NCBI GenBank assembly: GCA_043826565.1 | Contig: JBDRPX010000015.1 | Coordinates: forward strand, 67,317 to 131,316 | Length of the DNA: 64,000 nucleotides | Direction: 5' to 3' | From: Candidatus Omnitrophota bacterium | Lineage (GTDB): Bacteria; Omnitrophota; Gorgyraeia; B26-G9 | In this document: piece by piece, positions 1 through 64,000 of the stretch | Layout of the letters: each line of letters opens with the position of its first letter | Position numbering within the stretch: position 1 is the stretch's first letter | Position numbers and translations under genes: made by a program | The notes under the pieces: model-generated | What the model was told of the DNA's origin: nothing | What the model saw: the letters and a program-made list of their open reading frames with translations, nothing else | The model's database searches: none

Positions 1-278
1 ATTCAATGGCAAACGGACTTGATCACAACAGAATTGGATTAAGCGTTAGCAATAAAAGCTGTTCAAACATAGTTCTTCGCAATAAGGTAAAAAGAATCCT
101 AAGAGAGGTTTTTCGACTCAACAAAGAGATGTTTGGGCAGGGAAGTGATATTGTTATAGTGCTGAAACAATGTCCAGAAGTTGTTTGTTTTGAATCTATT
201 AGGGAAATCATCTCTACTTGTTTGTGCTCAAAATCACAAACAAACGAACCAAAGCAGGATAAGGCGAAAACAGCATGA
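1..278 (+). CDS. rnpA: Ribonuclease P protein component RnpA (5'-truncated by window edge)
   Basis: ORF 6..278; RIGLSVSNK...[14 protein letters not shown] matches the RnpA core (E. coli RIGLTVAKK...RNRIKRLTRESFRL). About 35 N-terminal aa are expected upstream of the window. Followed by yidD-yidC as in the conserved rpmH-rnpA-yidD-yidC cluster. Confidence 0.7.
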
Positions 279-484
279 AAAAAGCTGTTATTTTTTTTAT
301 TGATATATATCGTAACATATTCTCATCATTAAAAATAAGAACATGCAGGTTCTATCCGACATGCTCTGCTTATACCAAAGAAGCTGTGCAGAAAAAAGGA
401 ACACTAAAGGGGCTTATTCTGGGAATTCGGCGAATTTTAAGATGCCACCCGTTTACTTCCGGGGGTTATGATCCGGTAGAATAG
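275..484 (+). CDS. yidD: Membrane protein insertion efficiency factor YidD
   Basis: 69 aa with [10 protein letters not shown]...LRCHPF.SGGYDPV signature; ATGA overlap with rnpA stop. Confidence 0.8.
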
Positions 485-525
485 GAATATACTCGTAACC
501 GTTTTAAAACAAGTAAGTTGGGACT

Positions 526-2142
526 ATGGGCAAAGATAAAAATTTCTTATTGGCAGTACTTATAACACTGTTCGTGTTGTTCTTCTATCCTAAAATCATG
601 ATGCAGTTTTTTCCTCAGGCTTTTCCTGAGCCAAAACAGCAAACAGAACAACCCCGGGTTTTACAGACAGCAGGGGGGATGCCTGCTCAGGTAATGCCTA
701 AAATACTCACAACATATTCTAAGGAAAAGAGTTATGTTCTTGAGAATGACAGATATGTTGTAACGGTTAACACCCCAAGGGGTGATATTAAAAGCCTGGC
801 TTTAAAAAAATATATAGATCCGAAAACCGGGCAGGCAACGATATTGATGGACACAAATGACGAGCAAAACGGTCTGTTTGATATCGCGGGAGATCTGGCA
901 GGCGCAGAGCTGAAAGATGTGTTGTTAGAAGGTGATAGCCTTGTTTTAAATTATGCGCACCCGCTGAATTTAGAGATAAAAAAGACAATAAATTTAAGTA
1001 ATAATAGTCATGTTTTAGGGCTTGAATTAAAAATTAAAAATAATTCAGCAAAGGATCAGGCTGTTTCATATAAATTAATCGCTGCTTCCGGAATAGAGAT
1101 AGCAGATGGTATTGATAGCCGGTATCGGGAAATCATAACCATCATAGACGAGGGTAAAAGCTATAAAAAAAGTCCCGGCAAGGTAAAAACAGGAGAGATG
1201 GTAGAGGGAAAATTGAAAATAACCGCCCTCAAAACAAGATATTTTGCTTTAGCTCTTGTGCCGTTTAATCAATGTGATTATTCTTATATTAGCGAGCAGC
1301 AGGATGTTTCATTTAAACGTGAAGCTGTGTTGGGGGCCGGGGTAAAGATGCTGGAACTCCCGGCCAATGCAGAAATAGAGCAAACCTTTGCTCTTTATGC
1401 CGGGCCCAATGATTTTGAAGTAATGACAAATGCCGGTTTTGGTATTGACGAGATAAGGGGGAGCGGCTTTTTTGCGGGATTTTCAGATTTTTTGCTGATG
1501 CTGCTGAGATTATTACATAACCTGTTCAGAAATTATGGGGTTGCGGTAATAGCATTATCTATTGTTGTAAATGCGGTTCTTTATCCGCTTACATTTAAAA
1601 GTCTGAAGTCTATGAAAGATATGCAGGCTTTACAGCCGCATGTGGAAAAATTGCGCAATGATCATAAAGATAATCCGGAGAAGCTTAACAAAGAAATAAT
1701 GGAGCTTTATAAGAAGAATAAGGTTAATCCTATGGGCGGGTGTTTACCGATGTTATTTCAAATGCCGGTTTTCTTTTCCTTGTATCGGGTTTTAATGCAG
1801 GCGGTGGATCTCCGGGGAGCAGGATTTCTCTGGATAAAGGACCTTTCCGGGCCGGATGCTTTGTTTGTTTTGGGAAAGTCATTTCCGTTTATCGGTAATA
1901 CCGTCAATCTTTTGCCAGTACTTATGATTGGTGCGTCATTTTTACAGCAGAAAATGACCAATCCCAGCCAAACAAATGAGCAGCAAAAGATGATGGCAAC
2001 AATATTTCCTATTTTCATGGGGGCAATTTTTTATAAATTCCCTTCAGGACTAGTGCTGTATTTTCTTACAAATACAATTTTTTCGCTTGTAATGCAATCA
2101 GTAATGACATCAAAGACAAAGGTTGCGGTTGGGGAGTCTTAA
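526..2142 (+). CDS. yidC: Membrane protein insertase YidC
   Basis: 538 aa; N-terminal TM, periplasmic domain, C-terminal 60-kDa IMP core (LYPLT...MQALQP...GGCLPMLFQMPVFFSLY). Confidence 0.9.
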   Translation: MGKDKNFLLAVLITLFVLFFYPKIMMQFFPQAFPEPKQQTEQPRVLQTAGGMPAQVMPKILTTYSKEKSYVLENDRYVVTVNTPRGDIKSLALKKYIDPKTGQATILMDTNDEQNGLFDIAGDLAGAELKDVLLEGDSLVLNYAHPLNLEIKKTINLSNNSHVLGLELKIKNNSAKDQAVSYKLIAASGIEIADGIDSRYREIITIIDEGKSYKKSPGKVKTGEMVEGKLKITALKTRYFALALVPFNQCDYSYISEQQDVSFKREAVLGAGVKMLELPANAEIEQTFALYAGPNDFEVMTNAGFGIDEIRGSGFFAGFSDFLLMLLRLLHNLFRNYGVAVIALSIVVNAVLYPLTFKSLKSMKDMQALQPHVEKLRNDHKDNPEKLNKEIMELYKKNKVNPMGGCLPMLFQMPVFFSLYRVLMQAVDLRGAGFLWIKDLSGPDALFVLGKSFPFIGNTVNLLPVLMIGASFLQQKMTNPSQTNEQQKMMATIFPIFMGAIFYKFPSGLVLYFLTNTIFSLVMQSVMTSKTKVAVGES

Positions 2143-2348
2143 TGAGCGATACCAATAAGGGAAAAGAAGTAACGCACGCAAAAGAGTTTAAAGGTAAAAC
2201 TATTGAGGAAGCAATAGAAAAAGCCCTGGCGGAGCTAAGCCTTCCCAAAGAAAAAATCAAAATAAGCATTTTAACAGAAGGCCAGCGAGGTTTATTTGGT
2301 ATGAAGGGGGCAAAGCAGGCCAAAATAAGAGTAACAGTCATAGAATAG
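2142..2348 (+). CDS. jag: Jag/KhpB N-terminal-domain-only protein (no KH/R3H domains)
   Basis: 68 aa; TAATG overlap with yidC stop; sequence resembles the Jag_N domain (FKGKTIEEAIEKALAELS...). Position matches jag in the yidC-jag arrangement. Confidence 0.55.
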   Translation: MSDTNKGKEVTHAKEFKGKTIEEAIEKALAELSLPKEKIKISILTEGQRGLFGMKGAKQAKIRVTVIE

Positions 2349-2468
2349 GTCAAAATTCAAAAATTAAAAGTCAAAAATACAATTCAAAACTAAAAAATCG
2401 AATTTCTTAATGTATAATCAAGAAGAGGTGTTGATATATTTGTTAATCTATATGTTTTGGTTATTCTA

Positions 2469-2498
2469 TCATAATTGTTCCACGTGGAACAATTATGA
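2469..2498. promoter_or_regulatory. 30-bp perfect palindrome TCATAATTGTTCCAC|GTGGAACAATTATGA (candidate operator/cruciform) ~95 nt upstream of mnmG
   Basis: Read directly from sequence; arms 2469-2483 and 2484-2498 are exact reverse complements with a CACGTG core. Confidence 0.5.
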
Positions 2499-2592
2499 GA
2501 TAGAAAACAGATGACAGAAATCAGAAAACAGAAAAATAATAGTAGAAAGAGAAAAAAGGTAATACTTTCTCAGTTAAAGATTTTCCTCTCAA

Positions 2593-4443
2593 ATGATCAA
2601 ATTTCCCTATAAATATGACGTGATAGTTGTCGGCGCTGGGCATGCCGGATGTGAGGCTGCCATGGCTTCGGCCAAAATGGGCTGCAAAACACTACTGCTA
2701 ACAATAAACCTGGATACAATTGCCCAAATGTCCTGTAATCCGGCAATCGGCGGTCCGGGAAAAGGACATATTGCCAGAGAAATCGATGCTTTAGGCGGGG
2801 TGATGGCCAGAGCGATTGATGTTGCGGGAATACAGTTTCGGATGTTGAACACTAAAAAAGGGCCGGCAGTATGGGCTCCTCGGGCACAGGCTGATAAACA
2901 TTTATATCACACAATAATGAAGCAGAAAATGGAAAATCAGCCACTGCTGGATATTAAGCAATTACTGGTAACTGACTTATTGATGAAAGGGGAAAAAGTT
3001 CTTGGTGTTAAAACAAGCACAAATCTAGACATATACGGGGAAACAGTTATTATAACAACCGGAACATTTATGAATGGACTTATTCATATTGGAGAAACAA
3101 CAATTCCCGGAGGCAGATTAGGGGAAAGTTCTTCTATTCAGCTTCCGCGGCGTTTGAAAAAACTTGGATTTAGGATGGGAAGGTTAAAAACCGGTACTCC
3201 GGCAAGACTGCATGCAGATACAATAGATTTTTCTTGTTTTACCGCGCAATATGGAGATAAGAAACCCTCCCCATTCTCATATGAGACAAAACAAATAAAA
3301 ACAAAGCAAGTTTTGTGCTATTTGGGCTATACCAACGAGAAAACTCATCAGCTTATAAAGCGTAATTTGCACAGATCACCGCTGTATAGCGGTAAGATAA
3401 CCGGAGTTGGCGTGAGATATTGCCCCTCAATAGAAGATAAAGTAGTAAAATTTGCTCACAAAGACAGGCATCAGATTTTTTTGGAGCCGGAGGGAAGAAC
3501 AACAAAAGAAATTTATGTTAATGGATTATCCAATAGCCTGCCGCAGGATATTCAGATAAAAATCCTTAAAACAATAAAAGGGCTGGAAAATGCGAAAATC
3601 ATGCGATTTGCTTATGGCATAGAATATGATTTTATTGACCCTACAGAAATGCTTCCTACTCTGGAAACTAAATCTATAAAGAATCTTTTTTTAGCTGGAC
3701 AGATTAATGGAACCACCGGGTATGAAGAAGCCGCCTGCCAGGGGTTAGTTGCGGGAATTAATGCGGCTTTGAAAATTAAAAAGAAAAAACCTTTTGTTAT
3801 GGAGAGGTCTCAAAGTTATATTGGCGTTCTAATTGATGATCTGGTTACTAAGGGAACGCAAGAGCCGTATCGATTATTTACTTCCCGGGTTGAACACCGG
3901 CTTGTGCTGCGGCAGGACAATGCGGATTTACGATTAGGAGAGGATGCATATACTTTAGGCTTGATTTCTAAAAAAAGAATTGATACAATAAGAAAAAAGC
4001 AAAAGATTATTTCTCAGACGATAGAAAAATTACACAAGCTTTCAAATGCTAATTCTTTACTGGGAAAAATATTGAAGCGCCCGGAGATGACCTATGAGGG
4101 GCTTAGAAAAATTGATCCAAGATTAGATAAACTTCCGGAAGATGTTGAGGCGCAGGTTGAGATCGAAGTAAAATATGAGGGGTATATTCAAAGGGAAAAA
4201 GCACTCATTAACAAATTGATTAAACTGGAACACAAAAAAATTCCTCAGGATTTTATTTTTGAGTCAGTTGGCGGTATAAAAAAAGAAGCCAAAGAAAAGC
4301 TTGCTAAAATTAAACCGCAGTCAATTGGTCAGGCAATGCGAATTTCCGGCGTAACATCTACAGATATTGCCATGGTTTTATTTCATATAGACAGGCAAGA
4401 TAAAAATAAATCAAAAATCAAAGGTCAAAAGTCAAAAGTGTAA
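2593..4443 (+). CDS. mnmG: tRNA uridine 5-carboxymethylaminomethyl modification enzyme MnmG (GidA)
   Basis: 616 aa; FAD-binding N-terminus [16 protein letters not shown], full-length similarity pattern to GidA. Confidence 0.95.
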
Positions 4444-4552
4444 ATCAAAACCTAAAAATCAAAATATATTCTTTTTGTTTTTGAATTTTAAGTTGTATTT
4501 ATGAGTTTTAACAGTAAACAAGGACAGATTAATAGACAAGAAAAATGGGGGG

Positions 4553-5233
4553 TTGGTTATGGAAGGAAAGAAGAAAAATTTTGTGCGTAAGAATTATTTT
4601 ATTCTTAAAGGGTTTCAGCTGCGTTTTAGCGTTTTAATTTTTATCGCTACAGTAGTGGTCAGTTTAATTGCGGTATGGACCACATATGTTGTTACTTGGA
4701 ATGAAATCTCTTTGCATGTCCAAACAAAACAATTTTCTCAAAAACTAAAAGCGCACTATAGCCAGGAACAGGGATTGGGCGAAAACATCGAATTAGTTAA
4801 TGCTATTTTTGCAGTTGAATTTTCCGGCGTGTTTGACAAAGTTGCAAAAGCCTTAATTCTCCGCTTACTGGCCAGCTCTTTAATTTTGTTTGTATTAAGC
4901 ATTTTTGTTTCGCATAAAATAGCCGGGCCGATTTACCGAATGGAAAATGTTGCTAAGGCAATTCGGGACGGAGATCTTACCAGTGACTTAAGCAGCTTGC
5001 GAGCCGGAGATGAGTTTACCGAATTAGCCCGGCTTATGAATGGTGCTCTTGAGAAGTTGCGCACAGCCATAACAAAGCAAAAACAGATGGCCGAGAGAAT
5101 AAGCGTCCAGGCGAAAAAATTATCCAAGGCTACAAAAAAAGAGGAAATTGAAGACCTGTCTAAAAACGTGGAACTCATTGCAAATACACTAGTTGCAGAA
5201 ATGGAAACATTTAAGGTTAAAAGGAAATCATAA
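4553..5233 (+). CDS. Membrane protein with two TM helices and a HAMP-like domain, no output domain
   Basis: 226 aa; TM 1 near N-terminus, TM 2 ~aa 100-120, followed by HKIAGPIYRMENVAKAIRDGDL (HAMP-like) and a coiled coil; occupies the position where rsmG usually lies. Confidence 0.5.
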   Translation: MVMEGKKKNFVRKNYFILKGFQLRFSVLIFIATVVVSLIAVWTTYVVTWNEISLHVQTKQFSQKLKAHYSQEQGLGENIELVNAIFAVEFSGVFDKVAKALILRLLASSLILFVLSIFVSHKIAGPIYRMENVAKAIRDGDLTSDLSSLRAGDEFTELARLMNGALEKLRTAITKQKQMAERISVQAKKLSKATKKEEIEDLSKNVELIANTLVAEMETFKVKRKS

Positions 5234-5297
5234 AAACTAAAAGACAGAAAAACAATTTTCAACTTTCAATATTCAATATTCAAAATACAGGGAAGTT

Positions 5298-6212
5298 ATG
5301 AGCAAAATTATTGTAATATGTAATCAGAAGGGCGGGGTTGGCAAGACCACCAGCGCGATTAATTTAAGCGCGTATGTTGCGGATAAAGGATTTAAAACCC
5401 TTCTAGTCGATGCTGATCCTCAGGCAAATGCTACCAGCGGTCTTGGGCTGGATAAAAAATCAAAAAATCCCAGTATTTATGACCTGCTGATGGGAATGGC
5501 GGAAGCAGATAATGTTGTGGTCCCCGGCCCCCTGGATAATCTTGATGTTTTTCCGTCTAATGTATCACTTACCGGTGCGGAAATTGAACTTGTGGGTACC
5601 GAAGAACGTGAATATCGCCTGAAAAAAGTTCTGGCAGTAATTCGTGACAAATACGACTTTATTTTTATTGACTGCCCGCCGTCTTTGGGGTTGCTGACAT
5701 TAAACTGTTTGGTTGCCGCGGACAAAGCAATTATTCCTTTGCAATGTGAATATTATTCGTTGGAAGGAATAAGCCAGCTTATGGACACAATAAAACTTGT
5801 AAAAGGCCGGCTAAATCCTCAGCTTAGTGTCGGAGGGATCATTCTGACCATGGCAGATTTTAGGACCCGGCTGACCTCTGATGTAATAAGCGAAGTAAAA
5901 AAAGTTTTTAAAGAAAAAGTTTTTGACACAATTATTCCCCGCAATATTCGTATTAGCGAGGCCCCGGGATTTGGCAAGCCTTTAGTTTTGTATGATCGGT
6001 TTTGCCTGGGAGCAGAAAAATACGAAAAACTTGCGGAAGAATTTATCGCGAGAGAGGGAAAAGCTCCGGCGCAGGATACTCCGGAGAGCCAAGAGGAAAT
6101 TATTGTTATTGAGCACCCGAAAGAAGAAGAGGTGCAGTTGATGGAGGTTTCCGGGCTTGATGTCCCTCAAAACGATGTTAATTTACCCGCCACAAAGATT
6201 GGCGAGGTTTAA
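5298..6212 (+). CDS. parA: Chromosome partitioning ATPase ParA/Soj
   Basis: Deviant Walker A KGGVGKTT, ParA family throughout; acidic C-terminal extension. Confidence 0.9.
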   Translation: MSKIIVICNQKGGVGKTTSAINLSAYVADKGFKTLLVDADPQANATSGLGLDKKSKNPSIYDLLMGMAEADNVVVPGPLDNLDVFPSNVSLTGAEIELVGTEEREYRLKKVLAVIRDKYDFIFIDCPPSLGLLTLNCLVAADKAIIPLQCEYYSLEGISQLMDTIKLVKGRLNPQLSVGGIILTMADFRTRLTSDVISEVKKVFKEKVFDTIIPRNIRISEAPGFGKPLVLYDRFCLGAEKYEKLAEEFIAREGKAPAQDTPESQEEIIVIEHPKEEEVQLMEVSGLDVPQNDVNLPATKIGEV

Positions 6213-6278
6213 TTCGCGCAAATAATTTACATCAAAAAATATCCTGTAAATTATGCGCTCATTAAAGGAGGTTATGTG

Positions 6279-7157
6279 ATGGAGCGACGTGGACTAGGAA
6301 AAGGATTGGAAGCCCTGATATCCCCGGAAGCGGTTATTTTCGAGGAAAGAACATCAGAAAACAGCATTGTTGTTCTTAATCCGGAAAAAATTCAGCCAAA
6401 CCGCTATCAGCCGCGATTCGAATTCAAGGAGGATAAACTAAAAGAACTTATGGATTCAATAAAGGAAAAAGGGCTGGTGCAGCCGGTTATCGTTAGACAA
6501 AATTCCGCGGATGAATATGAACTTATTGCCGGGGAGCGGCGGTTACGCGCGATAAAAGCATTGGGCCGTACAGAAATTCCGGCAGTAATAAAAAATGCAA
6601 CTGATTTAGAGATGCTGGAGTTCTCCTTAATTGAAAATATTCAGCGTGACGATTTAAATCCGATTGAAGAAGCAAAAGCTTACAGCACCATGATCAATGA
6701 TTTTAGTTTTACGCAGGAGCAGATAGCTGCCGCGGTAGGAAAAAACCGGGCGACAGTTGCCAATATGCTGCGGCTTTTGGCATTACCCGAAGCAATACAA
6801 AACTCGGTATTAAAAGAATTAATTACCCTGGGGCATGCGAAGGCAATTTTAAGCCTTCATGAGCAAGCTGACCAATTGGAATTAATGGATAAGATCATTA
6901 CGGAAGGCTATTCGGTTCGCGAAGCTGAACAATATGCTAGTTTAGATGTTGAATTTATCGAATCGGAACAGCAAACAAAAACCAAGCCGGAAAAAGATCA
7001 ATTTATTCGGGACTTAGAGGAGCAAGCCCAGAGACTATTGGGAACCAAGGTTAGTATTCGGCATGGGGCAAAGCGCGGCAAGCTTCAAATAGAATACTAT
7101 TCGCTGGATGATTTAAATAGAATTCTAAAGATAATGGGAAGAGAAGAAAGCTGCTGA
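6279..7157 (+). CDS. parB: Chromosome partitioning protein ParB/Spo0J
   Basis: GLGKGLEALI N-terminus, ParB box GERRLRA, HTH; start set to ATG 6279 (RBS AAAGGAGG 7 nt upstream) rather than GTG 6276. Confidence 0.9.
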   Translation: MERRGLGKGLEALISPEAVIFEERTSENSIVVLNPEKIQPNRYQPRFEFKEDKLKELMDSIKEKGLVQPVIVRQNSADEYELIAGERRLRAIKALGRTEIPAVIKNATDLEMLEFSLIENIQRDDLNPIEEAKAYSTMINDFSFTQEQIAAAVGKNRATVANMLRLLALPEAIQNSVLKELITLGHAKAILSLHEQADQLELMDKIITEGYSVREAEQYASLDVEFIESEQQTKTKPEKDQFIRDLEEQAQRLLGTKVSIRHGAKRGKLQIEYYSLDDLNRILKIMGREESC

Positions 7158-7213
7158 TTTAACGCAACCAAATATATAACAACACGTTATAAGCATAAAG
7201 AGGAAGAATAAAA

Positions 7214-7717
7214 ATGAACAAAAAAACACTAATATTAATTAAGCCGGATGGGCTGGTAAAATCATTAACCGGAAATATTTTAACGCGTTTATCCGAAACA
7301 AAGTTGGAAATAATCGCGGCTAAAATTGTGCATGTTTCCCCGGAACTGGCAAAAGAACATTATAAGCATCTTCAGGATAAACCGTTTTTTAATGAGTTAG
7401 TAAATTATTTGCAGGGAGAATTGCATGCCCGGCACAAGGTATTGGCCATGGTGTATTGGGGTGAAGACGCGATACAAAAAGTCAGACAATTAGCCGGAGC
7501 GACTAATCCTGAAGAAGCTGAGCCGACATCTATTCGCGGAGCTTATGGGCGAATAACCTCCAAAGGAGTTTATGAAAATGTCGTGCATGCTTCAGCGAAT
7601 GAGGAAGAGGCGGAAAGAGAAATAAAACTATGGTTTTTTCCTGATGAGATCCTTTATGACGTTTATCCGTCAAAAAAAGTAGTTTTAGAAAAAGAAACAC
7701 AGCGTGTTTGGGCATAA
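7214..7717 (+). CDS. ndk: Nucleoside diphosphate kinase (long form)
   Basis: 167 aa; KPDG...NVVHAS active-site histidine motif. Confidence 0.85.
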   Translation: MNKKTLILIKPDGLVKSLTGNILTRLSETKLEIIAAKIVHVSPELAKEHYKHLQDKPFFNELVNYLQGELHARHKVLAMVYWGEDAIQKVRQLAGATNPEEAEPTSIRGAYGRITSKGVYENVVHASANEEEAEREIKLWFFPDEILYDVYPSKKVVLEKETQRVWA

Positions 7718-7759
7718 AACAGGGCACGGTTAAAAGTTATCTTTATTGTCAAGGGGAGT

Positions 7760-7923
7760 GAATTCAAAAGTCAAAGGTCAAAACTCAAAAGTGCAAGTTA
7801 AAAGTCAAAAATAATCAAAAAAGATTCCAGAATTTATTATTTTAAACAATATAATTTTATGATAATTAATAAGTTTTGAATTTCGAATTGAATTTTTAAA
7901 TTTTGCCTTTTGATTTTTGACTT
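7760..7923. repeat. Intergenic composite inverted-repeat element (left arm of TCAAAAG-type units, AT-rich spacer, right arm of CTTTTGA-type units)
   Basis: Left arm 7760-7823 gaattcaaaagtcaaaggtcaaaactcaaaagtgcaagttaaaagtcaaaaata; right arm 7874-7923 ttttgaatttcgaattgaatttttaaattttgccttttgatttttgactt; the same architecture recurs at 21881-22064 and 24683-24860. Confidence 0.5.
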
Positions 7924-8012
7924 ATAAAACAGGTTAGGGAGAAAAACTTACGGAGAAATATTGAATTAACTTAGAATTTTGACAATACAATAAAGCCGGG
8001 GAGAAGTATTAT

Positions 8013-8444
8013 ATGAGAAATATATTAAAGAAAAATACGGCGTTTACTTTAGTAGAATTGCTGGTAGTTGTGGTTATTATCGGTGTGCTTGTTTCCATTG
8101 CTATTCCTCACTACATGAATGTAAGGGAAAGAACAGAGAATCAAAAAGCCCGCGCTATTTTATACGAGATATACAAAGCCGAGAAAATGTATCTTTTACA
8201 TGGCGATAATGATGGTAATGGTATTCCGGATTCAGAAGAAGATACCGACCTTGACGGGTTTACCGAGGAGTCTTATACCGCGACTTTAACCGACCTTCAG
8301 GATTTTGTTGATTTTCCCGCGGATGACGGTACTTGGGACTATACAATGAATAGTGCCGATGCGACAACTTTTGAAGCTCAGGCCACACATCAGATTGACG
8401 GAACCAGATTTTTTACGATTAATGAAAGCGGAACGATAAATTAA
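8013..8444 (+). CDS. Type IV pilin-like / pseudopilin protein (prepilin-type N-terminal methylation motif, Ala at -1)
   Basis: MRNILKKNTA|FTLVELLVVVVIIGVL: class III leader plus hydrophobic helix with Glu+5; RBS GGGGAGAAG. Confidence 0.6.
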   Translation: MRNILKKNTAFTLVELLVVVVIIGVLVSIAIPHYMNVRERTENQKARAILYEIYKAEKMYLLHGDNDGNGIPDSEEDTDLDGFTEESYTATLTDLQDFVDFPADDGTWDYTMNSADATTFEAQATHQIDGTRFFTINESGTIN

Positions 8445-8453
8445 CCCCGACTA

Positions 8454-9878
8454 TTATAAGGAAAGCGTTTTAAAGCCGGGAATAAAAATATCTTCATTGT
8501 CTTGTTCGACCTTGGCCCGGATCTTTCCCTGCGGATCAATAAAACAGGAAATCCCTGTGTTCGCCGAACGGATAAACCAGGAATGGTTTTCTACGGCGCG
8601 GAACACACTTGCCGCTAAATGCTGAATTGGTTCTGAGCTTATCCCAAACCAGGCCTCGTTAGTTATGGTTATCAGAATGTCTGCTTTTTGTCGATGAAAT
8701 TTTTTTACTAAACTGGGAAACATGTCTTCAAAGCATACTAAAACAGCAAAGCGGACCAGCTGTCCTTTTTTATTAGGCACTTCAAAAACCGTGTACTTCT
8801 CTCCCGGGGAAAAATCTCCGATACCGGCGTCATACAAAAATCCCAGGATTTTTTCGCAGGGAATATATTCTCCAAAAGGTACCAGATGAATTTTGTCATG
8901 ATATTTAAGCAATTCCCCTTCCGGAGAAAATAGGAAGGCGCTATTATAGTACTTATGCCGCGCTAGATCTTCCCGCGGGCTGCCGACCAGCAGATTTGTT
9001 TTGATCTCTTGCGCCAAGGTTGTAATGTTTTTGTAAAGCTTTGGTTCATCTAAAAGGTAGCCGGGCACAGATGTTTCCGGCCAGACAATTAAATCCGGAT
9101 GGTCTTTAGCCGCTTCGGTAGTTAATTCTGCAAAACGGTTAAGAATACTTTTTGTATAAACAGGGTCCCATTTTTGTTCCTGAGGAATATTCGGCTGAAT
9201 AATGCTTATTTTTAGATCTAAAGCCGGAATAGGCTGCTGCAGGCAGATCGCGCCATAGCCATAAACGACAAAAACAAACAACAGAACAATCCAGAGCGCG
9301 GGATCATGCAAGCAGATACGAAATTTTTTTATAATTAGCTGGCTGATAAGCACATTGACCATAACAATGATAAAACTAATACCCCAAACGCCTAATACAT
9401 TGCTGATCTGGATAAGATAAATATTTTTGAACTGGGAATGCCCCAGCAATGCCCAGCCAAATCCGGTTAAAAGATAACTTCTGGCGTATTCAGCGGCAAT
9501 CCAGGCCAGGGGAATGGTAAATAAACAATATCGCGAATCGGATTTTTTAGTTACTGCTCCAAAAAGAAGAATATAACAACTAAGATAGAGGCAGAGAAGT
9601 GTAAGGCCGATCAAACTGACATTTATAAGCCAGTACAAAGCGCCCATAAAAAAAACAAATCCGAAAATGAAAGAAAGAAGGAGTCTTTTTTTTAATGATA
9701 CATTATTAATGCTCAAAAGAAAAGGAACCAAGCCAAACCAGGCGATAACCCCCAAGTTTAATCTTGAAAACGCCAGGCAAAGCAATGCAGCTGATAACAG
9801 CGGCAGGAGCATTAATTTTTGTAGAGTTTTATTTTTTATTGGAATTACAACTTGTGACTTGTGACTTGTGACTTTCAT
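8454..9878 (-). CDS. lnt: Apolipoprotein N-acyltransferase Lnt
   Basis: Multi-TM N-terminal half plus C-terminal CN-hydrolase domain (WPE...VCFE); start placed at the ATG overlapping the secA stop (TAATG); an alternative start at 9812 is possible. Confidence 0.75.
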   Translation of the reverse strand: MKVTSHKSQVVIPIKNKTLQKLMLLPLLSAALLCLAFSRLNLGVIAWFGLVPFLLSINNVSLKKRLLLSFIFGFVFFMGALYWLINVSLIGLTLLCLYLSCYILLFGAVTKKSDSRYCLFTIPLAWIAAEYARSYLLTGFGWALLGHSQFKNIYLIQISNVLGVWGISFIIVMVNVLISQLIIKKFRICLHDPALWIVLLFVFVVYGYGAICLQQPIPALDLKISIIQPNIPQEQKWDPVYTKSILNRFAELTTEAAKDHPDLIVWPETSVPGYLLDEPKLYKNITTLAQEIKTNLLVGSPREDLARHKYYNSAFLFSPEGELLKYHDKIHLVPFGEYIPCEKILGFLYDAGIGDFSPGEKYTVFEVPNKKGQLVRFAVLVCFEDMFPSLVKKFHRQKADILITITNEAWFGISSEPIQHLAASVFRAVENHSWFIRSANTGISCFIDPQGKIRAKVEQDNEDIFIPGFKTLSL

Positions 9879-12703
9879 TACTTTCCGCAGCATTTTTTGT
9901 GTTTTTTACCGCTTCCACAGGGGCAGGGATCATTCCTGCCGACCTTTTCCTGGCTGCGGGTATAAGTTGTTGCTTTTTGTTCCCGGGAGTCCTGCGGCAG
10001 AGCATGGGGAGTTTGCCCTGGCTGGTTAAAACTGGTTGTCTCCGGGTGTGAATAAGAAACCGGAATACTATCAAAAACTCCGGCAGGTTCTTCACTGGCA
10101 ACGGTTTTAATTTTAAACAGGAATTCCAGAGTTTCTTCTTTTATCCGGGCGATCATCTCCGAGAAAAGGCTATATGCTTCATGCTGGTATTCTACCAGAG
10201 GGTCTTTTTGCCCAAAAGCCCGTAAGCCGATGCCTTCGCGCAACGTATCCATAGCATGCAGATTGTCTTTCCACTGGGTATCTAATATATGCAGGCATAT
10301 GGAACGTTCAAAATCACGGGACATATTCCGGCTCATGGAATTAAGTTTTACTTCATACGCGGTGATTAAAGTGTTGGCTAATGTTTCCTGGATATTCCCG
10401 TCCGCGGGCGCGGTAAACGAAATGCCGAATTTTGAATGGACCCAATCTTCCAGGCCGCTGATGTTCCAATCTCCGGGGTGTACTTTTGGCGGCAGATACT
10501 GCTCGGCCGCGTCTTCGACAATCTCATGGATCAACTCAATAATAAATTCCCGGGCATTGTCCTGCTCTAATATTTTTCGGCGCTGTTCATAAATAATTTC
10601 CCGCTGTTTGTTCATGACATTGTCATATTCAAGAAGCTGTTTGCGGATTTCAAAATTATGGCCTTCTACGCGTTTTTGGGCAATCTCAATGGAACGGGTG
10701 ATCATCAGATGCTCGATCGGCATATCTTCTTCCCATTGTACTAAATCCATAAACTTGGAAATCCTGTCCGAGGCAAATATCCGCATTAAATCATCTTGAA
10801 GCGATAGATAAAAACGGCTGGATCCGGGATCGCCCTGCCGTCCGGAACGGCCGCGCAGCTGATTGTCGATGCGGCGTGATTCATGACGTTCGGTGCCGAT
10901 AATATGCAGTCCGCCAAGAGCAATAACTTTTTCATGCTCATTGAGTGTCTCGTCTTTTACGCTTTGCAGAGCTTGCTCTTTTTGCTCTTTAGTGGCTAAT
11001 TGCGGATCAATGCCTTTTTTGCGCAGGAGTTCACTGGCAAAAAAATCCGCGTTTCCGCCAAGTAAAATATCGGTTCCCCGTCCGGCCATATTAGTGGCAA
11101 TAGTTACATTTCCGAATTTTCCGGATTGAGCAATAATCGTGGCTTCCTGTTCATGATATTTAGCATTAAGCACGCTGTGGGGGATACCTTTTTGTTTTAA
11201 TAGGCGGCCGAGAAGCTCTGATTTTTCTATAGAGATTGTTCCCACTAAAACCGGCCTTCCGACTTGATGCATTTGGCAGATTTCTTCAACAACAGCTTTA
11301 AACTTTTCTTTCTCGGTTTTATAAATAACATCCGGCTGATTATCCCGGGACAACGGCCGGTTTGTCGGGATCACGGTTACGTCAAGTTTATAGATATGCT
11401 GGAATTCCGCTTCTTCGGTTACCGCGGTTCCGGTCATGCCGGCAAGTTTATTATACATGCGAAAGTAATTCTGGAAGGTGATTGTCGCTAAAGTCTGATT
11501 TTCTCTTTCGATTTTTACCCCTTCTTTAGCCTCAACAGCCTGGTGCAATCCGTCGCTCCAGCGGCGTCCCGGCATCAGCCTTCCGGTAAAATCATCAACG
11601 ATAATTACTTTGCCTTCCTTTACTACATAATGAACATCGCGTTTGAAAAGCCGGGAATGAGCTTTTAAGGCCTGGTCGACATGGTGCTTGAGCTCCATTG
11701 TTTCTAAATCGCTGAGGCTGTCCACGCCGAGTATTTTCGCGACCCGAGCTTCGCCTTGCTCGGTAAGATAAGCGGCATGACTTTTTTCATCAACAATAAA
11801 ATCACCGGATTCCTCTTTGGTTTCCTCATTTTTTTCGCCTTCGGTAAGCTTGGGAATTATTCGGTCAATACTGTAATACTTGTCGGTGGAAGCTTCTGTT
11901 GGTCCGGAAATGATCAAAGGAGTTCGTGCTTCATCAATAAGGATACTGTCAACTTCATCAACAATGGCAAAGTTAAGTTCTCTCTGGACCATATCATCTT
12001 TATGCAGGACCATATTGTCCCGTAAATAATCAAAACCAAACTCATTATTGGTCCCGTAGGTAATATCGCTATGGTATGCCTGCCGGCGGGTGAGTGGTTT
12101 TAAGTGCGACATGCGTTCATCACGCGTGGAGTCATCAAGATATGCCGGGTCATATACAACAGAAGCCTCATGGGCAATAGAAGCGCACGTTAAGCCTAGA
12201 AAATGATATATCGGCCCCATCCATCCGCAGTCTCTTTGAGCCAGATAATCGTTTACGGTAATTAAGTGTACCCCTTTTCCGGTTAGCGCGTTAAGATAGA
12301 CCGCCAGAGTTGCCACCAGGGTTTTTCCTTCACCAGTGGTCATTTCCGCGATTTTCCCCTCATGAAGGATAATCCCGCCGAAAAGCTGTACGTCAAAATG
12401 CCGCATAGCTACAGTACGCTTGGACGCCTCCCGGCAAACAGCAAAAGCTTCCGGAAGGATCTCATCTAATGCGGCTTTTTCTATTTTTTTTATTTCTTTT
12501 TCCGGGGCATCTTCCTCAAGGTGCTCTTTGGTGTATTCGCTTATCCGGGCTTTAAATTCTCCGGTTTTATTTTTTAATTGCTCGTCGGAAAGGCCGGAGA
12601 TCTCTGCTTCCAGGGAATTTATTTTTTCAACTAAAGGGCTAAGCCGTTTAAGCTCTTTTTCGTTGTGTGATCCAAAGATCATGTTTTTTATGAATTTTAA
12701 CAT
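9878..12703 (-). CDS. secA: Preprotein translocase ATPase SecA
   Basis: 941 aa; DEAD motor, PPXD, C-terminal zinc finger [14 protein letters not shown]. Confidence 0.97.
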
Positions 12704-12797
12704 AGAAATTTCTCCTTAATGAATTTCTTATTATAAGACATAGCAGGAGAAATGGCAAGAGGATTTATAACGGGGGAATGATCTTTTGCGCCAAGGT

Positions 12798-13202
12798 TTA
12801 ATCCATTCCGTAGTCAGCCAGATAGGTATTCGAAGAGGTAAACACCTCATCCTGATCTAAAAAAATGTTTTGTCCGCTTTCCGCGCCGCTTTGCCGGGCG
12901 GCCTGAAGGCTAAATGTCAGGGCGGCATTGTCAATCGCGGGAATAGTATAGGTCCAATCGTCAGTATTGTGAAAGTTTCCGCCGATCGTTCCTTCGAGAT
13001 CACCTAAATTTTGGGTAAATGCCTGGTTTTCTGTAAACCACTCTAATTGGGCTTTGCGCATATTGTTTAAATCTGATTTTGCCTGTCCCATCTTAGCGCG
13101 TTCAATTGTGCGGGTATAACTGGGGACCGCGACAGTGACTAATATCCCGATGATTACAACGACCATTAATATCTCAATTAGGCTAAACCCCTTTTTATAC
13201 AT
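12798..13202 (-). CDS. Type IV pilin (prepilin with KKG|FSLIEI motif)
   Basis: Start moved to internal ATG (MYKKGFSLIEILMVVVIIGILV) preceded by RBS AGGAG; the upstream 34 codons of the ORF-track call lack an RBS. Confidence 0.75.
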   Translation of the reverse strand: MYKKGFSLIEILMVVVIIGILVTVAVPSYTRTIERAKMGQAKSDLNNMRKAQLEWFTENQAFTQNLGDLEGTIGGNFHNTDDWTYTIPAIDNAALTFSLQAARQSGAESGQNIFLDQDEVFTSSNTYLADYGMD

Positions 13203-13556
13203 GATAATCGCTCCTTTATAATAAATAGATAAAGCAGTAACGTATTGTCTAATATAAGTATACCCTTTTTTTTTAGAAAAAACAAGACTTCTTAGATAAG
13301 GCAAAAAAGGGTCATTCTTAATTAATGTGAACTGTTTTCTATAACTTAATTAGATATAAATTGTTTGGCTGAATTTAAGAATGCCCCTTGATTACACAGA
13401 TTTGTAAGAGATTACAATGATTATTTTTTATTGGTCTATCGGTGTAATCGGGCTTTAATCGCTATAATCAGGTTCTTTCAAGCTCACAAAAAATAAGAAA
13501 GAACCAAAAAATCCAAGATATGTTATAATATCATCCACATAACGGAGATTAAGAGC

Positions 13557-14696
13557 ATGAAAAAGCTTAATATACTGCATATAATAACCAATTTGGAGCT
13601 GGGCGGAGCGCAGAAAAACGCGTTAAAAATAATCACGGCTCTGGAAAATAGCAAATATAATAAATTTTTCATCAGCGCGCCCCGCGGCTTATTATGTGAA
13701 GAAGCCAAAGCCTTAAATGATGTGACGGTTTGTTTTCTTTCCTCTTTAAAAAGATCGATCTCTCCGCTGCACGATATGATCGCCTTGGGTAATATTGCCG
13801 GTTTTATCCGGAGGAATAAAATCGATATTGTGCATACACACAGCTCTAAAGCCGGAATTCTGGGCCGCTGGGCAGCGCATTTATGCGGAGTAAAAACAAT
13901 AATTCACAGTATTCATGGATGGAGTTTTAATGACCATATGCATCCTTTGACCCGGCAATTGTATATATTTTTGGAAAAGATCACCGCCGGAATTACCACC
14001 AGCCTGGTTGCGGTTTCTAAACAAGACATTGAGAAAGGCCTGGATAATAAAGTAGGCAAGCCGGGCCAATACCAGCTCATTCATTATGGAATTGATCTAA
14101 AAACTAATTGCTTCGAGCCGGAAGATACTAAAAAATCTATTTTAGGGTGTGAAATGGATAGCCCGGTTGCGGGGATGATCGCTTGTCTTAAGCCGCAGAA
14201 AAACCCCTTGGATTTTGTCCGCATGGCCGCAATAATCAGTGAAAAATATCCGCAAGTGCGGTTTGTCGAGATCGGAGAAGGTGTTTTGCGCCAACAGATG
14301 CGGGCGATGATTCGGGAAAAAAGCTTAGAAGACAAGGTGAAGCTTTTGGGCTGGCGCAAAGACATTGAAACGATCCTGCCTTTAGTGGATGTGGTTGTGT
14401 TGACGTCTTTGTGGGAGGGCTTACCCATGGTTCTGCTCGAAGCTATGGCTCTGGCCAAGCCGATCGTTGCTTATGATGCCGGCGGGGTAAGTGAGATTCT
14501 TCAGGATCAAATAAATGGCTATCTGATAAAGCAGAAAGATCTCGGTTCTTTGGCGGAAAAAACCGGGTATTTGCTAAATAATAAAACAGCTGCCCGGGCC
14601 ATGGGGCAAAAAGGGAAAGAATTGTTTGAGCATTCGGATTTTAATGTAACAGCAATGATGGCTAAATTTGAAATTCTGTATCAATCAAAAACATAA
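13557..14696 (+). CDS. Glycosyltransferase family 4 (GT1 clan)
   Basis: 379 aa; C-terminal EGLPMVLLEAMALAKPIVAYDAGG retaining-GT motif; RBS GGAG. Confidence 0.85.
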   Translation: MKKLNILHIITNLELGGAQKNALKIITALENSKYNKFFISAPRGLLCEEAKALNDVTVCFLSSLKRSISPLHDMIALGNIAGFIRRNKIDIVHTHSSKAGILGRWAAHLCGVKTIIHSIHGWSFNDHMHPLTRQLYIFLEKITAGITTSLVAVSKQDIEKGLDNKVGKPGQYQLIHYGIDLKTNCFEPEDTKKSILGCEMDSPVAGMIACLKPQKNPLDFVRMAAIISEKYPQVRFVEIGEGVLRQQMRAMIREKSLEDKVKLLGWRKDIETILPLVDVVVLTSLWEGLPMVLLEAMALAKPIVAYDAGGVSEILQDQINGYLIKQKDLGSLAEKTGYLLNNKTAARAMGQKGKELFEHSDFNVTAMMAKFEILYQSKT

Positions 14697-14710
14697 ATCT
14701 GCGAAAAAGG

Positions 14711-15112
14711 CTAATCCGGATATCTCCCGATATCATTGCTCGCATCGTCAAAATATGTTAAGGTTGCTGTTTGATTTAAAGTAATATAATAATTAACAAA
14801 TCTTCCGTTGTTTCTGGTGGCGGTGGCGGTAAAGGTGTCGGTAGTGGCGGAAACAATCGAATATGTCCACTCTCCGTCATTGGCTACGAATGTTGCACAA
14901 GATTGCAGATTAGCAATGGAGTTTGTGTAACTTGAATTTTCAATAGCCCAGACGCCTTCCGCGGAATGAATAATATTAAGCGTTTCTATGGCCTGCGCCC
15001 CAAAACCTTTTTCCTGGGTATTCAGATAGTGAGGGACGGCGATCGCGGCAACTATCCCGATGATAATGACGGTAACCATAAGTTCAACAAGTGTAAACCC
15101 CTTTATGTTCAT
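14711..15112 (-). CDS. Type IV pilin-like protein (MNIKG|FTLVELMV)
   Basis: Start moved to internal ATG preceded by RBS AGGAGA; prepilin leader plus hydrophobic helix with Glu+5. Confidence 0.7.
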   Translation of the reverse strand: MNIKGFTLVELMVTVIIIGIVAAIAVPHYLNTQEKGFGAQAIETLNIIHSAEGVWAIENSSYTNSIANLQSCATFVANDGEWTYSIVSATTDTFTATATRNNGRFVNYYITLNQTATLTYFDDASNDIGRYPD

Positions 15113-15367
15113 AAAAATCTCTCCTGGCACAATCCTCATATAAGAATCGGATTATACCTGATTAAAACGATTATTAATAGATTACAAAGATTAAACCATT
15201 AATCTTCTATAACTAATTCCACAGAAAAAAGATATCTTTCTTTAATCACTGTAATCTCCTCTTTAATCTATGGAATCAAAACATCCTGATCTTTATGGGA
15301 TGTTTTTAAAAATAATAGAAATAAAGTTTTCCCTGCATCAAGTATACCATATGCCGCGATAAAAAGG

Positions 15368-15404
15368 GGTTCTTTTTTTGTTCAATTTGAACAAAAAAAG
15401 AACC
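15368..15404. repeat. Perfect 18-bp-stem hairpin GGTTCTTTTTTTGTTCAA-t-TTGAACAAAAAAAGAACC in a divergent promoter region
   Basis: Arms 15368-15385 and 15387-15404 are exact reverse complements. Confidence 0.6.
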
Positions 15405-15583
15405 TGATTGCATAGATTAAAACACGATTACACAGATTTATTTTCTGTCAAACGAAGACAATCGCTGTAATCTGCTTTTTAATCATTGGAATCAGGGGCA
15501 TTCTGAAATTTTTGTTAACTAAGTTCACTGTAATAACTTATAAACAATCTTTCAGCTTAAATAAGAATGCCCCTAAAAAGGTA

Positions 15584-15612
15584 TTGACAAAAAATTCTTT
15601 GTGGGATATACT
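15584..15612 (+). promoter_or_regulatory. Candidate sigma70 promoter for marR-family gene: -35 TTGACA, 17-nt spacer, -10 TATACT
   Basis: TTGACA 15584-15589; TATACT 15607-15612; ~45 nt upstream of ATG 15659. Confidence 0.4.
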
Positions 15613-15622
15613 TATTAATGTG

Positions 15623-15645
15623 AATAGTTAGCATTGTTAACTATT
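15623..15645. promoter_or_regulatory. Inverted repeat AATAGTTA-n7-TAACTATT overlapping the predicted TSS/5'UTR of the MarR-family gene (candidate autoregulatory operator)
   Basis: 8-bp arms read from sequence; MarR regulators typically bind palindromes in their own promoters. Confidence 0.4.
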
Positions 15646-15658
15646 AAGGAGGTTAATA

Positions 15659-16135
15659 ATGAACAGACCGGATTCGGTTGATGTTTTTGCCCGGGAGCTG
15701 TCGGAGATTTTCCCGCAGGTGATCCGCGGGGTGATGAGCCGGGAAACGCATGCTTTGGCCCGGGGCAAGATTACGGCGCCCCAATATCTGGTGCTGGAAT
15801 TGCTTCATTCACAGGGGCCGTCGAAGATGAGCTGTTTAGCCGAAGAATTCCGGGTAAGCTCTCCGGCAATGAGCGGCTTGGTGGATAGGCTTTTTAAAAT
15901 GAATGTGGTTAAACGGGTCTATGGGGAAAAAGACCGCCGGGTAATCAGAATAGAGCTTACGGCGAAAGGGAAAAAGCTGGCCGAAGAGATCAGCCGGCAA
16001 AAACAAAAAATGATCAAAGAATTTTTCGGGCAGCTAGCGGAAAAAGACCGCCGGGATTATCTGCGTATATTAAAAAAGATCCGGGGATTGTTATTTAAAG
16101 CCGCAAGTCCCAAGCCTCAAGCCGCAAGGAAATAA
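15659..16135 (+). CDS. MarR family transcriptional regulator
   Basis: 158 aa; winged-HTH MarR core (LAEEFRVSSPAMSGLVDRL...RRVIRIELTAKG); RBS AAGGAGG. Confidence 0.85.
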   Translation: MNRPDSVDVFARELSEIFPQVIRGVMSRETHALARGKITAPQYLVLELLHSQGPSKMSCLAEEFRVSSPAMSGLVDRLFKMNVVKRVYGEKDRRVIRIELTAKGKKLAEEISRQKQKMIKEFFGQLAEKDRRDYLRILKKIRGLLFKAASPKPQAARK

Positions 16136-16228
16136 TAAAAACAAAAAACAGAAAAACGGAAAGACAAAAAATCAAAAGAACAGATGTCCAACTTTCAATA
16201 CTCAATATTCATAAACAGGTAATTAATT

Positions 16229-17707
16229 ATGAAAAATTTAAAAACAAGTTTAATTATAATTAGTATTTTGTGCTTTGTGGGGGCGTCTGATGCTGTTGCT
16301 GGTGAGGGGAACCCGCAGAAAAGAATCGCGCTTTCAATAGCTCAGGTAAGTAAGCTTGCCCTGGAAAATAATATTGATATTCAGATCGCGAAATATGACG
16401 CGTATATTAACCGGACCGCGGTTTCTGAGGTCAATTCGATTTTTGATACAGTGCTCAAAGCTTCAGCCGTGCATTCCGATGACCAGAGAAAAAGCGGAAG
16501 TACCTTTTCCGGGACTAAGAATACGGCTAATGATTATTCGCTCGGGATAGAAAAAAAGATTATTAGCGGAACGACCCTCGGAGTTGATTTTGAGGACAGC
16601 CGTTCGTGGACAAATTCTGCTTTTACATCGGTTAATCCGGCGCATGACGCGTCCGTGAGGTTTTCCATCTCTCAGCCTTTAGGCCGGAATTTTCTCGGGC
16701 TTGTTGACCGGGGGAATGTAAAAGTGACAAAACTTGAAGTTGCGAACAGCGACAGTTATGCTTTAGACAGGATAGAACAATCGCTGGCGAGTGTGCAGAG
16801 CGCTTATTGGCAATTGATGTTAAAATACGCGGAACTGGAAATAGAAAAAGATATGCTTAAAAAAGCGCAGGAATTGTACGCGATATTTAAGGAACAGAGT
16901 AAACTGGGATTGGTCGAAGACGCGGAGCTGTTTGCTTCCGGAGCCAATGTTGAAGAGCGCAGGGCCAGTGTGACGGCCGCGCAGAATAATGTTCTGCTGG
17001 CGAATAACGCGCTTTTACTTTTACTGCAGGAGGAAGATTCGGAGATTGTAATTCTCCCGGAAGAAGTTTTTTCTGTTCCGCCGGAACCGCTAGCATTAGA
17101 CCAGAGTTTGCGTATCGCGATCGCGCAGCGGCGTGATTATCAGCAGGCGAATAATGATATTGAAGTAAAAAAAATAAATTTAGACATGAAAAAAAATAAT
17201 CTCTGGCCGCAGATCGATCTGGAAGCTTCGTTTCTGCATAACGGCTTAGAGGTTTCTCAGGAAGATGCCTGGGGAAATACCACGGAAGAAGATAATCCCC
17301 AGCTATACGCCGGGATCACTGTGCGGGTTCCCTTGGAAAATTCTTCCGCTCGGGGAGCGCAGAAAAAAGCGCAAATTGAAAAAGCAAAAGCGTTATTGCA
17401 GTTAAAGAAAGTAGAGCATAAGATCGTTATTGAAGTTAACGACGCGACAAATACTTTAAATAATGCGGCGGAACAGATCGGATTTAAAGAACGCATTGTT
17501 GTTTTGCAGTCGAAAAAACTTGTTTTTGAAGAAAAACGATTTTCCTCCGGAAGGTCTAACAGCGATACTTTGATCCGGTATCAGGAGGATTTGTTAAGAG
17601 CAAAAATTGGATTAGCCGGCGCACGCTGTGCATATAAGCTGGCTTTGATTGATTTGAAACTCGCGCAAAATTCCCTTTTGGATGAATACTGGCAGGGGAA
17701 GCTTTAA
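16229..17707 (+). CDS. Outer membrane efflux protein (TolC/OEP family)
   Basis: 492 aa; signal peptide, two OEP repeats with coiled-coil segments. Confidence 0.8.
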   Translation: MKNLKTSLIIISILCFVGASDAVAGEGNPQKRIALSIAQVSKLALENNIDIQIAKYDAYINRTAVSEVNSIFDTVLKASAVHSDDQRKSGSTFSGTKNTANDYSLGIEKKIISGTTLGVDFEDSRSWTNSAFTSVNPAHDASVRFSISQPLGRNFLGLVDRGNVKVTKLEVANSDSYALDRIEQSLASVQSAYWQLMLKYAELEIEKDMLKKAQELYAIFKEQSKLGLVEDAELFASGANVEERRASVTAAQNNVLLANNALLLLLQEEDSEIVILPEEVFSVPPEPLALDQSLRIAIAQRRDYQQANNDIEVKKINLDMKKNNLWPQIDLEASFLHNGLEVSQEDAWGNTTEEDNPQLYAGITVRVPLENSSARGAQKKAQIEKAKALLQLKKVEHKIVIEVNDATNTLNNAAEQIGFKERIVVLQSKKLVFEEKRFSSGRSNSDTLIRYQEDLLRAKIGLAGARCAYKLALIDLKLAQNSLLDEYWQGKL

Positions 17708-17849
17708 CGGTTACAAGTCACAAGTCGCAAGTCGCAAGTTCCAGGGGAAAAAACTTGTGACCTGTAGCTTGAGACTGCCGGAGAGTAGTAGTAACTAAGA
17801 AAATTATTAGATTTTATTAATGGAATAGGTTTGCATAAAAAGGAATGTT

Positions 17850-20800
17850 ATGAATATTGCTCAATTTTCCGTAAAAAATTCTCTTTTTATTAATCTTGTT
17901 TCGGTGCTGATCCTGATCGTCGGGATTGTTTCGATGTTTACCTTAAACCGGGAAGCGTTTCCGGTTATTGATTTTGGCGAGGCTGCGGTGCAGACTGTTT
18001 ATCCGGGAGCGTCGCCGGAGGATGTGGAAAAATTAGTCACCACTCCGCTGGAAAAAGAATTACAAGAGGTTGACGAGATAGACGAGATACTCTCTATTTC
18101 CCGCGAAGGAATGTCGGTGATTAGTTTAACCATGGATCCGGAGGCCAAGGATATCCAGAAAATTACGGATAATATTCAAAAAGCCGTAGACCGGGTTACC
18201 GATCTTCCGGCCGCGGTAGAAGACCGCCCGGTAGTTATTGAGATAAATAGTAAAATATTCCCGATCGTTAATATCGGCCTGGGCGGGACGCTTAATGAAT
18301 TTGCTTTGCAGGAGCAGGCGGATATATTAAAAGATCAGTTAGAAGATATCCGCGGCGTGGCAAAAATTTCGCGCTCCGGATACCGGGATCAGGAATTTTG
18401 GGTAGAGCCGGATTTGCGTAAAATGCGGAATATGCATGTTTCCATAGAAGAGATCATGGAAGGATTGCGTTCGCGTAATATTACCGTTCCCGGAGGGAAG
18501 CTGAAAACTTCCAGTGAAGAATTTGCGATTAAAACAACCGGTGAATTTACTACCAAAGAAGAGATTGAAGATGTTATTATCCGCGCGAATGATCTCGGCA
18601 ACTGGCTTTTGGTCAAGGATGTGGCGACAGTAAAACATACTTTTGAAGAAGAGCAGGTAATTAATAAAAATCTCGGGAAAAAAGCGATAACCCTGCTGGT
18701 TTATAAAAAGGAAAAAGGCGACGCGATCAATGTTGCCAACGCGGTTTACAAAACACTGGATGAATTTAAAAAGACCGCTCCGGCGGGGTTAACGATTTCT
18801 CCTTTTGATGATATGTCTTATTACATTAAGCGGCGTTTAAATGTCCTGCGGTCAAATGGATTAGTCGGGTTTATTTTTGTTATCTTAATACTTTTTGCGT
18901 TTTTGCACGCGCGGCCGGCATTTTTTACGGCTTTGGGGATTCCGGTGGCGATGTGCGCGACGCTTGGGCTGATGCATGTTTTAGGAGTTACGATCAATCT
19001 CATGACCATGTTCGGCTTAGTTATTGTCTTGGGCATGATCGTTGATGACGGAATTATAATTTCCGAAAATGTATTTCGGTATGTTGAAGAAGGACTTTCG
19101 CCCCGGGAAGCAGCGGTTAAGGGAACAAGTGAAGTTATTGCTCCGGTTGCCGCGACGATCATCACAACCATTGCGGCGTTCCTTCCCCTTATGTATATGA
19201 GCGGAATTATCGGTAAATTTCTTCGGTATATTCCGATGATGGTGATTATCGCGCTGTGCGCTTCGGTTATCGAAGCTTTTATTATTCTCCCGTCACATTT
19301 AGCAGACTTTTTGCGGCCCATAAAAAATCATAATAGCGACCGGGAAATGGAAGAGCAGGATGTTAAGACCATTGTGATCTTTTCCGTTGTTTCCGGAATT
19401 ATCGCGGCAATTCTCGCGGGGTTTGCCAACAGCAGTCCGTTCGGAGTGCTGGCCTTGATCTTATCCGTGGGAGCTTTTTCTGTTTTTGTAAAGAAATACC
19501 CGGTTTTAGAAGCGATGATAAAATTTTATAAAAAAATACTGGAACAAGCGCTGCATTACCGGTATCTGGTTTTCGGAGCGATCGTCATGGCGTTTATCGC
19601 GTGTTTGATGCTGATCGTGTTTGTTCTTCCGAAATCAATGTTTAGCGCTAAAGGGGTGGAAGAATTTCTTGTGCGGGCGGAAGCTCCGGTGGGAACTCCT
19701 TTAGAAAAAACAAATGAAATGATGAAACCGGTTGAGGATTTAGTCGGAGCTGTCGGTGATAAGTATATCCAAAGTTTTGAAACAACGATCGGACAAATAG
19801 AGGCCGGCCGGGGCATGGGCGATCCGAATGCTCAATCCGGCTCTAATGTGGCTCAGTTACATGTGTTTCTTACGCCTATGCAGCAGCGGGATAAAGGGCC
19901 CAAAGAGATTATCGAAGAGTTAAGGCCCGGGCTGGAAAAAATCCCGGGATTTGAAAAGTTATATTTTTATGAATTAAAAGAAGGCCCGCCGGTGGGAAGA
20001 GACCTTGAATTTAATATCCGCGGTGATGATTTTGCGGTTATCCGGGAACTAGCGGGAAAGGTAAAAGAGCATTTAGCCAAAATAGACGGCGTATCGGATA
20101 TCGCGGACAGCTATACTTTAGGAGACCGGGAACTGCATATTGTTGTTAATCGGGAAAAAGCAGCCAAAGCTTATTTAACCGTAGGGCAGATCGCTACAAG
20201 TATCCGGAATGCTTTTGAAGGAGGTATCGCCACAACGATCAAGAAAACAAAAGCTGAAGAAGAGATCAAGGTGCGGGTACGCTTGCCTCAGGCGCAGCGC
20301 GGCACTCAGGAAGTTTTTAATGAGCTTTTGATACCCAACAGCAAAGGCAATCTTGTGCCGCTTAAGACTGTTTCCCAAATACAGACAACACAGTCCGCGC
20401 GGGCAATTAGTCATTTAGACGGCAAAAGATATATTCAGGTCGCGGCCGCGGTTAATAAAAAAAAGATAAATACCCAGAGATTAGTGGAACAAGTGCTTGA
20501 TAAGTTTGCAAGTCTCGCGCAGAATTATCCGGGGTATTCTATCCGTATCGGCGGAGAAGAAAAAGAAAATCAAAAAGCCTTTGCCAGTTTAATGACCGCG
20601 TTTATGATCGCGCTATTGGCGATCTTTATGATTCTGGCGACTTTGTTCAGTTCTTTGATCCAGCCGTTTATTGTGATGATCACCATTCCGTTCGCGCTTA
20701 TTGGCGTGGTTATCGCGCTTTTGATCCATGGGGAACCGTTAAGTATATTATCGTTTATCGGGATTGTCGGCTTAGCCGGGGTTGTGGTAAATGATTCCAT

Positions 20801-21143
20801 TGTTCTGGTGGATTTTATTAATAAGCTTAGACAAAAAGGAGTTTCCCGCCGCAATTCCATTGTCCAGGCGGGAATAGTCAGGTTTAGGCCGGTAATGCTG
20901 ACAACCCTGACAACGGTTGCCGGATTAAGCACGGTGGCATATGGCATCGGCGGATTTGATCCATTTTTACAACCCATGGCCTTGGCGATTTCCTGGGGAT
21001 TGGCGTTTGCGACAATATTAACTCTTGTGGTTATGCCGTGTTTTTACGCGATTATTGATGATATTACCCAGAAAATTGCCTGCCATCCGACCGTCCGGAA
21101 ACTGAATAAAAACGGGCAGGACAGATGTGATGTAGAGGGGTAA
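17850..21143 (+). CDS. RND efflux transporter permease (AcrB/CzcA superfamily)
   Basis: 1097 aa; 12 TM with two large periplasmic loops; N-terminal SLFINLVSVLILIVGIVS typical of the RND family. Confidence 0.95.
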   Translation: MNIAQFSVKNSLFINLVSVLILIVGIVSMFTLNREAFPVIDFGEAAVQTVYPGASPEDVEKLVTTPLEKELQEVDEIDEILSISREGMSVISLTMDPEAKDIQKITDNIQKAVDRVTDLPAAVEDRPVVIEINSKIFPIVNIGLGGTLNEFALQEQADILKDQLEDIRGVAKISRSGYRDQEFWVEPDLRKMRNMHVSIEEIMEGLRSRNITVPGGKLKTSSEEFAIKTTGEFTTKEEIEDVIIRANDLGNWLLVKDVATVKHTFEEEQVINKNLGKKAITLLVYKKEKGDAINVANAVYKTLDEFKKTAPAGLTISPFDDMSYYIKRRLNVLRSNGLVGFIFVILILFAFLHARPAFFTALGIPVAMCATLGLMHVLGVTINLMTMFGLVIVLGMIVDDGIIISENVFRYVEEGLSPREAAVKGTSEVIAPVAATIITTIAAFLPLMYMSGIIGKFLRYIPMMVIIALCASVIEAFIILPSHLADFLRPIKNHNSDREMEEQDVKTIVIFSVVSGIIAAILAGFANSSPFGVLALILSVGAFSVFVKKYPVLEAMIKFYKKILEQALHYRYLVFGAIVMAFIACLMLIVFVLPKSMFSAKGVEEFLVRAEAPVGTPLEKTNEMMKPVEDLVGAVGDKYIQSFETTIGQIEAGRGMGDPNAQSGSNVAQLHVFLTPMQQRDKGPKEIIEELRPGLEKIPGFEKLYFYELKEGPPVGRDLEFNIRGDDFAVIRELAGKVKEHLAKIDGVSDIADSYTLGDRELHIVVNREKAAKAYLTVGQIATSIRNAFEGGIATTIKKTKAEEEIKVRVRLPQAQRGTQEVFNELLIPNSKGNLVPLKTVSQIQTTQSARAISHLDGKRYIQVAAAVNKKKINTQRLVEQVLDKFASLAQNYPGYSIRIGGEEKENQKAFASLMTAFMIALLAIFMILATLFSSLIQPFIVMITIPFALIGVVIALLIHGEPLSILSFIGIVGLAGVVVNDSIVLVDFINKLRQKGVSRRNSIVQAGIVRFRPVMLTTLTTVAGLSTVAYGIGGFDPFLQPMALAISWGLAFATILTLVVMPCFYAIIDDITQKIACHPTVRKLNKNGQDRCDVEG

Positions 21144-21817
21144 TGATGAGAATCTTGGTGGTTGAAGATGAAGAAAAAGTTTTGCGTTTCATCCGCAAAG
21201 GATTTAAAGAACACGGTTTTTGCGTGGATACCGCTACTGAAGGCCGGGAAGGTTTTTTTCTGGCGACCAGCGAGCAGTATGACTGCATTATTTTAGATAT
21301 AATGCTGCCCAATCTCAACGGATATGAAGTGCTTGCGCATATCCGGGGAAAAGGTAAAAAAACACCGGTACTTTTTCTCACGGCAAAAGATACGGTGGAT
21401 GACCGGGTTAAAGGGTTAGAAGCCGGCGCGGATGATTATCTGGTAAAACCATTTGCCTTTTCTGAATTGCTGGCCCGGGTCAGAGCTTTGATGCGCCGGG
21501 GAAGCCCCGGAGAAGTTACTACTTTTAGCGCGGCAGAGTTGACCCTGGATTCCGTAAAACGCCAGGTCAAATGCAAAGGCAAAACACTGGAACTAACGCC
21601 AAAAGAATTTACATTACTGCAATATCTTATGGAACGAAAAGGAGAGGTTGTTACCCGGACCATGCTTTCGGAAAATGTCTGGGGGTATCATTTTGATTCC
21701 ATGACGAATGTCATTGATGTGCATATCACTAATCTGCGTAAAAAAATAGAGGAAACAGGCGCAAAACCGTTAATCCATACTTTGCGCGGGGTCGGCTATG
21801 TGCTAAAAGAAAAATAG
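21143..21817 (+). CDS. OmpR/PhoB-family response regulator (CusR/CopR-like)
   Basis: REC domain (ILVVEDEEK...D at 54) plus winged-helix trans_reg_C (LTPKEFTLLQYLM...RGVGY); TAATG overlap with RND stop. Confidence 0.9.
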   Translation: MMRILVVEDEEKVLRFIRKGFKEHGFCVDTATEGREGFFLATSEQYDCIILDIMLPNLNGYEVLAHIRGKGKKTPVLFLTAKDTVDDRVKGLEAGADDYLVKPFAFSELLARVRALMRRGSPGEVTTFSAAELTLDSVKRQVKCKGKTLELTPKEFTLLQYLMERKGEVVTRTMLSENVWGYHFDSMTNVIDVHITNLRKKIEETGAKPLIHTLRGVGYVLKEK

Positions 21818-22147
21818 AGTCTTTCTTGAAAAATGTGATTACAGACATATTAACATATTATATAGCAAGAAGTTACAGATAATTCAAAAGTTAAAATTCA
21901 AAATTGCAATTAAAAAATCAAAAGTTTAAAGATACAATTGTTGAATATTATTGCGTATAAAATTATTGAAAACAAGAATGCTAAGTGTAAAAATGACATC
22001 AAGAGGAATAACTTTTTAATTTTGCCTTGAATTTTTGACATTTGCCTTTTGAGTTTTGATTTGGCAGCCGGTTATAAAATAAAAACAAAGAAAATATCAC
22101 AAAGTTTGAGAAAGAACCGAAAAATAAAACAAAGCGAGAGATAAATA

Positions 22148-23554
22148 ATGTTGTTTACAAAAACCATCCGGGGTAAGCTGATATTAGGGTATACCGCTGT
22201 TTTGCTGGTTAGCCTGGTGATTGTTTTTGTGTATGTGTATATCCAGTTAAACCGCGCGTTTATTACTACTTCCCGGGAATATATTAAAAAAGAACTCTCC
22301 GCGACCATCCGGCTTTTAAAAGACCGGGAAAACAGTCCTTCAGCTATCGCGAATTTCTTGTCGAAGAAAACTGTTTTGTTTCAAAGCGTTTATAATATTA
22401 ATTACGCGCTTTTTGACGCGGAAGGCCTGATGCTCGCGCGTTCGGAAAATTTTTCCGCGGATCTGCAGGCAGTATCTATGAGCAATGCTGAATCAAATCA
22501 AATAATTTATGAAAAACATATAAAAACACCGCAAGGCCAGAGGATGTTTTTTGCTACCCAGGCTTTTACCGATACCGCGGGAGAAAAATTTTATTTACAG
22601 TTTGGATTAGAAACCCGCGCGCATCCGGAATCGGTAAATATAGTTTTAAAAACACTTTTCCGGACATTACCGGTTATTTTGATTATCGTTATAAGCGGAG
22701 GGTTGTTTTTAACCGGCAAGGTATTGGCGCCGCTGGCTTTGGTGACTAAGGCCGCGAGAGAACTTCCGCTTATGGGCCGGGAAAAACTTCTTCCGCTTTC
22801 CGGTACCGGAGATGAACTAGATCAATTAACCGCAGCGTTTAATAATGTCGTTAAACAGCTGCGCGAAGCTTATCAGAGAATTGTTACTTTTACCGCGGAT
22901 GTTTCGCATGAGCTTCGTTTGCCGATTACCGCGATGAAGGGAGAAGCAGAAGTTGTTTTAGAAAGAGAAAGAAGCTTAAAAGAGTATCAGCGGGTTTTAG
23001 GCAGCAGCATTGAAGATATGGATCGTTTAATGAACATGCTTAAGCGGCTGCTTTCCTTAACCCGCGCGGATAGCGGTATTGATTATCTGGTAAAAGAAGA
23101 AGTGGACTTAAAAGAATTATTAGAAAAGCTTGCTGAGTTCTACTTACCTTTAGCGGAAAATAAAGAGCTTTCTTTATCGGTTTCTTCACCGTCAGATGAG
23201 TGTGTGCTTAACGCTGACCCGCTGAGATTGCAGGAGTTATTTTCCAATCTAATCGAGAACGCGGTAAAGTATACTCCGGGAAAAGGAAAAATCACAATAT
23301 CTATAATAAAAACAGAAAAGCAGCATCAAGTACTGGTTGAAGATACCGGTATCGGTATTGCTCCCGAAGAACAAAAAAAGATTTTTGACCGGTTTTACCG
23401 GGTAGATAAATCCCGTTCCCGGACTGACGGCGGTTCCGGATTGGGCTTAAGTATTGCCAAGATGATCGCTAGCACGCATGATGGAGAAATCTATGTGGAA
23501 AGTTCTTTAAATAAAGGAAGCTGTTTTAAAGTTGTGCTCCCCCGCCGGAATTAA
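22148..23554 (+). CDS. Sensor histidine kinase (2 TM, HAMP, HisKA, HATPase_c)
   Basis: H-box SHELRLP, N/G boxes NLIENAVKYT...GGSGLGLSI. Confidence 0.9.
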   Translation: MLFTKTIRGKLILGYTAVLLVSLVIVFVYVYIQLNRAFITTSREYIKKELSATIRLLKDRENSPSAIANFLSKKTVLFQSVYNINYALFDAEGLMLARSENFSADLQAVSMSNAESNQIIYEKHIKTPQGQRMFFATQAFTDTAGEKFYLQFGLETRAHPESVNIVLKTLFRTLPVILIIVISGGLFLTGKVLAPLALVTKAARELPLMGREKLLPLSGTGDELDQLTAAFNNVVKQLREAYQRIVTFTADVSHELRLPITAMKGEAEVVLERERSLKEYQRVLGSSIEDMDRLMNMLKRLLSLTRADSGIDYLVKEEVDLKELLEKLAEFYLPLAENKELSLSVSSPSDECVLNADPLRLQELFSNLIENAVKYTPGKGKITISIIKTEKQHQVLVEDTGIGIAPEEQKKIFDRFYRVDKSRSRTDGGSGLGLSIAKMIASTHDGEIYVESSLNKGSCFKVVLPRRN

Positions 23555-23628
23555 CCCGCCAGGTTTTTTATTAAGAAATCTTAATCTAATCTTAATCCTC
23601 CTTTAATTATTCATGTGTTATTATTGTT

Positions 23629-23662
23629 TAGTGTCGGGACAGGTTTGTAACCTGTCTGAAAC
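23629..23662 (+). repeat. REP-like element (degenerate head) in the 5'UTR of the moxR-like gene
   Basis: tagtgtcgggacaggtttgtaacctgtctgaaac; stem GGACAGGT/ACCTGTC; same family as 27750 and 28840. Confidence 0.55.
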
Positions 23663-23684
23663 TGTAAACAAAACGGAGGTTGCC

Positions 23685-24677
23685 ATGTCATATGAAGCGA
23701 TTCAGGCATTGAATGAAAAGGTAAAAGCGGAAAGCGAATTTATTTCTCAATTGCGTACAGAGATTCACCGGGTGATTATCGGGCAGGAATATCTGGTGGA
23801 AAGATTGTTGGTCGGTTTGTTGGCGGACGGGCATGTTCTTTTAGAAGGTGTGCCGGGGCTGGCGAAAACTTTAAGCGTTTCCACTTTAGCCAAAGGCATT
23901 GCCGCTTCTTTTAAGCGGATCCAGTTTACGCCGGATCTACTGCCCGCGGATGTTATTGGTACGCAGATCTATAACCCCAAAGACTCCAGTTTTTCCATAA
24001 AAAAAGGGCCGGTATTCGCGAATATTATTTTAGCGGATGAGATCAACCGCGCGCCGGCAAAAGTGCAAAGTGCGCTTTTAGAAGCCATGCAGGAAAGACA
24101 GGTCACTATCGGAGAAGAAACCCTCAAACTTCCGGAACCATTTCTTGTTTTGGCAACGCAAAATCCCATTGAGCAGGAAGGAACATATCCTTTGCCGGAA
24201 GCGCAGGTGGACCGGTTTATGCTCAAGCTGAATATTACCTATCCCAGTAAAAAAGAAGAACAGGAAATTTTGCGCCGGATGGCCCGGGTAAATAAAAATA
24301 TTGATATTAAGCCGGTAGTAAAACCGCAGACGATATTAAAGGCCAGAGAGATCGTGGATCAGATATACTTAGATGAAAAACTTGAAGGTTATATTGTGGA
24401 TTTGGTTATGGCTACGCGGGAGCCGGAAGCGTACAAGTTGGATACCAAACAATATATTGAGTATGGGGCGTCTCCGCGGGCGACAATTAATCTAGCTTTA
24501 GCCGCCAAGGCTTACGCTTTTTTGCAGGGCCGCGGGTATGTTACTCCGCAGGATATTAAAAGCATCGGCATGGATGTATTGCGCCACCGCGTGATCGTCA
24601 CTTATGAAGCGGAAGCGGATAATATAACATCTGAAGATATTGTTAATAAAGTTTTTGATACGGTTGTTGTCCCGTAA
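23685..24677 (+). CDS. MoxR-family AAA+ ATPase
   Basis: Start at ATG 23685 (RBS ACGGAGG); Walker A GVPGLAKT, Walker B ILADEINRA; first gene of the Bat-type operon. Confidence 0.9.
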   Translation: MSYEAIQALNEKVKAESEFISQLRTEIHRVIIGQEYLVERLLVGLLADGHVLLEGVPGLAKTLSVSTLAKGIAASFKRIQFTPDLLPADVIGTQIYNPKDSSFSIKKGPVFANIILADEINRAPAKVQSALLEAMQERQVTIGEETLKLPEPFLVLATQNPIEQEGTYPLPEAQVDRFMLKLNITYPSKKEEQEILRRMARVNKNIDIKPVVKPQTILKAREIVDQIYLDEKLEGYIVDLVMATREPEAYKLDTKQYIEYGASPRATINLALAAKAYAFLQGRGYVTPQDIKSIGMDVLRHRVIVTYEAEADNITSEDIVNKVFDTVVVP

Positions 24678-24682
24678 AAATA

Positions 24683-24860
24683 ATTCAAAACTCAAAGGTC
24701 AAAAATCAAAAATGCAAGTCAAAATTAAAAAATAAAAGATTTTAATGTGTTTTAGAATATATTTGAATGGATTGTGAATAGGGATGTTTTATAAGGCATG
24801 ATATTTTTGACTTTTGAATTGAACTTTTGAGTTTTGCTTTTTGAATTTTGAGTTCAAAAA
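24683..24860. repeat. Intergenic composite inverted-repeat element (TCAAAAG-unit arms)
   Basis: Left arm aattcaaaactcaaaggtcaaaaatcaaaaatgcaagtcaaaattaaaaaataaaag; right arm atttttgacttttgaattgaacttttgagttttgctttttgaattttgagttcaaaaaag. Confidence 0.5.
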
Positions 24861-24871
24861 AGAGGATTACC

Positions 24872-25747
24872 ATGATACCTAAAGAGTTGTTGAAGAAAAT
24901 CAGGCATATTCAGATATATTCCGCGCGCATGGTCAATGATATTCTTGCCGGAGCCTACCATAGCACGTTTAAAGGCCGGGGCATAGAATTTGACACGGTA
25001 AGGGAGTATCAGCCGGGAGATGAGATCCGAACGATCGACTGGAATGTTACCGCGCGCATGGGCCATCCTTTTATAAAGAAATTTGTGGAAGAGCGCGAGT
25101 TAACGGTAATGCTGGTCGTGGATATGAGCGCTTCCGGAGATTTCGGCTCAGGGCCGCGCATGAAAAACGAATTTGCCGCGGAGCTTTGTGCGGTGCTGGC
25201 TTTTTCCGCGATCAAAAATAATGATAAAGTCGGGTTGATCATGTTTACCGATAAAGTGGAAAAATATATCCCGCCGAAAAAAGGTAAGCGCCATGTGCTT
25301 CATGTTATCAGTGAAGTGCTTTCGTTTAAACCAAAAAGCCGGGGCACTAATATTGCGGCAGCTTTGGAATTTTTAAATTCAATTAATAAACGCCGGTCCG
25401 TAACCTTTCTGGTTTCGGACTTTATTTCTCAGGATTATGCCCGGGCTTTACAGATATCCAATAAACGTCATGATATGATTGCGATCGCGATCAAAGATCC
25501 GCGGGAATCGGAATTGCCGGATATCGGGATGATCGAGCTGGAAGACGCGGAAACCGGAGAAGCCCTGACCGTGGATACCGCGGATATTAAAGCGCGTAAA
25601 ACCTTTAATGTTGCCGCGGGCACAGAGGCCGCGCAAAGAGATAAAAAATTTCGCCAGATAGACGTTGATGTTATTCATGTGCAGACGGATAACTCATACT
25701 TAGAGCCGCTGATGAGGTTTTTTAGAGCACGGGAGAAAATGAGATAA
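24872..25747 (+). CDS. DUF58 protein (MoxR-associated, vWA-like)
   Basis: FKGRGIEFDTVREYQPGDEIRTIDWNVTAR signature of DUF58; start chosen at ATG 24872 with RBS AGAGGA. Confidence 0.85.
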   Translation: MIPKELLKKIRHIQIYSARMVNDILAGAYHSTFKGRGIEFDTVREYQPGDEIRTIDWNVTARMGHPFIKKFVEERELTVMLVVDMSASGDFGSGPRMKNEFAAELCAVLAFSAIKNNDKVGLIMFTDKVEKYIPPKKGKRHVLHVISEVLSFKPKSRGTNIAAALEFLNSINKRRSVTFLVSDFISQDYARALQISNKRHDMIAIAIKDPRESELPDIGMIELEDAETGEALTVDTADIKARKTFNVAAGTEAAQRDKKFRQIDVDVIHVQTDNSYLEPLMRFFRAREKMR

Positions 25748-26703
25748 TGAAAAAAGGAATATTTTTTTTATTAGCGGGGGTTCTCAGCTTGGGTATTGCG
25801 GGAAAGGCCATGGCCTTGGAAGGGGAATTGCCGTCTGTCCGGGCTTATGTTGATAAAGCAGAGATTACCATCGGAGAAAAAATCAAGTACACATTAGAAG
25901 TTGATTATAATAAATCAGCTAAAGCGGAATTCCCGATTATTGATGTGGAAATGGGTGGTTTTGCTATTAAAGATTTCGGGCAGGAACCACCGAGGAAAAC
26001 CGGACGAAAAAGTTTACAGGAAAAAAGATGGTATTTACTGGATACTTATACGGTTGGTTCATATGTAATCCCCCAACAGCAAATAAAAATAATCTTAGCC
26101 GATAAACAGATAAAGAAGATCACCGCCCCGGAAGTATTTGTGGAAGTCAAAAGTGTTCTGGGGCAGGAGGGGCAAGCAGAGGGACTGCGGGATATTAAAT
26201 CTCCGGTTAGTGTTGCCGCAGATACAACCCGGCTTATTTTAGTGCTCCTGGGCAGTTTGTTGCTAATTGCGGGAATCATGATTTTTTGGCGGTTTTGTTC
26301 TTTTCGGAGCAGCCGGCCGGTACTCTGGGCGGCTTTGCCGGCGCATGAACAGGCGTTCCGAGAATTAGAACGCATTAATAGTTTAAATCTGCTGAATGAG
26401 GGAAAAATTAAAGAATATTATTATCTGGTATCGAATTGCCTGAGAAGTTATCTGGAGAACCGTTTTGGCTTGCGGGCTCCGGAGCAGACCACCGAAGAAT
26501 TTTTAGCCGAGGTGATCGCGACCGATCAGCTTAAAGGCCGGGATATTAACCGCTTAAAAGAATACTTGCAGCATTGCGATCTGGTAAAGTACGCGAAGTT
26601 TGAGCCGGGCAAATCTGATATTGAAAAATTAATGACGACAACCAGGCAGTTTGTAGAGGAAACAAAATTGGTTGGTAGTCCACAGTCCATAGTTGATGAA
26701 TAA
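25747..26703 (+). CDS. Hypothetical secreted/membrane protein of the Bat operon
   Basis: Signal peptide plus one internal TM (LILVLLGSLLLIAGIMIFW); TAATG overlap with upstream gene. Confidence 0.5.
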   Translation: MKKGIFFLLAGVLSLGIAGKAMALEGELPSVRAYVDKAEITIGEKIKYTLEVDYNKSAKAEFPIIDVEMGGFAIKDFGQEPPRKTGRKSLQEKRWYLLDTYTVGSYVIPQQQIKIILADKQIKKITAPEVFVEVKSVLGQEGQAEGLRDIKSPVSVAADTTRLILVLLGSLLLIAGIMIFWRFCSFRSSRPVLWAALPAHEQAFRELERINSLNLLNEGKIKEYYYLVSNCLRSYLENRFGLRAPEQTTEEFLAEVIATDQLKGRDINRLKEYLQHCDLVKYAKFEPGKSDIEKLMTTTRQFVEETKLVGSPQSIVDE

Positions 26704-26708
26704 TTTTT

Positions 26709-26736
26709 CTTGAGACTTGCGACTTGTGGCTTGAGA
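26709..26736 (+). repeat. Tandem heptamer tract CTTGAGA-CTTGCGA-CTTGTGG-CTTGAGA immediately upstream of batA
   Basis: Read from sequence; same CTTGNGA family as 9851 and 17713. Confidence 0.7.
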
Positions 26737-26752
26737 CTAGAGGTTTTTGATA

Positions 26753-27751
26753 ATGTTTTTTCGTGATTTTCACAATATTATATTGCTGTTTATTTTTGTG
26801 CCGCTGATATTGTTCGTGTATTTTAACCGCAAATCGCACGGGCAGGTGATCTTTTCTTCTTTACGGCATTTAAAGAAAATCCCGGCTTCCCGGACTTTGC
26901 GTTCCCGGCAGATGCTCATGGCCTTGCGTGTTCTGGCGGTTTGCTTTTTAGTTGTCGGATTGATGCGCCCGCAAAAAGGAATTGAAGAAACAAAGATCGA
27001 GACCGAAGGCATTGATATCATCCTGGCAATTGATGTTTCCGGAAGTATGATGGCTGAAGATTTTGTTTTAAACGGAGAAAGAAAAAACCGTTTAGAATCG
27101 GTTAAATATGTGGTGCGTGATTTTATTAAAAAAAGAACCAATGACCGCATCGGACTGGTTGTTTTTAGCGGGCGCGCGTATATGCAGTGCCCGCTGACTT
27201 TAGATTATGGAATATTATTGCAGTTTTTAGATAAAGCGCAGATTGGGATGATCGAAGACGGTACTGCTGTCGGCGACGGGATTGCCACGGCCTTAGCCCG
27301 GATAAAAGATATTCCGGCGAAAAGTAAGGTGGTTATTTTATTGACCGACGGAGTGAATAATGCGGGGAAAGTTGACCCGTTAAATGCCGCGGAACTGGCG
27401 AAAGCGATCAAGGCCAAGGTTTATACTATCGGCGCCGGAACTAAGGGCCGGGTTCCGTTTCCGGCAAAAGACTTATTCGGCAATACGGTTTATCAATGGG
27501 CCGTGATCGATCTGGATGAAGATTCTTTGCGTCAAATCGCTCAGATTGCCGGAGGTAAATATTTCCGGGCCAAAGATACCGAGAGTTTAAAGAAGATTTA
27601 TGAGGAAATTGATAATATGGAAAAGACAAAAATAGAAATAAGTTCTTATACTGAATACAATGAAATGTTTAAACCGTTTGTGTTGGCCGCCCTGGGGTTG
27701 CTGCTGCTGGAGCTTATTTTGCGTTATACAAGGCTGCGCATATTACCATAA
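26753..27751 (+). CDS. batA: vWA-domain protein BatA
   Basis: Two N-terminal TM, vWA MIDAS DVSGSM; start set to ATG 26753 (ORF-track TTG 26747 less likely). Confidence 0.85.
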   Translation: MFFRDFHNIILLFIFVPLILFVYFNRKSHGQVIFSSLRHLKKIPASRTLRSRQMLMALRVLAVCFLVVGLMRPQKGIEETKIETEGIDIILAIDVSGSMMAEDFVLNGERKNRLESVKYVVRDFIKKRTNDRIGLVVFSGRAYMQCPLTLDYGILLQFLDKAQIGMIEDGTAVGDGIATALARIKDIPAKSKVVILLTDGVNNAGKVDPLNAAELAKAIKAKVYTIGAGTKGRVPFPAKDLFGNTVYQWAVIDLDEDSLRQIAQIAGGKYFRAKDTESLKKIYEEIDNMEKTKIEISSYTEYNEMFKPFVLAALGLLLLELILRYTRLRILP

Positions 27752-27784
27752 CCTGTAGGGACAGGTCTGTGACCTGTCCGAAAC
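27750..27784 (+). repeat. REP element (GTAGGG head + palindrome) between batA and batB
   Basis: aacctgtagggacaggtctgtgacctgtccgaaac; stem GGACAGGTC/GACCTGTCC. Confidence 0.7.
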
Positions 27785-27802
27785 AAGAGGATAAAGGAAT
27801 AT

Positions 27803-28834
27803 ATGCGATTTGGGAATTTACAATTTTTATGGATGCTGTTACTTGTTCCGGCGGGTATTTTGTTTTTTTCCTGGGCCTTTAAATCTAAACGCCGGGCTTT
27901 AGAAAAATTCGCGCAAAATGACCGGCTGAAAGTTTTATTACGCCGGGTCAGTTTAAAAAAACAAAAATTAAAAGCTGTTTTTTTTATTTTGGGAATTTTG
28001 TTTGTAGTTCTTTCCTTGATTGAGCCGAAATGGGGATATCAATGGGAACAGGTAAATCGCCGCGGACTGGATATTGTTATTGCTTTGGATGTTTCCAAAA
28101 GCATGCTGGCCGAAGATATTAAGCCTAACCGGCTGGAAGCGGCAAAAAGAGAAATAAAAAGCCTGATCAATATTTTACAGGGGGACCGTGTCGGGATTGT
28201 GGCTTTTGCGGGGAGCTCGTTTTTGCATTGTCCGTTAACCCTTGATTACGGTACCGCGAAATTATTTGTCGATTATCTGGATATTAACGCGATCCCGTTC
28301 GGCGGCACAGATATCGGCGGAGCAATACGTCAGGCAGTGCGCGCTTTTGAAGGCCATGAGAAGAAACACCGGGTATTGATCCTGATTACCGACGGAGAAG
28401 ATCATCAGGAAGATGTTATGGACGCGGTGGAATTAGCCAAGCAGAATGGCGTGGTTATTTTCCCCATTGGTGTCGGCCGTCAGGAAGGCGCGCCGATCCC
28501 GGTGGTTGACGGACAGGGCCGCAGCGGATTTGTCAAAGATAGCGAAGGTAAAGTGGTTTTATCAAAACTTGATTCGGTCTTACTGCAAAAGATCGCGCTG
28601 ATCGCCGGCGGTAAAAAAGGAAGTATCGGCGCGGGAAGTTTTCCTCTGGAGGAGATTTATGAGCAGGAAGTTTCTAAGATGGAAAAGAAAGAACTGCAGT
28701 CTTCCCGGCAGAAGCGTTATGAGAATAGGTTCCAGTATCCGTTAATGATCGCCTTATTAATGTTTGTTGCCGAAGCAGTGCTAAGTGAAAGAAAAAATAA
28801 GGGTGTAGGGGCGGACCTCCGTGTCCGCCCGTGA
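27803..28834 (+). CDS. batB: vWA-domain protein BatB
   Basis: TM, vWA MIDAS DVSKSM; the last ~10 codons (GVGADLRVRP) are encoded by a REP element. Confidence 0.85.
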   Translation: MRFGNLQFLWMLLLVPAGILFFSWAFKSKRRALEKFAQNDRLKVLLRRVSLKKQKLKAVFFILGILFVVLSLIEPKWGYQWEQVNRRGLDIVIALDVSKSMLAEDIKPNRLEAAKREIKSLINILQGDRVGIVAFAGSSFLHCPLTLDYGTAKLFVDYLDINAIPFGGTDIGGAIRQAVRAFEGHEKKHRVLILITDGEDHQEDVMDAVELAKQNGVVIFPIGVGRQEGAPIPVVDGQGRSGFVKDSEGKVVLSKLDSVLLQKIALIAGGKKGSIGAGSFPLEEIYEQEVSKMEKKELQSSRQKRYENRFQYPLMIALLMFVAEAVLSERKNKGVGADLRVRP

Positions 28835-28835
28835 C
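28804..28835 (+). repeat. REP element (GTAGGGG head, stem GGCGGAC/GTCCGCC) forming the 3' end of batB
   Basis: tgtaggggcggacctccgtgtccgcccgtgac. Confidence 0.7.
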
Positions 28836-28839
28836 AAAA

Positions 28840-28874
28840 AACCTGTAGGGACAGGTTTGTAACCTGTCCGAAAT
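28840..28874 (+). repeat. REP element in the batB-batC intergenic region / batC 5'UTR
   Basis: aacctgtagggacaggtttgtaacctgtccgaaat. Confidence 0.7.
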
Positions 28875-28884
28875 AAGGTAGATC

Positions 28885-29634
28885 ATGAAAATATTAATTT
28901 TTATTACAGTAATTTTGCTTTGCACTGCGAATGTTGCTTTTTGCGGGCTGGCGCGAAATGTAAAACAAGGTAATCAGGCCTATGATAAAGGTAACTATGA
29001 CCAGGCCTTGATAAAATACAATGACGCGCAGATCGACGACCCGCAAAGCCCGGAAGTGTTTTATAATATGGGCAATGTTTTTTACCGCCAGAAAAAATAT
29101 AAAGAAGCAATTGACGCGTTTGAAAAATCAACGGAAAAAGCAGAGGTAGGGCTTCAGGCTAAAGCATTGTATAATATAGGTAATTCTTTTTTTAATCAGG
29201 GGCAGCTGCGGCAGGCTTTAGAGAGTTATAAGCAGTCCTTAGAGCGAAACCCGGATGATCTGGATACAAAATATAATATTGAATATACGGAAAAGAAAAT
29301 AAAAGAAATGCTTTCGCAGTCTCAACAGACCCAGCAGCAGGCGGAAAAAGACCGGCAGCAGCAACAGCAAGATCAACAACAGAGCCAAGGTCAACAGCAG
29401 GAACAACAGGAACAGAAGCAAGCTCCACAGCAGCAAGTGCAAACTGCGCAAGATCAGCCGTCAGCGCAGGATCAGCAAGCTCAATCCGCGGAAAAAAAGA
29501 ATGAAGAAGAATTAACTAAAGAAGAAGCGGATAGGTTTCTTTCTGCTTTTGGGCAGGACCAGAAAAATCTTCTTCCTCCGCAGCCGGAACAGAAACAAAA
29601 AGGTATGAATAATAATGTGGAAAAGGACTGGTAA
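28885..29634 (+). CDS. batC: TPR-repeat protein BatC with Q-rich low-complexity tail
   Basis: Signal/TM, 3 TPRs, then a QQQ..EQ tract. Confidence 0.75.
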   Translation: MKILIFITVILLCTANVAFCGLARNVKQGNQAYDKGNYDQALIKYNDAQIDDPQSPEVFYNMGNVFYRQKKYKEAIDAFEKSTEKAEVGLQAKALYNIGNSFFNQGQLRQALESYKQSLERNPDDLDTKYNIEYTEKKIKEMLSQSQQTQQQAEKDRQQQQQDQQQSQGQQQEQQEQKQAPQQQVQTAQDQPSAQDQQAQSAEKKNEEELTKEEADRFLSAFGQDQKNLLPPQPEQKQKGMNNNVEKDW

Positions 29635-31519
29635 GAGTTTACTTTTAACCGCGATTTTTTGTTTCGCGGCAGTTTCGGTTTTTGCCGCGGAGCCGGAGGT
29701 ATCTTTTTCCGTAAACCAGAGAGAAATATTGCTCGGAGACAGCTTTGTCTTATCTATTACCGTGAAAAATGTCTCCAATCCTCAAACTCCGGAATTACCG
29801 GAGATACCCGGGTTTGATACGCATTTTCAGGGAACCCGGCGCCAGGGATTTTCCAGTTATACGGTTATTATTAACGGCAAAGTCCAACAGCAGAATTCCG
29901 GCGGCGGTTATGACTTTGCTTTTGAATTAACACCGAGAAATACCGGCACATTTACCATTCCGTCGTTTACCGTTACTGCCGGAGGAAAGAGTTTTGCCAG
30001 TAATCCGTTTGAGGTAAGAGTATTCGCGCAAACGGAAAAAAGTGATGATGTTTTTATTGAAGTAAGCGCGGATAAAAACAAGGTCTATCTGGGGGAAAAA
30101 ATTGTCCTGACATTTAAGTGGTATTATAATAAAAATATTCAGGATTACCGGATCAATGTTCCCTGGCTGGACGGTTTGAAAAATTTTCTTATTGCTGATC
30201 CGGAATTCGATCAGAATCTTCGCTATGAAAGAATTGTGGTTAACGGGGATCAGCAGGTGATCGTTACCAAAGGCCGGGAGTTTTATGAAGGCCAGCCGTA
30301 TACAATAATGACTTTTCAGAAAATACTCACCCCCATATCCGTGGGTACATACAGCCTGGAACCGTCTTTTATTAAATGCGATGTGGTTACCGGATATCAG
30401 CAGCGTTCGGGAAAAGGCACCTTGTTTGAAGATCTTTTTGACGCGGACATGGATAATTTTTTCAGTTTCGGCAGGAAAGCGGTTACGCAGCCGCTGGCCG
30501 CGCGGTCTGCTCCCATTGCCATCCAAGTAAGCGAGGTTCCGGAACTAAACCGGCCGGCTAATTATAATGACGCGGTCGGAGAGTTTGATTTTAAAGTTAA
30601 TGTTAATCCCATTAATTTAAAGGCCGGAGACCCGATCACCCTAACCATGAAAGTTTCCGGAACCGGTAATATCGAGCAGTTAACTCTTCCGGAAATCCCG
30701 GACCTGGAAAACTTTAAAAGCTATGAACCGGAAAGCCGGGTAAATGTAGCGCCCAAGGGCGGTGAAGTTTTCGGCGAAAAAATATTCGAGAAAGTACTGG
30801 TGCCGAAAAGAGAAGGCAGTTATACCATTCCGGCAATTGCCTTTACTTTTTTTCATCCCCGTCAGATGAATTATAAGACGATCACGCAGGGGCCGTTTGT
30901 GGTGCAGGTAGCTAAGGGAGAAAAAGAGCGGGAAGTGCAGGTGGTCGCGCTCACTCCGGAAAGTTTTGTACAGGAGAATAAGCAGGAGTTAAAGATCTTA
31001 AAGAAAGACATCCGCTATATTAAAACCACCTTAGGTAAAGTTGTAAAAAACAGACAGCAAATATATGAAAACCCTTTAATCTGGGTATTGCTTTATCTTG
31101 TGCCCGGATTTATCCTGGGAATAATGGTTTTTTGGCAGAAACAAAGAGATAGATTGCAAACTGATACGGGATTCGCGCGTAAACACCGGGCCATGCAAAA
31201 TACAAAAAAATTATTTACAGATGCCGATGCCGCGCTTAAAGCCAAAGAGGTTAAGCGTTTTTACGACGCGCTTTCCCGTTTGCTTAACGGATATCTCGCG
31301 GATAAACTCAATCTTCCTTTAGGAAGCATGAACGCGGAGATCATCCCGGAGCTTAAGAAAAGCGGTTTGATCGAGAAGCACGTTCAGCAATTAACTGAGC
31401 TTTATCAGACCTTTGAAATGGTTTTGTTTTCTTCGGTTAAAATAGAATTCGATAAGATGAAACAGGATTATGCGCAGGTAAAGGCGATCATCGGAATTTT
31501 GGAGAAGATATTAAGATGA
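29615..31519 (+). CDS. batD: BatD-family protein
   Basis: 634 aa; signal peptide, large extracytoplasmic beta-rich region, one TM near aa 500; positional and compositional match to BatD. Confidence 0.75.
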   Translation: MWKRTGKSLLLTAIFCFAAVSVFAAEPEVSFSVNQREILLGDSFVLSITVKNVSNPQTPELPEIPGFDTHFQGTRRQGFSSYTVIINGKVQQQNSGGGYDFAFELTPRNTGTFTIPSFTVTAGGKSFASNPFEVRVFAQTEKSDDVFIEVSADKNKVYLGEKIVLTFKWYYNKNIQDYRINVPWLDGLKNFLIADPEFDQNLRYERIVVNGDQQVIVTKGREFYEGQPYTIMTFQKILTPISVGTYSLEPSFIKCDVVTGYQQRSGKGTLFEDLFDADMDNFFSFGRKAVTQPLAARSAPIAIQVSEVPELNRPANYNDAVGEFDFKVNVNPINLKAGDPITLTMKVSGTGNIEQLTLPEIPDLENFKSYEPESRVNVAPKGGEVFGEKIFEKVLVPKREGSYTIPAIAFTFFHPRQMNYKTITQGPFVVQVAKGEKEREVQVVALTPESFVQENKQELKILKKDIRYIKTTLGKVVKNRQQIYENPLIWVLLYLVPGFILGIMVFWQKQRDRLQTDTGFARKHRAMQNTKKLFTDADAALKAKEVKRFYDALSRLLNGYLADKLNLPLGSMNAEIIPELKKSGLIEKHVQQLTELYQTFEMVLFSSVKIEFDKMKQDYAQVKAIIGILEKILR

Positions 31520-32268
31520 AAAAATTTATTCTGACATTTTTAATATTAAGCTGTTTTTGCGTAAACGCGTTCGCGGTTTCTGTTGATGAATTGTTTTTTG
31601 AGGCAAACAAGCAATATGCCGACGGTAATTACGCCAAAGCAATTATCCTATATAAAAGTATCCTTTCTCAGGGCACCCAAAGCGGAAATCTTTATTATAA
31701 TCTGGGCAATACCTATTTTAAATTAGGGGATCGGGGGAAAGCGGTTTTAAATTATGAGCGGGCAAAAAGGATAATCTCTCACGATGAAGATCTATTCGCC
31801 AATGATTTGTTTGCCCGGTCTTTGCTGGATATTCAACAGCCCAAAGATGTGTCGCTTTGGTATGAAAAAGCTTATATTGCCATAAGGGATGTTTTTTCCG
31901 CTAAAGTCTGGTTTGTTTTCGCGGCAGTTGTGTTTTTATTGCTCTGTATTATTATCGGTATTTCTATATTTTATGCTCCGTTTCGCAAAAACGCGCAGAA
32001 ACTGAGTGTTTGTTTGGGGCTGCTCTGGATCGGATGTTTTGGGTTTTTTATCCAGCAAAACCAGCTGCAGGTCAAGCAGTTATGGGGAATTGTTATTGTG
32101 CCCAAGGCGGAGGTGCGTTACAGCCCGTCCTATTCCGGAGCGGTGGCTTTTGAGCTGACCGAAGGCATGCGTGCCCAGGTACTTAGAAAAGACGGGGACT
32201 GGAAGCAGATACGTTTAAACCGCACCACCAGCGGCTGGATCGAAGCCGAAGCTGTTGAGGAAATATAA
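31516..32268 (+). CDS. batE: TPR + SH3b protein BatE
   Basis: Signal peptide, TPRs, TM, C-terminal SH3b-like (DWKQIRLNRTTSGWIEAEAV); ATGA overlap with batD. Confidence 0.75.
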   Translation: MKKFILTFLILSCFCVNAFAVSVDELFFEANKQYADGNYAKAIILYKSILSQGTQSGNLYYNLGNTYFKLGDRGKAVLNYERAKRIISHDEDLFANDLFARSLLDIQQPKDVSLWYEKAYIAIRDVFSAKVWFVFAAVVFLLLCIIIGISIFYAPFRKNAQKLSVCLGLLWIGCFGFFIQQNQLQVKQLWGIVIVPKAEVRYSPSYSGAVAFELTEGMRAQVLRKDGDWKQIRLNRTTSGWIEAEAVEEI

Positions 32269-32411
32269 TATCATATCATAGTCATCAAATATACTACCTC
32301 CCGATATTCCATTGCCAATTATGTTTTATTTCTGATATACTATTGTTAAAATTAAAACAAAGATATTAATTGTTATATGAGAAAAATAATGAAATATGAT
32401 ATAATTTCCCC

Positions 32412-33851
32412 ATGCCACAAATTGATACAGAATTAATATCAAAGTTATTAAATGCTAAAGAATCGCAACTTTTTGAATGCAAGCAAATCAAAAAGAAGCC
32501 TAGTGAAGTATTGCCTACAATCTGTGCCTTCGCAAATACTGATGGGGGGATATTCATTTATGGCCTAGGTGACCCCGGGAAAATACCTCAAAAAGAAAGA
32601 ATTGTTGGGACATCGGAACACCCCGATAATGTAGGGGAACTACTTAAACTAATAGCAAGCGAATTTGAGCCACCCATACCAAACATAAAAACATTCTATT
32701 TAGATGTGATCAACTGTAAAGGAGAAAATGATCAAGTTCTTATGATCTCTGTTGATCCGTCAAGGGATGTTCATTCAATACGCACAGGAAAAACTTTCAT
32801 AAGAAGAGGCACTAGGAATGACCTTTTAACGCATAAGCAATCGTTACAATTGCAATACGAAAAAGGCACGATAACCTTTGAGTCAGAAATATGCAAAGAT
32901 ATTTCTCCCGATGAGTTTGATCAAGCAATGTTCAAGGGGTTTCTTGAATATAATGATAGCAAAGAAAAAGATATATTAAAATTTTTATCGAAAAATGGGT
33001 TGGCGAGAAGAAAGGATGATAAATTTTACCTTACGAATGCAGCAATATTGCTTTTTGGAGAAAATCCTTCTGTTCTTTTAAAGAGAAAAGTTGGAATTAA
33101 AATAATCCATTACTTGGGAATAAGACGAGTAGCTTCAGGAAACCCTAATTTCGTTCGTCCACCATTTACAATAGAGGGCCCGGCATTAATATTGATCAAA
33201 AAGACCTTTAAATATATCAGCGAAAACGCAGCACCTGTTCAATTAAAAGGTGCAACTTTTCAAAGACTAAAAATTCCCCTCTATGTTATACAAGAAGCTA
33301 TAACAAATGCTATCATACATAGAGATTATAGCATTCAAAATGACATACAAATCAGAATTTTTGATGACCGCATAGAAATTGAAAGCCCAGGATGGTTTCC
33401 AGGCTTAGTCACTCCAGAATCTATTTTGCAAGAAAGATTTGCTCGCAATCCAATGATTGAACGAACTCTTAGAAAAATGCCGGAACCCCCCAACCTTGAT
33501 ATTGGAGAAGGCGTGAAACGTATGTTTGCCGAAATGAAGAAAAAAGATTTATATGCTCCTGTTTATCTACCGAAAGAATACTCTCCTCATAGTGTTTCAC
33601 TTATATTGTTCAATGAAGAACGTACTACCTTTTGGGATATGGTCTCAAATTATTTAGAGCAAAATGGAACCATACGTAACGAGCAATTCCGTCATATTTC
33701 TGGATTGGGACGATCTGAAGCATCTGAAATGTTAAAAAAATGGGTTAGCAAAGGACTCTTAGAAAAAAAAGGCACTAGCAGAAAAAGTACATTTTATCAA
33801 AAACCCGGATTCAAACCCAAAAAAGAGAGTTTATTAGAGAATGTCTCCTAA
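32412..33851 (+). CDS. AlbA_2 (Schlafen-like divergent AAA) + HATPase_c_4 domain protein, putative nucleic-acid-binding regulator
   Basis: N-terminal ESQLFECKQ...ICAFANTDGGIFIYGL (AlbA_2) and IQEAITNAIIHRDYSIQNDIQIRIFDDRIEIESPG (HATPase_c_4); AT-rich codon usage relative to neighbours. Confidence 0.7.
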   Translation: MPQIDTELISKLLNAKESQLFECKQIKKKPSEVLPTICAFANTDGGIFIYGLGDPGKIPQKERIVGTSEHPDNVGELLKLIASEFEPPIPNIKTFYLDVINCKGENDQVLMISVDPSRDVHSIRTGKTFIRRGTRNDLLTHKQSLQLQYEKGTITFESEICKDISPDEFDQAMFKGFLEYNDSKEKDILKFLSKNGLARRKDDKFYLTNAAILLFGENPSVLLKRKVGIKIIHYLGIRRVASGNPNFVRPPFTIEGPALILIKKTFKYISENAAPVQLKGATFQRLKIPLYVIQEAITNAIIHRDYSIQNDIQIRIFDDRIEIESPGWFPGLVTPESILQERFARNPMIERTLRKMPEPPNLDIGEGVKRMFAEMKKKDLYAPVYLPKEYSPHSVSLILFNEERTTFWDMVSNYLEQNGTIRNEQFRHISGLGRSEASEMLKKWVSKGLLEKKGTSRKSTFYQKPGFKPKKESLLENVS

Positions 33852-34269
33852 TAAATATCCACGAAACAAAAATATTGATGTAACACATTCGTATTGTTTG
33901 ACTTACTGGTTGAGATGTTTTATTTTTATTAGAATTGACATCTAGTTAGCTGGTGGACGCGCGCAAATGGAGTTTACCCAGTAGGTGTTTATGGGTGGTA
34001 TGTACAATTAATGAAAGAATATAAAACCAGAAAATTAAACCGATTGAAAGAATATGATTATTCGCAAGCAGGATATTATTATGTAACGATATGCGTCTAT
34101 GTTCGTGAATGCCTGTTTGGAAATATAATTAATAATAATATGGAATTGAACAATGCCGGCGAAATGATGGGTAAAATATTGCAAAAATTGCCGGAATATT
34201 ATCCAAACATAGACATTGATCAACAGATTGTAATGCCAAATCATATTCATGCGATAATTATAATCAAAG

Positions 34270-34305
34270 AACCTGTAGGGGACGACCTCTGTGTCGTCCC
34301 GGGAC
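34270..34305 (+). repeat. REP element (forward) inside RAYT ORF
   Basis: aacctgtaggggacgacctctgtgtcgtcccgggac; stem GGGACGAC/GTCGTCCC. Confidence 0.7.
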
Positions 34306-34390
34306 AAAATCAAAAACATGATCAAACAATAAACCAAAATGATTTAACAGCCGAAGGACAGGTGTATGGTAACGGACAGACACAAGATAA

Positions 34391-34419
34391 AGGGCGGATA
34401 CGGAGATCCGCCCCTACAG
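34391..34419 (-). repeat. REP element (inverted orientation) inside RAYT ORF
   Basis: gggcggatacggagatccgcccctacagg is the reverse complement of cctgtaggggcggatctccgtatccgccc, near-identical to the REP at 28804. Confidence 0.7.
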
Positions 34420-34682
34420 GACGTTTATCATTGTCAAATATAATTCAACGATTTAAAATGATAACAACAAAACGTTATATTGATGGCGTAAAAAATTATC
34501 ATTGGCAAACATTTGATAAACATTTATGGCAACGTTCATTTTATGACCATATAATCCGCACAAATGATTCTTTAAACAATATGCGCGAATATATTGTTAA
34601 TAATCCCTCAACATGGGATAATGATGAACATAATATTAATAATTTTTTTATAGAGGACAATTATTGTAAAATAATATAAACC

Positions 34683-35150
34683 ATGAAATTTGAAATAAAT
34701 CAAATCGGCATAATTCATTCACCCTACAAAACCAAAGATGAATGCCCGATCCAGGGTTCAGTTAAGCCCGAAGGAAGAGGGCAAATTGAAATATTCCCGG
34801 AATACGAACCAGCCTTAGAAACAATCGAAACATTTTCGCATATTATCCTGTTTTACATTTTTGACCAGGCCGGAGAAATAAAATTATCCCGGCCGACATT
34901 CTTAGATGATGTTCCCCACGGAGTATTCGCTTCCCGTCATCCCTGCCGGCCGAATAGTATCGGCATGTCTATTGTCAAATTAGAAAAAAGAAATAAAAAT
35001 ATTCTGGAAGTAAGCGAAATAGATGTTTTGGATAATACTCCGCTTATTGATATAAAACCGTATCTGCCTAAATTTGATCATCGGGAAAATGCCAATAACG
35101 GCTGGGCCGAAACAAAAGAATTACGCGAAAAACCAAAGGGCCGGGAATGA
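34683..35150 (+). CDS. trmO: tRNA (t6A37) methyltransferase TrmO/TsaA (YaeB family)
   Basis: GIIHSPYKTK...GVFASRHPCRPNSIGMSIVKL...LDNTPLIDIKPY matches the TsaA-like fold signature. Confidence 0.85.
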   Translation: MKFEINQIGIIHSPYKTKDECPIQGSVKPEGRGQIEIFPEYEPALETIETFSHIILFYIFDQAGEIKLSRPTFLDDVPHGVFASRHPCRPNSIGMSIVKLEKRNKNILEVSEIDVLDNTPLIDIKPYLPKFDHRENANNGWAETKELREKPKGRE

Positions 35151-35190
35151 AGGCCTACAACAAATGTTATGAGAGGAATAGAAAAAAACA

Positions 35191-35493
35191 ATGAAAAAAA
35201 ACTGCTGGGAATTCAAGAAATGCGGAAGAGAACCGGGAGGAGAAAATGCCGGTAAGCTGGGGGTTTGTCCGGCGGCTGTTTGCCTGAAAGCAAATAAAAT
35301 TCATAACGGGAAAAATGGGGGCAGATGCTGTTGGTCAATAGTGGGAACACTCTGCGGAGGGAAAATTCAAGGCACGTTTGTGAAAAAATACCAAAGCTGC
35401 ATGGAATGCGTTTTTTTTGCATTAGTTACTCAGGAAGAAGATGATATATTAACAAGTTTAGAAATAAATAAAAAAATTAAAAACACAGAATAA
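35191..35493 (+). CDS. Small Cys/Trp-rich protein (two-CW-domain-like)
   Basis: 100 aa; MKKNCWEFKKCGREPGG...GVCPA...GGRCCWSIVGTLCGG...SCMEC; 11 Cys; remembered similarity to 'two-CW domain' proteins, not verified. Confidence 0.5.
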   Translation: MKKNCWEFKKCGREPGGENAGKLGVCPAAVCLKANKIHNGKNGGRCCWSIVGTLCGGKIQGTFVKKYQSCMECVFFALVTQEEDDILTSLEINKKIKNTE

Positions 35494-35514
35494 AGATTCA
35501 GAAAGGAGCGGAGT

Positions 35515-35904
35515 ATGTTAAAAAAGACAAATGTTTTAATGCCAAGCATTGCGGTATTGATTGTGCTGTGCTGCTGTGTGGCCGGCTGCGGGAAAAGAGT
35601 TATGCTCGGAGGCGGCGGGTATAATCATAATTTCGCGCGTTACGGCGAATATAATCTGGTAAGTAAAAACAGTGATCTGTACATGGACAGAGTTAACGGC
35701 AAAGACAGCCGGAGGCTGACCTTTTCTCCGAAAGTCAAAGAAGATTTCGCGTTTGTCCTCGGTAATACAGGGTATGTAGTATATTCGGTGATTGAAGATA
35801 TCAGCAAACCAAAAAAATATTATATCCAAAATATGGATACAAGTTATAAAACCAGGAAAAAGATCACGGAACAGGAATTTAATAAATATTTGCGGGAACG
35901 TTAA
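35515..35904 (+). CDS. Hypothetical lipoprotein
   Basis: Signal peptide with lipobox-like LCCCVAGCG; RBS AAAGGAGCGGAG. Confidence 0.5.
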   Translation: MLKKTNVLMPSIAVLIVLCCCVAGCGKRVMLGGGGYNHNFARYGEYNLVSKNSDLYMDRVNGKDSRRLTFSPKVKEDFAFVLGNTGYVVYSVIEDISKPKKYYIQNMDTSYKTRKKITEQEFNKYLRER

Positions 35905-35924
35905 ACAAGGGGACGGATGTTTGT

Positions 35925-36809
35925 ATGGAAGGCGTAGTCAGTATTACCAGCCCGCAATATCCGGATTTGCTTAAAACTATTCCTGATCCGCCGAAAAAAC
36001 TTTATTATAAAGGGAATTGGGATGAGAGTATTTTTTCCCAATGCCTGGGAGTTGTCGGCGCCCGGCGAATGACAAGTTACGGCAAACAAATAACTGATTT
36101 ACTGGTTTGCGAATTAGCCGCGGCCGGCATAACCATTGTGTCCGGATTTATGTACGGCATTGACGCAACCGCGCATCAGGCCGCGCTTGATGGCGGAGGC
36201 CGGACCATTGCCTGCATGCCCTGCGGGATCAATGTTATTCATCCGGCATATCAGAAAAATTTATATCAGGATATCTTAAAAAATAACGGATTGATTATTT
36301 CCGAATATGAAGGTGATTTTCCGCCGGCGCTGTGGACTTATCCCCGCAGAAATAGAATTGTCGCGGGATTATCTGTTGCGACAATGGTGGTGGAAGCCGG
36401 AGAAAAAAGCGGATCATTAATAACCGCTAAATTAGCGCGCAAATATAACCGGAAACTTTTTGCGGTTCCGGGAATGCTGACCAGCGCTGTTTCCCAGGGA
36501 ACCCTGTGTTTGATCAAAGAGGGCGCGGAAGCCGTATCCTCGGCTAACGATGTTTTAAGTTATTACGGACGGGAAACATCAGGAACAAAAGAAGCAGATT
36601 CTTTGTGGGGTAATTTAAGCCCAATGCAGAAACGTATCTTAACCGAACTTAAGCGTGAGCCTATGGGGATAGATATTCTGTCCTATGCCCTGAAGATGAC
36701 AATCGCGGAATTAGGGACAGAACTTTCCCTGATGCAGCTGCAAGGTTTAATTGTGGAAGAAGCAGGTAAATATTGTCCTAATAATGAGAGGCGGATAAAT
36801 GTTAGTTAA
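35925..36809 (+). CDS. dprA: DNA processing protein DprA (Smf)
   Basis: Rossmann-like DprA core GVVGARRMTSYG...SGFMYGIDATAHQAAL... Confidence 0.9.
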   Translation: MEGVVSITSPQYPDLLKTIPDPPKKLYYKGNWDESIFSQCLGVVGARRMTSYGKQITDLLVCELAAAGITIVSGFMYGIDATAHQAALDGGGRTIACMPCGINVIHPAYQKNLYQDILKNNGLIISEYEGDFPPALWTYPRRNRIVAGLSVATMVVEAGEKSGSLITAKLARKYNRKLFAVPGMLTSAVSQGTLCLIKEGAEAVSSANDVLSYYGRETSGTKEADSLWGNLSPMQKRILTELKREPMGIDILSYALKMTIAELGTELSLMQLQGLIVEEAGKYCPNNERRINVS

Positions 36810-38325
36810 AGTTTGTTCAGTATCAAGTTCCGGACTTAAAACAATCGGGATCGATGTCGAAGTTAATATTGCCTCGCGCGGCTTACCCACACTTGAGATC
36901 GTGGGATTGCCGAGTAAGGCGGTGGCGGAAAGTAAAGAGCGGGTAAAAACAGCGATAATAAATTCTCAGCTGGAATTTCCGCAGCGTAAGATCATTATTA
37001 ATCTGGCTCCGGCAGATGTTCCTAAAGAAGGCTCTTGTTATGATCTGCCGATTGCCATGGGAATTTTAAGTTCGGAGCTGGGTTTTGACCTGCCGGAAAA
37101 AAGCCTTTTTTTCGGAGAGCTTTCTCTGGACGGTACTTTGCGGCACACAAAAGGAGCTTTGCTTTTGGCCTTATTTGCCAAAGAAAAAAATTTTAAAAAT
37201 ATCTTTGTGCCGAAAGCGTCGGCAAATGAAGCGGCAATTGTTAGAGGAGTAAATGTTTATCCGGTAGAAAATTTAAATCAGCTGATCGATCATTGCTTAG
37301 TCCAAACAGAAATAATCCCGGCTGAATATAGAGAATCCTCTGCGGATGAAATTTTCGTGGAATTTAATATGGCGGAAGTCTTAGGGCAGGAGCAGGCGAA
37401 AAGAGCTTTGGAAATCTCCGCGGCCGGAGGCCATAATTTTCTCATGGTCGGCAGTCCGGGAGCGGGAAAGACAATGCTGGCGCGGGCTTTGCCGGGAATA
37501 TTGCCGCCTTTATCGGAAAAAGAATCTTTAGAGGTAACCAAGATTTTTTCCATATCCGGGATGATCCCGCCGGAAGGTTCTTTAGTCAAGATCCGGCCGT
37601 TCCGCGCGCCGCATCATACGGTTTCCCAGATCGGCCTTACCGGAGGAGGAACAAAACCTCAGCCCGGAGAAATAAGCCTGGCGCACCGGGGTGTATTGTT
37701 TCTGGATGAGTTTAATGAATTTCCCCGGAGTGTGCTGGAAGCTTTGCGTCAGCCCATGGAAGACGGCAGTCTGACGATTTCCCGCAGCCGTCAGCGCGTA
37801 AAATATCCGGCGCAGTTTATTCTGGCAGCTTCGGCAAATCCCTGTCCCTGCGGATATTTAAATCATCCGAAAAGGGCTTGTAATTGTACCCCCAGAGAAA
37901 TAGAAAAATACCGCAACCGGGTTTCCGGACCGATCCTCGACCGCATTGATTTGCATATTGAAGTGCCGGTAGTGGATTTGGAACAACTGGCGCAGTTTGT
38001 TCCGCCGAAAAAAGCGCAGGCAACCTCTGCTCAGATCCGGCAGAGGGTTATCCGTGCCCGGGAAATCCAGCAGAAGCGTTTTAGCGAAGAGGGAATTCAC
38101 ACAAACGCGGAAATGAAAAACCGGCATATTACAAAATATTGCGCTTTATCCAAACCGGTAAAACAATTACTGGTTCAAGCCGGGAAAAAATTTCATCTTT
38201 CCGCCCGCGCTTATTATAAAATGATAAAAGTCGCCCGGACCATTGCTGATTTAGAAGGTACTTTAGAAATCACGATCGCGCATATGGCGGAAGCTTTGCA
38301 ATACCGCCTGAGAATTAAGGCCTGA
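36799..38325 (+). CDS. comM: Mg-chelatase-like AAA+ ATPase ComM/YifB
   Basis: N-terminal Lon-protease-like domain, Walker A GSPGAGKT, C-terminal ChlI domain. Confidence 0.9.
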   Translation: MLVKVCSVSSSGLKTIGIDVEVNIASRGLPTLEIVGLPSKAVAESKERVKTAIINSQLEFPQRKIIINLAPADVPKEGSCYDLPIAMGILSSELGFDLPEKSLFFGELSLDGTLRHTKGALLLALFAKEKNFKNIFVPKASANEAAIVRGVNVYPVENLNQLIDHCLVQTEIIPAEYRESSADEIFVEFNMAEVLGQEQAKRALEISAAGGHNFLMVGSPGAGKTMLARALPGILPPLSEKESLEVTKIFSISGMIPPEGSLVKIRPFRAPHHTVSQIGLTGGGTKPQPGEISLAHRGVLFLDEFNEFPRSVLEALRQPMEDGSLTISRSRQRVKYPAQFILAASANPCPCGYLNHPKRACNCTPREIEKYRNRVSGPILDRIDLHIEVPVVDLEQLAQFVPPKKAQATSAQIRQRVIRAREIQQKRFSEEGIHTNAEMKNRHITKYCALSKPVKQLLVQAGKKFHLSARAYYKMIKVARTIADLEGTLEITIAHMAEALQYRLRIKA

Positions 38326-38330
38326 TCCGG

Positions 38331-38690
38331 ATGAAAGACAATAATTTAACAGTCGGCCGGCGCGGAGAAAGTATCGCCCGGGAATATTTAGAAGCTAAAG
38401 GATATATTATCCTGGAACATAATTTCCGCAATAAGTATTCTGAGATCGATTTGATCGCGAAGCAAAAAGATATTTTAGTTTTTATCGAGGTAAGAACTAA
38501 GACCAGCGAGCGGTTCGGTACTCCGGAAGAATCCATCAATAAAAATAAAATTAAACGGCTTATCCGCAGTGCCCAGGCGTATACCGCGTATAAAAGATAT
38601 CAAGATCAATCCCGGATCGACGCGGTGTGTGTTGTGCTGGGAGAGGATGGCCACCCCGAGCGCATTAATCATTATGAATCGATCACATAA
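38331..38690 (+). CDS. yraN: YraN-family (UPF0102) endonuclease
   Basis: GRRGESIAREYLEAKGY...EIDLIAK...VFIEVRTK. Confidence 0.8.
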   Translation: MKDNNLTVGRRGESIAREYLEAKGYIILEHNFRNKYSEIDLIAKQKDILVFIEVRTKTSERFGTPEESINKNKIKRLIRSAQAYTAYKRYQDQSRIDAVCVVLGEDGHPERINHYESIT

Positions 38691-38729
38691 CTCTCCAAAC
38701 AGAAATCAGCCGATACCGTGATTAAATGT

Positions 38730-38758
38730 TTGAACCTGTCGGCATCTTTTAGTATAAT
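38730..38758 (+). promoter_or_regulatory. Candidate sigma70 promoter: -35 TTGAAC, 17-nt spacer, -10 TATAAT, upstream of the exeA-like/secretin locus
   Basis: TTGAAC 38730-38735; TATAAT 38753-38758. Confidence 0.4.
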
Positions 38759-38804
38759 ATAGAATAACCAGACATGTATACATAAAGGAAAGATTTTTTC
38801 AAGG

Positions 38805-39626
38805 ATGAGCTACTATACCGTACTAGGACTAGATAAAGAACCTTTTTCTTCCAGCCCGGACCCGGGATTCTTTTATGAATCTCCGGAGCACCATGCCGCG
38901 CTTATACGTTTAATGATTGGTATCCGCTTAAAACGGGGCTTGAGCTTAATGCTGGGTGACGTGGGTACCGGAAAAACTACATTATCCCGAAAACTTTTTC
39001 GAATATTAAAACAGCGCGAAGACATTGAATTTCATATGATCCTTGACCCTACCGATGACACGGAAGAACTTTTTTTAGATTCACTGGTCCGGACTTTTAA
39101 GATCACAATATCGGTAGAGAATCCTTCGGTCCTTGATTTCAAGGAAGCTTTAAAAAATTATTTATTTCGCGTGGGAGTGGAAGAAAAAAAAACCGTAGTC
39201 CTGCTTATTGATGAAGCGCAAAAACTTAATAGTATCTCTCTGGAAATTCTCCGCGTGCTTTTAAATTATGAGACCAATGAATATAAGCTTTTGCAATTGA
39301 TCGTCATGGGACAGCTGGAACTGCTGCCGCGGGTCCGGGAGATGAAAAATCTCTGGGACCGGATCAGTTTAAAATATGTATTAAATCCGCTTGATGAGCA
39401 GGAAACAAAAGAAATGATCGAATTTCGGCTGCAGCAGGCCGGGTATACAACCGGCCCCAGCTTTTTTACCGAGGAGGCGGTTGCGGAGATATATAATTAT
39501 ACTCAAGGTTATCCCCGCAGGATCGCGATGATTTGCCATAATTCGCTTCAGGAATTGGTGATGAAGAGTAAGCCGGTGGTGGATGCGAATATTATCCGGG
39601 AATTAATTGCCAGGGAAGTAACGTAA
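38805..39626 (+). CDS. ExeA/GspA/MshM-family AAA ATPase
   Basis: Walker A GDVGTGKTTL, Walker B LLIDEAQ; COG3267-like architecture. Confidence 0.8.
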   Translation: MSYYTVLGLDKEPFSSSPDPGFFYESPEHHAALIRLMIGIRLKRGLSLMLGDVGTGKTTLSRKLFRILKQREDIEFHMILDPTDDTEELFLDSLVRTFKITISVENPSVLDFKEALKNYLFRVGVEEKKTVVLLIDEAQKLNSISLEILRVLLNYETNEYKLLQLIVMGQLELLPRVREMKNLWDRISLKYVLNPLDEQETKEMIEFRLQQAGYTTGPSFFTEEAVAEIYNYTQGYPRRIAMICHNSLQELVMKSKPVVDANIIRELIAREVT

Positions 39627-39756
39627 CTAGTTCGTAGCTCATAGCTGATGGCTCATGGGAAAGACAGAAACTGGAAATCAATAATTAAAAAGTAAAAAGC
39701 AAAAGATCAAGAATGCACATTTAAAAATAGGAATATTTATTTATTGTGGTGTATGG

Positions 39757-39791
39757 CTTATAACTTATAACCTGTAACCTGTAACTTATTA
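39757..39791 (+). repeat. Tandem heptamer tract CTTATAA x2, CCTGTAA x2, CTTATTA immediately upstream of gene 39805
   Basis: Read from sequence; followed by tgtagg (GTAG head). Confidence 0.7.
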
Positions 39792-39804
39792 TGTAGGATT
39801 AATT

Positions 39805-40458
39805 ATGCCCCCGGATAAACTGACGCCCGAAGATAAATTACTGAATATTATTGAAGGGCCTTTGTCCGCGAAAGGGAACAGGTTTAACGCGAATAAGTCC
39901 GGCAGCGCGGCCTTAAAAAAAATGCGGTTTGGAGCGCTGTCTTTTTGGAAAGAAAAAAAATTTTTAAAAATTATTACTTTACAAAATCTTAACCGGGTGG
40001 TGGTCGTAACCGGAATATTTTTAGCGGGGTTTTTGCTGTTTGATTATCAGTATCAAAGAATTGATATGACAAACCGTCTGCTGACTGTAAAGCCGTCTCA
40101 GGAGCAGATAGACCGCTGGCTGAAACTTAAGCCTTCGCTGAAGATCTCGATCAAGGAAAGCCTTGAGGAAGCGCAGCGCCACAATATTTTTGCGCTGACC
40201 GCGTCAGGTTCCGGCACAAGTACCGGTAAGGTAAAAGAAGATGCCTGGGTTGCGGAAGCAACAGAGGCTGTTAATCAGTTAACTTTAGTGGGAGTTTTGT
40301 GGGAAACCGGTGCTCCGCAGGTAATGATCGAAGAAACTAAAAAAGGTAAAACGCATTTTTTAAGCGCCGGAGACGCGGTTGATATATTCAAAATTAAAAC
40401 GATAAACGAAAACAGTGTTGTTTTGGAAAAAAACGACAGAGAATGGGTATTAAGGTGA
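39805..40458 (+). CDS. Single-TM protein with C-terminal beta-domain, possibly GspC/PilP-like secretin-interacting protein
   Basis: 217 aa; TM at aa 65-85; C-terminal LVGVLWETGAPQVMIEE...GDAVDIFKIKTINENSVVLEKNDREWVL resembles the PilP/GspC HR fold pattern; lies between the ExeA-like gene and the secretin. Confidence 0.45.
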   Translation: MPPDKLTPEDKLLNIIEGPLSAKGNRFNANKSGSAALKKMRFGALSFWKEKKFLKIITLQNLNRVVVVTGIFLAGFLLFDYQYQRIDMTNRLLTVKPSQEQIDRWLKLKPSLKISIKESLEEAQRHNIFALTASGSGTSTGKVKEDAWVAEATEAVNQLTLVGVLWETGAPQVMIEETKKGKTHFLSAGDAVDIFKIKTINENSVVLEKNDREWVLR

Positions 40459-40462
40459 AAGA

Positions 40463-42217
40463 ATGCGATTATTGCTAAAGAGATTATTCAGGAGTATCGG
40501 AACAATAGTGCTGATTGGGTTATTGTTTTATCCGGGAATAGCCAGCTCTCAAGAAGATCCTGTTGATGAATTTTTACCGGAAGAAGCAGTTGGGGAAATT
40601 AATGAGTCTTTGCCGGAAGATGCGGCAATCAGCGAACAGGAAATTTTGGAAAACCTGACCATGGGCATAAAAAATAACGCAAACTCGATATCTTTGGATT
40701 TAAAAGGGATGAATGTTGTGGAATTACTGAGGATGCTGGCTTTAAAAACCGGGCTGACGATTGTTCCCAGCAAGGGGGTTAGCGGCCGGATCAATATATT
40801 TTTAAACAATGTAAGTTTTCAGGAAGCGCTGGATATAATTTTAGTTACCCAGAATTTAGCCAGTGAAAGAAAAGGCGATGTTATTTATATTACTACCGCG
40901 GCAGAGTATAAGCGTTTGTACGGGAAAGATTATGTTGAAAACCGGGAGCACAAAAATATAAAACTGCAATTTGCCGACCCGGCAAATGTCTTTGCGGTGT
41001 TGAGCCAGTTGAAATCGGAGATCGGTAAAGTTATTGTGGATAAGGCTTCGGGAATGGTTATTCTGATTGATATCCCGGAAAAACTCGAGGTTATGGAAAG
41101 CGCGGTAAAGAAACTTGAGACCCCTTTGGAAATGGCGGTGTTTGAGCTTAATTATGCCAAGCCGGAAGAAATAAAAGCCGGGCTGAATGAGATCATTACT
41201 CCGGGAACAGGGAAAATAATTTTTGACGAAAGAAGTTCCCAAGTGATCGTTTATGACCTTCCGGAAAAAATGGATAAGATCGAAAGAATCGTAAAAAGTT
41301 TAGACGCGGAGGAGAAAGAGGTATTTATTGAAGCGGATATAGTGCAGGTAACCTTAAGTGACCGGTATCAAAAAGGCATAGACTGGGAAATGATCTCCGG
41401 AGGAAATAATGATTTAGTCAGCGCTTTTCCCCTAACGCCCACGCCGGCAAACTTAGGTAAGATAAGTATCGGAACATTGGCCGGAGATGATTATACGGCA
41501 GTGCTGGAATTGCTCAGGACCCAGGGAGATATAAAAATACTTTCTAATCCTAAACTCGCGGTGGTAAATAATCAGGAAGCCAGAATTTTGGTCGGAACAC
41601 GGGATGCTTATGTTACTCAGACTTTAAGCCAGGCCGAATCAACAACGGTTACTTCGGAAAATATTGAATTTATCGATGTCGGAGTAAAATTAAATGTTGT
41701 TCCGAAAATCAATAATGACGGGTTTATTACCATGACTATTAAGCCGGAAGTCAGCAATGTCGCTGAAACAATCACGACTTCACTTGGCAGCCGTATTCCG
41801 ATTGTGGAAACATCGGAAGTGGAAACGGTAGTGAAAGTAAAAGATAATACTATGATCATGATCGCGGGTTTACGTAAAGACGAAAAAAGAGATCAAAGGG
41901 AAGGTGTCCCCGGCCTGGAAAAATTACCGTTTTTGGGCGGCCTTTTCCGCTCACGGGATCAAAGCACCCGGCAGACAGAAATCATAGTCTTTATTACCCC
42001 GCATATTATTACCGGAGCGGAAGCCTCCCCGGAAGGTTATAAAAGAGAATTTATGGGGAATAAACAAAATGTTACTGAAGCTAAAGAACCAAGCGGCGAT
42101 ATATTCTTAGAAGAATTAGGCCTGGTTAATTCTTTGCCGGAAGATGAAGGCGGGGAAGAAGATATTATGGAAAATGATGATTTTGATTTTGAAGACCAAT
42201 TAAAAGGAATTAAGTAA
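40463..42217 (+). CDS. Secretin (PilQ/GspD/MshL family)
   Basis: Signal peptide, N0-like domain, C-terminal secretin domain (ILSNPKLAVVNNQEARILVG...GVPGLEKLPFLGGLFR). Confidence 0.85.
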   Translation: MRLLLKRLFRSIGTIVLIGLLFYPGIASSQEDPVDEFLPEEAVGEINESLPEDAAISEQEILENLTMGIKNNANSISLDLKGMNVVELLRMLALKTGLTIVPSKGVSGRINIFLNNVSFQEALDIILVTQNLASERKGDVIYITTAAEYKRLYGKDYVENREHKNIKLQFADPANVFAVLSQLKSEIGKVIVDKASGMVILIDIPEKLEVMESAVKKLETPLEMAVFELNYAKPEEIKAGLNEIITPGTGKIIFDERSSQVIVYDLPEKMDKIERIVKSLDAEEKEVFIEADIVQVTLSDRYQKGIDWEMISGGNNDLVSAFPLTPTPANLGKISIGTLAGDDYTAVLELLRTQGDIKILSNPKLAVVNNQEARILVGTRDAYVTQTLSQAESTTVTSENIEFIDVGVKLNVVPKINNDGFITMTIKPEVSNVAETITTSLGSRIPIVETSEVETVVKVKDNTMIMIAGLRKDEKRDQREGVPGLEKLPFLGGLFRSRDQSTRQTEIIVFITPHIITGAEASPEGYKREFMGNKQNVTEAKEPSGDIFLEELGLVNSLPEDEGGEEDIMENDDFDFEDQLKGIK

Positions 42218-42295
42218 AATAAAAACAGAAGATAGAGAATTGAAAATAGAAAATAGTAAAAAATTTTAAATATTTTTTAACCGAAAGGGTGTTTC

Positions 42296-44275
42296 ATGGC
42301 CAAACAAAGAGCGAAGTGTTTTTCATGGATATTGATTTTTTTCAGTATGTGTGTTTTTTTGCGCGCGCAGAAGGCTCTGGCGACTGATTATTCGAATATT
42401 CTGGAACAATACCGGGAAACAATCAAAGCGCAGGAAACAGATATAGAAAAGCTGGAAGAGAAGACTGCGTTGCTGCGCAAGGCTTGCCTCTTACTGAAAA
42501 ACAGCAATGAGATCAATGAAGCCAGAATAAAAGAGCTTGAGGATCAAAGTGAAGAACTGGCCATGGTGTCAAAATTAACCGAACTTTCAAAAAAGCAAAG
42601 GGAAAAGATCACTGACCAGGAAAAAGAAATAAATAAACTCAAAGAACAGCTAAAAGAAGAGCAGGCAAAAAGCCAAACCGCCGGTTCACAAGCTGCGGCA
42701 AAAAAGCAGGAAGAAATAAACAAACTCAAGGAACAGTTAAAAGAAGAACAGGCAAAAAGCCAGGCTGCCGGCGCGCAAGCTGCCGGGAAAATGGAAAAAG
42801 AAATCGACAGGCTAAAAGATGAAAATGCTAAGGTTGTAAAAGAAAATGCCGCATTGCATGGTTCTCTATCCGGCTTAAAATCTTCGGAAATGACGGGAGA
42901 AGACAGACGCAGAAAAACTGAAGATGAGATGATTAACCTTAAAAAGAAAAATGAACTGCTGATTGATTCTTATGAAATGCTTAAAAAGCGCAATGATTTT
43001 AACGAAGAAAGATTAAAAGCATTTGAAGATAGAAGCACCGAATCCCGAATGCTCGGACAGTTAAAGACTAAACTAAGCGAGCAGAGAGACGAGATCGAAA
43101 AAAAAGATGAGCTGATCAGGTCCTTGAAAAAGCAAAGCGAAATGCTTACGGATAAGAACTATTTGATCCGTCAGGAAAAACAATTTTCACTGGAGGCGGA
43201 CCAGAAAAGGATGGAAGAAAAAATCCAGTCGCTGGAGAATTCGATTGATGAGCTAAAAAAAGAAAACTCCGATCTGGCCCGGGAAAACAAAAAAATCCTC
43301 CTGGCTAAGCTTTCCCAGGATGAGTTACAGGAAGAAAGCGGATATTTAAAGGAAGAGGTTGAACGTTTAAAAAAGAAAAACACAGAATTAAGCAGTTCCG
43401 CTTCTTTGGGGAGCGAGACATCCGATGATTTAAAAGATAAACTTCAGTCGCTGGAGAATAAAGCTGATTCTTTAGAGGCAAGTGAGACGCGTCTGACCAA
43501 GGAAAACGCGATGCTGCGCGTTTCTCTCGAAGCGATGGAAGAAGCGGCCCGGACAAAAGTCGATACAATGTCGGAAGATGAAAGAATAAAATCGGTTATT
43601 GAGGCTAATGAACGGCTGGCGAAACTTACCGACAGCCAGTGGCAAATAATTTCTGAGCGTGAGAAAATTGTGACCGCACTTAAAGAAAGCACCCAAAAGC
43701 TGGAGGCGGCTATTGCTAAGATGAAAAGCGAAAACGCGGATACCGTTATCGGCTTAAAGAAAGATATCGCAATTTTAAAACAGGAAAAGCTGATTTTAAA
43801 TGATTCCTGCGAGCTGCTTGAGCAGAAGACAAAATTAAGTGAAGAAAAAGCGCAGTTATGGGAAGGCAAAGCCGCTAGTTTGGGGCTGGTGGAGCCGGAA
43901 GAAGCGCAAGCCGAAGATGATAAGTCCGGGCGTAATTTTTCCGGTAAGTCCAATTCCGGGAAAAAAGAAAAACCCGCGGAAAAGAAAATAAGTACCGATG
44001 AAATTGTCCGCTTGGAAAAAGAATCAGCCCTGGCGCATAAAAAATTAGGAGCAATTTATACGCAGCAAAAACTTTATAAAGAAGCGATTGATGCCTATCA
44101 AAAATCTATATCATATGATACAAGCGACGCCGCGATATATTATCAGCTGGGGCTTTTATGCGCGCAGTTAAAAAACAAACCGGAAGCAATAACCAATTTT
44201 AAAAAGTACCTAACCTTAAAGCCTAAAGCCAAGAACAGGAAAAGGGTTGAGGAACTGATAAAGATGCTGCAATGA
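42296..44275 (+). CDS. Coiled-coil protein with C-terminal TPR repeats (MshN-like?) containing an internal 28-aa tandem duplication
   Basis: 659 aa; signal/TM, ~550 aa heptad-rich K/E region, C-terminal TPRs (AIDAYQKSISYD...). Confidence 0.6.
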   Translation: MAKQRAKCFSWILIFFSMCVFLRAQKALATDYSNILEQYRETIKAQETDIEKLEEKTALLRKACLLLKNSNEINEARIKELEDQSEELAMVSKLTELSKKQREKITDQEKEINKLKEQLKEEQAKSQTAGSQAAAKKQEEINKLKEQLKEEQAKSQAAGAQAAGKMEKEIDRLKDENAKVVKENAALHGSLSGLKSSEMTGEDRRRKTEDEMINLKKKNELLIDSYEMLKKRNDFNEERLKAFEDRSTESRMLGQLKTKLSEQRDEIEKKDELIRSLKKQSEMLTDKNYLIRQEKQFSLEADQKRMEEKIQSLENSIDELKKENSDLARENKKILLAKLSQDELQEESGYLKEEVERLKKKNTELSSSASLGSETSDDLKDKLQSLENKADSLEASETRLTKENAMLRVSLEAMEEAARTKVDTMSEDERIKSVIEANERLAKLTDSQWQIISEREKIVTALKESTQKLEAAIAKMKSENADTVIGLKKDIAILKQEKLILNDSCELLEQKTKLSEEKAQLWEGKAASLGLVEPEEAQAEDDKSGRNFSGKSNSGKKEKPAEKKISTDEIVRLEKESALAHKKLGAIYTQQKLYKEAIDAYQKSISYDTSDAAIYYQLGLLCAQLKNKPEAITNFKKYLTLKPKAKNRKRVEELIKMLQ

Positions 44276-44985
44276 AGAAAATGCTTGTCTGGGGTCTTAT
44301 GATATCAATCATGGGAGCGCTTGCCGGAGTGAGCGTTTTTTTGTTCTTAAAGGTAAAGTCCCTGAGAGTTAAACTCGAGCAGAATCAGCATGTCTGCGAA
44401 CGGCTTTCCCAAGATATAAATGATTCGCGCAAAGAAAAAGAGGAAATTATTAACAAAAGTGAACAGCTTAATTCCGAAGTTGTTTCCTCTTTGGGCTTAA
44501 GCAATAAACTCCGGCAGGAGAATAAGGAATTAAAAAAGGAATTAGAACCGATAAAAAAGGATTTAGAGGAAAAAGAACAGCTGTTAAAAAAATTAAAGCA
44601 GGATATTATAATTGCCCAGGAAAAAACTCAGGCAAAAGAAGCTCAAACTGAAAAATTCAAGGCAGAGAGTGTTAAGCTAAAAGAAAAAATTGTGTTTTTA
44701 GAGAAAAGTATCCAAAGGGAAAAAGTGGATTTTTATTATAATCTGGGGGTAGCCTATACCAAGGCGAAGATGTATGAGCAGGCGATAAAAGTATATGAAC
44801 AGTCGCTGGACTTAGACGCGGAAAACCCGGAAGCTAATTATAATTTAGGCTTAATATATCAGAATATTAAAAAAGATACGCAAACAGCAGTAGCTTATTA
44901 TCAGCGTTATCTGGAGTTAATTCCGGATGGCGAAGAAGCGCAGGAAATTGAAGAGTTAATTATGGAATTGACCGGCAGGTTTTAA
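44272..44985 (+). CDS. Coiled-coil + TPR membrane protein
   Basis: 237 aa; N-terminal TM, coiled coil, C-terminal TPRs; ATGA overlap. Confidence 0.6.
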   Translation: MKKMLVWGLMISIMGALAGVSVFLFLKVKSLRVKLEQNQHVCERLSQDINDSRKEKEEIINKSEQLNSEVVSSLGLSNKLRQENKELKKELEPIKKDLEEKEQLLKKLKQDIIIAQEKTQAKEAQTEKFKAESVKLKEKIVFLEKSIQREKVDFYYNLGVAYTKAKMYEQAIKVYEQSLDLDAENPEANYNLGLIYQNIKKDTQTAVAYYQRYLELIPDGEEAQEIEELIMELTGRF

Positions 44986-45024
44986 AAGACATCCTATAAA
45001 GATCAGGATGTCTAGGGGTTAAAC

Positions 45025-45315
45025 TTGAGAAAGCGAACTATTATTATCAAATATGCGATCCTTGTCCTGATCATGGCATTGATACTTTTAGCCGCGTTGA
45101 ATATTCTGGCAAGCCGGTCGATCAGTCAAATAGCTCCGATAAAAGAGCTTGAATTCCAGAGCCAAAGCAAATTAGGGGGGCTGGAAGTTTCCGAAGAACT
45201 GGGTGAAAAATATAAACAGGATACACAGGCTTATGAAGCCTTAGCTGTAGAATTAAAAAAAAGTGTTTTGAAGATGAGAGAATTGCAAAAAACAATAAAT
45301 CCGGAACTTTTGTGA
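45025..45315 (+). CDS. Small hypothetical membrane protein (TTG start)
   Basis: 96 aa with one TM plus coiled coil; start codon uncertain. Confidence 0.3.
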   Translation: MRKRTIIIKYAILVLIMALILLAALNILASRSISQIAPIKELEFQSQSKLGGLEVSEELGEKYKQDTQAYEALAVELKKSVLKMRELQKTINPELL

Positions 45316-45350
45316 TAACAAACAGTTGCGGTTTACAGTGCCACGCACTA

Positions 45351-45379
45351 TTGCGAGCCTTTATATAGTATGGTATACT
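45351..45379 (+). promoter_or_regulatory. Candidate promoter: -35 TTGCGA, 17-nt spacer, TGg-TATACT extended -10
   Basis: TTGCGA 45351-45356; TG 45371-45372; TATACT 45374-45379; would give a ~235-nt leader before ATG 45624. Confidence 0.4.
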
Positions 45380-45575
45380 TTTAGTAGAGGAAATAGTAGG
45401 TGTGTTAAAGGCAAACTCAGCGGAAGCTGAGGACGCAAAGCCGTGCGTCCTGGAGATATTATCGGGATTGGCAGGTTACAAACAGTCAAAAGATATATCT
45501 CAGGCATTGTTTGCCTGGGATTTTTTTTTGAAAGGAAGTCAAAGTGCCACGCACCCGCCCGTCGGAGACGGGCGA

Positions 45576-45610
45576 ATGACAAATGACAAATGACAAATGA
45601 CAAATGACAA
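45576..45610 (+). repeat. Perfect tandem heptamer (ATGACAA)x5 abutting the RBS of gene 45624
   Basis: Five exact copies 45576-45610, followed by atAGGGGGttaatATG. Confidence 0.95.
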
Positions 45611-45623
45611 ATAGGGGGTTAAT

Positions 45624-46571
45624 ATGCCAAGGATGCCAAGAGTGAATGTTGAAGGAGCATTATACTATATCACTTCCCGCGGAGACCGTAATCAGGAAAT
45701 ATTTAAAGATAAGGAAGATTACGCTACTTATATTGAATTATTAAAAAAATATAAAAAGCATCATGGTTTTAAATTATTCTCCTACATTCTGCTTCCGTCA
45801 CACCTCCATCTTTTAATAGAACTTTCGGCAAATTTAACAATTTCCCAGATCATGCACGACCTGAACTCTTCTTATATTAAATACTTTAATAAAAAATATG
45901 AACGCACCGGGCATTTATTTACCGAACGTTACCGCTGTGTATTAATAGAAAAAGACCCTTGGCTTAAGGCCGTTACCGCGCATATGCATTTAAATCCTGT
46001 CCGGGTAAACGCGGCAGAATCCTGGAAAGAATATTCTTTAGGCAGTGCCAAAGCTTATTTGGGGGCAAAAGACACAGAACTTGACCTGACCGAAGAGATC
46101 AAAGAGGTAAATACTCAGCTTAAAGGAGTAAAATACGAAGACTTTTTGGCCAGCCTTAACAAAGAAGAAATAAAGACATTAAAGACAAGTTTTGCCCGAA
46201 AGCTTATTGTCGGGTCCCGGGAATTTAAGAATAAAATAGAAGAAAAAGTCGAAGAGACTAAGACTCAGGAGCCCGAAGAACAGAGTGACCAGGAGAATAA
46301 ATTTATTTTCAGCGGAAGTGTCGCAGTGGTGGTTCTCCTTATTATTGTGGGATTTTTAATTAAAGGGCATTTTGATTTGAAGGAAAAATATAATTTGACT
46401 ACTCATAGAAAAAAAATAGAAATGGAACGCCGGATCCGGGAAGAAAAAGAACTGGTGACTAAGAATTTAAAAGAAAAATATGCCGCGGATGAAGTTTCGT
46501 TTGAAGCCATGCAAAAAAGGCTGGAGATTGAAAAGAAAAAAATAAAAGAACTGGAAAAGAAAATTAACTAG
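45624..46571 (+). CDS. HUH/Y1 transposase-like domain (IS200/RAYT-like) fused to a TM helix and K/E-rich coiled-coil C-terminal region
   Basis: N-terminal ~130 aa with HUH motif PSHLHLLIE and Tyr motif TERYRCVLIE; TM FIFSGSVAVVVLLIIVGFLI; C-terminal KIEMERRIREEKE... coiled coil. Confidence 0.6.
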   Translation: MPRMPRVNVEGALYYITSRGDRNQEIFKDKEDYATYIELLKKYKKHHGFKLFSYILLPSHLHLLIELSANLTISQIMHDLNSSYIKYFNKKYERTGHLFTERYRCVLIEKDPWLKAVTAHMHLNPVRVNAAESWKEYSLGSAKAYLGAKDTELDLTEEIKEVNTQLKGVKYEDFLASLNKEEIKTLKTSFARKLIVGSREFKNKIEEKVEETKTQEPEEQSDQENKFIFSGSVAVVVLLIIVGFLIKGHFDLKEKYNLTTHRKKIEMERRIREEKELVTKNLKEKYAADEVSFEAMQKRLEIEKKKIKELEKKIN

Positions 46572-46632
46572 TGCGCATCGGCTGATGCGTAACCGATTAG
46601 TGTGTATGATTGCCAAAAGGGGAGAGAGCAAA

Positions 46633-49600
46633 ATGAAGATGATGATTAAAAAAACAATTGGTGTGCTACTGGTAGTATTGCTTGTGGTTTTCGGCTTAGC
46701 CAAAGCAGGATATCTGCAGGAAGCCGGTACCTTTCTGCAGGATTCCTGGAATTCGGGCACGAGTTCGACTGTGGCGGTGCATCCGGGCAATCAAAGTAAT
46801 TGGTCGCGCTATACTTCCCGGGACTCAAATATCCTTACTGCCGGAGGGTCAATTTATTTAGCGCCGAATACATTTACGGTGACCGATACCTCGGATACGG
46901 ATTTTGCAAAAGGCACATTAAATAATGTAATTATCAGCGGAACCGGTAATGGTTCTCAGCTGGAACTGACCTCCAGCGTTACGGACCCGTTTGCTTCTCA
47001 ATTAGGTGAATGGTTAAATTTGCCGTCTATACCCGCTCCGGGATTATTTTCTACCTATACCAAAATGGGCAATTATATTTATTGTTTGTTTGGCTCCGGG
47101 GACGGAAAACAGTTCGGCCGCTTTAATCTTACCAGTAAAACCTGGGAATTTTTAACGCCGATTCCGGTGGCGGTAGCGGTTGGGGCAACAATCACTAACG
47201 ACGGAGAATATATTTATGCTTTGCGCGGTTCCGGTTCAAGAGACGCGTATTTTTATCTGCCTCCGGAAGGGCCTGATCCGGACCCGGCAAATACTTTATT
47301 TTCTGTAGCTTCTCCGGCTCCCGGAGAATGGAAGCAATTTCCATCTCTAACTTCCGGGGTTAATTATGGATCTAATATTGTGCGTACCGGCGGTACGCTA
47401 AGCAGTAAGTCCGGAGCTTTATACGCGATGTGCGGATCCGGATCAACAACATTTGTTAAATATGATCCGAATATCGGCGGCGGAGTATGGATGGGCAGAA
47501 GTTCCACACCGGCTACGATCGGAGAAGGCGGAGCATTAGCCTACAAGCCCGGAAGTAATTTTATATACGCGGCCCGGGGATCCCAGACAGATACATTCTG
47601 GAGATATAATATCAGCGCAAATACTTGGGATACCAGCCTTGCGGCAGTTCCTGATCTAGATCCTTCAAATACAACGACAAATATAAATGTTAGATTTTGG
47701 CAGGGTTCGGACCTGTGGTATCCGGGATCAGGTGATTATGTTTATGCCGCGGGTATGTATGATGAATATGACAGCAGTACGGTTTACCGGCGTCAAAACC
47801 GAAGCTTTTTTAAATACGGGCCGTTAAGCGGCGCGGCAACCTGGACCAGATTACCGGATGTTCCGTCATATCTTGGCGCGTATAAATTTATTATTTATGA
47901 TCCGGATGCCGGCGGCCCGACAGAAGGTGATGAACTGCAGTATTTTTCCGGGAAAAATTATACCCGGCCGTGGCGGTTTGATAATGTGAATGAAAAATGG
48001 ATAACCTTATCACAGGCACCGTATGACGCGCCTTATGGTATTAATATTTGCTATCCGGGAACCGGAGATTTTCTTTATTATATTCCGGCAGACGGTAATT
48101 ATGATTTTTACCGCTATTCAATTTCCGGAAATTCCTGGGAAAGGCTTAAAAATCTTCCTTCCGGCCCCAGATACGCGGGTACACGTTTATGTTATTTAAA
48201 CGGATATATTTATTGTTTAAAAGGATATACCTCCGGGTCTTTTTATCGTTATGCCATAGCGCAAACCCCGGGGGCAGACAATTGGGACTATTTAGCTAAT
48301 TATCCGTATACTGACTTAGAATACGGGTCCAGTATTATCGGAGTGCAGATTGCCGGCCAGGATTATATTTACGGGTTAAGAGGGAATGAATATGGTAATT
48401 TTTATCGCTATAATGTTAGCACAGATACCTGGGCAGACACAATGGCCACAATGCCGGATCAGCCGGATGGAAGTTATTTAATATTTCCGAATTATGCGGA
48501 GCCCAACGGATACAAATATATTTACGCGGCGCGCGGCCAGTACAGCAATGACATGTATAAATACGGGCCCATAGAAGAAGATGAAAATTTAACCGATGAT
48601 ATTGACGGAGATTTCCAGACTAAAGGCCGCTGGACCCAGGTTACGGATACGCCCAGTTATTTTCGTTTTTGTGAGAATTACGGAGCTTGTTTGTCTTATC
48701 AGGGAAGCGGGCCGTATATTTACGCGTTTACCGGAGATAATGATGATATTGGGTACGCGTTTAGGTTTGCCCGCTATAATATGGATACTGATGCCTGGGA
48801 TGACCTTGATTCTACTCCCATGAATCAGACTTATTTTGATTGTACCTCAACAAGTGATGCTATCTTCGCGGTGGGTTATTATGGCTATGGCAATTTCTGG
48901 AAATATGATTTGGCTACCCAGCAATGGAATGAGCCGGTTATTGATCAATACCGCAATGAGTTGGGGACTACGGTAGTTGATAGTAATAATAATATTTATC
49001 TGGTATACGGCGGCCGGGACGGGTACCATTATTCACATTTCTGGAAGTTTGATCCGAATCAAAACCGGTGGACGGATATTATTCGCGCGCCGTTTGTTTT
49101 AGCGGCGGGAGTTAAAGCAGAATATCTAACAAGTACAAATTCTATCTATGTTACCGAGGGCCGCGGATCAACGACATTATACAAATATAATGTCGGGACA
49201 AAGGTCTGGAGTGAATGCGCGGAATCTCCGATACGGTTTTGGCGCGGCGCGCAGTTAGCCGCGGATGATGCGAACAATATTATTTATGCTATGCCGGGCT
49301 GGGATATTAGAAATTTTTATGTATATGATGCCGCGGATTACTGGAATCAGCTGGAAAATCCGCCGAAAGCTCATGAAGATATGATCGAAGGCATGGAAGT
49401 AGCAAATGGAAAAGTTTATTTGCTTAGCGGTGATGACGAAGCAGAGTTTTATGAATACTCCCCTTTGCCGACAAATACCTGGCTGCCGAAAACAAAGGTC
49501 GGAGACCCGACTGGTGATGGGTCGGTTTTTGAAACTACCAGCCATGGCGGAGGATTGTTTTATCCGGGCTCCGGAGATTTGATGTATTGTATTACCCGGT

Positions 49601-52600
49601 CCAGCAATAAAGTGCTTTTTACATATTCTCTATCTACGGACCGGTGGAATCAGCTTGCCGAACTGCCGATCGACCCGTATGACCGCCCGACATCAATAGT
49701 GGCCGCGGGAAAACCATGGTTTTTTATCTTTAATTATCGCTGGGATGATTATCTGATGCGCTATCATGTGGCGGAGAATATTTATGACCTGCCGTCTTTT
49801 TTACCCGCGGAAATCAATGAGGATTGCGCTTTAGCCGGGTATAAAGGATATATTTATTATCTAAACAGAGATACGTTTTACAGATATAATGCCCAGCTTA
49901 ATCTTTGGTCGGAGTTGCTGGCTCCGCCGATAACATTTGATGAAACTGATACAACAATGCGGATTGTTGAGTTCGAAGGGCAGCCGTACGCGTATGTTAC
50001 CGGAGGTAATAACCGAAATGGATTTTACCGTTATAGTATTACCAGCAATACCTGGCAGGAATTACCTTCTCCGCCGGCGAATTTTGAAGTGGGAACTTCC
50101 ATGACGCAAAAAGGAAATTATTTATATATACTGCGGGGAGAGTCAAATGCGTTTTGGGAATACAATCTGGTAAATAATACCTGGGCTTTGGCAACAGATA
50201 CGCCGCAATATGTGTATTATGGCGGGCAGGTTGTGTATCCGGGCAGCGGGGATTATGTTTATGTTATGACCGGAAATCATACGGCAAATCTTTACCGGTA
50301 CAATACCGTGGCCAAAAATTGGACCGCGCGGACTCCGGCTCCGGTACCTATGCATAATGCGCATTCAGAATTGATCTATCCCGGTTTTGGCGATTATTTA
50401 TTTGTCCTGCAGGGAGCCTCATATAATACTGATCAAGGTTCATATGTATTTATGCGGTATAAAATGTCTGATCCGGGCGGGGATACCTGGGAAGAACTTA
50501 CGCCGTCGTCTTTTGCGGTTAGGCATCCGGGAACTTTGATCTGGGGGGACGGAGAATATTTTTATGGTATAGAAGGCCGGGGGAACAAGCTGGCCAGATA
50601 TTATTCTTACTGTTTCGGCGACTATACTTCGGGAGTAAAAGAGATCGGCAATCACAGCGGATGGGGCGATGTCAGCTGGATTTTTAACAGTGTGCAGTCG
50701 GCAGCAATTGCTTTTCGCAGCGGGGATACTTTGGATCTATCCGATGCGGATGTCTGGTCTAATGTGGCCGATGTTACTAATGGCCAGGACTTAAGTAATT
50801 CCGCGGCTTGCGCGAATACGGATAAATATATCCAGTATAAGATTACTTTTTCCACGGATGAATTAGCGGAGAGCCCGGCCATTGAACAAATGCAGTTTGA
50901 ATGGGAAAAATATCCGATTTCTCAGACTTTGACCTCCTCTATTTACGATACTACCTTTCTTACCAACAGAATCCTTGATCTTTCCTGGCAGGAAACTCTG
51001 CCCCTGGGAACGGACGCGCGTTTTCAGATGCGCACTTCCGCGGATAATAATACCTGGTCCAGCTGGATGGGAATTGCCGCGGCGCAGGTTTTAACTAATG
51101 ACCTCTCTGATGAGGATGATTATGCCAGATCAAGTAAGATCCAAATAGCTTCCGGGATAGCAAAACTGTTTAAAGAATTAGCTGATTTTAAATATATGCA
51201 GACGATTACAGTGGATAATCTGGGCGGCCCTTTAGAGACCAATAAATTAGTAAATGTGGTGATCCCCAAGACAAATACCCATTTTTGGAATAATGTCAGA
51301 GATGACGGATATGATGTTCGTTTTTATGACGGAACCCAGAAATATGAATATAAACTGATTGATTTTGACCGGGCAAATAAAACCGGAGCGTTCTTAGTTC
51401 AGATCCCGTCTCTGCCCGCGGATGATGAGCTGTCAATATATATGCTTTATGACAGTCCTTCCGCGGATACAGAAAGCAATGAGGCTTTGCGTATTGATGT
51501 AAGAGAATCTGATCTGGCCGCGAGATGGAATTTTGATCAGACTATTGGAAATACTGTCCCGGATTCCTCCGGCAATAATAATAACGGATATTTTATGAGC
51601 AGTCCGTTATGGACCACCGAAGGAAAATTCGGCGGAGCTTTAAGCTGTGACGGCCTTGATGATTATGTAACAGTTCCGAGCACCTCGTCTTTACAGCTTA
51701 CCGGAGATATGACCTTGGGTATCTGGGTGTATCCGGAAAATGTCGGCACTAACTGGTATATGCAGACAATCCATAAAAGATATTGGGGAGAATTTTCCTT
51801 TGGTATTTACCGGGCCGGAAGTTTAGGCTATCTTCAGGGGTATGGTACGAGTTCTTATAATTCCTGGTCGCTTTCCAATTATAATAAAGTTCAAAATAAT
51901 AAATGGCATCATCTGGTTGTGGTCCGAGACGGCACAACCAAGCAGATCACTTCCTATATTAACGGAGTACAGCAGCGTTCCTATAATTATGCCAGCGGCT
52001 ATCAGCCGGTAACCTCATATGATCCGGTAATGATCATGCGCGGATATACCGGGTATGAAATTAAAGGAAAAGTAGACCATACAACAATTCATAATGTTCC
52101 GCTTACGGCCGCGGAAGTTGAACAGCTCTACTTAGGGTATGATCTAAGCAACCCGGAAGATTTGTCGATAAATGAAAGTTCCGCTACCTGTGTAAATCTC
52201 GCGGGATGGTTATATAAAGTTCCGATTACGGTTACGAATAATTCCGCCAGCATCGTAAATAATTCGATTATAACCATAAATGCCGAACAATGGCATGAAT
52301 TCTGGCAGCATGTAAACAGCGACGGCAGTGATGTGCGGGCAGTTGATTCTGATGATACTACCCTGCTTACTTATTATCTGCAGGAATTTGATTCCGCGGC
52401 AAAGACCGGCAGGATCAATGTAGAGATTCCTACGATCCCCGCGTCTTCAAGCAAGACGATCTATTTGTATTACGGTAATAGCGGGGCCAGTAATATTGGA
52501 AACAGTTCTCTAAACTTAGAATGGGATGTGGGTACGTATCCTGATTTTAGCGGATGGTCACGTCCTTCAACCTGGAACACAAACACCGGCATATACATGA

Positions 52601-55600
52601 TGGGCGGATACGCGCGTTTAGGCTTGAGCGCGGACACGCAAAAGACAGTAATCAATCTTCCGGCCGGAACCTATGAAATTGAATTCAATTATTATTATAT
52701 TGATTCCTGGGATTCAGAATACGGCCAGTTATATTGGAACGGTACCAGGATTTGGAATGTATCCAGCAGTACGATCCCGTCCGGGCCTGATGTCGGCGGA
52801 TACAGTACTTACGGCGACCGCGTGGACCATCCGGCGTTTAAGGTTACGGTTGTTCATCCCGGAGGGAACGCGGTTTTACGTTTTGCTTCCACGACAAATG
52901 AAAGCACGGTTAATGAAAGTTTTGGTGTGAATAATATTATTATCCGCACATTACAGTCCTCAACATTGGAAGTTACTCCGCCGTATGTAACGGAAAATAA
53001 TATTTATGATACCGGAACTTATTACACGGACAATCCGGTTGTTCAGCCGATATTGGGTGTTTTTTATGAAGGTAATATATCAAATTTCCAGGCGGTTACT
53101 ACAGAGCCGTCAAATACGGATATCGGGTTCCAGGTTTCGGCGGACGGGTATAACTGGTATTGGTATTCAACCGGTGATTGGCGAAAAACAGAACTGGGAT
53201 ATCTTAATACAAACAGCGCGGCCCAGATAAATTCTAACCTGGTGAATTTTCAGTCAAAATTCCCGGCTGGTGATTTTTATTACCGGGCATTTTTAAATTC
53301 TAGCGGTACGAATACCCCGGAACTCAATGAGGTGAGAATTACTTTAACCAGTCCGCCGAGTTATTATTTTGACGCGGCGGCCGGAGAGGCTGTAAATACG
53401 ATCAATGAAGATTGTCTGGATGACCGGTATATTCAATACCGGACAACTTTGTATTCCTACGGAGAAAGTACGCCGGTTATTGACAGTGTCAGTATTGATT
53501 ATATTAAATCAGAAGTAAATGTAACCTCCCCTAACGGCGGTGAGGAATGGCCGGTTGCTTCGGCTCAAACAATCACCTGGACTTCCGCGGGTGTTGATGA
53601 CGCGGCTTCGCATGTGAAGATAGAATATTCATCAAATAACGGAACCAGCTGGAATACGATAATTGGTTCCACGGCAAATGACGGCAGTTATCCCTGGACT
53701 GTGGAAAATTCCGCTTCTCCTAATTGTTTAGTCCGGATCACTTCTGTGGAATTTCCCACGGTTATTGATCAGTCTGACGCGGTATTTCAGATCATGGGCC
53801 TTATTCTTACCGCGCCCAATGGCGGCCAAGTATGGGAAGTAAACCGGATCCATACGATTACCTGGACATCTTCAGGTACGGTCAGTAATGAATTAACTAT
53901 TGAATATTCTACGAATAATGGCACCAGCTGGGCCGGAACTTTGGCAACTCAGCGGCCGAATACCGGTACTACTAATTGCCAGATGCCGAATGTTAATTCT
54001 GATGCGGTTCGGATCCGGATATTTGACTCCCTTAATACTAATGTTATTGATGTTTCCGACGCGGTTATGTCCATTGTTCCGGCACCGGTGATCACCATAA
54101 ATACTCCGAACGGCGCAGAGCAATGGATCGTGGGCGATACTTATACCATAGATTGGCAAACCAATTCCCGCCAGTTCTCGGCGAATGTAATATTGGAATA
54201 TTCCAAAGATAATTTCAGTACAACTGTTCCCATTATTACTAAGAGTATTGGAACTGCGGCCGGCCCAAACAATAATGATGACATTTCCGGAAGCCATGAC
54301 TGGGTAGTTCCGGAAGATATATCCACGACAGTAAAGATAAGAATAAGGGAAGAAAGTATTCCTCCGGCACGGGATACGCAGAGTATTATCTGGGATATGT
54401 CGGATAATAATTTTTCGCTTATTTTCCCGTATATTACGATAAGTTCACCGCAGGAAGAGGTTACCTGGGTTTCCGGAGATGCTCATGATATTACCTGGAC
54501 ATTCTTTGGAACAGTAAGCAATGATCTGCTCCTTGAATATACAACTGACGGGTCTAATTTCACGACTATTGACGATAACCAAGCTAATGACGGATTATAT
54601 TCCTGGACTGTTCCGGATGAAGATTCAGCTACGGTGCAGGTAAGAATTACGGATAATGCCTGGAATCAGGTTACGGGGATTTCTCCGGTATTTACAATTA
54701 TTCCCTATCCGGTGCTTAAAGTTTTATATCCGAACGGCGGTGAAGTATTGGCGATTGGAGCTACTTATGAACTTCGCTGGACTTCTTTTGGCCAGAAATT
54801 AGCCTCCGGCGGCGCGGATTATTTTAATATTGATATCTGGTATTCCGCGAATAATGGAACTACCTGGGCTGTTGTCAGTTTAGGCCAGGCTAATGACGGG
54901 TCTTTGAACTGGCAGACGGCTGATGCCGAAACCACGGAGGCTTTAGTCAAAGTTGAAGATAGTAATGACCTGCTGATTGTGGATACTTCGGATGCTGTTT
55001 TTGAAATCACAAATCCGGTTCTGACAATTACTTCTCCGAACGGCGCGGAAGGGTGGTACGCAACCGGTACGTATGATATAACCTGGGATTCTTTGGGAGC
55101 GGTCAGCAATAATCTGTTATTAGAGTATTCAACTAATGCCGGTGTTTCCTGGACAACGATTGCCGGCAGCCAGAATAATGATCATGTTTATTCCTGGACG
55201 GTTGCCGATGTTATTTCTGATCAGGTCAAAATAAAAATTACCGATAGCAATCGTCCTTTGGTTTGGGATGATTCTGATGCTAATTTCAGTATTCTTGCTC
55301 CGACAATTACAGTTACCGTACCAAATGGCGGAGAAGAATGGATTATCGGAACAAGCCATGGTATAGAATGGGCCACACAAGGCGGAGATGTTAACGCGGT
55401 TAAAGATAATCTGACGATCCAATATTCATCTAACGGAGGAGGGTCTTGGAATGATCTATGGACCGGCTTGGCAAATTCCGGAAGTCAGGCGTGGGAAATT
55501 CCGGATGATTTGTCCGATAACTGTCTGATCAGGATTTTTGACGCGTTCCGTCCGGCTACCATAGACCAGTCTGACGCGATGTTCGCGATTAAGATTCCGT

Positions 55601-58600
55601 ATGTGGATATTATTGCGCCGAACGGCGGAGAAAGCTGGCCGATCGGAACAACTCAGAGTATAAACTGGGGGTCTTTGGGAACAGTCAGCAATAATCTGGT
55701 TATTGAATATTCTAAAGATAATTTTGTCAGCAACATTAATACAATTTCTACTTTTGAAGCAAATGACGGTTTATATGAATGGCTGTCTGTAGCGGATGAT
55801 TATTCGGTAACAGTTAAAATCAGGATCACTGACGCGGATAATCCGTCAATTACCGATACCTCAGAAACAGCGTTTACGATCGCGTATCCGTTAATTACGG
55901 TTACGGTGCCGAATGGCGGAGAAATATGGACCGTCGGTGATACGGAAAATATTACCTGGACTAACACCGGAAGCGTGGGCAATGATCTGAAGATCGAATA
56001 CTCTAAAGACAATTTTAACGCGGATACGAACATGATTATTGTTTCCACGGCAAACACCGGCAGTTACAGCTGGCCGTCAATCCCTAATGATGTTTCCGCT
56101 TCGGTAAGGGTACGGATTACGGATAATACCCGTCCGGTAGTTTGGGACAGATCTAACGGGAATTTTACGATTTTGCCGATTCCGGCAATTACGATTACCG
56201 CGCCCAATGGCGGAGAAATATGGCGTTATGGAACAACCCAGAGTATTACCTGGGAAGATAATGGCGGGTTGATTTCCAATAATCTGACCATAACATATTC
56301 TACGGATAATGGAACTACCTACACCGGAAGTATTATTACCGGAGCGGCAAATATCGGTTCCTACAGCTGGAACATTCCGGATGATGTACATCCGCAATGT
56401 TTTCTTAGGATCCAGGATGCGCAAAGGCCGTCGACAAATGACATTTCCGATGCGTCATTTATCATTGCTGATCCGCGGATCACCATAACTTCACCTAATG
56501 GCGGAGAAGTCTGGGCGGTTGCTGATCAGGCGCCGATAACCTGGACTACCGAAGGCACGATCAGTAATAATCTGATCCTGCAGTATTCCGGTAACGGAGG
56601 ATCCAGTTATACGCAGGTTGCTTCCGGAATAAGTAATACCGGAGCATATACCTGGACAGTTCCGGATGATGTTACGACTAATGCTTTATTTGAAATAACT
56701 GACGGAAACCGGCCGGTAAGCAAGGATATTTCGAATGCGGTATTCCGGATCATTGCTATGCCGCTAATTGATATTACAACTCCGGACGGCGGCGAAGAAT
56801 TTGTTCTGGGAGATACCTCATCTATTACCTGGACATGGTTAGGTTTATCTATTTCAAATAATTTATTGATTGATTATTCCGGAGACGGATTTGCTACGCG
56901 CAGAGTAATTGCTTCCGTGGAAGCAAATGACGGTTTGTATACCTGGGCGATCCCGGATGACGCGCTTACCGGCTCGACACTTAAGATGAGGATCACTGAC
57001 GGTAATCGTACGGAAATAACTAATCAGTCCGGCGGATATTTTAGAATTCGCGGTGGTTTTACAATCCTTTCACCTAACGGCGGTGAAAACTGGGTAGCTA
57101 AATCGGATCATTCAGTTACCTGGCAGACAAAAGGAACTATTTCTAGGGTAAAACTTGAATACAGTACGGATAACGGATTGAACTGGTCTATGGTCGCTTC
57201 GAATGTGTCTAATGCCGGAGCCTACACCTGGATATTACCGGATGCGCAGTCTGTGCAGGCAAGAATCCGGATTTCCGATGTGGATGATCCAACTGTAAAT
57301 GACCAGAATGATGCGACGTTTAATATTGTTTATGCTTCGGTTGTGTTTAATGTTTTGGACTATGATACGTTGCAGCATTTGCAGGATATAAATACGAATG
57401 AGCCGTATACCGGATGGAATGATTCCGGAGTTAATTCTCCGATTAGCCGGATGCAGCAGTACCCCTATGGCAACTATACGACATTTTTCTCTAAAACCAA
57501 CTACATTGATAATAGTGTTAGCTGGGTAGCGCCAAAATCCGGGACCGATACGTATGTTATCAATACCTATCTGGAAAACTCCGCGTCCGCGCAGGTTACA
57601 TGGGAAGCGGTATTGACCTACAGTTTTAGCCCGGCCACGGATTCCTTAAGCGGTGTCGGTTCTTTGCAGAGAAAAGGAAAACTTGTCGGAACTAATGAAT
57701 TAGAACGCGTGGATATGGGGCCGGCAGTATTGACTATTTATGAACCGAATTCCACGGTGATTAGGAATCTAGTTTCCGCTAATGCTCCCGGAGATAATGG
57801 TATGTATAACTTGATGCTTACTAATACTGATTTTGAATCCGGACAAGTATATCCGGCAACTTTGACAATTACTTATAGATCAAGAGAATATACTTCCAGT
57901 GCCAGTATTGATGTTGGTTCGGAGATTCTGCAGTATGAGTTCTTTACCCAGACAGCTACTCAATTGGCCGCTTCTGTGGCGCAGATTGAAACAGCAGTCG
58001 GGGCGGGGACTCAAGCGACAATTAACAAGCTGGATGAAACCAGAGCATCTTTAGAAAATAAAGTTGACAGTTCCGCGGCAACTGTAATCGGGGTAGTAAC
58101 AGATACCAAAACAGAGCTTACGGCTAATCTTTCTTCAACCCGGGAAAGCTTAGAAGGTACCTTGGCGGCTACCAGCGAAGATTTGCAGACTACTATGAAA
58201 TCAAACATTCTCAACCGTGAGAAATCGGTCAAGGGCGGAGCTGATCTGATGATCCGATATAGAACATATTCCGGCTTAATTCCCAAGATCGATGTTTATG
58301 ATACTCAGAATGTCCAGAGAATTGATAAAGGACTTATGACTGAGATGGGCACAACCGGTATTTATGAATACAAGGTCAAGTTCTATAACAGTTGGGGGCA
58401 GGGAGATTGTACAATTGTTTGTTCGGAAGAGACCAAGGGGACTTTAGACGCATTGACAATTACGATTGTTAGGTCTACAGTAGATGATATAGCCGGACAG
58501 ACTTCGGCGATCTTAGGTTCAACCTCAGGATTAAGTGATATTGGCCAGGTGGTGGATATCTTAGGTAATCAGATCGGCCTGATTGAAGCATCATTCTCCA

Positions 58601-58890
58601 GGATCGGTAAAGAGATTGTTTCGGAGGCTCAGGGCGGCTCGAAGAGGGACAAGGAACTGGAAGTTATTTATAATCAGCTGAGCAGTATGGGAGCGCAGCT
58701 GAAAGATCTGGGACAGCTGGAATCTGTCGGCTTAGGCGGAAAAGCCGGAGTTGCGGAAGAAAAGAAGAAGGATATAGTATATCTTAAAAACAAAACTCAG
58801 GAAATGAAGGCAATGCTTGAGTTGAATAATAAGATGATCGAAAACATCAGCGCGAAACCCGTCACTCAAGTATGGTATGAATTTAAATAA
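46633..58890 (+). CDS. Giant (4,085 aa) multi-domain surface protein: Kelch-like beta-propellers, 2x DUF2341-like, LamG-like, 13 tandem ~97-aa repeats, C-terminal coiled-coil-like region
   Basis: Start at ATG 46633 (RBS GGAGAGAG); N-terminal signal/TM; uninterrupted 12.3-kb ORF; domain motifs read from the translation. Confidence 0.85.
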   Translation: MKMMIKKTIGVLLVVLLVVFGLAKAGYLQEAGTFLQDSWNSGTSSTVAVHPGNQSNWSRYTSRDSNILTAGGSIYLAPNTFTVTDTSDTDFAKGTLNNVIISGTGNGSQLELTSSVTDPFASQLGEWLNLPSIPAPGLFSTYTKMGNYIYCLFGSGDGKQFGRFNLTSKTWEFLTPIPVAVAVGATITNDGEYIYALRGSGSRDAYFYLPPEGPDPDPANTLFSVASPAPGEWKQFPSLTSGVNYGSNIVRTGGTLSSKSGALYAMCGSGSTTFVKYDPNIGGGVWMGRSSTPATIGEGGALAYKPGSNFIYAARGSQTDTFWRYNISANTWDTSLAAVPDLDPSNTTTNINVRFWQGSDLWYPGSGDYVYAAGMYDEYDSSTVYRRQNRSFFKYGPLSGAATWTRLPDVPSYLGAYKFIIYDPDAGGPTEGDELQYFSGKNYTRPWRFDNVNEKWITLSQAPYDAPYGINICYPGTGDFLYYIPADGNYDFYRYSISGNSWERLKNLPSGPRYAGTRLCYLNGYIYCLKGYTSGSFYRYAIAQTPGADNWDYLANYPYTDLEYGSSIIGVQIAGQDYIYGLRGNEYGNFYRYNVSTDTWADTMATMPDQPDGSYLIFPNYAEPNGYKYIYAARGQYSNDMYKYGPIEEDENLTDDIDGDFQTKGRWTQVTDTPSYFRFCENYGACLSYQGSGPYIYAFTGDNDDIGYAFRFARYNMDTDAWDDLDSTPMNQTYFDCTSTSDAIFAVGYYGYGNFWKYDLATQQWNEPVIDQYRNELGTTVVDSNNNIYLVYGGRDGYHYSHFWKFDPNQNRWTDIIRAPFVLAAGVKAEYLTSTNSIYVTEGRGSTTLYKYNVGTKVWSECAESPIRFWRGAQLAADDANNIIYAMPGWDIRNFYVYDAADYWNQLENPPKAHEDMIEGMEVANGKVYLLSGDDEAEFYEYSPLPTNTWLPKTKVGDPTGDGSVFETTSHGGGLFYPGSGDLMYCITRSSNKVLFTYSLSTDRWNQLAELPIDPYDRPTSIVAAGKPWFFIFNYRWDDYLMRYHVAENIYDLPSFLPAEINEDCALAGYKGYIYYLNRDTFYRYNAQLNLWSELLAPPITFDETDTTMRIVEFEGQPYAYVTGGNNRNGFYRYSITSNTWQELPSPPANFEVGTSMTQKGNYLYILRGESNAFWEYNLVNNTWALATDTPQYVYYGGQVVYPGSGDYVYVMTGNHTANLYRYNTVAKNWTARTPAPVPMHNAHSELIYPGFGDYLFVLQGASYNTDQGSYVFMRYKMSDPGGDTWEELTPSSFAVRHPGTLIWGDGEYFYGIEGRGNKLARYYSYCFGDYTSGVKEIGNHSGWGDVSWIFNSVQSAAIAFRSGDTLDLSDADVWSNVADVTNGQDLSNSAACANTDKYIQYKITFSTDELAESPAIEQMQFEWEKYPISQTLTSSIYDTTFLTNRILDLSWQETLPLGTDARFQMRTSADNNTWSSWMGIAAAQVLTNDLSDEDDYARSSKIQIASGIAKLFKELADFKYMQTITVDNLGGPLETNKLVNVVIPKTNTHFWNNVRDDGYDVRFYDGTQKYEYKLIDFDRANKTGAFLVQIPSLPADDELSIYMLYDSPSADTESNEALRIDVRESDLAARWNFDQTIGNTVPDSSGNNNNGYFMSSPLWTTEGKFGGALSCDGLDDYVTVPSTSSLQLTGDMTLGIWVYPENVGTNWYMQTIHKRYWGEFSFGIYRAGSLGYLQGYGTSSYNSWSLSNYNKVQNNKWHHLVVVRDGTTKQITSYINGVQQRSYNYASGYQPVTSYDPVMIMRGYTGYEIKGKVDHTTIHNVPLTAAEVEQLYLGYDLSNPEDLSINESSATCVNLAGWLYKVPITVTNNSASIVNNSIITINAEQWHEFWQHVNSDGSDVRAVDSDDTTLLTYYLQEFDSAAKTGRINVEIPTIPASSSKTIYLYYGNSGASNIGNSSLNLEWDVGTYPDFSGWSRPSTWNTNTGIYMMGGYARLGLSADTQKTVINLPAGTYEIEFNYYYIDSWDSEYGQLYWNGTRIWNVSSSTIPSGPDVGGYSTYGDRVDHPAFKVTVVHPGGNAVLRFASTTNESTVNESFGVNNIIIRTLQSSTLEVTPPYVTENNIYDTGTYYTDNPVVQPILGVFYEGNISNFQAVTTEPSNTDIGFQVSADGYNWYWYSTGDWRKTELGYLNTNSAAQINSNLVNFQSKFPAGDFYYRAFLNSSGTNTPELNEVRITLTSPPSYYFDAAAGEAVNTINEDCLDDRYIQYRTTLYSYGESTPVIDSVSIDYIKSEVNVTSPNGGEEWPVASAQTITWTSAGVDDAASHVKIEYSSNNGTSWNTIIGSTANDGSYPWTVENSASPNCLVRITSVEFPTVIDQSDAVFQIMGLILTAPNGGQVWEVNRIHTITWTSSGTVSNELTIEYSTNNGTSWAGTLATQRPNTGTTNCQMPNVNSDAVRIRIFDSLNTNVIDVSDAVMSIVPAPVITINTPNGAEQWIVGDTYTIDWQTNSRQFSANVILEYSKDNFSTTVPIITKSIGTAAGPNNNDDISGSHDWVVPEDISTTVKIRIREESIPPARDTQSIIWDMSDNNFSLIFPYITISSPQEEVTWVSGDAHDITWTFFGTVSNDLLLEYTTDGSNFTTIDDNQANDGLYSWTVPDEDSATVQVRITDNAWNQVTGISPVFTIIPYPVLKVLYPNGGEVLAIGATYELRWTSFGQKLASGGADYFNIDIWYSANNGTTWAVVSLGQANDGSLNWQTADAETTEALVKVEDSNDLLIVDTSDAVFEITNPVLTITSPNGAEGWYATGTYDITWDSLGAVSNNLLLEYSTNAGVSWTTIAGSQNNDHVYSWTVADVISDQVKIKITDSNRPLVWDDSDANFSILAPTITVTVPNGGEEWIIGTSHGIEWATQGGDVNAVKDNLTIQYSSNGGGSWNDLWTGLANSGSQAWEIPDDLSDNCLIRIFDAFRPATIDQSDAMFAIKIPYVDIIAPNGGESWPIGTTQSINWGSLGTVSNNLVIEYSKDNFVSNINTISTFEANDGLYEWLSVADDYSVTVKIRITDADNPSITDTSETAFTIAYPLITVTVPNGGEIWTVGDTENITWTNTGSVGNDLKIEYSKDNFNADTNMIIVSTANTGSYSWPSIPNDVSASVRVRITDNTRPVVWDRSNGNFTILPIPAITITAPNGGEIWRYGTTQSITWEDNGGLISNNLTITYSTDNGTTYTGSIITGAANIGSYSWNIPDDVHPQCFLRIQDAQRPSTNDISDASFIIADPRITITSPNGGEVWAVADQAPITWTTEGTISNNLILQYSGNGGSSYTQVASGISNTGAYTWTVPDDVTTNALFEITDGNRPVSKDISNAVFRIIAMPLIDITTPDGGEEFVLGDTSSITWTWLGLSISNNLLIDYSGDGFATRRVIASVEANDGLYTWAIPDDALTGSTLKMRITDGNRTEITNQSGGYFRIRGGFTILSPNGGENWVAKSDHSVTWQTKGTISRVKLEYSTDNGLNWSMVASNVSNAGAYTWILPDAQSVQARIRISDVDDPTVNDQNDATFNIVYASVVFNVLDYDTLQHLQDINTNEPYTGWNDSGVNSPISRMQQYPYGNYTTFFSKTNYIDNSVSWVAPKSGTDTYVINTYLENSASAQVTWEAVLTYSFSPATDSLSGVGSLQRKGKLVGTNELERVDMGPAVLTIYEPNSTVIRNLVSANAPGDNGMYNLMLTNTDFESGQVYPATLTITYRSREYTSSASIDVGSEILQYEFFTQTATQLAASVAQIETAVGAGTQATINKLDETRASLENKVDSSAATVIGVVTDTKTELTANLSSTRESLEGTLAATSEDLQTTMKSNILNREKSVKGGADLMIRYRTYSGLIPKIDVYDTQNVQRIDKGLMTEMGTTGIYEYKVKFYNSWGQGDCTIVCSEETKGTLDALTITIVRSTVDDIAGQTSAILGSTSGLSDIGQVVDILGNQIGLIEASFSRIGKEIVSEAQGGSKRDKELEVIYNQLSSMGAQLKDLGQLESVGLGGKAGVAEEKKKDIVYLKNKTQEMKAMLELNNKMIENISAKPVTQVWYEFK
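53515..57340 (+). repeat. 13 intragenic tandem repeats (~290 nt / ~97 aa each) with consensus I[TD][IV]TSPNGGE.W..G....ITW...G..S..L.I.YS.D.G......I.......G.Y.W..P
   Basis: Repeat starts near 53515, 53800, 54090, 54430, 54715, 55020, 55300, 55600, 55890, 56180, 56470, 56765 and 57055. Confidence 0.85.
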
Positions 58891-59042
58891 GTAAAGAACT
58901 GACGGGGTTGGTACGAATTTAAGTAAACGAAGAATGGGGCGAATATGTTCAGGCTGCCGGGGTAAAGGAATACCCCCAGACCTGAACAGCAAATCGCAGA
59001 AAAGACACAAACCTCAAGTTACAAGTTAAAAAAAGATAAAAA

Positions 59043-59070
59043 CGTAGGGGCGCCGCTTGTCTGCGCCCGA
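59043..59070 (+). repeat. REP-like element (GTAGGGG head, stem GGGCGC/GCGCCC) downstream of the giant gene
   Basis: cgtaggggcgccgcttgtctgcgcccga. Confidence 0.55.
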
Positions 59071-59103
59071 TATAAAAATCAAAAAGATAAAACATTATAC
59101 AAT

Positions 59104-59138
59104 TAACATTTAACAATTAACAATTAATATTTAACATT
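59104..59138 (+). repeat. Tandem AT-rich heptamers (TAACATT TAACAAT TAACAAT TAATATT TAACATT) abutting the RBS of gene 59161
   Basis: Read from sequence; followed by tctatatAGGGAGGGaaaccATG. Confidence 0.85.
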
Positions 59139-59160
59139 TATCTATATAGGGAGGGAAACC

Positions 59161-59979
59161 ATGGAGCGGATTAAAGGATTAAGAGCCGGGATATTTATTG
59201 TTCTGTTCTTCTGTTGTGTGATCTTTATTTTTGCCCAGGAAGCGCAAGCGAATATTACCCTAAAAGTTCTTGGCGTAAACCCATCCAAAACACAGACCCA
59301 GATAGTTACCTTAAAAGCATATTTACCCAAAGAAGTCACTCCGATAGATGTGATGGATAAGGGGGATCTGTCCATGACTTACGACACTCAGCAGGGAGCG
59401 TATTTTGTATTTGGTGAGTATGAACTTAAGCCGGAAGAATCAGTAGAGCGGGAAGTGGTTATTAAAGATATCTGGATTGTTCCGGATGCGGAGATTGATA
59501 ATTTGCGTTCGGAAATTGATAAAACCATAGAGTTGATCCAAAATACGGAGTTTGAAGACCGGGCTAATTTTTTAAAAGACAGCATTGAATCAAAATTAGA
59601 CCGGATCATCAATAAGCAAAAAGCCTCCGCAGCTAATCCGCAATCGCATATTTCCGAATATCGGGATAATCTGGATCTTTTAGATGCCGCGAAACAGGAT
59701 CTTATGCTGGCGAGAAGTTTTCTTACCCAGGCAAAACGATTGCCTTCAATAACTATTTGGAAGCTGTTCTTTTTTATAGTCGGATTTCTGGCTGTTTTAG
59801 CCGGTAGTCTTTATTTTATCTGGGCAAATCAGGCTAAGGCAATGAAGGAGAATGCTCAGCAAACGGAAACATCCGCGAAAACGAATGAAGATGACGGACT
59901 TACTCCGGAACAGCATACCGCAGCAGAAGCAAAAGAAGTTAGTGCCGAAGATATTGAAGACCTCATGAAAAACGAATAA
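59161..59979 (+). CDS. Hypothetical secreted protein with C-terminal TM anchor
   Basis: Signal peptide, coiled-coil middle, TM IWKLFFFIVGFLAVLAGSLYFIW near the C-terminus; RBS GGGAGGG. Confidence 0.55.
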   Translation: MERIKGLRAGIFIVLFFCCVIFIFAQEAQANITLKVLGVNPSKTQTQIVTLKAYLPKEVTPIDVMDKGDLSMTYDTQQGAYFVFGEYELKPEESVEREVVIKDIWIVPDAEIDNLRSEIDKTIELIQNTEFEDRANFLKDSIESKLDRIINKQKASAANPQSHISEYRDNLDLLDAAKQDLMLARSFLTQAKRLPSITIWKLFFFIVGFLAVLAGSLYFIWANQAKAMKENAQQTETSAKTNEDDGLTPEQHTAAEAKEVSAEDIEDLMKNE

Positions 59980-60038
59980 TGTGTGTTTTGGCTAAAAATG
60001 TGATATATTAATTCAATAACAAAGAAAGATATAATGCT

Positions 60039-60932
60039 ATGCCTGAAGAGAAATTAAAATTTCTGATTGTTGAAGACAACTTAGCTGACCGGGAAAAAAT
60101 AGCCTCAATGGTGCAGAGTTTTGGGTCTAAATGCGCTTTTGCTTCTAAATCCCGGGAGATCGCGGAGATTCTTAAAAAAGAAGAATACGCGCTGGTTTTG
60201 ACGGCATTGACTTTACCTGACGGAAACGCGGTAAATGTTACCAGGCAGGCTTTGGAGATATATCCGTCAATAAGTGTTATTGTCATGACCTCTTATTATT
60301 ATATTGAGGAAGCGATCCGGGCCATGGCCATCGGTGCGTACGGGTATATAACCAAACCTTTTAACCGGGTAGAGGTGGAAGTTGTCCTGGCCCGGGCCAT
60401 AGAAAGATATTATATTTTAGCCGGCGAAGATAGAAAAAAACACTATATGCAGCTTTCGGTTAAAGACGGCCTTACCGGGATTTATAACCGCAGATTCCTA
60501 GACCTTCATCTAAATCATAAAATAGACAGCCTGAAAAACGAGATAACCAAAAAGTTTTCCGTAATGATGGTTGATATTGATGATTTTAAGAAATTCAATG
60601 ATACTCAGGGACATCAGGCCGGAGATAAATTGTTGTGCGGGGTAACTGATATATTTAAAGATTCTTTGCGATTTTCTACAAATGACGTTATTTGCCGCTA
60701 TGGCGGAGAAGAGTTTTGCCTTGTTCTGGATAAAGCTGATAAAAAATCGGCGGCCTTAATCGCGGAAAGAGTAAGAGAAGTAGCGGAATTTTCTTTGCCG
60801 GTAACGCTGAGTATCGGGCTGGCTACTTATCCGGAAGACGGCATGAATAAAGAAAAATTGATCGCCAGCGCGGACAAGGCTTTATATAAAGCCAAAAATA
60901 CCGGTAAAAACAAGGTTGTCCTAAGCGCGTAA
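60039..60932 (+). CDS. Response regulator with REC + GGDEF (diguanylate cyclase) domains
   Basis: REC (LIVEDN...D), GGDEF with intact RYGGEEF active site. Confidence 0.9.
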   Translation: MPEEKLKFLIVEDNLADREKIASMVQSFGSKCAFASKSREIAEILKKEEYALVLTALTLPDGNAVNVTRQALEIYPSISVIVMTSYYYIEEAIRAMAIGAYGYITKPFNRVEVEVVLARAIERYYILAGEDRKKHYMQLSVKDGLTGIYNRRFLDLHLNHKIDSLKNEITKKFSVMMVDIDDFKKFNDTQGHQAGDKLLCGVTDIFKDSLRFSTNDVICRYGGEEFCLVLDKADKKSAALIAERVREVAEFSLPVTLSIGLATYPEDGMNKEKLIASADKALYKAKNTGKNKVVLSA

Positions 60933-61020
60933 TCTTAAGGCGCTGCCTCTGCGGAACACTACCCTAACAACTTATTTTGTCTTTACTTACCATCGAAAGA
61001 ATAATATAATAAAAAATCAT

Positions 61021-61248
61021 ATGAGAGTTTCTGTTGTAGATGTAAAAGAAATCATTTTTGAGGATGATGTCGAGAGTGTTATCCTGCCCGGAAGGGACGG
61101 GGAACTCGGGGTTCTTGATTTGCACGAAGCATTTCTTTATCGGCTGAAAAAAGGGGTGTTAAAGATAAATAATTCTTTAAGTTTGCCGGTGGAAGACGGA
61201 GTTGCCAAAATGCAAAACAATAGACTTGTTATTTTAGTCGAACGCTAA
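61021..61248 (+). CDS. atpC: F-type ATP synthase epsilon subunit, short form (N-terminal beta-sandwich only)
   Basis: GRDGELGVLDLHEAFLYRLKKGVLKI aligns with E. coli epsilon [26 protein letters not shown]; only 75 aa. Confidence 0.6.
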   Translation: MRVSVVDVKEIIFEDDVESVILPGRDGELGVLDLHEAFLYRLKKGVLKINNSLSLPVEDGVAKMQNNRLVILVER

Positions 61249-61356
61249 ACTTAAAAAACTGATAATTGATAATTGAAAGTCGAATGTTGGACTGTTTTTA
61301 AATAGTTTTTCCAACTCTCAATTTTCAGTTGTCAATGTTCAATCGGTTTGAAAATT

Positions 61357-61566
61357 ATGCAGAATATTACAGTTATATTATTAATGTTATTAAGTACTTT
61401 GGGGCCGGCATTAGTAATTGCGATGGTCGGCCGCGGCGCGGTAAGGGCTGTGGCCAGGAATCCCGGGGCTTCTCCGAAAATTCTCTTAGCCATGATTACG
61501 GCTTTTATTTTCGCGGAAGCAATTGCGGTGCTGGCATTACTGGTGGTCTATAATTTATTTAAATAA
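61357..61566 (+). CDS. atpE: F-type ATP synthase subunit c
   Basis: Two-TM hairpin with AMVGRGAVRAVARNPGA loop and conserved carboxylate E in helix 2 (IFAEAIAV); ATG 61357 preferred over TTG 61348. Confidence 0.8.
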   Translation: MQNITVILLMLLSTLGPALVIAMVGRGAVRAVARNPGASPKILLAMITAFIFAEAIAVLALLVVYNLFK

Positions 61567-61659
61567 TTGAAAGTAGAAAGTAGATAATTGATGGTTGAGA
61601 TTTGTAAAAATGGTTGTTTTCCAATATTCAATACTCAATTTTCAATATTCTAACAGAAT

Positions 61660-62409
61660 ATGATTATTCAGCTTATTATATTTCAAATCCTTACTTTTGC
61701 CGCGATCGTGCTGTTTTTGCGGTTCTTTTTCTCGCGCAATGTCAATGCCGCGCTAAGACGCTTAAAGGAATTGCAGAATGAAAACCAGCTTATTGAAGCT
61801 AAGCTTAAAGCAATGCTTGAACAGGCGGAAAAAGAAACAGCGGAAAAATTAGAAAAAGCAAAAGCAGAGGCGAAAAAAATTACGGATGAAGCCGTAACCA
61901 TGGGCAAGATATTACAGCGGAACCAGGAAGATAAAGGTAAGATCGAAGCTGATAATATGATTAATGACGCAAAAGAAAAGGTAAAAAAACTTCACAGTGA
62001 ATTAATGTTAAGAATAAACGCGTTTGCCTTAAAATACGCGGTGGAAGTTATTAAGTATACGATTAGTAAGAGGGTAACAGACAGAGTTCATTATGAGCTT
62101 ATCAATGATGTTATTGAGGAGATCAGTAAGGTTGACAAGGAAAAATTTTCCATAAAGACCAATAAGGTGGAAATTATTACTAATATCGCGTTGACCGATG
62201 AGGAGCTTGGCAGATTAAGGGTAGTATTGTTCTCTAAGTTAGAGAACAATGTGGAAATAGATCAAAAGATCGATCCGGCGATGCTGGGAGGGATGATCCT
62301 CAGGATCGGAGCTTTTGTTATTAACGGAACCCTGGAAAATAAGTTAGAAAAAGTTGCCCAAATGTTTGAAAGGGATAAAAAGCTTATCGAAATAGAACAG
62401 CAATTATAA
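61660..62409 (+). CDS. atpF: F-type ATP synthase b/delta fusion subunit
   Basis: N-terminal TM plus b-type coiled coil; C-terminal half matches the delta/OSCP C-terminus (IDPAMLGGMILRIGAFVINGTLENKLEKV). Confidence 0.7.
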   Translation: MIIQLIIFQILTFAAIVLFLRFFFSRNVNAALRRLKELQNENQLIEAKLKAMLEQAEKETAEKLEKAKAEAKKITDEAVTMGKILQRNQEDKGKIEADNMINDAKEKVKKLHSELMLRINAFALKYAVEVIKYTISKRVTDRVHYELINDVIEEISKVDKEKFSIKTNKVEIITNIALTDEELGRLRVVLFSKLENNVEIDQKIDPAMLGGMILRIGAFVINGTLENKLEKVAQMFERDKKLIEIEQQL

Positions 62410-62440
62410 TGCCTAATGCAATGAATTCATGGAAGGAAAA

Positions 62441-63913
62441 ATGTCGGAACATTCTATTATTCCTACATTAGAAATCAGGGAAGTCGGCAAGATCACGGAA
62501 ATTACTCAAGGGATTGTAAAGGCACAAGGCCTGCCCTCTTGTTTATACGGGCAGTTAGTTGAATTTGAAGGCGGCACCAAAGGTGTCGTCCTGGGATTTA
62601 ACCCCGAAGAAGTACTTATTATTGTTCTGGGCGATGCCAGCAAGATGAGAGTCGGAGATTATCTTAAGAGCGCTAGTGAACTTCTGTCTGTCCCGGTCGC
62701 CAAGGAGCTCTTAGGGCGAGTAGTTGATTGTTTGACCCTGCCTATTGACGGAAAAGGAGAAATTATCGCGGCAAACCAGTATCCGGTATTTAGCCAGGCC
62801 CCGGGAATTATGGACCGCGATCCGATCAATGAACAGATGGCCACAGGAATAAAAATCATTGATATGACCATTCCTATCGGTAAAGGCCAAAGGCAGTTGA
62901 TTGTTGGTGACCGGCAGACCGGCCGTTCCAGTATTGCCATAGACGCGATCATTAATCAAAGCAGTAAAGAGGTTGTTTGCGTGTATTGTTTTATCGGAGG
63001 TTCGCAATCGACTTTTGATAAGATGATCCATACTTTGGTGGAGAAAGACGCGATGCACGCGGTTATTGCGGTTTGTGCCTCAGCGGCGAGTTCTCCGGCA
63101 GAGCAGTTTATTTGTCCGTATACCGCCGCATCTATCGGCGAGTATTTTATGCATCAGGGCCGGGATGTCCTGGTTGTATTTGATGATTTAACAAAACATG
63201 CCTGGGCGTATCGCCAGATCTCTCTTTTGCTTGAGCGTTCTCCGGGAAGAGAGGCTTACCCGGGAGATATTTTCTTTATTCATTCCCAATTGCTCGAACG
63301 CGCGGCGCGTTTAAAATCAGAACTTGGCGGAGGAACAATGAGTTTTCTGCCGATCGTGGAAACCCTCCAGGGCGATATTACCGGGTTTATTCCGTCTAAT
63401 CTTGTTTCTATTACTGACGGACAGATATTTTTAAATACTAATTTATTCCGCGAAGGATTTAAGCCGGCTATTGATGTCGGGCTTTCTGTTTCGCGTTTAG
63501 GTTCTAAGGTGCAATGTCCGGCTTTGCGCAAATTAAGCGGAGGTATCCGGTTGGGATATTTGCAATACCGGGAAATGTTAAGGTTGATGCGGTTAAGGAC
63601 CGGACTTTCCGAAGAAGCGCAGCAGATCATCAGCCGCGGCCGCGTATTAGAAGAACTGTTTATCCAGGATAATTACAATCCGCTTTCTCTGACCGAGGAA
63701 GTGGTGTTGTTCTACGCTTATAAAAGAAGGATATTGGAAGCCTTGACCCCGGAAGGTGTCGGAAGATTTAAAAGAGATATATCCTATTTTTTAAATGCCG
63801 GATATCCGGAGCTTATTGAAATGATCGAAAAAGAACAGGATTTGACCGAGGCGGTTAAAATGGGGCTGGATCAGGCTTTGGTAGAATACTTTAAGCAGAT
63901 AAAGACAAAATAA
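62441..63913 (+). CDS. atpA: F-type ATP synthase alpha subunit (Walker A Lys replaced by Arg)
   Basis: Alpha-type GDRQTG P-loop but reading GDRQTGRSS; alpha-specific downstream motifs; start at ATG 62441 (RBS GGAAGGA). Confidence 0.85.
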   Translation: MSEHSIIPTLEIREVGKITEITQGIVKAQGLPSCLYGQLVEFEGGTKGVVLGFNPEEVLIIVLGDASKMRVGDYLKSASELLSVPVAKELLGRVVDCLTLPIDGKGEIIAANQYPVFSQAPGIMDRDPINEQMATGIKIIDMTIPIGKGQRQLIVGDRQTGRSSIAIDAIINQSSKEVVCVYCFIGGSQSTFDKMIHTLVEKDAMHAVIAVCASAASSPAEQFICPYTAASIGEYFMHQGRDVLVVFDDLTKHAWAYRQISLLLERSPGREAYPGDIFFIHSQLLERAARLKSELGGGTMSFLPIVETLQGDITGFIPSNLVSITDGQIFLNTNLFREGFKPAIDVGLSVSRLGSKVQCPALRKLSGGIRLGYLQYREMLRLMRLRTGLSEEAQQIISRGRVLEELFIQDNYNPLSLTEEVVLFYAYKRRILEALTPEGVGRFKRDISYFLNAGYPELIEMIEKEQDLTEAVKMGLDQALVEYFKQIKTK

Positions 63914-64000
63914 AGAAGACAAAAAATGAGAATTGAAAAATGAGAATTGAAAGTAGAAAAAAGAAAGCAGATAATCAGTAATTATTAATATCCAATTTTC

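What the first reader, a model, noticed from the sequence alone, without database searches (positions are those of the whole stretch)
45576..45610. Perfect (ATGACAA)x5 heptamer tract abutting the RBS: candidate contingency (phase-variable) locus
Five exact tandem 7-mers end 2 nt before the AGGGGG Shine-Dalgarno of gene 45624. A second 5-unit heptamer tract (TAACAWT-type, 59104-59138) sits in the equivalent position before gene 59161. These two genes flank the giant ORF. In Haemophilus influenzae, 7-bp repeat number in the hmw1A/hmw2A promoters tunes adhesin expression by slipped-strand mispairing; an analogous mechanism here would give heritable, reversible expression states of the giant-protein locus (inference).
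Basis: partly seen in the sequence, partly recalled or inferred. Interest (0 to 1): 0.65.

Follow-up and report, generated by a model that had tools for sequence, protein, structure and literature searches.

The report
Heptamer repeat in riboswitch-controlled giant-gene leader
A perfect five-copy 7-base repeat really does sit just before the first gene of a giant-surface-protein operon in an uncultivated Omnitrophota bacterium, but this genome is littered with such 7-base arrays, so a heritable on/off or dimmer role for it is plausible and untested.

Summary
A perfect (AATGACA)x5.4 run lies at 45575-45612 and ends directly before the AGGGGG ribosome-binding site of gene 45624. A degenerate period-7 array lies at 59091-59140.

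Context changes its meaning in three ways.
- The window (a Ca. Omnitrophota MAG) holds 32 period-7 arrays against about 2 in shuffles. Nearly all are intergenic, and many abut the start codons of housekeeping genes (parA, lnt, atpF). Other Omnitrophota loci have about 7-fold fewer.
- The tract is not in a promoter. It lies in a transcribed leader: promoter, c-di-GMP-I riboswitch, terminator, conserved box GTGCCACGCAC, GC hairpin, tract, SD. The gene is a conserved, probably inactive Y1-transposase-like membrane protein that precedes the 4,085-4,101-aa gene.
- In about 80 orthologous leaders this post-terminator spacer is hypervariable. Other lineages carry independent perfect repeats there: (AGTGTAA)4.6, (AAGC)18 and (AGAC)21, the last two inside a small upstream ORF (uORF) that runs into a second terminator.

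Two copies of the box are spaced in multiples of 10.6 bp. The window's spacing is out of phase.

Verdict: a real, young, slippage-prone repeat. A contingency role is plausible at the level of the locus but is unproven here. The hmw-type mechanism is not met.

The parts
45338..45348 (+). Box 1, GTGCCACGCAC, immediately upstream of the -35 element
   Evidence: GTGCCACGCA occurs only twice in the 64 kb. It also occurs exactly twice in each of the orthologous loci L040-L045.
45351..45379 (+). Sigma-70-like promoter, TTGCGA-17-TATACT with TG extension
   Evidence: Consensus scan. A promoter-like site occupies the equivalent place in L116, and similar sequence is visible in L040 and L041.
45400..45483 (+). 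c-di-GMP-I riboswitch aptamer
   Evidence: Rfam RF01051, 60.3 bits against a gathering score of 35, full length. The same family or its GGC variant is found in 19 of 25 orthologous loci scanned.
45497..45529 (+). Intrinsic terminator, the riboswitch expression platform: 10-bp stem plus T9
   Evidence: Terminator scan and fold.
45544..45554 (+). Box A, GTGCCACGCAC, 14 nt after the terminator T-run
   Evidence: The 13-15 nt distance from the T-run is kept in nearly all orthologous leaders.
45556..45574 (+). 8-bp GC hairpin, CGCCCGTC-GGA-GACGGGCG, specific to this lineage
   Evidence: Fold. Absent from the L040, L041 and L042 leaders.
45575..45612 (+). The finding: perfect (AATGACA)x5.4 tandem repeat, predicted unpaired in the mRNA
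   Evidence: No paralogous array elsewhere in the window. Absent from the closest relatives.
45613..45618 (+). Shine-Dalgarno AGGGGG, 5 nt before the ATG
   Evidence: Sequence.
45624..46571 (+). 315-aa Y1_Tnp/RAYT-like protein with a hydrophobic segment and a coiled-coil tail. Its first codons, ATGCCAAGG ATGCCAAGA, are degenerate box copies and are the candidate box B.
   Evidence: Pfam PF01797, E=1.9e-11. NCBIfam REP_Tyr_transpos, 68.6 bits, below the cutoff of 80. Alignment of 22 orthologs. Conserved synteny with the giant gene.
46633..58890 (+). Giant ORF, 4,085 aa from the SD-preceded ATG at 46633 or 4,101 aa from 46585, with Kelch, LamG and DUF2341 domains
59091..59140 (+). Second, degenerate period-7 array (AACATTT/AACAATT type) in a 270-nt spacer specific to this lineage
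   Evidence: TRF gives 7.1 copies at 79% matches. The spacer is 16-48 nt in relatives L126-L129.
59161..59979 (+). 272-aa conserved protein that follows the giant gene across Omnitrophota
60039..60932 (+). Response-regulator diguanylate cyclase (REC-GGDEF), a possible source of the ligand sensed by the leader
   Evidence: Pfam PF00072 and PF00990.

Best explanation
What it is (shown). The tract is a young tandem expansion that has not yet accumulated point mutations. It is the most perfect member of a class of period-7 arrays specific to this lineage, which fill the intergenic DNA of this Omnitrophota genome. It lies in the transcribed leader of the operon (Y1-transposase-like membrane protein, then giant surface protein). 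Its position is downstream of a c-di-GMP-I riboswitch and terminator, between a conserved operator-like box (box A) and the ribosome-binding site. This is the one segment of the leader that evolves fast in relatives. There it shows wholesale replacement, and other lineages carry independent perfect repeats in it. A 145-nt indel polymorphism also occurs just upstream of box A.

How it most likely works (inferred). Slipped-strand mispairing adds or removes 7-bp units. That cannot change a reading frame, because TGA occurs in every frame of the unit. It cannot change promoter -35/-10 spacing either. What it changes is the length of the spacer between box A and the start-codon region, which holds degenerate box copies. 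Each step is 7 bp, about two thirds of a helical turn. Box pairs in about 40 orthologous leader types sit only at about 2, 3, 4, 5 or 6 helical turns. So unit gain or loss would move the two sites in and out of helical register for whatever protein binds them. The result would be a heritable dimmer acting on transcripts that have already passed the riboswitch.

Status. Copy-number variation, and any selection for it, are not shown.
For: 1. Perfect 38-nt run.
2. Leader anatomy: promoter, riboswitch at 60.3 bits, terminator. The tract is unpaired and flanked by a hairpin.
3. The module secretin-TPR-TPR-small gene-leader-Y1-like gene-giant gene is syntenic in L040, L041 and L042-45.
4. GTGCCACGCA occurs exactly twice per orthologous locus. 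Box A always lies 13-15 nt after the T-run.
5. Box-to-box spacings are only 20-21, 30-33, 42-43, 52-54 or 62-64 nt in 40 leader types. The best period is 10.6 nt with Rayleigh R=0.88.
6. The window's spacing is 80 or 89 nt, that is 7.55 or 8.40 turns. L040 has no repeat and a spacing of 54 nt to the +9 copy (5.09 turns). The window equals 54 + 5x7.
7. L092 and L098 have near-identical flanks, but the inter-box spacer is wholly replaced, 53 against 64 nt, a difference of about one turn.
8. A 145-nt indel falls outside the box pair, which keeps its 32-nt spacing.
9. Independent perfect SSRs occupy the same leader segment: L089/L090 (AGTGTAA)4.6 lies between two boxes and has an ORF of at least 1,358 aa downstream. 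L098 has an imperfect (91% matches) (GTGTCAAG)3.9; L114 has (AAGC)18; L116 has (AGAC)21; L123 has at least 20 copies of (AGCA).
10. In L114 and L116 the assembled frame carries a uORF into or through a 16-bp-stem terminator. The other two frames stop about 70 nt earlier.
Against: 1. Half of all spacers of at least 40 nt in this window carry a period-7 array. Arrays abut the start codons of parA, batA, atpF and others, and the only other perfect array sits upstream of lnt, next to secA. An array in this position is therefore expected without any special selection.
2. Five copies are few compared with proven heptamer switches, which have at least 11 (PMC12721329).
3. Box B is degenerate in this clade, with 2-3 mismatches, so the phasing argument for this window is weak.
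4. SSR enrichment in leaders over other non-coding DNA of the sampled loci is not significant. Leaders make up 49% of the non-coding DNA, and p is about 0.06 for the four perfect SSRs.
5. The tetranucleotide lineages precede a 521-aa ORF, not a giant gene. In related loci the equivalent gene carries an FGE-sulfatase domain.
6. No population or strain data exist for this species.
Confidence: 0.45

Rival explanations
1. Neutral by-product. This lineage has a strong propensity to create and spread period-7 arrays in any unconstrained intergenic spacer. The tract is simply the newest one. It landed in a spacer that tolerates anything and has no regulatory role.
For: - 32 arrays against about 2 in shuffles. 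A lag-7/14/21 autocorrelation peak appears only in intergenic DNA.
- Density is 5.0 per 10 kb, against 0.73 per 10 kb in 590 kb of other Omnitrophota loci.
- Spacers are expanded relative to relatives: giant gene to 272-aa gene is 270 nt against 16-48 nt, and atpE to atpF is 93 nt against 1 nt.
- Neighbouring genes are housekeeping.
- The tract is absent from the relative with 77% identity.
- The spacer is unconstrained in sequence across orthologs.
Against: - It is the longest perfect array of 32, and it sits in the one leader where relatives also carry perfect SSRs.
- Box spacing is constrained to helical multiples, so the length of this spacer is not free.
Confidence: 0.35
2. RNA-level element common to many genes. 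Heptamer arrays placed just 5' of the SD act as unstructured standby or enhancer sequence, or as a landing pad for a protein that binds one heptamer per domain (cold-shock or S1 type). This was proposed for the TAACTGA arrays of Beggiatoaceae. Under this reading copy number matters little.
For: - Seven arrays end 4-18 nt before a start codon, and an eighth ends 31 nt before one.
- Related units (TTCAATA type) recur before starts 5298, 16229 and 61660.
- The tract is predicted unpaired.
- Precedent and candidate binding proteins are discussed in PMC4679880.
Against: - Units differ widely between loci, and AATGACA has no second array in the window.
- Many arrays are stop-proximal, or paired as inverted arms rather than SD-proximal.
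- Relatives do without them.
Confidence: 0.15
3. An hmw1A/hmw2A-type rheostat. The repeats form one arm of a long 5'-UTR hairpin that is processed by RNase III, and expression falls as repeat number rises.
For: A heptamer repeat lies in the transcribed 5' UTR of a surface-protein operon.
Against: - No complementary arm exists, and the tract is unpaired in both the minimum-free-energy and centroid folds.
- It has 5 copies, against a natural minimum of 11 (PMC12721329).
Confidence: 0.03

Closest known systems
Clostridioides difficile flgB (and cmrRST) leader: a class I c-di-GMP riboswitch followed by a phase-variable element in the same 5' UTR (PMC5386303)
   Same: Same order of parts: promoter, c-di-GMP-I riboswitch with terminator, a heritably variable element, first gene. 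The variable element acts only on transcripts that read through the riboswitch. The target is a cell-surface function.
   Different: In C. difficile the variable element is a 154-bp invertible segment flipped by the tyrosine recombinase RecV. Here it is a tandem repeat, heptamer here and tetranucleotide in some relatives. Variation is not demonstrated here.
Haemophilus influenzae hmw1A/hmw2A (ATCTTTC)n 5'-UTR repeat (PMC12721329)
   Same: A 7-nt unit, transcribed as part of the 5' UTR of a large surface-protein gene. A graded effect is conceivable.
   Different: The hmw system needs at least 11 repeats, a long hairpin pairing 10 repeats with a G-rich arm, and RNase III. Here there are 5 repeats and no partner arm, and the tract is predicted single-stranded.
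TAACTGA heptamer direct-repeat arrays upstream of start codons in marine Beggiatoaceae, cyanobacteria and Bacteroidetes (PMC4679880)
   Same: Genome-wide short heptamer arrays of 2-6 or more copies, lying within a few nucleotides of start codons of functionally unrelated genes, including housekeeping genes. The phenomenon is specific to certain lineages.
   Different: There a single unit (TAACTGA) dominates. Here the units are diverse (GTCAAAA, TTCAATA, ACAAGTC, AATGACA and others), and many arrays form inverted pairs or copies of a dispersed element.
Repeat tracts that alter the spacing of regulator-binding sites, such as Neisseria meningitidis nadA (TAAA)n. This comparison rests on my own knowledge and was not checked in a paper here.
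   Same: The proposed mode of action is the same: repeat number changes the geometry between protein-binding sites rather than a reading frame.
   Different: The binding protein is unknown here. The sites lie downstream of the transcription start, in the leader. No experimental support exists.

Membership tests
SSR contingency (phase-variable) locus | Perfect or near-perfect tandem repeat tract | tested here: met
   5.4 copies at 100% identity.
SSR contingency (phase-variable) locus | The tract sits where a length change alters expression: an ORF frame, promoter spacer, regulator-site spacing or 5'-UTR element | tested here: inconclusive
   Not in an ORF frame, since TGA occurs in all frames and the uORF from GTG 45544 stops in the first unit (sequence). 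Not in a promoter spacer. It does lie between box A and the start region, and box pairs in orthologs are helically phased, but box B is degenerate here.
SSR contingency (phase-variable) locus | Copy-number heterogeneity within a population or between strains | not testable with these tools
   Only one sample carries this species. The JGI pattern scan for 2-6 copies gave 0 hits. The Logan contig break is a k=31 artefact.
SSR contingency (phase-variable) locus | Preferential association with surface or interaction genes rather than housekeeping genes | tested here: not met
   This tract precedes a giant Kelch/LamG/DUF2341 protein module. The same kind of array precedes parA, the tolC-like gene, batA and atpF, and the other perfect array sits upstream of lnt.
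SSR contingency (phase-variable) locus | Independent recurrence of SSRs at the orthologous site in other lineages | tested here: met
   L089/L090, L098, L114, L116 and L123 carry SSRs with different units. Enrichment over other non-coding DNA is only p of about 0.06.
hmw1A/hmw2A-type 5'-UTR heptamer rheostat | Heptamer SSR transcribed within the 5' UTR | tested here: met
   A promoter, a riboswitch and a terminator all lie upstream of the tract. Transcription itself is inferred.
hmw1A/hmw2A-type 5'-UTR heptamer rheostat | Long hairpin pairing about 10 repeats with a G-rich arm; at least 11 repeats in nature | tested here: not met
   5 repeats. The tract is unpaired in the minimum-free-energy and centroid structures. 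The criterion comes from PMC12721329.
hmw1A/hmw2A-type 5'-UTR heptamer rheostat | RNase III processing of the hairpin | not testable with these tools
   Needs RNA mapping.
Genome-wide start-codon-proximal heptamer arrays (TAACTGA type, PMC4679880) | Many short heptamer arrays within a few nt of start codons of unrelated genes | tested here: met
   Seven arrays end 4-18 nt before a start codon and an eighth ends 31 nt before one; 15 of 31 spacers carry an array.
Genome-wide start-codon-proximal heptamer arrays (TAACTGA type, PMC4679880) | One specific repeated unit (TAACTGA) | tested here: not met
   Units are diverse and none is TAACTGA.
c-di-GMP-I riboswitch-controlled leader | Aptamer above the Rfam gathering score, followed by an expression platform upstream of the regulated gene | tested here: met
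   RF01051 at 60.3 bits against 35, followed by a 10-bp-stem/T9 terminator. Conserved in 19 of 25 orthologous loci scanned.
Active IS200/IS605 or RAYT Y1 transposase (for gene 45624) | HUH motif plus catalytic tyrosine; mobile or multicopy | tested here: not met
   At the position that most orthologs fill with Y in 'AYIHLNP', the window has H, P0003 has C, and P0081/83/87 have F. The first His of the HUH motif is also variable. Assigning this position as the catalytic Tyr relies on my recollection of E. coli RayT Y115. The gene is single-copy and syntenic across the phylum. NCBIfam REP_Tyr_transpos scores below its cutoff.

The most novel reading that the evidence does not exclude
Omnitrophota giant-protein operons would be governed by a previously undescribed three-layer leader.
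1. A c-di-GMP-I riboswitch.
2. A pair, or with box 1 a trio, of helically phased operator boxes (RTGCCASGCA). These would be bound by the membrane-anchored, catalytically degenerate HUH/Y1-transposase-derived protein encoded immediately downstream, acting as a ToxR-like domesticated transposase regulator.
3. A hypermutable repeat in the inter-operator spacer, or in some lineages inside a terminator-coupled uORF.

The repeat would give heritable, reversible expression states of the giant surface protein in these ultra-small, possibly predatory bacteria. The window's 5-unit allele would be an out-of-register state, one slip away from an in-register one.
Probability: 0.15. Interest if true: 0.8.

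Novelty: new variant of a known kind. Interest (0 to 1): 0.55.

Why it matters
Omnitrophota are uncultivated, mostly ultra-small bacteria. Their giant extracellular proteins are thought to mediate attachment to, or attack on, other cells, and nothing is known about how these genes are controlled.

This locus gives three concrete, testable handles.
- A c-di-GMP riboswitch precedes the conserved partner gene of the giant ORF across the phylum.
- A conserved operator-like box pair sits at helical-turn spacing.
- A spacer repeatedly acquires hypermutable repeats.

If the repeats do vary, this would be the first case for stochastic, heritable switching of giant surface proteins in a candidate phylum. 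It would also be a repeat-based counterpart of the 'riboswitch then phase switch' design known from C. difficile.

Separately, the genome-wide burst of 7-bp arrays, absent from relatives, is a clean natural system for asking why heptamers are the favoured long repeat unit in bacteria.

Tried and rejected
- Promoter-spacer switch. The only sigma-70-like match that uses the tract (ATGACA-17-TAATAT) puts its -10 element over the start codon, so it cannot serve gene 45624.
- Frameshift switch. The unit has TGA in all three frames. The small ORF starting at GTG 45544 ends in the first unit whatever the copy number (sequence).
- hmw-type hairpin. The tract is unpaired in the folds.
- Member of a dispersed repeat family. 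Short-word BLAST of 45531-45623 against the window finds no second AATGACA array. GTCAAAA-type and TTCAATA-type arrays do have paralogs.
- Copy number from an independent assembly. The Logan contig starts with 30 periodic bases, a k=31 loop break, which is uninformative.
- Strain comparison. The GTDB scan gave nothing closer than 39% identity. The nearest relative, at 77%, lacks the tract. A species-specific gapped DNA pattern allowing 2-6 copies found nothing in JGI metagenomes.
- Direct evidence of copy-number differences in relatives that carry SSRs. L089 and L090 are identical. L114, L116 and L123 are different species-level lineages. Further look-ups (P0155, P0162) hit lineages without the SSR.
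- Negative control. One species without an SSR has a 100% identical leader in 7 samples.
- Statistical enrichment of SSRs in leaders over other non-coding DNA. Not significant, p of about 0.06.
- PDB sequence search with the HUH-like domain. No hit.
- Box as the start of a conserved uORF. ORF length and SD presence are not conserved among L040, L041 and L042 (by reading).
- Box as a sigma-54 promoter. Spacing and the GG/GC elements do not fit (by inspection).
- L092/L098 spacers as inversions of each other. They are not reverse complements (by inspection).

Full report
1. THE OBSERVATION

The sequence reads ...GACGGGCG AATGACA AATGACA AATGACA AATGACA AATGACA AAT AGGGGG TTAAT ATG. Tandem Repeats Finder reports 45575-45612 with period 7, 5.4 copies, 100% matches and score 76. 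It ends 2 nt before AGGGGG, and the ATG is at 45624.

An exact-period scan of the whole window, over periods 5-15, finds only this run and (ACTTGTG)x3.6 at 9850-9874 with at least three exact copies.

The second tract exists but is degenerate: 59091-59140, 7.1 copies, 79% matches.

An independent k=31 assembly of run SRR26275510 carries the same locus. Its contig begins with 30 periodic bases of tract 1. That is what a de Bruijn graph does with a periodic run of at least k+7 bases, so it confirms the run but says nothing about copy number. Tract 2 is identical there.

2. WHERE WE ARE

The protein of gene 45624 is 100% identical to an NCBI entry from a Candidatus Omnitrophota MAG.

The gene order in the window is:
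- secretin (40463-42217)
- two TPR proteins
- a 96-aa membrane protein
- a 308-nt leader
- a 315-aa Y1_Tnp-like protein
- the giant ORF, with Kelch, LamG and DUF2341 domains
- a 272-aa protein
- a REC-GGDEF diguanylate cyclase
- ATP synthase genes

The block secretin-TPR-TPR-small gene-leader-Y1-like gene-giant gene is syntenic in other Omnitrophota contigs at 77%, 53% and 48% protein identity. The 272-aa gene also follows the giant gene in relatives.

Gene 45624 is therefore not a stray transposase. It is single-copy and conserved in place. It has a hydrophobic segment and a coiled-coil tail.

In the alignment of 22 orthologs, most fill one position of the motif 'AYIHLNP' with Tyr. That position is His in the window and in two of the aligned orthologs, Cys in one, and Phe in three. 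The first His of the HUH motif also varies. Identifying this Tyr as the catalytic residue rests on my memory of E. coli RayT Y115. The NCBIfam REP_Tyr_transpos model scores 68.6 bits, below its cutoff of 80.

3. ANATOMY OF THE LEADER (45316-45623)

In order, the leader contains:
- box 1, GTGCCACGCAC (45338)
- a sigma-70-like promoter, TTGCGA-17-TATACT (45351-45379)
- a c-di-GMP-I aptamer (45400-45483; Rfam 60.3 bits against a gathering score of 35)
- an intrinsic terminator with a 10-bp stem and T9 (45497-45529)
- box A, a second GTGCCACGCAC, 14 nt further on (45544)
- an 8-bp GC hairpin (45556-45574)
- the heptamer tract
- the SD
- the ATG

The tract is thus transcribed only in transcripts that read through the riboswitch terminator. 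It is not part of a promoter. In RNA folds it is single-stranded.

4. THE TRACT IS ONE OF MANY

Intergenic DNA of this window shows a self-match peak at lags 7, 14 and 21 (0.355, 0.344 and 0.334 against a background of about 0.30). Coding DNA shows only the codon period.

A tolerant detector finds 32 period-7 arrays, against 2.2-2.4 in shuffles. About 26 of them lie in the 8.4% of the window that is intergenic. 15 of 31 spacers of at least 40 nt carry one. Seven arrays end 4-18 nt before a start codon, and an eighth ends 31 nt before one.

The genes concerned are ordinary: parA, a tolC-like gene, acrB, a histidine kinase, batA/VWA genes and atpE/atpF. The only other perfect array lies upstream of lnt, between lnt and secA.

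Some arrays are copies of dispersed elements.
- Five regions (2343, 4402, 7761, 21881 and 24682) align as an element of roughly 140-205 bp, as compared here. Its arms are inverted (GTCAAAA)n...(TTTTGAC)n arrays.
- TTCAATA-type arrays recur before starts 5298, 16229 and 61660.

AATGACA has no second array in the window.

Other Omnitrophota loci (590 kb) have 0.73 such arrays per 10 kb, against 5.0 here. Orthologous spacers are much shorter in relatives. Giant gene to 272-aa gene is 16-48 nt against 270 nt here. atpE to atpF is 1 nt against 93 nt here. So the arrays are insertions or expansions specific to this lineage.

This resembles the TAACTGA arrays described upstream of start codons in Beggiatoaceae (PMC4679880), but with many different units.

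Consequence: an array at this position carries, by itself, little evidence of a special switch.

5. WHAT RELATIVES SAY ABOUT THIS LEADER

A metagenome scan with an alignment of the Y1-like protein returned 80 orthologous loci. The riboswitch, or its GGC variant, is found at Rfam gathering score in 19 of 25 scanned loci. A core-motif regex finds it in 57 of 70 leaders.

Box A follows the terminator T-run by 13-15 nt in almost all of them. A second box lies near or over the start codon.

Across 40 leader types, the distance between the two boxes takes only the values 20-21, 30-33, 42-43, 52-54 and 62-64 nt. The best-fitting period is 10.6 nt, with Rayleigh R=0.88. The leaders are not phylogenetically independent. 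Even so, five classes recur in divergent lineages with no intermediate values. This is the signature of two protein-binding sites kept on one face of duplex DNA.

The sequence between the boxes is free to change:
- L092 and L098 are nearly identical in the flanking leader (their first 400 coding nt are 95.8% identical), but have unrelated spacers of 53 and 64 nt.
- A 145-nt indel polymorphism falls just upstream of box A and leaves the 32-nt box spacing intact.

Several lineages carry high-identity repeats, most of them perfect, in exactly this segment:

| Locus | Repeat | Identity | Context |
|---|---|---|---|
| L089/L090 | (AGTGTAA)x4.6 | perfect | between two boxes 63 nt apart; ORF of at least 1,358 aa downstream |
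| L098 | (GTGTCAAG)x3.9 | 91% matches | between two boxes |
| L114 | (AAGC)x18 | perfect | within a uORF (below) |
| L116 | (AGAC)x21 | perfect | within a uORF (below) |
| L123 | (AGCA)x20 or more | perfect | contig starts inside the repeat |

In L114 and L116, an SD and a GTG open a small ORF that reads through the tetranucleotide tract. In the assembled frame this ORF continues into (L116) or through (L114) a second, 16-bp-stem intrinsic terminator placed just before the gene. In the other two frames it stops about 70 nt earlier. This is a textbook layout for frame-dependent attenuation.

Three caveats apply.
- Those two lineages precede a 521-aa ORF rather than a giant gene. In related loci the equivalent gene carries an FGE-sulfatase domain.
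- Leaders make up about half of the non-coding DNA in the sampled loci, so the concentration of perfect SSRs in them is only marginally significant, p of about 0.06.
- I could not obtain two samples of one SSR-bearing species to see a copy-number difference directly.

As a control, a species without an SSR has an invariant leader in seven samples.

6. MECHANISM FOR THE WINDOW'S TRACT

Three routes can be excluded from the sequence or from tool results:
- a frame switch, because TGA occurs in all frames of the unit
- a promoter-spacing switch
- an hmw-type hairpin

What a slip of one unit does change is the distance from box A to the start region, by 7 bp or 0.66 turn. The closest relative, L040, has no repeat. 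Its distance from box A to the second ATGCCAAGA copy (+9) is 54 nt, or 5.09 turns, the common 53-54 class. The window's distance is 54 + 35 = 89 nt, or 8.40 turns. Three or six units would give 7.08 or 9.06 turns.

The assembled allele is therefore out of register, and one slip away from an in-register state. This fits a dimmer that works through operator phasing. However, the downstream box is degenerate in this clade, with 2-3 mismatches, so the step is inferred, not shown.

I rate the combined statement at about 0.45. That statement is: a young slippage-prone repeat in the hypervariable inter-box spacer, with any effect acting through spacer length. The purely neutral reading is close behind at 0.35. 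A general RNA-level role for SD-proximal arrays stands at 0.15.

7. COMPARISON WITH KNOWN SYSTEMS

The nearest architecture is the C. difficile flgB leader. There a class I c-di-GMP riboswitch is followed, in the same 5' UTR, by a phase-variable element that acts after transcription initiation (PMC5386303). That element is an invertible segment; here it is a repeat.

The hmw1A system shares the 7-nt unit and the 5'-UTR location, but not the hairpin, the repeat number or (as far as can be told) RNase III dependence (PMC12721329).

The genome-wide arrays resemble the TAACTGA phenomenon (PMC4679880). They also fit the general excess of heptamer repeats in prokaryotes summarised in that paper.

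Three papers on Omnitrophota were checked. The two on giant genes (bioRxiv 10.1101/2023.11.21.568195 and 10.64898/2026.06.07.730766) do not contain the words 'riboswitch' or 'c-di-GMP', and neither mentions heptamers or intergenic repeats. PMC10066038, like 10.1101/2023.11.21.568195, shows zero occurrences of 'c-di-GMP riboswitch' and 'phase variation' in the literature search.

8. VERDICT

This genome's general wealth of heptamer arrays removes most of the evidential weight of the tract alone. Novelty: a new variant of a known kind. Interest 0.55, driven mainly by the conserved riboswitch, phased boxes and hypervariable spacer design in front of Omnitrophota giant genes.

Noticed in passing
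window 45338-45348, 45544-45554; L040-L125 leaders: A conserved 10-11-nt box, RTGCCASGCA (GTGCCAGGCAC is a palindrome). It occurs upstream of the -35 element, always 13-15 nt after the riboswitch terminator, and again near or over the start codon, where it encodes M/V-P-R. The post-terminator pair is spaced only at about 21, 32, 42, 53 or 63 nt (period 10.6, R=0.88), which suggests a phased operator pair. The binding protein is unknown.
   Followed up: partly
window 45624-46571 and orthologs P0002-P0087: The 'transposase' upstream of the giant gene is a single-copy, syntenic Y1/HUH-fold protein with a transmembrane segment and a coiled-coil tail. The position expected to hold the catalytic Tyr is H, C or F in several members, including the window. 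It may be a domesticated, membrane-tethered nucleic-acid-binding protein.
   Followed up: partly
L114:2040-2270, L116:4770-5000, L123:1-200: Perfect tetranucleotide tracts of 18-21 copies lie inside a small SD-preceded uORF placed between the riboswitch terminator and a second strong terminator. Only one of the three frames carries the uORF into the second terminator, which predicts frame-dependent attenuation.
   Followed up: partly
L092:1-150 vs L098:3289-3440; L062/L072 vs L069/L112/L077: Close strains with near-identical flanks have a completely replaced inter-box spacer (53 vs 64 nt). Others differ by a 145-nt insertion with its own hairpins, placed directly after the terminator.
   Followed up: partly
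window 2343-2440, 4402-4500, 7761-7923, 21881-22062, 24682-24854: Five copies of a dispersed intergenic element, roughly 140-205 bp as compared here. Its two arms are inverted arrays of GTCAAAA-type heptamers around an AT-rich core, MITE-like or REP-like. Similar inverted-array hairpins fill the atpC-atpE and atpE-atpF junctions (61255-61345, 61563-61650).
   Followed up: partly
window 27752-27790, 28841-28880, 34272-34300, 34392-34420: REP-like elements with a CCTGTAGGG head and a variable hairpin (for example GGACAGGT...ACCTGTCC), in both orientations and in consecutive intergenic regions.
   Followed up: no
window 58891-59160, 61248-61356, 61567-61659: Intergenic spacers are greatly expanded relative to other Omnitrophota (270 vs 16-48 nt; 93 vs 1 nt). 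The extra DNA consists of hairpins plus heptamer arrays.
   Followed up: yes
window 13305-13556 and 15140-15658: Two long divergent or intergenic regions are packed with GATTA/TAATC motifs at a spacing of about 10-11 nt. They also hold repeated AAGAATGCCCC / GGGGCATTCT and an 18-bp perfect palindrome (15368-15404). Function unknown.
   Followed up: no
window 42618-42804: An 87-bp tandem repeat (2.1 copies, 80% matches) inside the coiled-coil/TPR gene 42296-44275.
   Followed up: no
L132-L138 (about 1648-1758): Within one species sampled in 7 metagenomes, a 55-bp segment spanning the 3' end of the Y1-like gene is present once (L133) or twice (the others). This is a length polymorphism unrelated to the leader.
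   Followed up: partly
L139:1-336 and 331-403; L139-L142 downstream genes: In the clade with the 253-aa form of the protein, the gene downstream in L139-L142 is an FGE-sulfatase-domain protein. L139 alone also has a DGR accessory protein (bAvd) upstream, plus a 10-copy degenerate heptamer array (CGATAAC/CGAGCAC) before box 1.
   Followed up: no
window 45576-45623: Each repeat unit carries an ATG. These open overlapping five-codon mini-ORFs (MTNDK), and the last one overlaps the real start out of frame. None has an SD, and their significance is unknown.
   Followed up: no

Follow-up and report, generated by a model that had tools for sequence, protein, structure and literature searches.

Omnitrophota have not been brought into culture and may live as predators or depend on a host, and how their giant genes are expressed and the products exported is not understood. 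At the locus considered here, a transposase-like gene lies directly upstream of such a giant gene, which raises the question of whether it is a mobile element or a host gene that serves its neighbour. We addressed this question in a 64-kb window, i.e. the whole stretch of 64,000 nucleotides that was analyzed, and in related loci of other assemblies. The features of the locus are compiled in Table 1.

Table 1 Features of the transposase-like gene, its leader and its neighbours in the 64-kb window (TM, transmembrane).
Feature	Position	Strand	Basis or remark
Upstream conserved cluster, ATPase to TPR proteins	38805..44985	+	same order in L001, L002, L004, L064
ExeA/MshM-like AAA_22 ATPase	38805-39626	+	Pfam/NCBIfam
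217-aa protein	39805-40458	+	part of upstream conserved cluster
Secretin	40463-42217	+	below-threshold matches to PilQ, GspD, MshL models
Two TM/coiled-coil TPR proteins	42296-44275, 44272-44985	+	Pfam/NCBIfam
96-aa TM + helix protein	45025..45315	+	last gene of secretin/TPR operon, outside riboswitch-controlled unit
Upstream box AGTGCCACGCAC	45337..45348	+	exact-copy search; 2 nt before -35 hexamer
Predicted sigma-70-like promoter, TTGCGA-17 nt-TATACT, TG extension	45351..45379	+	consensus scan
c-di-GMP-I riboswitch aptamer	45400..45483	+	Rfam RF01051, 60.3 bits vs gathering score 35
Predicted intrinsic terminator, 10-bp stem + T9, riboswitch expression platform	45497..45530	+	prediction
Downstream box, between terminator and ribosome-binding site	45543..45554	+	exact-copy search, locus comparison
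Lineage-specific leader insert, hairpin CGCCCGTC-GGA-GACGGGCG + (AATGACA)x5.4	45555..45612	+	tandem repeat 45575-45612
Gene for 315-aa membrane-anchored Y1/HUH-like protein	45624..46571	+	ORF call, ATG start
HUH-fold core, aa 1-130	45624..46013	+	Foldseek 4er8_A; mapping to Y115/H59/H61 of TnpA-REP; column counts
HUH His pair H60/H62 in PSHLHLLIE, aa 58-66	45801-45809	+	aligns with H59/H61 of 4ER8
Y103 in TERYRCVLIE, presumed catalytic Tyr of the original prediction	45930-45932	+	beta strand
Catalytic-Tyr position, H120	45981-45983	+	profile alignment to 4ER8
Helical extension, aa 131-226	46014..46301	+	matches C-terminal tail of soluble subclass-2.1-like Y1 proteins
TM helix, aa 227-246, FIFSGSVAVVVLLIIVGFLI	46302..46361	+	Kyte-Doolittle 19-residue mean 2.92
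C-terminal 69-aa helical/coiled-coil tail	46362..46568	+	conserved motif EKYxADxVSxEAMxKRLEIEKKK
Giant gene, 4,085 aa from ATG 46633 (4,101 aa from ATG 46585)	46633..58890	+	ORF call, domain search

The open reading frame and the Y1 transposase-type domain that the original prediction had assigned to it were both confirmed. Residues 21-111 of the 315-aa protein matched Pfam Y1_Tnp (PF01797; E=1.9e-11; score 44.6 bits, gathering score 23). Its AlphaFold2 model (mean pLDDT 88.7) had TnpA-REP of E. coli (4er8_A) as the best PDB match in Foldseek (E=1e-7, target TM-score 0.73), followed by the IS200, ISDra2 and IS608 TnpA structures. It is this structure search that settles the fold, as the protein found no PDB match as a single sequence and the family profile reached 4ER8 weakly (E=0.22). 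With RAYT/TnpA-REP (E. coli YafM, PDB 4ER8) the protein thus shares the HUH/RRM-like fold, the His pair and the '...NP' of the Tyr helix, and the genes are alike in their low copy number and host-resident nature.

Behind the core, the model continues through helices at 142-214, and residues 131-220 ahead of the membrane helix correspond to the helical tail typical of soluble relatives. The soluble 'transposase' relatives on plasmids cover only aa 1 to ~215 of the protein, and the consensus of the Y1-like family shows a 'YxYSSY' tail. One strongly hydrophobic helix follows, as had been predicted; an equivalent is present in 88/89 aligned family members, usually with a Lys/Arg pair on its N-terminal side. 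The coiled coil beyond it had been put at ~150 aa, which proved overstated, since 69 residues remain after the helix; in the model, they end one long helix spanning 220-314. The combination of an HUH/Y1 fold with a membrane anchor is indeed, as had been remarked, not a standard mobile-element architecture.

Searched against 5.8 billion proteins, the C-terminal 105 aa returned no match at E<=0.01. The window itself encodes a paralogue of the TM and coiled-coil module, namely the 96-aa protein upstream of the leader, which was recognized by BLASTP motif alignment and scored a probability of 99.1% in hhalign (profile-profile E=6e-19 over 97 columns). It occupies the same position in L064, L006, L007, L008, L017, L036, L002 and L004. 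For the orientation of the membrane helix, the positive-inside count was undiscriminating (Lys+Arg 3.8 vs 3.6 on the two sides). However, in a subfamily of ~400-aa proteins, the module equivalent to the C-terminal tail is homologous to an upstream signal-peptide protein, and because of this paralogy we infer an N-in/C-out single-pass topology, in which the tail would be periplasmic.

The original prediction had seen both catalytic hallmarks of a Y1 transposase. The HUH motif PSHLHLLIE is in place with H60 and H62, and the resulting His-hydrophobic-His strand (H60-L-H62) is also found, on the same fold, in the IS200/IS605 TnpA proteins of IS608 and ISDra2. The second hallmark is absent: Y103 of TERYRCVLIE, which had been taken for the catalytic tyrosine, sits on a beta strand, and the true position is held by a histidine. 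The catalytic residue of TnpA-REP is Y115 (Messing 2012, PMC3479197). In the profile alignment to 4ER8, Y115 falls over H120 ('TAHMHLNP' vs 'DYIYINP'), and the Tyr of 'REYIVNNP' in a canonical RAYT-like paralogue from the window aligns on the same residue. Unlike TnpA-REP, the protein therefore has His for the Tyr of the Y-x3-NP motif, while the NP is kept (H-M-H-L-N-P); its closest relatives have His at this position too. Because the nucleophilic Tyr is replaced, the 315-aa protein, judged by its sequence, is incapable of the covalent cutting and joining by which a Y1 transposase works.

All conservation counts (triad, TM helix, columns) were taken over 89 aligned family members. The two HUH columns hold His in 71/89 and 83/89 and the catalytic Tyr is kept in 71/89, which leaves the HUH/Tyr triad intact in 65/89 and broken, in many different combinations of replacements, in 24/89. 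With 73% of the members intact, catalysis may still matter in many lineages. At the other end, one relative (P0003) has a Q-N-C triad, with neither His pair nor Tyr, yet retains synteny, riboswitch and both conserved boxes described below; a clade with an E-H-F triad likewise keeps synteny, riboswitch and boxes. The HUH-fold core is nevertheless the most conserved part of the family, with G96 and R102 invariant and H97, K86, N89 and K110 at least 90% conserved, all above the catalytic residues. Conservation of the core beyond the catalytic residues argues for a kept ligand-binding function. In addition, dN/dS is ~0.10 between the protein and its 77%-identical orthologue at L064, both of which lack the Tyr, so that the protein is under purifying selection and functional rather than decaying. 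The active-site losses across the family offer a natural series for studying how HUH domains are repurposed.

Subclass 2.1 of the TnpA-Y1 proteins is described by the signatures NH[YFV]H, FQ, Y[IV]HLNP and SS and by HTH/Bac_DnaA_C-like domains at the C-terminus (Quentin et al. 2018, PMC6006769). Compared with the published Table 1, the consensus of our family (PNHLHLL, HLFQERY, AYxHLNP, YSSY tail) resembles subclass 2.1/TIRYT, as do the absence of REPs, the long C-terminal tail and the soluble relatives of ~220-240 aa, whereas the 315-aa protein itself departs from the motifs (SHLH, FT, HMHLNP, SLGS). In contrast to subclass 2.1, the family has a TM helix plus coiled coil, or a beta domain, replacing HTH/Bac_DnaA_C (no such Pfam domain was found in the 315-aa protein), often loses catalytic residues, and shows a fixed tie to giant genes and a riboswitch. 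Terminal inverted repeats of the type GGGG[AT][CG]A[CG] were not found around the Y1-like gene.

Next, we looked at the genomic surroundings across the family. The search gave about 90 relatives of full length, almost exclusively from Omnitrophota/PVC assemblies, and the Y1-like family comprises at least 150 clusters at 50% identity (E below 1e-68). Gene order across loci runs from the secretin/TPR cluster over the leader and the Y1-like gene to 0-3 small genes and the giant gene. Among the related loci whose sequence extends at least 5 kb downstream, nearly all have a very long ORF behind the homologue, either immediately or past 1-3 small ORFs, and the syntenic position of the homologue is fixed in more than 50 loci. 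Each giant operon has its own copy, even where one MAG contains two loci (L040/L047, L035/L057). Most of the small ORFs in between carry signal peptides and, apart from one radical-SAM ORF at L009, no Pfam domain; the window has no small ORF at this place. The supposed link to the giant gene is thereby substantiated, since other genomes show the same fusion beside very long ORFs, and fixed synteny together with purifying selection bears out the category of a domesticated module.

In the window, 61 nt separate the stop of the Y1-like gene (ending at 46571) from the giant-gene ATG at 46633, close to the 60 nt originally given, and no terminator-like site was found between them on the plus strand, also as stated before; in some loci (L002), the genes overlap by 4 nt. 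The giant protein has an N-terminal hydrophobic signal/anchor, Kelch, LamG, DUF2341 and Ig-like repeats, and giant-gene position and domains (DUF2341, Kelch, Laminin_G_3) are matched in L001, L002 and L004. By this domain content, we take the DUF2341/LamG protein to be a surface protein reminiscent of MshQ. With MSHA pilus/T2SS-like clusters (MshL, MshM, MshN, MshQ), the locus shares a secretin, an ExeA/MshM-like AAA_22 ATPase and TPR proteins, the NCBIfam matches of the upstream cluster all lying below model cut-offs; it differs from them in the far larger giant protein and in the Y1-like membrane protein and riboswitch inserted before the giant gene. T2SS-like loci upstream of Omnitrophota giant genes have been described (West-Roberts et al. 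2023 preprint).

The leader upstream of the Y1-like gene contains a c-di-GMP-I riboswitch. RF01051 scored above its gathering score in the window and in three loci, and among the related GTDB loci searched, 40 have a c-di-GMP-I aptamer ahead of the homologous gene, at a distance of 87-240 nt. Covariation among 45 related sequences was pronounced, with 97% of cells paired, double-sided changes in 18/22 pairs and no shuffle out of 500 scoring as high. A stem followed by a run of at least 6 T comes after the aptamer in nearly all of 43 leaders examined; these terminators never overlap the aptamer except at L040. The terminator is predicted to have the P2 arm of the aptamer as an alternative pairing partner. 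Folding of the leader in the window suggests that the riboswitch may be an OFF switch, although duplex positions vary. The -10 region of the promoter, 'GGTATACTT', is conserved in a three-way leader alignment and in other loci. Altogether, the Y1-like gene opens a predicted operon that extends to the giant gene and would be controlled by the c-di-GMP riboswitch. Known c-di-GMP-I (GEMM-I) pilus/adhesin operons likewise have a canonical RF01051 aptamer and terminator ahead of surface-structure genes; unlike in those, the first gene here encodes a transposase-derived membrane protein and extra boxes bracket the riboswitch. Neither peculiarity appears in the papers on Omnitrophota giant genes that were consulted, and a literature search for TM-anchored RAYT proteins, a riboswitch at these loci and MshQ/DUF2341 gave nothing relevant. 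Besides that, the lineage-specific insert of the leader is missing from the 77%-identical L064 and from L006 and, going by this comparison, is probably not part of the conserved system.

The bracketing boxes form a small palindrome or hairpin with the consensus AAAG-GTGCCASGCAC, with the box sequence also given as AAAGTGCCACGCAC and a variant GTACCACGTAC. The 64 kb contain two exact 12-nt copies (0/100 shuffles reach 2) and one match with one mismatch. Between terminator and ribosome-binding site, 48/52 loci have one or two boxes, and box density is 3.97/kb in leaders vs 0.067/kb elsewhere, a ~59-fold enrichment. The place of the upstream box is kept in L006, L064, L004, L002, L008, L017, L036 and the L023/L045 clade; most loci have boxes solely downstream of the terminator. 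In one clade, both boxes of a locus change together from GTGC..GCAC to GTAC..GTAC. The boxes track the regulatory region of the giant operon, and they do so also at L013, L014 and L031, where it does not include the Y1 gene. Two readings of the box were rejected: a sigma-54 promoter (AGGCAC resembling TGGCAC), as the flanks have no TTGC at the required spacing, and a contribution to the terminator or to an alternative fold of the RNA, as terminator sequences vary between loci while the box is constant. The original prediction included neither the c-di-GMP riboswitch nor the conserved boxes nor the gene for the small paralogous partner. These three elements move the reading of the locus from DNA rearrangement to regulation or coupling.

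We consider it about an even chance that the protein derives from a RAYT-type (TnpA-Y1 subclass-2.1-like) HUH protein, has become domesticated and immobile, and acts as a box-binding, membrane-tethered regulator of the giant operon. An ancestral soluble protein corresponding to aa 1 to ~215, located as a whole in the cytoplasm, would have been fused to a TM helix and a short periplasmic coiled coil, copied from the small membrane protein encoded upstream. The cytoplasmic HUH domain would serve as a nucleic-acid-binding module instead of a nuclease and may recognize the boxes beside the -35 hexamer and between terminator and ribosome-binding site, while the periplasmic coiled coil, in view of the homology, might pair with the free paralogue that belongs to the secretin/TPR apparatus. 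Such a ToxR/ToxS-like transmembrane link could adjust giant-operon expression, or localize it at the membrane, in response to the condition of the envelope machinery; it would act on top of c-di-GMP control, with a presumed direction of regulation. Of the original suggestion that the module regulates or rearranges the giant gene, regulation lives on as this model, while rearrangement by the 315-aa protein is unlikely because it requires phosphotyrosine chemistry and the Tyr is replaced. A broader form of the model is put forward with clear reserve: across much of Omnitrophota, an exapted HUH one-component system might read the box as duplex, non-template-strand DNA or RNA and pair with the paralogue, thereby giving envelope-status feedback on transcription or tethering the giant-gene locus, while it is transcribed and translated, to the membrane so that export can accompany synthesis.

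ToxR/ToxS, TcpP/TcpH and CadC are membrane-tethered one-component regulators. By analogy, the 315-aa protein would share with them an N-terminal cytoplasmic, putatively nucleic-acid-binding domain, a single TM helix and a periplasmic module, as well as a neighbouring gene that encodes a small periplasmic/membrane partner and candidate operator boxes at the promoter under control. It differs in having an HUH fold instead of an OmpR-type winged helix and a partner that is a paralogue of its own periplasmic module. TldR, derived from TnpB, is a nuclease-dead transposon protein exapted as a regulator. The possible parallel is a transposon nucleic-acid enzyme without catalysis that was taken up beside surface-structure genes; in contrast to TldR, our case concerns TnpA-Y1 and not TnpB, has no guide RNA, is membrane-anchored, and its regulatory role would follow from the model above. 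The locus provides regulatory parts of giant genes that can be tested: a c-di-GMP riboswitch, a conserved box resembling an operator and a membrane protein module that comes as a pair.

One alternative, possible though somewhat doubtful, is a purely structural or assembly role, in which the protein would serve the secretin/giant-adhesin apparatus at the inner membrane as a subunit or chaperone. The dead HUH domain would then be no more than a cytoplasmic scaffold for protein-protein contacts, and the boxes would be operators of an unrelated transcription factor. Homology of the periplasmic module to neighbouring envelope proteins, a separate copy in each giant operon, predicted co-expression with the giant protein and the dispensability of the catalytic residues are all consistent with this role. 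The tandem box spacings of ~20-21, 31-33, 42 and 63 nt look like helical phasing on double-stranded DNA, which would suit a conventional dimeric transcription factor; characterized Y1/RAYT proteins bind single-stranded hairpins with stems longer than the 4-5-bp box element. Such a factor could be encoded by a small MerR-like HTH gene that many related clusters contain and that, in one clade, immediately adjoins the box. However, its 75-aa product was rejected as a universal box binder, being absent from the window, L001, L004 and L008 even at E=50, and no other conserved nucleic-acid-binding protein was found encoded in cis within the 64-kb window. The conservation of the HUH core above all other regions, with the ligand binding it argues for, also speaks against a purely structural role.

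RfaH recognizes a short hairpin of the non-template strand, and the downstream box could be an ops-like pause or recruitment element that is read, in the non-template strand or the RNA, by a processivity factor required for transcription of the 12-kb gene, the Y1-like protein being that factor or unrelated. The box is strand-specifically oriented, has an A-rich 5' flank and a small hairpin potential (GTGC-CAS-GCAC), and is transcribed as part of the leader that precedes a very long operon. We nevertheless regard this as improbable, given that a second copy lies upstream of the -35 hexamer, outside the predicted transcript, and that the window has no NusG paralogue among annotated ORFs of at least 120 aa. 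Very unlikely, too, is an active, site-specific HUH nuclease or recombinase that switches or rearranges expression by cleavage either at the boxes around the promoter-riboswitch cassette or inside the giant gene with its many repeats. The His pair and the 65 family members with an intact triad would fit, and here as well as in several loci a box pair in the same orientation brackets promoter, riboswitch and terminator, superficially like left and right ends. Against this stand the Tyr to His replacement in the 315-aa protein and its closest relatives, the retention of both boxes at P0003, which lacks His and Tyr, and the position of the boxes, which lie 5' of the gene instead of flanking it and, in most loci, downstream of the terminator only; excised or variant arrangements were not seen among the loci.

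That an ordinary IS200/IS605 or REP-associated transposase, mobile or REP-mobilizing, came to lie beside the giant gene by chance is hardly credible and already contradicted by the evidence at hand: its homologues are named 'transposase' or 'REP element-mobilizing transposase RayT' in public records and the Pfam Y1_Tnp match is real, but the protein stays below both NCBIfam equivalog cut-offs (REP_Tyr_transpos, 68.6 bits vs 80; transpos_IS200, 17.7 bits vs 55), lacks the catalytic Tyr, has no REP arrays or end hairpins, is syntenic and fixed across the loci, carries the TM anchor in nearly every family member and is under strong purifying selection. REP sequences, left or right ends and inverted repeats were searched for around the Y1-like gene, and REPs or ends around the second Y1 gene of the window, in both cases without a find; the 64 kb contain no REP arrays, and their sole other Y1 gene is unrelated to the 315-aa protein at BLAST level. 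Unlike RAYT/TnpA-REP genes, the gene is thus not accompanied by REP/BIME arrays (REPtron), and it encodes an additional TM helix and periplasmic coiled coil within a riboswitch-controlled operon. Compared with IS200/IS605 TnpA, the protein is of double length without the Tyr or the Y...Q motif, and the gene lacks end hairpins and tnpB and is not multi-copy. The surroundings are chromosomal housekeeping genes (yidC-mnmG-parAB, secA). The Y1-like gene is a domesticated host gene and not a jumping gene. The family would clearly exemplify how a Y1/HUH transposase domain, frequently in a catalytically dead state, is taken into a membrane protein. As the family is a fixed host gene, counts of mobile elements beside Omnitrophota giant genes may be inflated.

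The open reading frame of the Y1-like protein, located directly ahead of the giant surface-protein gene, is real and encodes 315 aa. As claimed in the original prediction, this protein contains an HUH fold with the motif PSHLHLLIE and a hydrophobic helix (aa 227-246), all of which we regard as real because of the following domain and structure matches. The Pfam profile Y1_Tnp (PF01797) significantly matches aa 21-111 (E=1.9e-11, 44.6 bits, gathering score 23), while the NCBIfam model REP_Tyr_transpos scores 68.6 bits, under its equivalog cut-off of 80. The AlphaFold2 model based on 89 family members (mean pLDDT 88.7) had as its top PDB match 4er8_A, a REP-associated transposase of E. coli (E=1e-7, target TM-score 0.73, 163 columns), followed by the IS200, ISDra2 and IS608 TnpA proteins. 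Its fold and motifs show the protein to be a derivative of a RAYT-type TnpA-Y1.

The catalytic tyrosine had been assigned to the motif TERYRCVLIE, which turned out to be wrong. Within the family, this residue is located in a 'Y-x3-NP' helix; Y103 of the proposed motif belongs to the beta strand ahead of this helix, and only 49/89 relatives have a tyrosine there. In the TnpA-REP structure 4ER8, the catalytic Tyr is Y115 and the HUH motif is H59-M60-H61 (Messing 2012, PMC3479197). Alignment of the family profile with this structure places Y115 over H120 of the Y1-like protein ('TAHMHLNP' vs 'DYIYINP'), and the tyrosine of a canonical RAYT-like protein encoded in the same window (34011-34679) aligns on H120 as well. 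The coiled coil of ~150 aa expected beyond the transmembrane (TM) helix also had to be revised: only 69 residues follow the helix, and aa 131-220 are the counterpart of the tail in soluble relatives, which span aa 1 to about 215.

Next, we analyzed the gene neighbourhood (see table). The Y1-like and giant genes are separated by 61 nt with no terminator-like site on the + strand, in line with the short terminator-less gap described before. The gene order is identical in four related loci (L001, L002, L004 and L064), and in L002 the Y1-like and giant genes overlap by 4 nt. A further synteny survey covered 58 loci of GTDB species genomes, judged where the downstream sequence reached at least 5 kb. 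In nearly all such Omnitrophota loci, the homologue is followed, directly or past 1-3 small ORFs, by a long ORF that runs off the locus edge with 1,200 to >2,600 codons open. The intervening small ORFs (140-310 aa) mostly carry signal peptides where examined, and no Pfam domain was found in those tested; several have a common small beta-rich C-terminal region. They occur in L008, L009 (where a radical-SAM ORF additionally precedes the giant gene), L020, L021, L023, L024, L027, L028, L038, L047, L053, L054, L056 and L061, and none exists in the window. Two MAGs each contain two Y1-like loci (L040 and L047 in nzgw292; L035 and L057); long downstream ORFs were seen for L047 and L035, and the L040 sequence ends inside the Y1-like gene. 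The remainder of the window consists of chromosomal housekeeping genes (yidC, mnmG, parAB, secA, lnt, RND efflux, Bat/MoxR, dprA). Preprints on Omnitrophota giant genes describe adjoining T2SS-like loci, with no mention of the Y1-like gene or a riboswitch.

Features of the Y1-like locus and its surroundings (window coordinates)
Feature	Position (strand)	Remarks
ExeA/MshM-like AAA_22 ATPase		upstream of Y1-like gene
217-aa protein		upstream
Secretin		upstream; matches to PilQ, GspD and MshL models, all below cut-off
Two TM/coiled-coil TPR proteins		upstream
96-aa TM protein	45025-45315 (+)	upstream, just 5' of upstream box
Upstream box	45337-45348	AAAG-GTGCC-A-S-GCAC; 2 nt before -35
c-di-GMP-I aptamer	45400-45483	Rfam RF01051, 60.3 bits vs gathering 35
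Intrinsic terminator	45497-45530	leader of Y1-like/giant operon
Downstream box	45543-45554	same motif and orientation; past terminator
Perfect 8-bp hairpin	45555-45573	CGCCCGTC-GGA-GACGGGCG; after downstream box
7-nt tandem repeat (AATGACA)x5.4	within 45555-45612	follows hairpin, before ribosome-binding site
Y1-like gene	45624-46571 (+)	315 aa
Giant gene	ATG 46633	4,085 aa; Kelch, Laminin_G_3, DUF2341 and Ig-like repeats
Gene without domain match	59161-59979 (+)	272 aa; between giant and GGDEF genes
GGDEF diguanylate cyclase gene	60039-60932 (+)	with response-regulator; ~1.1 kb 3' of giant gene
Second Y1_Tnp gene	34011-34679 (+)	222 aa; HUH (NHIH) and Tyr (REYIVNNP) intact
dprA and comM-like gene	35925-38325
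Housekeeping block	526-13304	yidC, mnmG, parA, parB, ndk, lnt, secA
Type IV pilin-like genes	8013-8444; 12798-13304 (-); 14711-15139 (-)	amid housekeeping block

The Y1-like gene holds a conserved place at the head of a giant-protein operon that is predicted to be under c-di-GMP riboswitch control. RF01051 aptamers also occupy the corresponding position in L001, L002 and L004, and a covariance model built from these three and the window aptamer located an aptamer 87-240 nt upstream of the homologue start in 40 of the GTDB loci searched. Covariation is strong: pairing is maintained in 97% of cells, with double-sided changes in 18/22 pairs; 0/500 shuffles scored as high, and slid controls collapsed. 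Of 43 leaders examined, nearly all have a stem and a run of at least six T behind the aptamer, with the stem 1-27 nt past the aptamer in almost all of them and overlapping it in L040 only. A conserved extended -10 promoter is predicted ahead of the aptamer. When the window leader is folded in silico, the aptamer P2 arm is predicted to be able to pair with the terminator 5' arm; on thermodynamic grounds, the riboswitch would be an OFF switch. One locus, L033, carries two riboswitches (5510-5595, 7776-7862) and many boxes.

These boxes are conserved small palindromes (potential hairpins) flanking the promoter and riboswitch on both sides. In the 64-kb window, AGTGCCACGCAC is present in two copies, which was reached in 0/100 shuffles. 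The consensus over 52 loci is AAAA-GTGCCAGGCAC, the window type being GTGCCACGCAC, and boxes were found in 48/52 loci, almost all copies in one orientation. Usually, 1-2 boxes lie between terminator and ribosome-binding site, with an additional one just 5' of -35 in about 20 loci. The 465-nt leaders contain them at 3.97 per kb, vs 0.067 per kb in the other 714 kb (~59-fold). Members of the clade L023/L043/L045/L048-L052 have GTACCACGTAC in both copies, the symmetric positions 3 and 9 having changed in concert from G:C to A:T; this represents essentially one evolutionary event, but one that affects both boxes, which is expected if a single factor reads them. In L013 (aptamer 11544-11630) and L014 (4790-4883), the Y1-like gene is not part of the riboswitch unit: riboswitch and boxes come after this gene and before the next ones. 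Here, the boxes stay with the giant operon regulatory region, as they do in L031, which has no riboswitch detected upstream. No such boxes were found at soluble relatives of clostridial or CPR origin. Tandem boxes are spaced by about 20-21, 31-33, 42 or 63 nt, suggesting helical phasing, so the box could be a duplex operator; it could equally act in single-stranded DNA or RNA, as a hairpin of 4 bp and 3 nt. Close relatives, including the 77%-identical one, lack the hairpin and tandem repeat that come after the downstream box, and the repeat could be a slippage-prone, contingency-type element. In many related loci, a 75-aa MerR-like HTH gene heads the secretin cluster (e.g. L002 4859-5086); the L045/L048-L052 clade has it duplicated directly upstream of box and promoter (about 7510-7740, about 2200-2420).

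A search of 5.8 billion proteins gave 114 matches, ~90 of them full-length (about 305-350 aa, 34-77% identity); full-length homologues with a named source stem almost all from Omnitrophota/PVC assemblies, annotated as 'transposase' or 'RayT'. A profile search of 1.84 billion representatives yielded 3,333 clusters at E<=1e-30, the best 150 of which all had E<1e-68 and lengths mostly of 300-450 aa. The TM helix is present in 88/89 aligned members. An intact H-H-Y triad is seen in 65/89, and in the other 24/89 it is broken, in many combinations (HHH in the clade of the window protein, EHF, RHH, QNC, QNF, SNY and others). The Q-N-C homologue P0003 retains gene order, riboswitch and boxes. Since triads are broken in members that keep this context, catalysis appears dispensable for the conserved role. 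Several non-catalytic positions are conserved above the catalytic ones (G96 and R102 invariant; H97, K86, N89 and K110 at least 90%). Compared with the equally Tyr-less L064 orthologue (77% identical), dN/dS is ~0.10 overall and 0.12 in aa 1-130, values that are approximate at a dS near saturation. The Y1-like domain is nonetheless under purifying selection, and its gene represents a conserved family and no stray insertion.

Along its whole length, the 96-aa protein can be aligned with aa ~222-315 of the Y1-like protein, both sharing a TM helix followed by EKYxxDxxxYEALxxxL...EL. Comparing profiles of 10 small proteins and 13 C-terminal modules by hhalign gave a probability of 99.1% (E=6e-19, 97 columns), a score that coiled-coil composition may somewhat inflate. 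In a subfamily of ~400 aa, a beta-rich domain (WETMQT...RGEW) takes the place of the coiled coil, and this domain is shared by a ~200-aa signal-peptide protein whose gene lies 5' of the riboswitch. BLASTP of the L021 pair gave E=4e-19 (171 aa at 33% identity) and matched the signal peptide to the TM helix; between loci, the L053 upstream protein and the L044 Y1-like protein reached E=4e-10. Because the C-terminal module is homologous to a signal-peptide protein, the topology is probably N-in/C-out. Judged from these alignments, the putative periplasmic module is homologous to the adjacent envelope protein, and the alignments show two different couplings of the cytoplasmic HUH protein with a copy of the envelope module of its neighbour.

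The Y1-like protein is a non-mobile, membrane-anchored, tyrosine-less HUH-fold protein, which we consider a domesticated Y1/HUH protein of new architecture in a new conserved regulatory setting. The HUH domain may bind nucleic acid, most plausibly the boxes, because it is the sole conserved nucleic-acid-binding fold encoded in cis in the window. Its coiled coil might pair with the 96-aa paralogue, and the pair could tie envelope state to operon expression or membrane localisation, following a ToxR/ToxS-like logic. The main rival confines the protein to a structural role and leaves the boxes to another factor, for which the MerR-like 75-aa protein of many related clusters is a candidate; however, its gene was not found in the window, L001, L004 or L008. 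An active recombinase, and with it the suggested role in rearranging the giant gene, is unlikely for the window protein, which is missing the nucleophile, and also for the family as a whole, since members without the whole triad retain the boxes. The fixed synteny, the membrane anchor and the lack of detectable ends or REPs exclude an ordinary transposase, in line with the original prediction that the architecture is not that of a standard mobile element; its category 'domesticated' also holds. IS200 TnpA and RAYTs are defined by the Tyr, REPs or end hairpins and equivalog scores, all of which the Y1-like protein fails. Closest to the family consensus is TnpA-Y1 subclass 2.1 (Quentin et al. 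2018, PMC6006769), but this subclass has an HTH/DnaA_C tail that the Y1-like protein lacks. In the searchable literature, we found no description of this architecture or its riboswitch/box context.

The second Y1_Tnp protein of the window is unrelated, contains a long low-complexity insertion and resembles subclass 2.4. The stretch 33700-35300 showed no inverted repeats able to form a hairpin with arms within 60 nt, and neighbouring genes encode a Schlafen/AlbA_2 protein, TrmO, DprA and a ComM-like Mg-chelatase. The GGDEF protein might supply the riboswitch ligand locally, and GGDEF or PilZ genes also lie near L001 and L004. Finally, the housekeeping block looks origin-proximal, and two of the window's pilin-like genes carry ComP_DUS-like domains.

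Follow-up and report, generated by a model that had tools for sequence, protein, structure and literature searches.

A giant modular protein with a dedicated membrane partner, a candidate adhesin of a conserved Omnitrophota family

The giant protein described here (4,085 aa) is, on sequence comparison, a member of a conserved and previously undescribed orthologous family of Omnitrophota and not a one-off. It lies in a stretch of 64,000 nucleotides from a contig of an uncultured Omnitrophota bacterium, which we analysed as a whole and call the window. The family is defined by its C-terminal domain, and fusions and gene adjacency indicate that the 272-aa protein encoded next to the giant is its dedicated partner. 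We favour, at a probability of roughly 55%, the reading that giant and partner form a c-di-GMP-regulated, Sec-exported, lectin-type modular adhesin held by the inner-membrane partner. Within it, surface exposure, passage through a secretin and the binding of glycans or a host are what we infer from the gene and domain content laid out below (table 1).

Table 1. Features of the locus, with positions in the window
Feature	Position	Strand	Basis or remark
AAA_22 ATPase, ExeA/MshM-like, opens secretin module	38805..39626	+	Pfam AAA_22 5.9e-16; homolog upstream in L087
217-aa protein between AAA_22 ATPase and secretin	39805..40458	+	no significant Pfam/NCBIfam match; weak homolog likewise placed in L087
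Outer-membrane secretin, STN + Secretin_N + Secretin	40463..42217	+	Pfam Secretin 5.8e-46
TPR protein pair: 659 aa, containing a coiled coil, and 237 aa	42296..44985	+	Pfam TPR; homologs in L081, L084, L087
AGTGCCACGCAC box, copy 1	45337..45348	+	exact 12-nt direct repeat of 45543-45554; just 5' of promoter-like site
Promoter-like site TTGCGA, 17-nt spacer, TG, TATACT	45351..45379	+	consensus match only, 9/12, extended -10 TG
c-di-GMP-I riboswitch aptamer	45400..45483	+	Rfam RF01051, 60.3 bits vs gathering 35, full-length model
Intrinsic-terminator hairpin, 10 bp + T9 run	45497..45530	+	putative expression platform
AGTGCCACGCAC box, copy 2	45543..45554	+	followed by GC hairpin and AATGACA heptamer repeats 45575-45612
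Y1_Tnp/RAYT-like protein, 315 aa	45624..46571	+	Pfam Y1_Tnp 1.9e-11; first gene past riboswitch
Giant ORF	46633..58890	+	4,085 aa, 12.3 kb
Sec-type signal peptide of giant	46633..46707	+	MKMMIKK, hydrophobic core, AKA|G cleavage-type motif
Conserved N-terminal domain	46708..47040	+	motif F[VL]QTDWSGG...HP.N.TGW.KY; alignments; without Pfam match
~23 Kelch-like beta-propeller blades	47041..50601	+	aa 137-1323; iterated blade HMM
X1, beta-rich module	50608..51177	+	aa 1326-1515; motifs DKYIQY, GTDxRFQLRT
DUF2341 copy 1	51178..51552	+	Pfam; AF2 beta-sandwich, pLDDT ~90
LamG / ConA-like lectin domain (Laminin_G_3)	51553..52152	+	Pfam 1.8e-20; AF2 pLDDT >90
DUF2341 copy 2	52153..52587	+	best Pfam DUF2341 stretch; AF2
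X2, beta-rich region	52588..53508	+	aa 1986-2292; includes X1-like submotifs
13 tandem Kre9/KNH-type Ig-like repeats, 95-114 aa each	53509..57339	+	Pfam; repeat starts
Family-defining C-terminal domain, ~516 aa	57340..58887	+	261 representatives match; AF2 of fusion P0020
AT-rich 7/14-nt tandem repeats, AACATTT-like	59091..59145	.	TRF and repeat search; in 270-nt giant-partner spacer
Partner protein, 272 aa	59161..59979	+	fusion, synteny, tail motif
REC-GGDEF response regulator, putative diguanylate cyclase	60039..60932	+	Pfam; GGEEF motif present
F-type ATPase genes epsilon (75 aa), c, b/delta fusion, alpha	61021..63913	+	Pfam

The reading frame runs without a stop from 46585 to 58890 on the forward strand and translates cleanly in the ORF listing. 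Its start at 46633 is the one on record: gene calling on a Logan contig assembled from run SRR26275510 gives an identical 4,085-aa protein, and the 4,101-aa version that would begin at the first ATG is absent from the protein records. The mature protein (~4,060 aa, 449 kDa) is acidic, with a pI of 4.4. A scan of the whole protein found no transmembrane (TM) or hydrophobic segment besides the N-terminal one, and giant homologs begin with equivalent n-h-AxA N-termini. Neither an outer-membrane anchor nor a sorting signal can be recognised in the giant. A sequence-only reading of the window had described one unbroken 12.3-kb frame with a signal or TM start, and both statements hold; its coordinates for the giant all agree with ours within ~50 nt.

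The same reading had named Kelch blades at ~47.0-50.6 kb, a DUF2341-LamG-DUF2341 order, 13 SPNGGE repeats at 53.5-57.3 kb and a C-terminal region of ~500 aa, all of which were recovered. In particular, Kelch_6 (78.6 bits vs a gathering score of 25.3 over the whole protein), Kelch_KLHDC2, Kelch_3 and Kelch_4 pass their Pfam cut-offs, as do DUF2341 in two stretches (81.4 vs 23.4), Laminin_G_3 (74 vs 27.6) and Kre9_KNH (PF10342; 78.4 vs 24.6). The 23 or so blades of the iterated HMM would suffice for about three or four propellers. The motif of the N-terminal domain reads FLQDSWNSG in this giant. Where the sequence-only reading saw a single unassigned beta-rich region of 330 aa, there are two. 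X1 is strongly conserved, being seen in at least 25 family members. X2 is present in a subset of relatives only, and AF2 did not resolve it (pLDDT ~30) because the alignment has no depth there. The N-terminal domain, X1, X2 and the C-terminal domain have no Pfam match (X1 and X2 even at E<=10), and the last has no PDB sequence match either.

Structure models add some detail to this architecture. Foldseek pairs the LamG model with the lectin-like subdomain of clostridial neurotoxin Hc and, in the GH43 arabinanase AbnA, with carbohydrate-binding domain 4 (5hon_A, TM 0.79). The predicted LamG fold is similar to jelly-rolls that bind carbohydrates or receptors. Elsewhere, DUF2341 is found together with GH32, GH43, beta-helix and T9SS-tail domains. 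The C-terminal domain, modelled within P0020 (a family member fused to its partner), consists in order of Ig-like sandwiches, a long helix, a further sandwich, a helical bundle and an end strand, KPVTQxWYE[YF]K.

The repeat array, whose 13 units start between aa 2300 and 3481, is a feature of the protein more than of its DNA. The units are 40-58% identical at the nucleotide level and 24-49% at the protein level, TRF reports no tandem repeat anywhere within the giant ORF, and the ~290-nt DNA periodicity claimed earlier was not detectable. Given this low identity and the absence of any exact DNA repeat of at least 20 nt in the ORF, collapse or expansion of the array during assembly is unlikely.

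The C-terminal domain matches 261 cluster representatives, ~115 of them at E<=1e-30. About 28 members are full-length (4.0-5.2 kaa) and share one module order: N-terminal domain, Kelch, X1, DUF2341/LamG, X2, ~13 Kre9 repeats and C-terminal domain. Most orthologs have 13 repeats (range 10-15), LamG/DUF2341 copy number differs between species, and the KPVTQxWYE[YF]K motif stands at the very C-terminal end of 90 family proteins. We located 77 genomic loci of the family, nearly all labelled Omnitrophota, including that of Ca. Velamenicoccus archaeovorus LiM (CP019384, about 1.75-1.77 Mb). The description of the giant as a poorly characterised adhesin- or lectin-like protein stands as to class: its lectin, Kelch and Ig-like domains pass Pfam, and the LamG fold, the acidic 449-kDa mature protein with its Sec signal peptide, the upstream c-di-GMP riboswitch and the type IV filament-type cluster around the gene support it as well; its framing as a lone protein gives way to a family of fixed architecture.

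The partner was correctly foreseen as a secreted or TM protein downstream of the giant. It has a signal peptide (AQA|N), a beta-sandwich, helices, a C-terminal TM helix and then a charged linker, and its cytoplasmic tail bears the conserved motif (E/A)DIE(K/D)(I/L)(I/M), of DIEKI type; it belongs to no Pfam or NCBIfam family. Of 69 loci, 64 have its gene next to that of the giant. An in-frame fusion of the two occurs in 20 of 164 family proteins, so that giant and partner are one polypeptide in some species. The fusion junction always falls at partner residue 30-31, just past the AQA|N site, which is the mature N-terminus. By BLASTP, the window's partner is 37% identical to the C-terminal extension of P0020 (6e-46) and 56% identical to that of P0013 (1e-76). 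In the AF2 model of P0020 the giant's last strand (608-614) leads straight into the partner beta-sandwich (617-688) with pLDDT >90, followed by helices and then the TM helix; overall pTM is low (0.36). The order of these secondary-structure elements suggests that separate chains might dock by strand addition or complementation.

These fusions also bear on where the giant ends up. It could instead be folded cargo of a T2SS-like machine, released as a polysaccharide-binding scaffold into the medium or onto prey, with the partner reduced to a periplasmic or inner-membrane docking chaperone before export. A cleavable signal peptide without an anchor of the giant's own would suit such a fate, and the secretin, ATPase and platform protein score equally for GspD/GspE/GspF and PilQ/PilB/PilC, none of them at cut-off. 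T2SS-like loci also lie beside other Omnitrophota giant genes (West-Roberts et al.). A Peptidase_MA_2 gene, which follows the partner in many relatives, could free the giant, but the window has none; furthermore, the 20 fusions among 164 proteins argue for permanent tethering, Pfam detects no hydrolase or other catalytic domain in the giant, and its 13 Ig-like repeats look like the kind of spacer or stalk that cell-attached adhesins usually have. We regard release as quite unlikely. Tethering could, conversely, mean that the giant stays in the periplasm and organises the envelope or a trans-envelope machine, in keeping with its inner-membrane partner and missing outer-membrane sorting signal. 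This seems highly improbable: judging from domain sizes, an extended ~449-kDa protein with 13 Ig-like repeats, three or four propellers and lectin modules would be far longer than the periplasm is wide, extracellular proteins are where lectin, Kelch and DUF2341 modules typically occur, and a variable LamG/DUF2341 copy number is what would be expected of an environment-facing part.

The c-di-GMP control in the favoured adhesin reading starts from the leader. A c-di-GMP-I riboswitch with a terminator (45400-45530) lies ahead of the operon that the Y1-like and giant genes form. The terminator hairpin is the strongest terminator-like site of the region and forms in the minimum-free-energy fold (z = -4.2). 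An aptamer of the same clan lies 5' of the giant operon in four relatives (L081, L083, L085 and L086), each with an equivalent hairpin and T-run after it (4/4), and boxes related to AGTGCCACGCAC come after the terminator in the same four. Within the 64 kb, GTGCCACGCA occurs at two places only, the two AGTGCCACGCAC boxes. Because the terminator does not overlap the aptamer, the predicted layout fits an OFF switch, in which c-di-GMP would repress the giant; this on/off direction, which we infer, would be unusual for an adhesin.

Between leader and giant lies the gene taken earlier for an HUH-transposase-like neighbour. It does encode a Y1_Tnp-like protein, which begins with an HUH-type domain and has a TM helix and, towards its C-terminus, a coiled coil (NCBIfam REP_Tyr_transpos 68.6, below the cut-off of 80). 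As a mobile insertion it was rejected: the gene is directly 5' of the giant in five relatives (L081-L085) at 39-45% identity, with TM helix and coiled coil kept. The MSHA/T2SS-type secretin reported a few kb upstream is likewise present, 4.4 kb away, without the type: NCBIfam PilQ, GspD and MshL all match below their cut-offs (MshL 173.7 vs 250.2), and the secretin is therefore not assignable to any of them. The AAA_22 ATPase that opens the module has TIGR03015 as its best NCBIfam match (175 bits, cut-off 324). L081 (52%) and L087 (49%) carry secretin homologs on the upstream side of the giant, a synteny seen in only two of about four informative relatives. Together with Lnt and a TolC-like OEP, the secretin leads us to judge that the organism has two membranes.

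On the other side, the GGDEF regulator noted earlier is confirmed by Pfam as a REC-GGDEF protein, with homologs in many related loci. The F-type ATPase genes continue past the window with gamma and beta, then an MshEN-type GspE/PilB-like ATPase and PilC (seen in L001). An MshE-related c-di-GMP-binding motif in that ATPase passes NCBIfam (57.3 vs 38), and by gene order the giant block sits between the secretin module and this predicted c-di-GMP-binding ATPase with PilC. The REC-GGDEF gene and this motif add to the case for c-di-GMP control. The order giant, partner, F-type ATPase, GspE/PilB-like ATPase is kept in 37 of 48 loci; in the other 11, LiM among them, giant and partner occur without the F-type ATPase. 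The LiM ortholog keeps its partner and has no pilus or ATPase genes downstream; the link between giant and machine is therefore frequent, not obligatory.

This setting invites two further explanations. In one, the giant would sit on a type IV pilus (T4P) tip via minor pilins, and the motor of the pilus would present and retract it, as its place between secretin module and GspE/PilB-like ATPase with PilC would allow. A tip-adhesin role has been proposed for PilY1 and MshQ, and the giant's predicted propellers may recall that of PilY1. Such a role has also been proposed for large DUF2341 proteins (MJ1470-type) encoded in archaeal T4P loci (PMC4858521), and in COG annotation MJ1470/DUF2341 counts as part of a T4P-like system (PMC11809585). 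Against this, the giant has a Sec AxA signal instead of a class III/pilin N-terminus, neither Neisseria_PilC/PilY1 nor N_methyl is in its Pfam list (E up to 0.1), no minor-pilin genes are adjacent (the window's pilin-like genes are at least 30 kb off), and the LiM ortholog is not beside pilus genes. The giant's conserved end is joined to a partner with a C-terminal TM helix, covalently in 20 of 164 relatives, and would therefore be held at the inner membrane and not on a moving tip, unless cleaved. We consider the pilus-tip role unlikely.

In the other, the F-type ATPase and/or the pilus motor would act on the partner's DIEKI motif and move or tension the adhesin like a leg or tether. Functional analogues would be Gli349/Gli521 of Mycoplasma mobile and Agl-Glt/CglB of Myxococcus. 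Besides the order kept in 37 of 48 loci and the partner's conserved cytoplasmic peptide, one MAG, in which two paralogs of the giant each come with a separate ATPase cluster, points this way, but it could be a mixed bin. There is no a-subunit gene among the called genes of L001-L003 (gene lists with Pfam matches), and the a-subunit Arg motif is absent from all 104 loci and from the window. Seymour et al. 2023 (PMC10066038) group the alpha subunit of T4aP-linked ATPases with Mycoplasma type 2/3 gliding ATPases. The alpha subunit here, however, passes the canonical F0F1 AtpA family of NCBIfam (577.7 vs 554) and fails the MMOB1660 gliding family (421 vs 600). Since the c subunit retains its carboxylate, the cluster may be nothing more than the ATP synthase of the cell, with atpB lying elsewhere. 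As 11 of 48 loci lack the ATPase and co-location is not coupling, we find motor coupling very unlikely.

The favoured reading, a tethered adhesin, would work as follows. Transcription would start ~50 nt 5' of the riboswitch, whose terminator would decide whether RNA polymerase reads through into the Y1-like and giant genes. Sec would export the giant and its signal peptide would be removed; its C-terminal domain, ending in KPVTQxWYE[YF]K, would then dock onto the partner beta-sandwich. The partner would be held in the inner membrane by its C-terminal TM helix, with the DIEKI-type peptide in the cytoplasm. The helical/Ig-like C-terminal part and the 13 Ig-like repeats would make up a long stalk, and the DUF2341/LamG cassette with the Kelch propellers a distal ligand-binding head, whose ligands would most likely be glycans on a host cell, prey cell or surface. 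The type IV filament-type machine probably gives passage across the outer membrane or works alongside the adhesin. An inner-membrane-tethered giant would have to thread the outer membrane, and the secretin as its route is our conjecture.

Several known systems share parts of this design. LapA-type adhesins of Pseudomonas (LapA/LapD/LapG) are T1SS substrates with RTX repeats that are kept in a TolC-like pore, and Clostridioides places adhesins and pili under c-di-GMP riboswitch control. In the favoured reading, the giant resembles such repeat adhesins of diderm bacteria in its long Ig-like repeat stalk, distal ligand-binding modules, c-di-GMP control of expression or retention and dedicated retention partner. 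It has no RTX family in its Pfam list and no T1SS genes in the scanned flanks, and unlike that of LapA its proposed tether is C-terminal, to a bitopic inner-membrane protein. The Vibrio MSHA system comprises MshL/M/N/E/G, with a c-di-GMP-binding MshE, and a large accessory protein, MshQ. Here the order of ExeA-like ATPase, secretin and TPR, then MshEN-ATPase and platform protein, is similar and the MshE-type motif passes its cut-off; in contrast, MshL falls short of its own, the giant has no MshQ-named NCBIfam match, and giant, partner and ATPase block are inserted between the two modules. Mycoplasma mobile glides on the legs Gli349/Gli521 with an F1-like ATPase motor. These are likewise surface proteins of ~3-5 kaa with a single TM anchor, in an organism with an unusual F-type ATPase cluster, whereas our organism is judged diderm, its alpha subunit fails the MMOB1660 cut-off and the giant has Pfam-recognisable lectin, Kelch and Ig domains.

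DUF2341 (MJ1470/arCOG03508) proteins of archaeal T4P loci and those of >4,000 aa in Patescibacteria are also large, secreted and encoded at type IV filament loci of ultrasmall, host-associated lineages. Their known homology to the giant lies in DUF2341/LamG; they are proposed pilus-tip adhesins, for which a C-terminal docking domain, TM partner, Kelch array and riboswitch are undescribed.

Also close are the giant ORFs of Omnitrophota beside T2SS/T4P-like loci (Kizina 2022; Seymour 2023, PMC10066038; West-Roberts 2023, 10.1101/2023.11.21.568195; Nielsen & Lui 2026). Kelch, DUF2341 and secretin are not mentioned by West-Roberts 2023, nor is Kelch in the main text of Seymour 2023. The T4aP-linked loci of Seymour 2023 also have an F-type ATPase operon directly 5' of a PilB/GspE-like ATPase and PilC, and its passages on giant proteins, pili and adhesins place no 4-kaa protein or partner in them; unlike there, alpha here meets canonical AtpA cut-offs. 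The published giants range from >10 to 147 kaa and have many TM helices and, frequently, SecA-DEAD or enzyme domains; most of them are singletons by sequence. The giant-protein class published for the phylum has >10-30 kaa, many TM helices and a SecA-DEAD domain; at 4.1 kaa and without a many-TM/SecA-DEAD build, the present protein was rejected as a member. The two share the phylum, large size, repeat-richness, adhesion-type domains (Laminin_G_3 is named there), flanking gspD/E/F-like or pilus genes and nearby c-di-GMP components. What sets this protein apart is its 4.1-kaa length, a signal peptide as its only membrane segment, and its place in a conserved family of orthologs that has a C-terminal domain and a partner of its own.

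We read the giant, with a probability of roughly 55%, as a c-di-GMP-regulated, Sec-exported, lectin-headed adhesin whose C-terminal domain is anchored to a partner protein in the inner membrane. The Ig-like repeats and helices would form a stalk; the binding head would consist of the Kelch propellers plus the variable DUF2341/LamG cassette; and the flanking secretin machine would be a likely route or co-worker. The giant would then be surface-exposed, would cross the outer membrane and would bind glycans or a host. The giant family offers a tractable handle on how Omnitrophota, which are ultrasmall, uncultured and probably host-dependent or predatory, might attach to other cells: its ligand-binding modules can be recognised, and both its partner and its regulatory RNA are defined.

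The gene itself is intact. The ORF listing gives an unbroken frame on the plus strand from 46585 to 58890, and the translation contains no internal stop. Public gene calls begin the protein at 46633 (MKMMIKK..., 4,085 aa), and an identical protein is encoded on a Logan contig of SRR26275510 (L001). A 4,101-aa version read from the first ATG was absent from the records in an exact look-up. The single uninterrupted ORF described in an earlier, sequence-only reading is thus borne out by both the stop-free translation and the identical protein. The N-terminus (MKMMIKKTIGVLLVVLLVVFGLAKA/GY) carries one hydrophobic segment, ending AKA/G; no further TM segments were detected, and the mature protein is ~449 kDa with a pI of 4.4. 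The window also encodes YidC, MnmG, ParA/ParB, SecA, Lnt, a TolC-like OEP and AcrB, a gene content that indicates a chromosomal, origin-proximal region of a two-membrane bacterium.

All the domain types proposed at that stage (Kelch, DUF2341, Laminin_G_3 and Kre9_KNH) exceed their Pfam gathering scores. Over the whole protein, Kelch_6 reaches 78.6 bits (gathering 25.3), Kelch_KLHDC2 58.6 (50) and Kelch_3 40.2 (22). Membership of the Kelch beta-propellers (Pfam CL0186: Kelch_6, Kelch_3, Kelch_4, Kelch_KLHDC2) was taken as a score above gathering together with repeated blades of ~45-50 aa; an HMM iterated from the giant's own blades finds 23 of them at aa 137-1323, spaced 43-68 aa apart, and the giant belongs to this group. 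It likewise belongs with DUF2341 proteins (PF10102, 81.4 against 23.4 bits, two stretches). The two copies flank a LamG domain (the three together span aa 1516-1985), and all three are confident beta-sandwich/jelly-roll domains in AF2 models. The LamG domain combines score (Laminin_G_3, PF13385, 74 against 27.6 bits) and jelly-roll fold (pLDDT >90) as expected of a lectin. Foldseek matches it to clostridial neurotoxins (the lectin-like subdomain within their receptor-binding domains) and to the GH43 arabinanase AbnA (its carbohydrate-binding domain 4; 5hon_A, TM 0.79).

The 13 tandem SPNGGE repeats also stand, with starts from aa 2300 to 3481, lengths of 95-114 aa and the common pattern SPNGGE.W...ITW...YS.DNG. 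They qualify as Kre9/KNH Ig-like domains (PF10342, 78.4 against 24.6 bits), and four stretches pass singly. The ~290-nt 'DNA periodicity' previously described for this region lies instead in the protein motif: TRF finds no tandem repeat in the ORF, which also lacks exact DNA repeats of at least 20 nt. Pairwise identity among the repeats is 24-49% as protein and 40-58% as DNA, so the earlier concern about repeat collapse has little basis. Together with the identical protein in L001, these results make an assembly artefact in the repeat region unlikely.

The remaining stretches are less familiar. X1 (aa 1326-1515), X2 (aa 1986-2292) and the N-terminal domain have zero Pfam matches even at E<=10, and AF2 gave no resolved fold for X2, where alignment depth is absent. 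The last 516 aa match no Pfam family and no PDB sequence; neither the C-terminal domain nor aa 1223-2296 had a significant match when searched against PDB sequences. A role as a periplasmic scaffold is disfavoured by the giant's size and domain types, and we regard it as extremely improbable.

It is this C-terminal domain that, on sequence criteria, defines the giant family. A homology search with the last 516 aa returns Omnitrophota proteins only, mostly fragments at contig ends, and HMMER, run exhaustively against 1.84 billion representatives, detects the domain in 261 proteins (115 at E<=1e-30). Many of these are 4.0-5.7 kaa long and match at their extreme C-terminus. Segments and repeat HMMs taken from the window were used to map architectures, and ~28 representatives have the complete order (N-terminal domain, ~20 Kelch blades, X1, DUF2341/LamG cassette, X2 in some, Kre9 repeats, C-terminal domain), with 10-15 Kre9 repeats, mostly 13. 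DUF2341 and LamG copy numbers differ among members, and distant members retain the C-terminal domain alone, behind other repeat arrays. A scan of one genome per species yields 77 loci, nearly all labelled Omnitrophota, or PVC/'Planctomycetales' for generically named MAGs. They include an ortholog in Ca. Velamenicoccus archaeovorus LiM (48% identity; CP019384, ~1,749,361-1,770,881); the nearest is from 'PVC group bacterium Gpa_23' (71%). LiM is described as the phylum's cultured member, and proteomes of it are publicly available (PRIDE PXD025008).

Some genomes carry more than one copy. The Gpa_23 MAG (JAAEQR01) has two giant paralogs (L009 and L043) with C-terminal domains 37% identical, each with its own ATPase cluster 3′ of it (alpha subunits 66% identical), which reflects either co-duplication of giant and ATPase or a mixed bin. 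Several other MAGs carry pairs (L040/L044, L038/L079, L021/L059), of which one member lies in the ATPase/pilus locus and the other at a different place. In addition, the N-terminal F[VL]QTDWSGG...HP.N.TGW domain heads other, apparently non-family proteins at metagenome loci L088-L104, where no neighbour matched and the six loci scanned (L088, L091-L093, L101, L102) had no riboswitch. This domain may be a separate mobile N-terminal module, and the many weaker matches at these loci are probably other proteins sharing it alone.

Evidence for the tether comes from natural fusions. In the alignment of C-terminal domains, two family proteins (P0020 and P0013) extend beyond the conserved end ...KPVTQTWYE, and the extensions match the window's next ORF, the 272-aa partner, at 37% (6e-46) and 56% identity (1e-76), respectively. 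The partner (locus tag ABII88_04460; the MAG annotates these genes as hypothetical) has a signal peptide (AQA/N), a beta domain, helices, a C-terminal TM helix and a charged tail, whose end, (E/A)DIE(K/D)(I/L)(I/M), is conserved over 36 homologs. Fusions occur in 20 of 164 family proteins. In every case the join falls at residue 30-31 of the partner, where its mature N-terminus is predicted; spacer and signal peptide are skipped, which would not be expected of read-through artefacts. The partner gene lies 3′ of the giant in 64 of the 69 loci with enough downstream sequence. The motif PVxQxWYE[YF] sits at most 12 residues from the C-terminus in 90 family proteins and is internal in 8, with ~190-246 aa after it.

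In the AF2 model of the P0020 fusion (mean pLDDT 75, pTM 0.36), Ig-like sandwiches are followed by a helix of 85 residues, one more sandwich and a helical bundle, after which the conserved terminal strand passes straight into the partner beta-sandwich (pLDDT >90); helices and the TM helix come last. Foldseek against the PDB gave generic multi-Ig/macroglobulin-like matches only (TM ~0.1), and no specific fold was assigned. From the fusions, the synteny and this model, we infer that the partner anchors the giant to the inner membrane, probably through addition of the giant's terminal strand to the partner's sandwich. Such a C-terminal tether to an inner-membrane bitopic protein would be an unusual anchoring for a diderm adhesin.

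The fusions to a TM partner also bear on two other roles. The giant could be a pilus-tip adhesin, as proposed for DUF2341 proteins of archaeal T4P loci, or a released T2SS-type cargo; both are disfavoured by the fusions, which makes the first unlikely and the second quite improbable. Most relatives carry, 3′ of the partner, a zinc metalloprotease-like Peptidase_MA_2 gene (L002, L003 and many of L004-L079) that is absent from the window. This enzyme could process or release a tethered giant.

Regulation by c-di-GMP is indicated by the leader. The single Rfam element in the whole window is a c-di-GMP-I aptamer (RF01051, GEMM-I), which scores 60.3 bits against a gathering score of 35, covers model positions 1-87 of 87, as required for family membership, and lies 140 nt 5′ of the Y1-like start codon. 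Same-clan aptamers (48.9-62.8 bits) precede the giant gene, or the Y1-like gene and giant, in L081, L083, L085 and L086. The five leaders share a layout of aptamer, 15-25 nt, terminator with T-run, one or two (G/A)T(G/A)CCACGCA boxes and a ribosome-binding site; seven related loci have no Rfam element 3′ of the giant. The giant operon is thus predicted to be controlled by a c-di-GMP riboswitch. Since the terminator lies outside the aptamer, the layout fits an OFF switch, a sign of regulation inferred from this arrangement; folding yields a weak 5-6-bp antiterminator candidate only and does not decide between ON and OFF. Further c-di-GMP nodes in the locus are a REC-GGDEF protein with a GGEEF motif and a 3′ GspE/PilB-like ATPase with an MshE-related motif. 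The L081 aptamer fits the c-di-GMP-I-GGC variant best (RF03167, 62.8 against 59 bits), and ligand specificity may differ among orthologous leaders.

Promoter, riboswitch and terminator are bracketed by two copies of a 12-nt box, AGTGCCACGCAC, with no others in the 64-kb window. This box may be a regulator binding site, the regulator perhaps being the co-transcribed HUH/Y1-like protein. Heptamer arrays precede both the Y1-like gene and the partner gene (see the table). Neither is kept in L081, and they could be spacing/phase-variation elements or protein-binding arrays.

Coordinates of features in the window (or, where named, in a related locus)
Feature	Position	Strand	Remark
Pilin-like genes (N_methyl; two with ComP-type domains)	8013-8444; 12798-13304; 14711-15139	+; -; -	At least 30 kb upstream of pilus-machine genes, scattered among housekeeping genes
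SecA gene	9878-12703		
MoxR, DUF58, BatA-E-like operon (aerotolerance-type)	23613-32268		BatD 29615-31519; TPR/SH3 BatE-like protein
Schlafen AlbA_2/HATPase_c_4 gene	32412-33851		After Bat-like operon
Second Y1_Tnp ORF	34011-34679		Unrelated-looking
96-aa ORF	45025-45315		Ends 85 nt 5′ of aptamer; no Pfam match
12-nt box, two copies	45337-45348; 45543-45554		
Promoter-like site	45351-45379		Near aptamer
80-aa ORF	45361-45603	-	Overlaps riboswitch; likely spurious
c-di-GMP-I aptamer	45400-45483	+	
Terminator-like hairpin	45497-45521		Strongest of region; followed by T9 run
AATGACA heptamers	45575-45612		~5 copies, directly 5′ of Y1-like start codon
Y1-like gene	45624-46571	+	Giant begins 61 nt past its stop codon
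Giant	46633-58890	+	
AACATTT-like heptamers	59091-59145		~7 copies, in 270-nt spacer 5′ of partner gene
Partner gene	59161-59979	+	
F-type ATPase operon	61021-63913		L001: 15439-20800; ~37 related loci
Variant aptamer of L081	L081 4277-4363		
Peptidase_MA_2 gene	L002 3038-3877; L003 3444-4244		

The first gene behind the riboswitch had been described as a transposase-like neighbour. Its product does have an HUH-type Y1 domain (HLH motif present), followed by a TM helix and, at the C-terminus, a coiled coil; to that extent the description stands. It fails the NCBIfam model of REP-associated tyrosine transposases (NF047646; 68.6 bits over residues 4-138, cut-off 80), and the gene recurs in L081-L085 (39-45% identity) with both its TM helix and its coiled coil. 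This synteny makes it a resident gene and rules out a mobile insertion.

The wider locus combines a secretin module, an ATPase and a pilus-type machine. In the same orientation 5′ of the giant lie genes for an AAA_22 (ExeA/MshM-like) ATPase, a 217-aa unknown protein, a secretin, two TPR proteins and the Y1-like protein; the secretin module is also seen in L081 and L087. On the 3′ side follow partner, REC-GGDEF and F-type ATPase epsilon, c, b/delta and alpha, and past the window end gamma, beta, an MshEN-T2SSE ATPase and a T2SSF platform protein, with PilM/N next in relatives. The general order (C-terminal domain, partner, optional Peptidase_MA_2 and REC-GGDEF, epsilon, c, b/delta, alpha, gamma, beta, MshE-like, PilC) is kept in 37 of the 48 loci whose downstream sequence extends to 9 kb or more, and 34 of the 37 have the MshE-like gene. 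Eleven loci, LiM included, have giant and partner only. Secretin, ATPase and platform reach no type-specific NCBIfam cut-off (MshL 173.7 against 250.2 bits; PilQ, GspD, PilB, GspE and GspF all below theirs), and the machine is therefore best named a type IV filament/T2SS-like system. The sole MSHA-type model passed is the MshE-related c-di-GMP-binding motif (57.3 against 38).

In the F-type ATPase, the alpha subunit passes both models of canonical AtpA (NF009884, 577.7 against 554; TIGR00962, 555.3 against 484.45) despite a Walker A motif that reads GDRQTGRS in the window (Lys to Arg), epsilon is only 75 aa, b/delta is a fusion and c retains its Glu. The called genes of the three clusters with Pfam gene lists include no a-subunit gene, and a search for the a-subunit Arg motif was negative for all 104 loci and for the window. 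Assignment to the Mycoplasma gliding type (MMOB1660, NF045863) is not supported, with alpha at 420.9 bits against a cut-off of 600. A giant working as a motor-coupled leg is very doubtful, as strict coupling is disfavoured by the canonical AtpA score and by the 11 loci lacking the ATPase. There is also only a slim chance that giant and partner are the outward element of a new Omnitrophota trans-envelope machine, whose cytoplasmic motors act via the partner so that the adhesin is extended, put under tension or moved on host cells. One c-di-GMP-controlled supra-operon would then unite the secretin module, an a-less F-type rotary ATPase, a type IV filament motor and a 449-kDa lectin-headed 'leg', tethered to an inner-membrane partner that presents a docking peptide to the cytoplasm. 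If true, this machine would be a diderm analogue of Mycoplasma Gli349/Gli521 with an F1-like motor. The likeness of the giant to the Mycoplasma mobile leg proteins Gli349/Gli521 is one we take to be functional, by analogy.

How does the tethered adhesin compare with known systems? Judged by its sequence, the giant lies outside the published 'giant protein' class, RTX adhesins, PilY1 and pilins, since it fails their defining features. Omnitrophota 'giant proteins' (West-Roberts 2023; Nielsen & Lui 2026) are at least 10-30 kaa long, in contrast to 4,085 aa here. Those of West-Roberts 2023 have numerous TM regions and mostly a divergent SecA-DEAD, whereas the giant has one N-terminal hydrophobic segment and no SecA_DEAD in its Pfam list (E up to 0.1); the window's SecA is a separate housekeeping gene. 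A type IV pilin/pseudopilin class III signal (G/F or G/M...E) is not present at the N-terminus and N_methyl is absent from the Pfam list, as is HemolysinCabind of RTX proteins; Neisseria_PilC (PF05567), the C-terminal propeller domain of PilY1/PilC-type tip adhesins, is not among the families at E<=0.1. The scanned flanks hold secretin, TPR, partner, GGDEF and ATPase genes and not the ABC/MFP/TolC exporter of T1SS RTX adhesins (LapA/SiiE type). The TafC fimbrial protein (NCBIfam NF052521) was also rejected, at 47.3 bits in the LamG region only, against an equivalog cut-off of 410.

Large Omnitrophota adhesin-type proteins beside secretion/pilus genes, and c-di-GMP-controlled repeat adhesins, are already known. 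The available passages of the related literature make no mention of the giant family with its C-terminal domain, of the bitopic partner, its cytoplasmic motif and the fusions, of the conserved riboswitch leader with CCACGCA boxes, or of the giant block's placement inside the ATPase/T4aP locus. Kelch, DUF2341 and secretin are not mentioned in West-Roberts et al. (bioRxiv 10.1101/2023.11.21.568195). Prior attention to the phylum has centred on giant ORFs of >10 kaa, mostly unique and hard to compare; the giant family is instead phylum-wide. In the passages available from Seymour et al. 2023 (PMC10066038), an unusual F-type ATPase co-located with T4aP genes in Omnitrophota is likened to Mycoplasma gliding ATPases; the main text does not mention Kelch, and those passages contain no 4-kaa protein in ATPase/T4aP loci. 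To this published 'symbiotic ATPase/T4aP' locus, the present comparison brings three conserved additions: the giant, its partner and the Y1-like TM protein.
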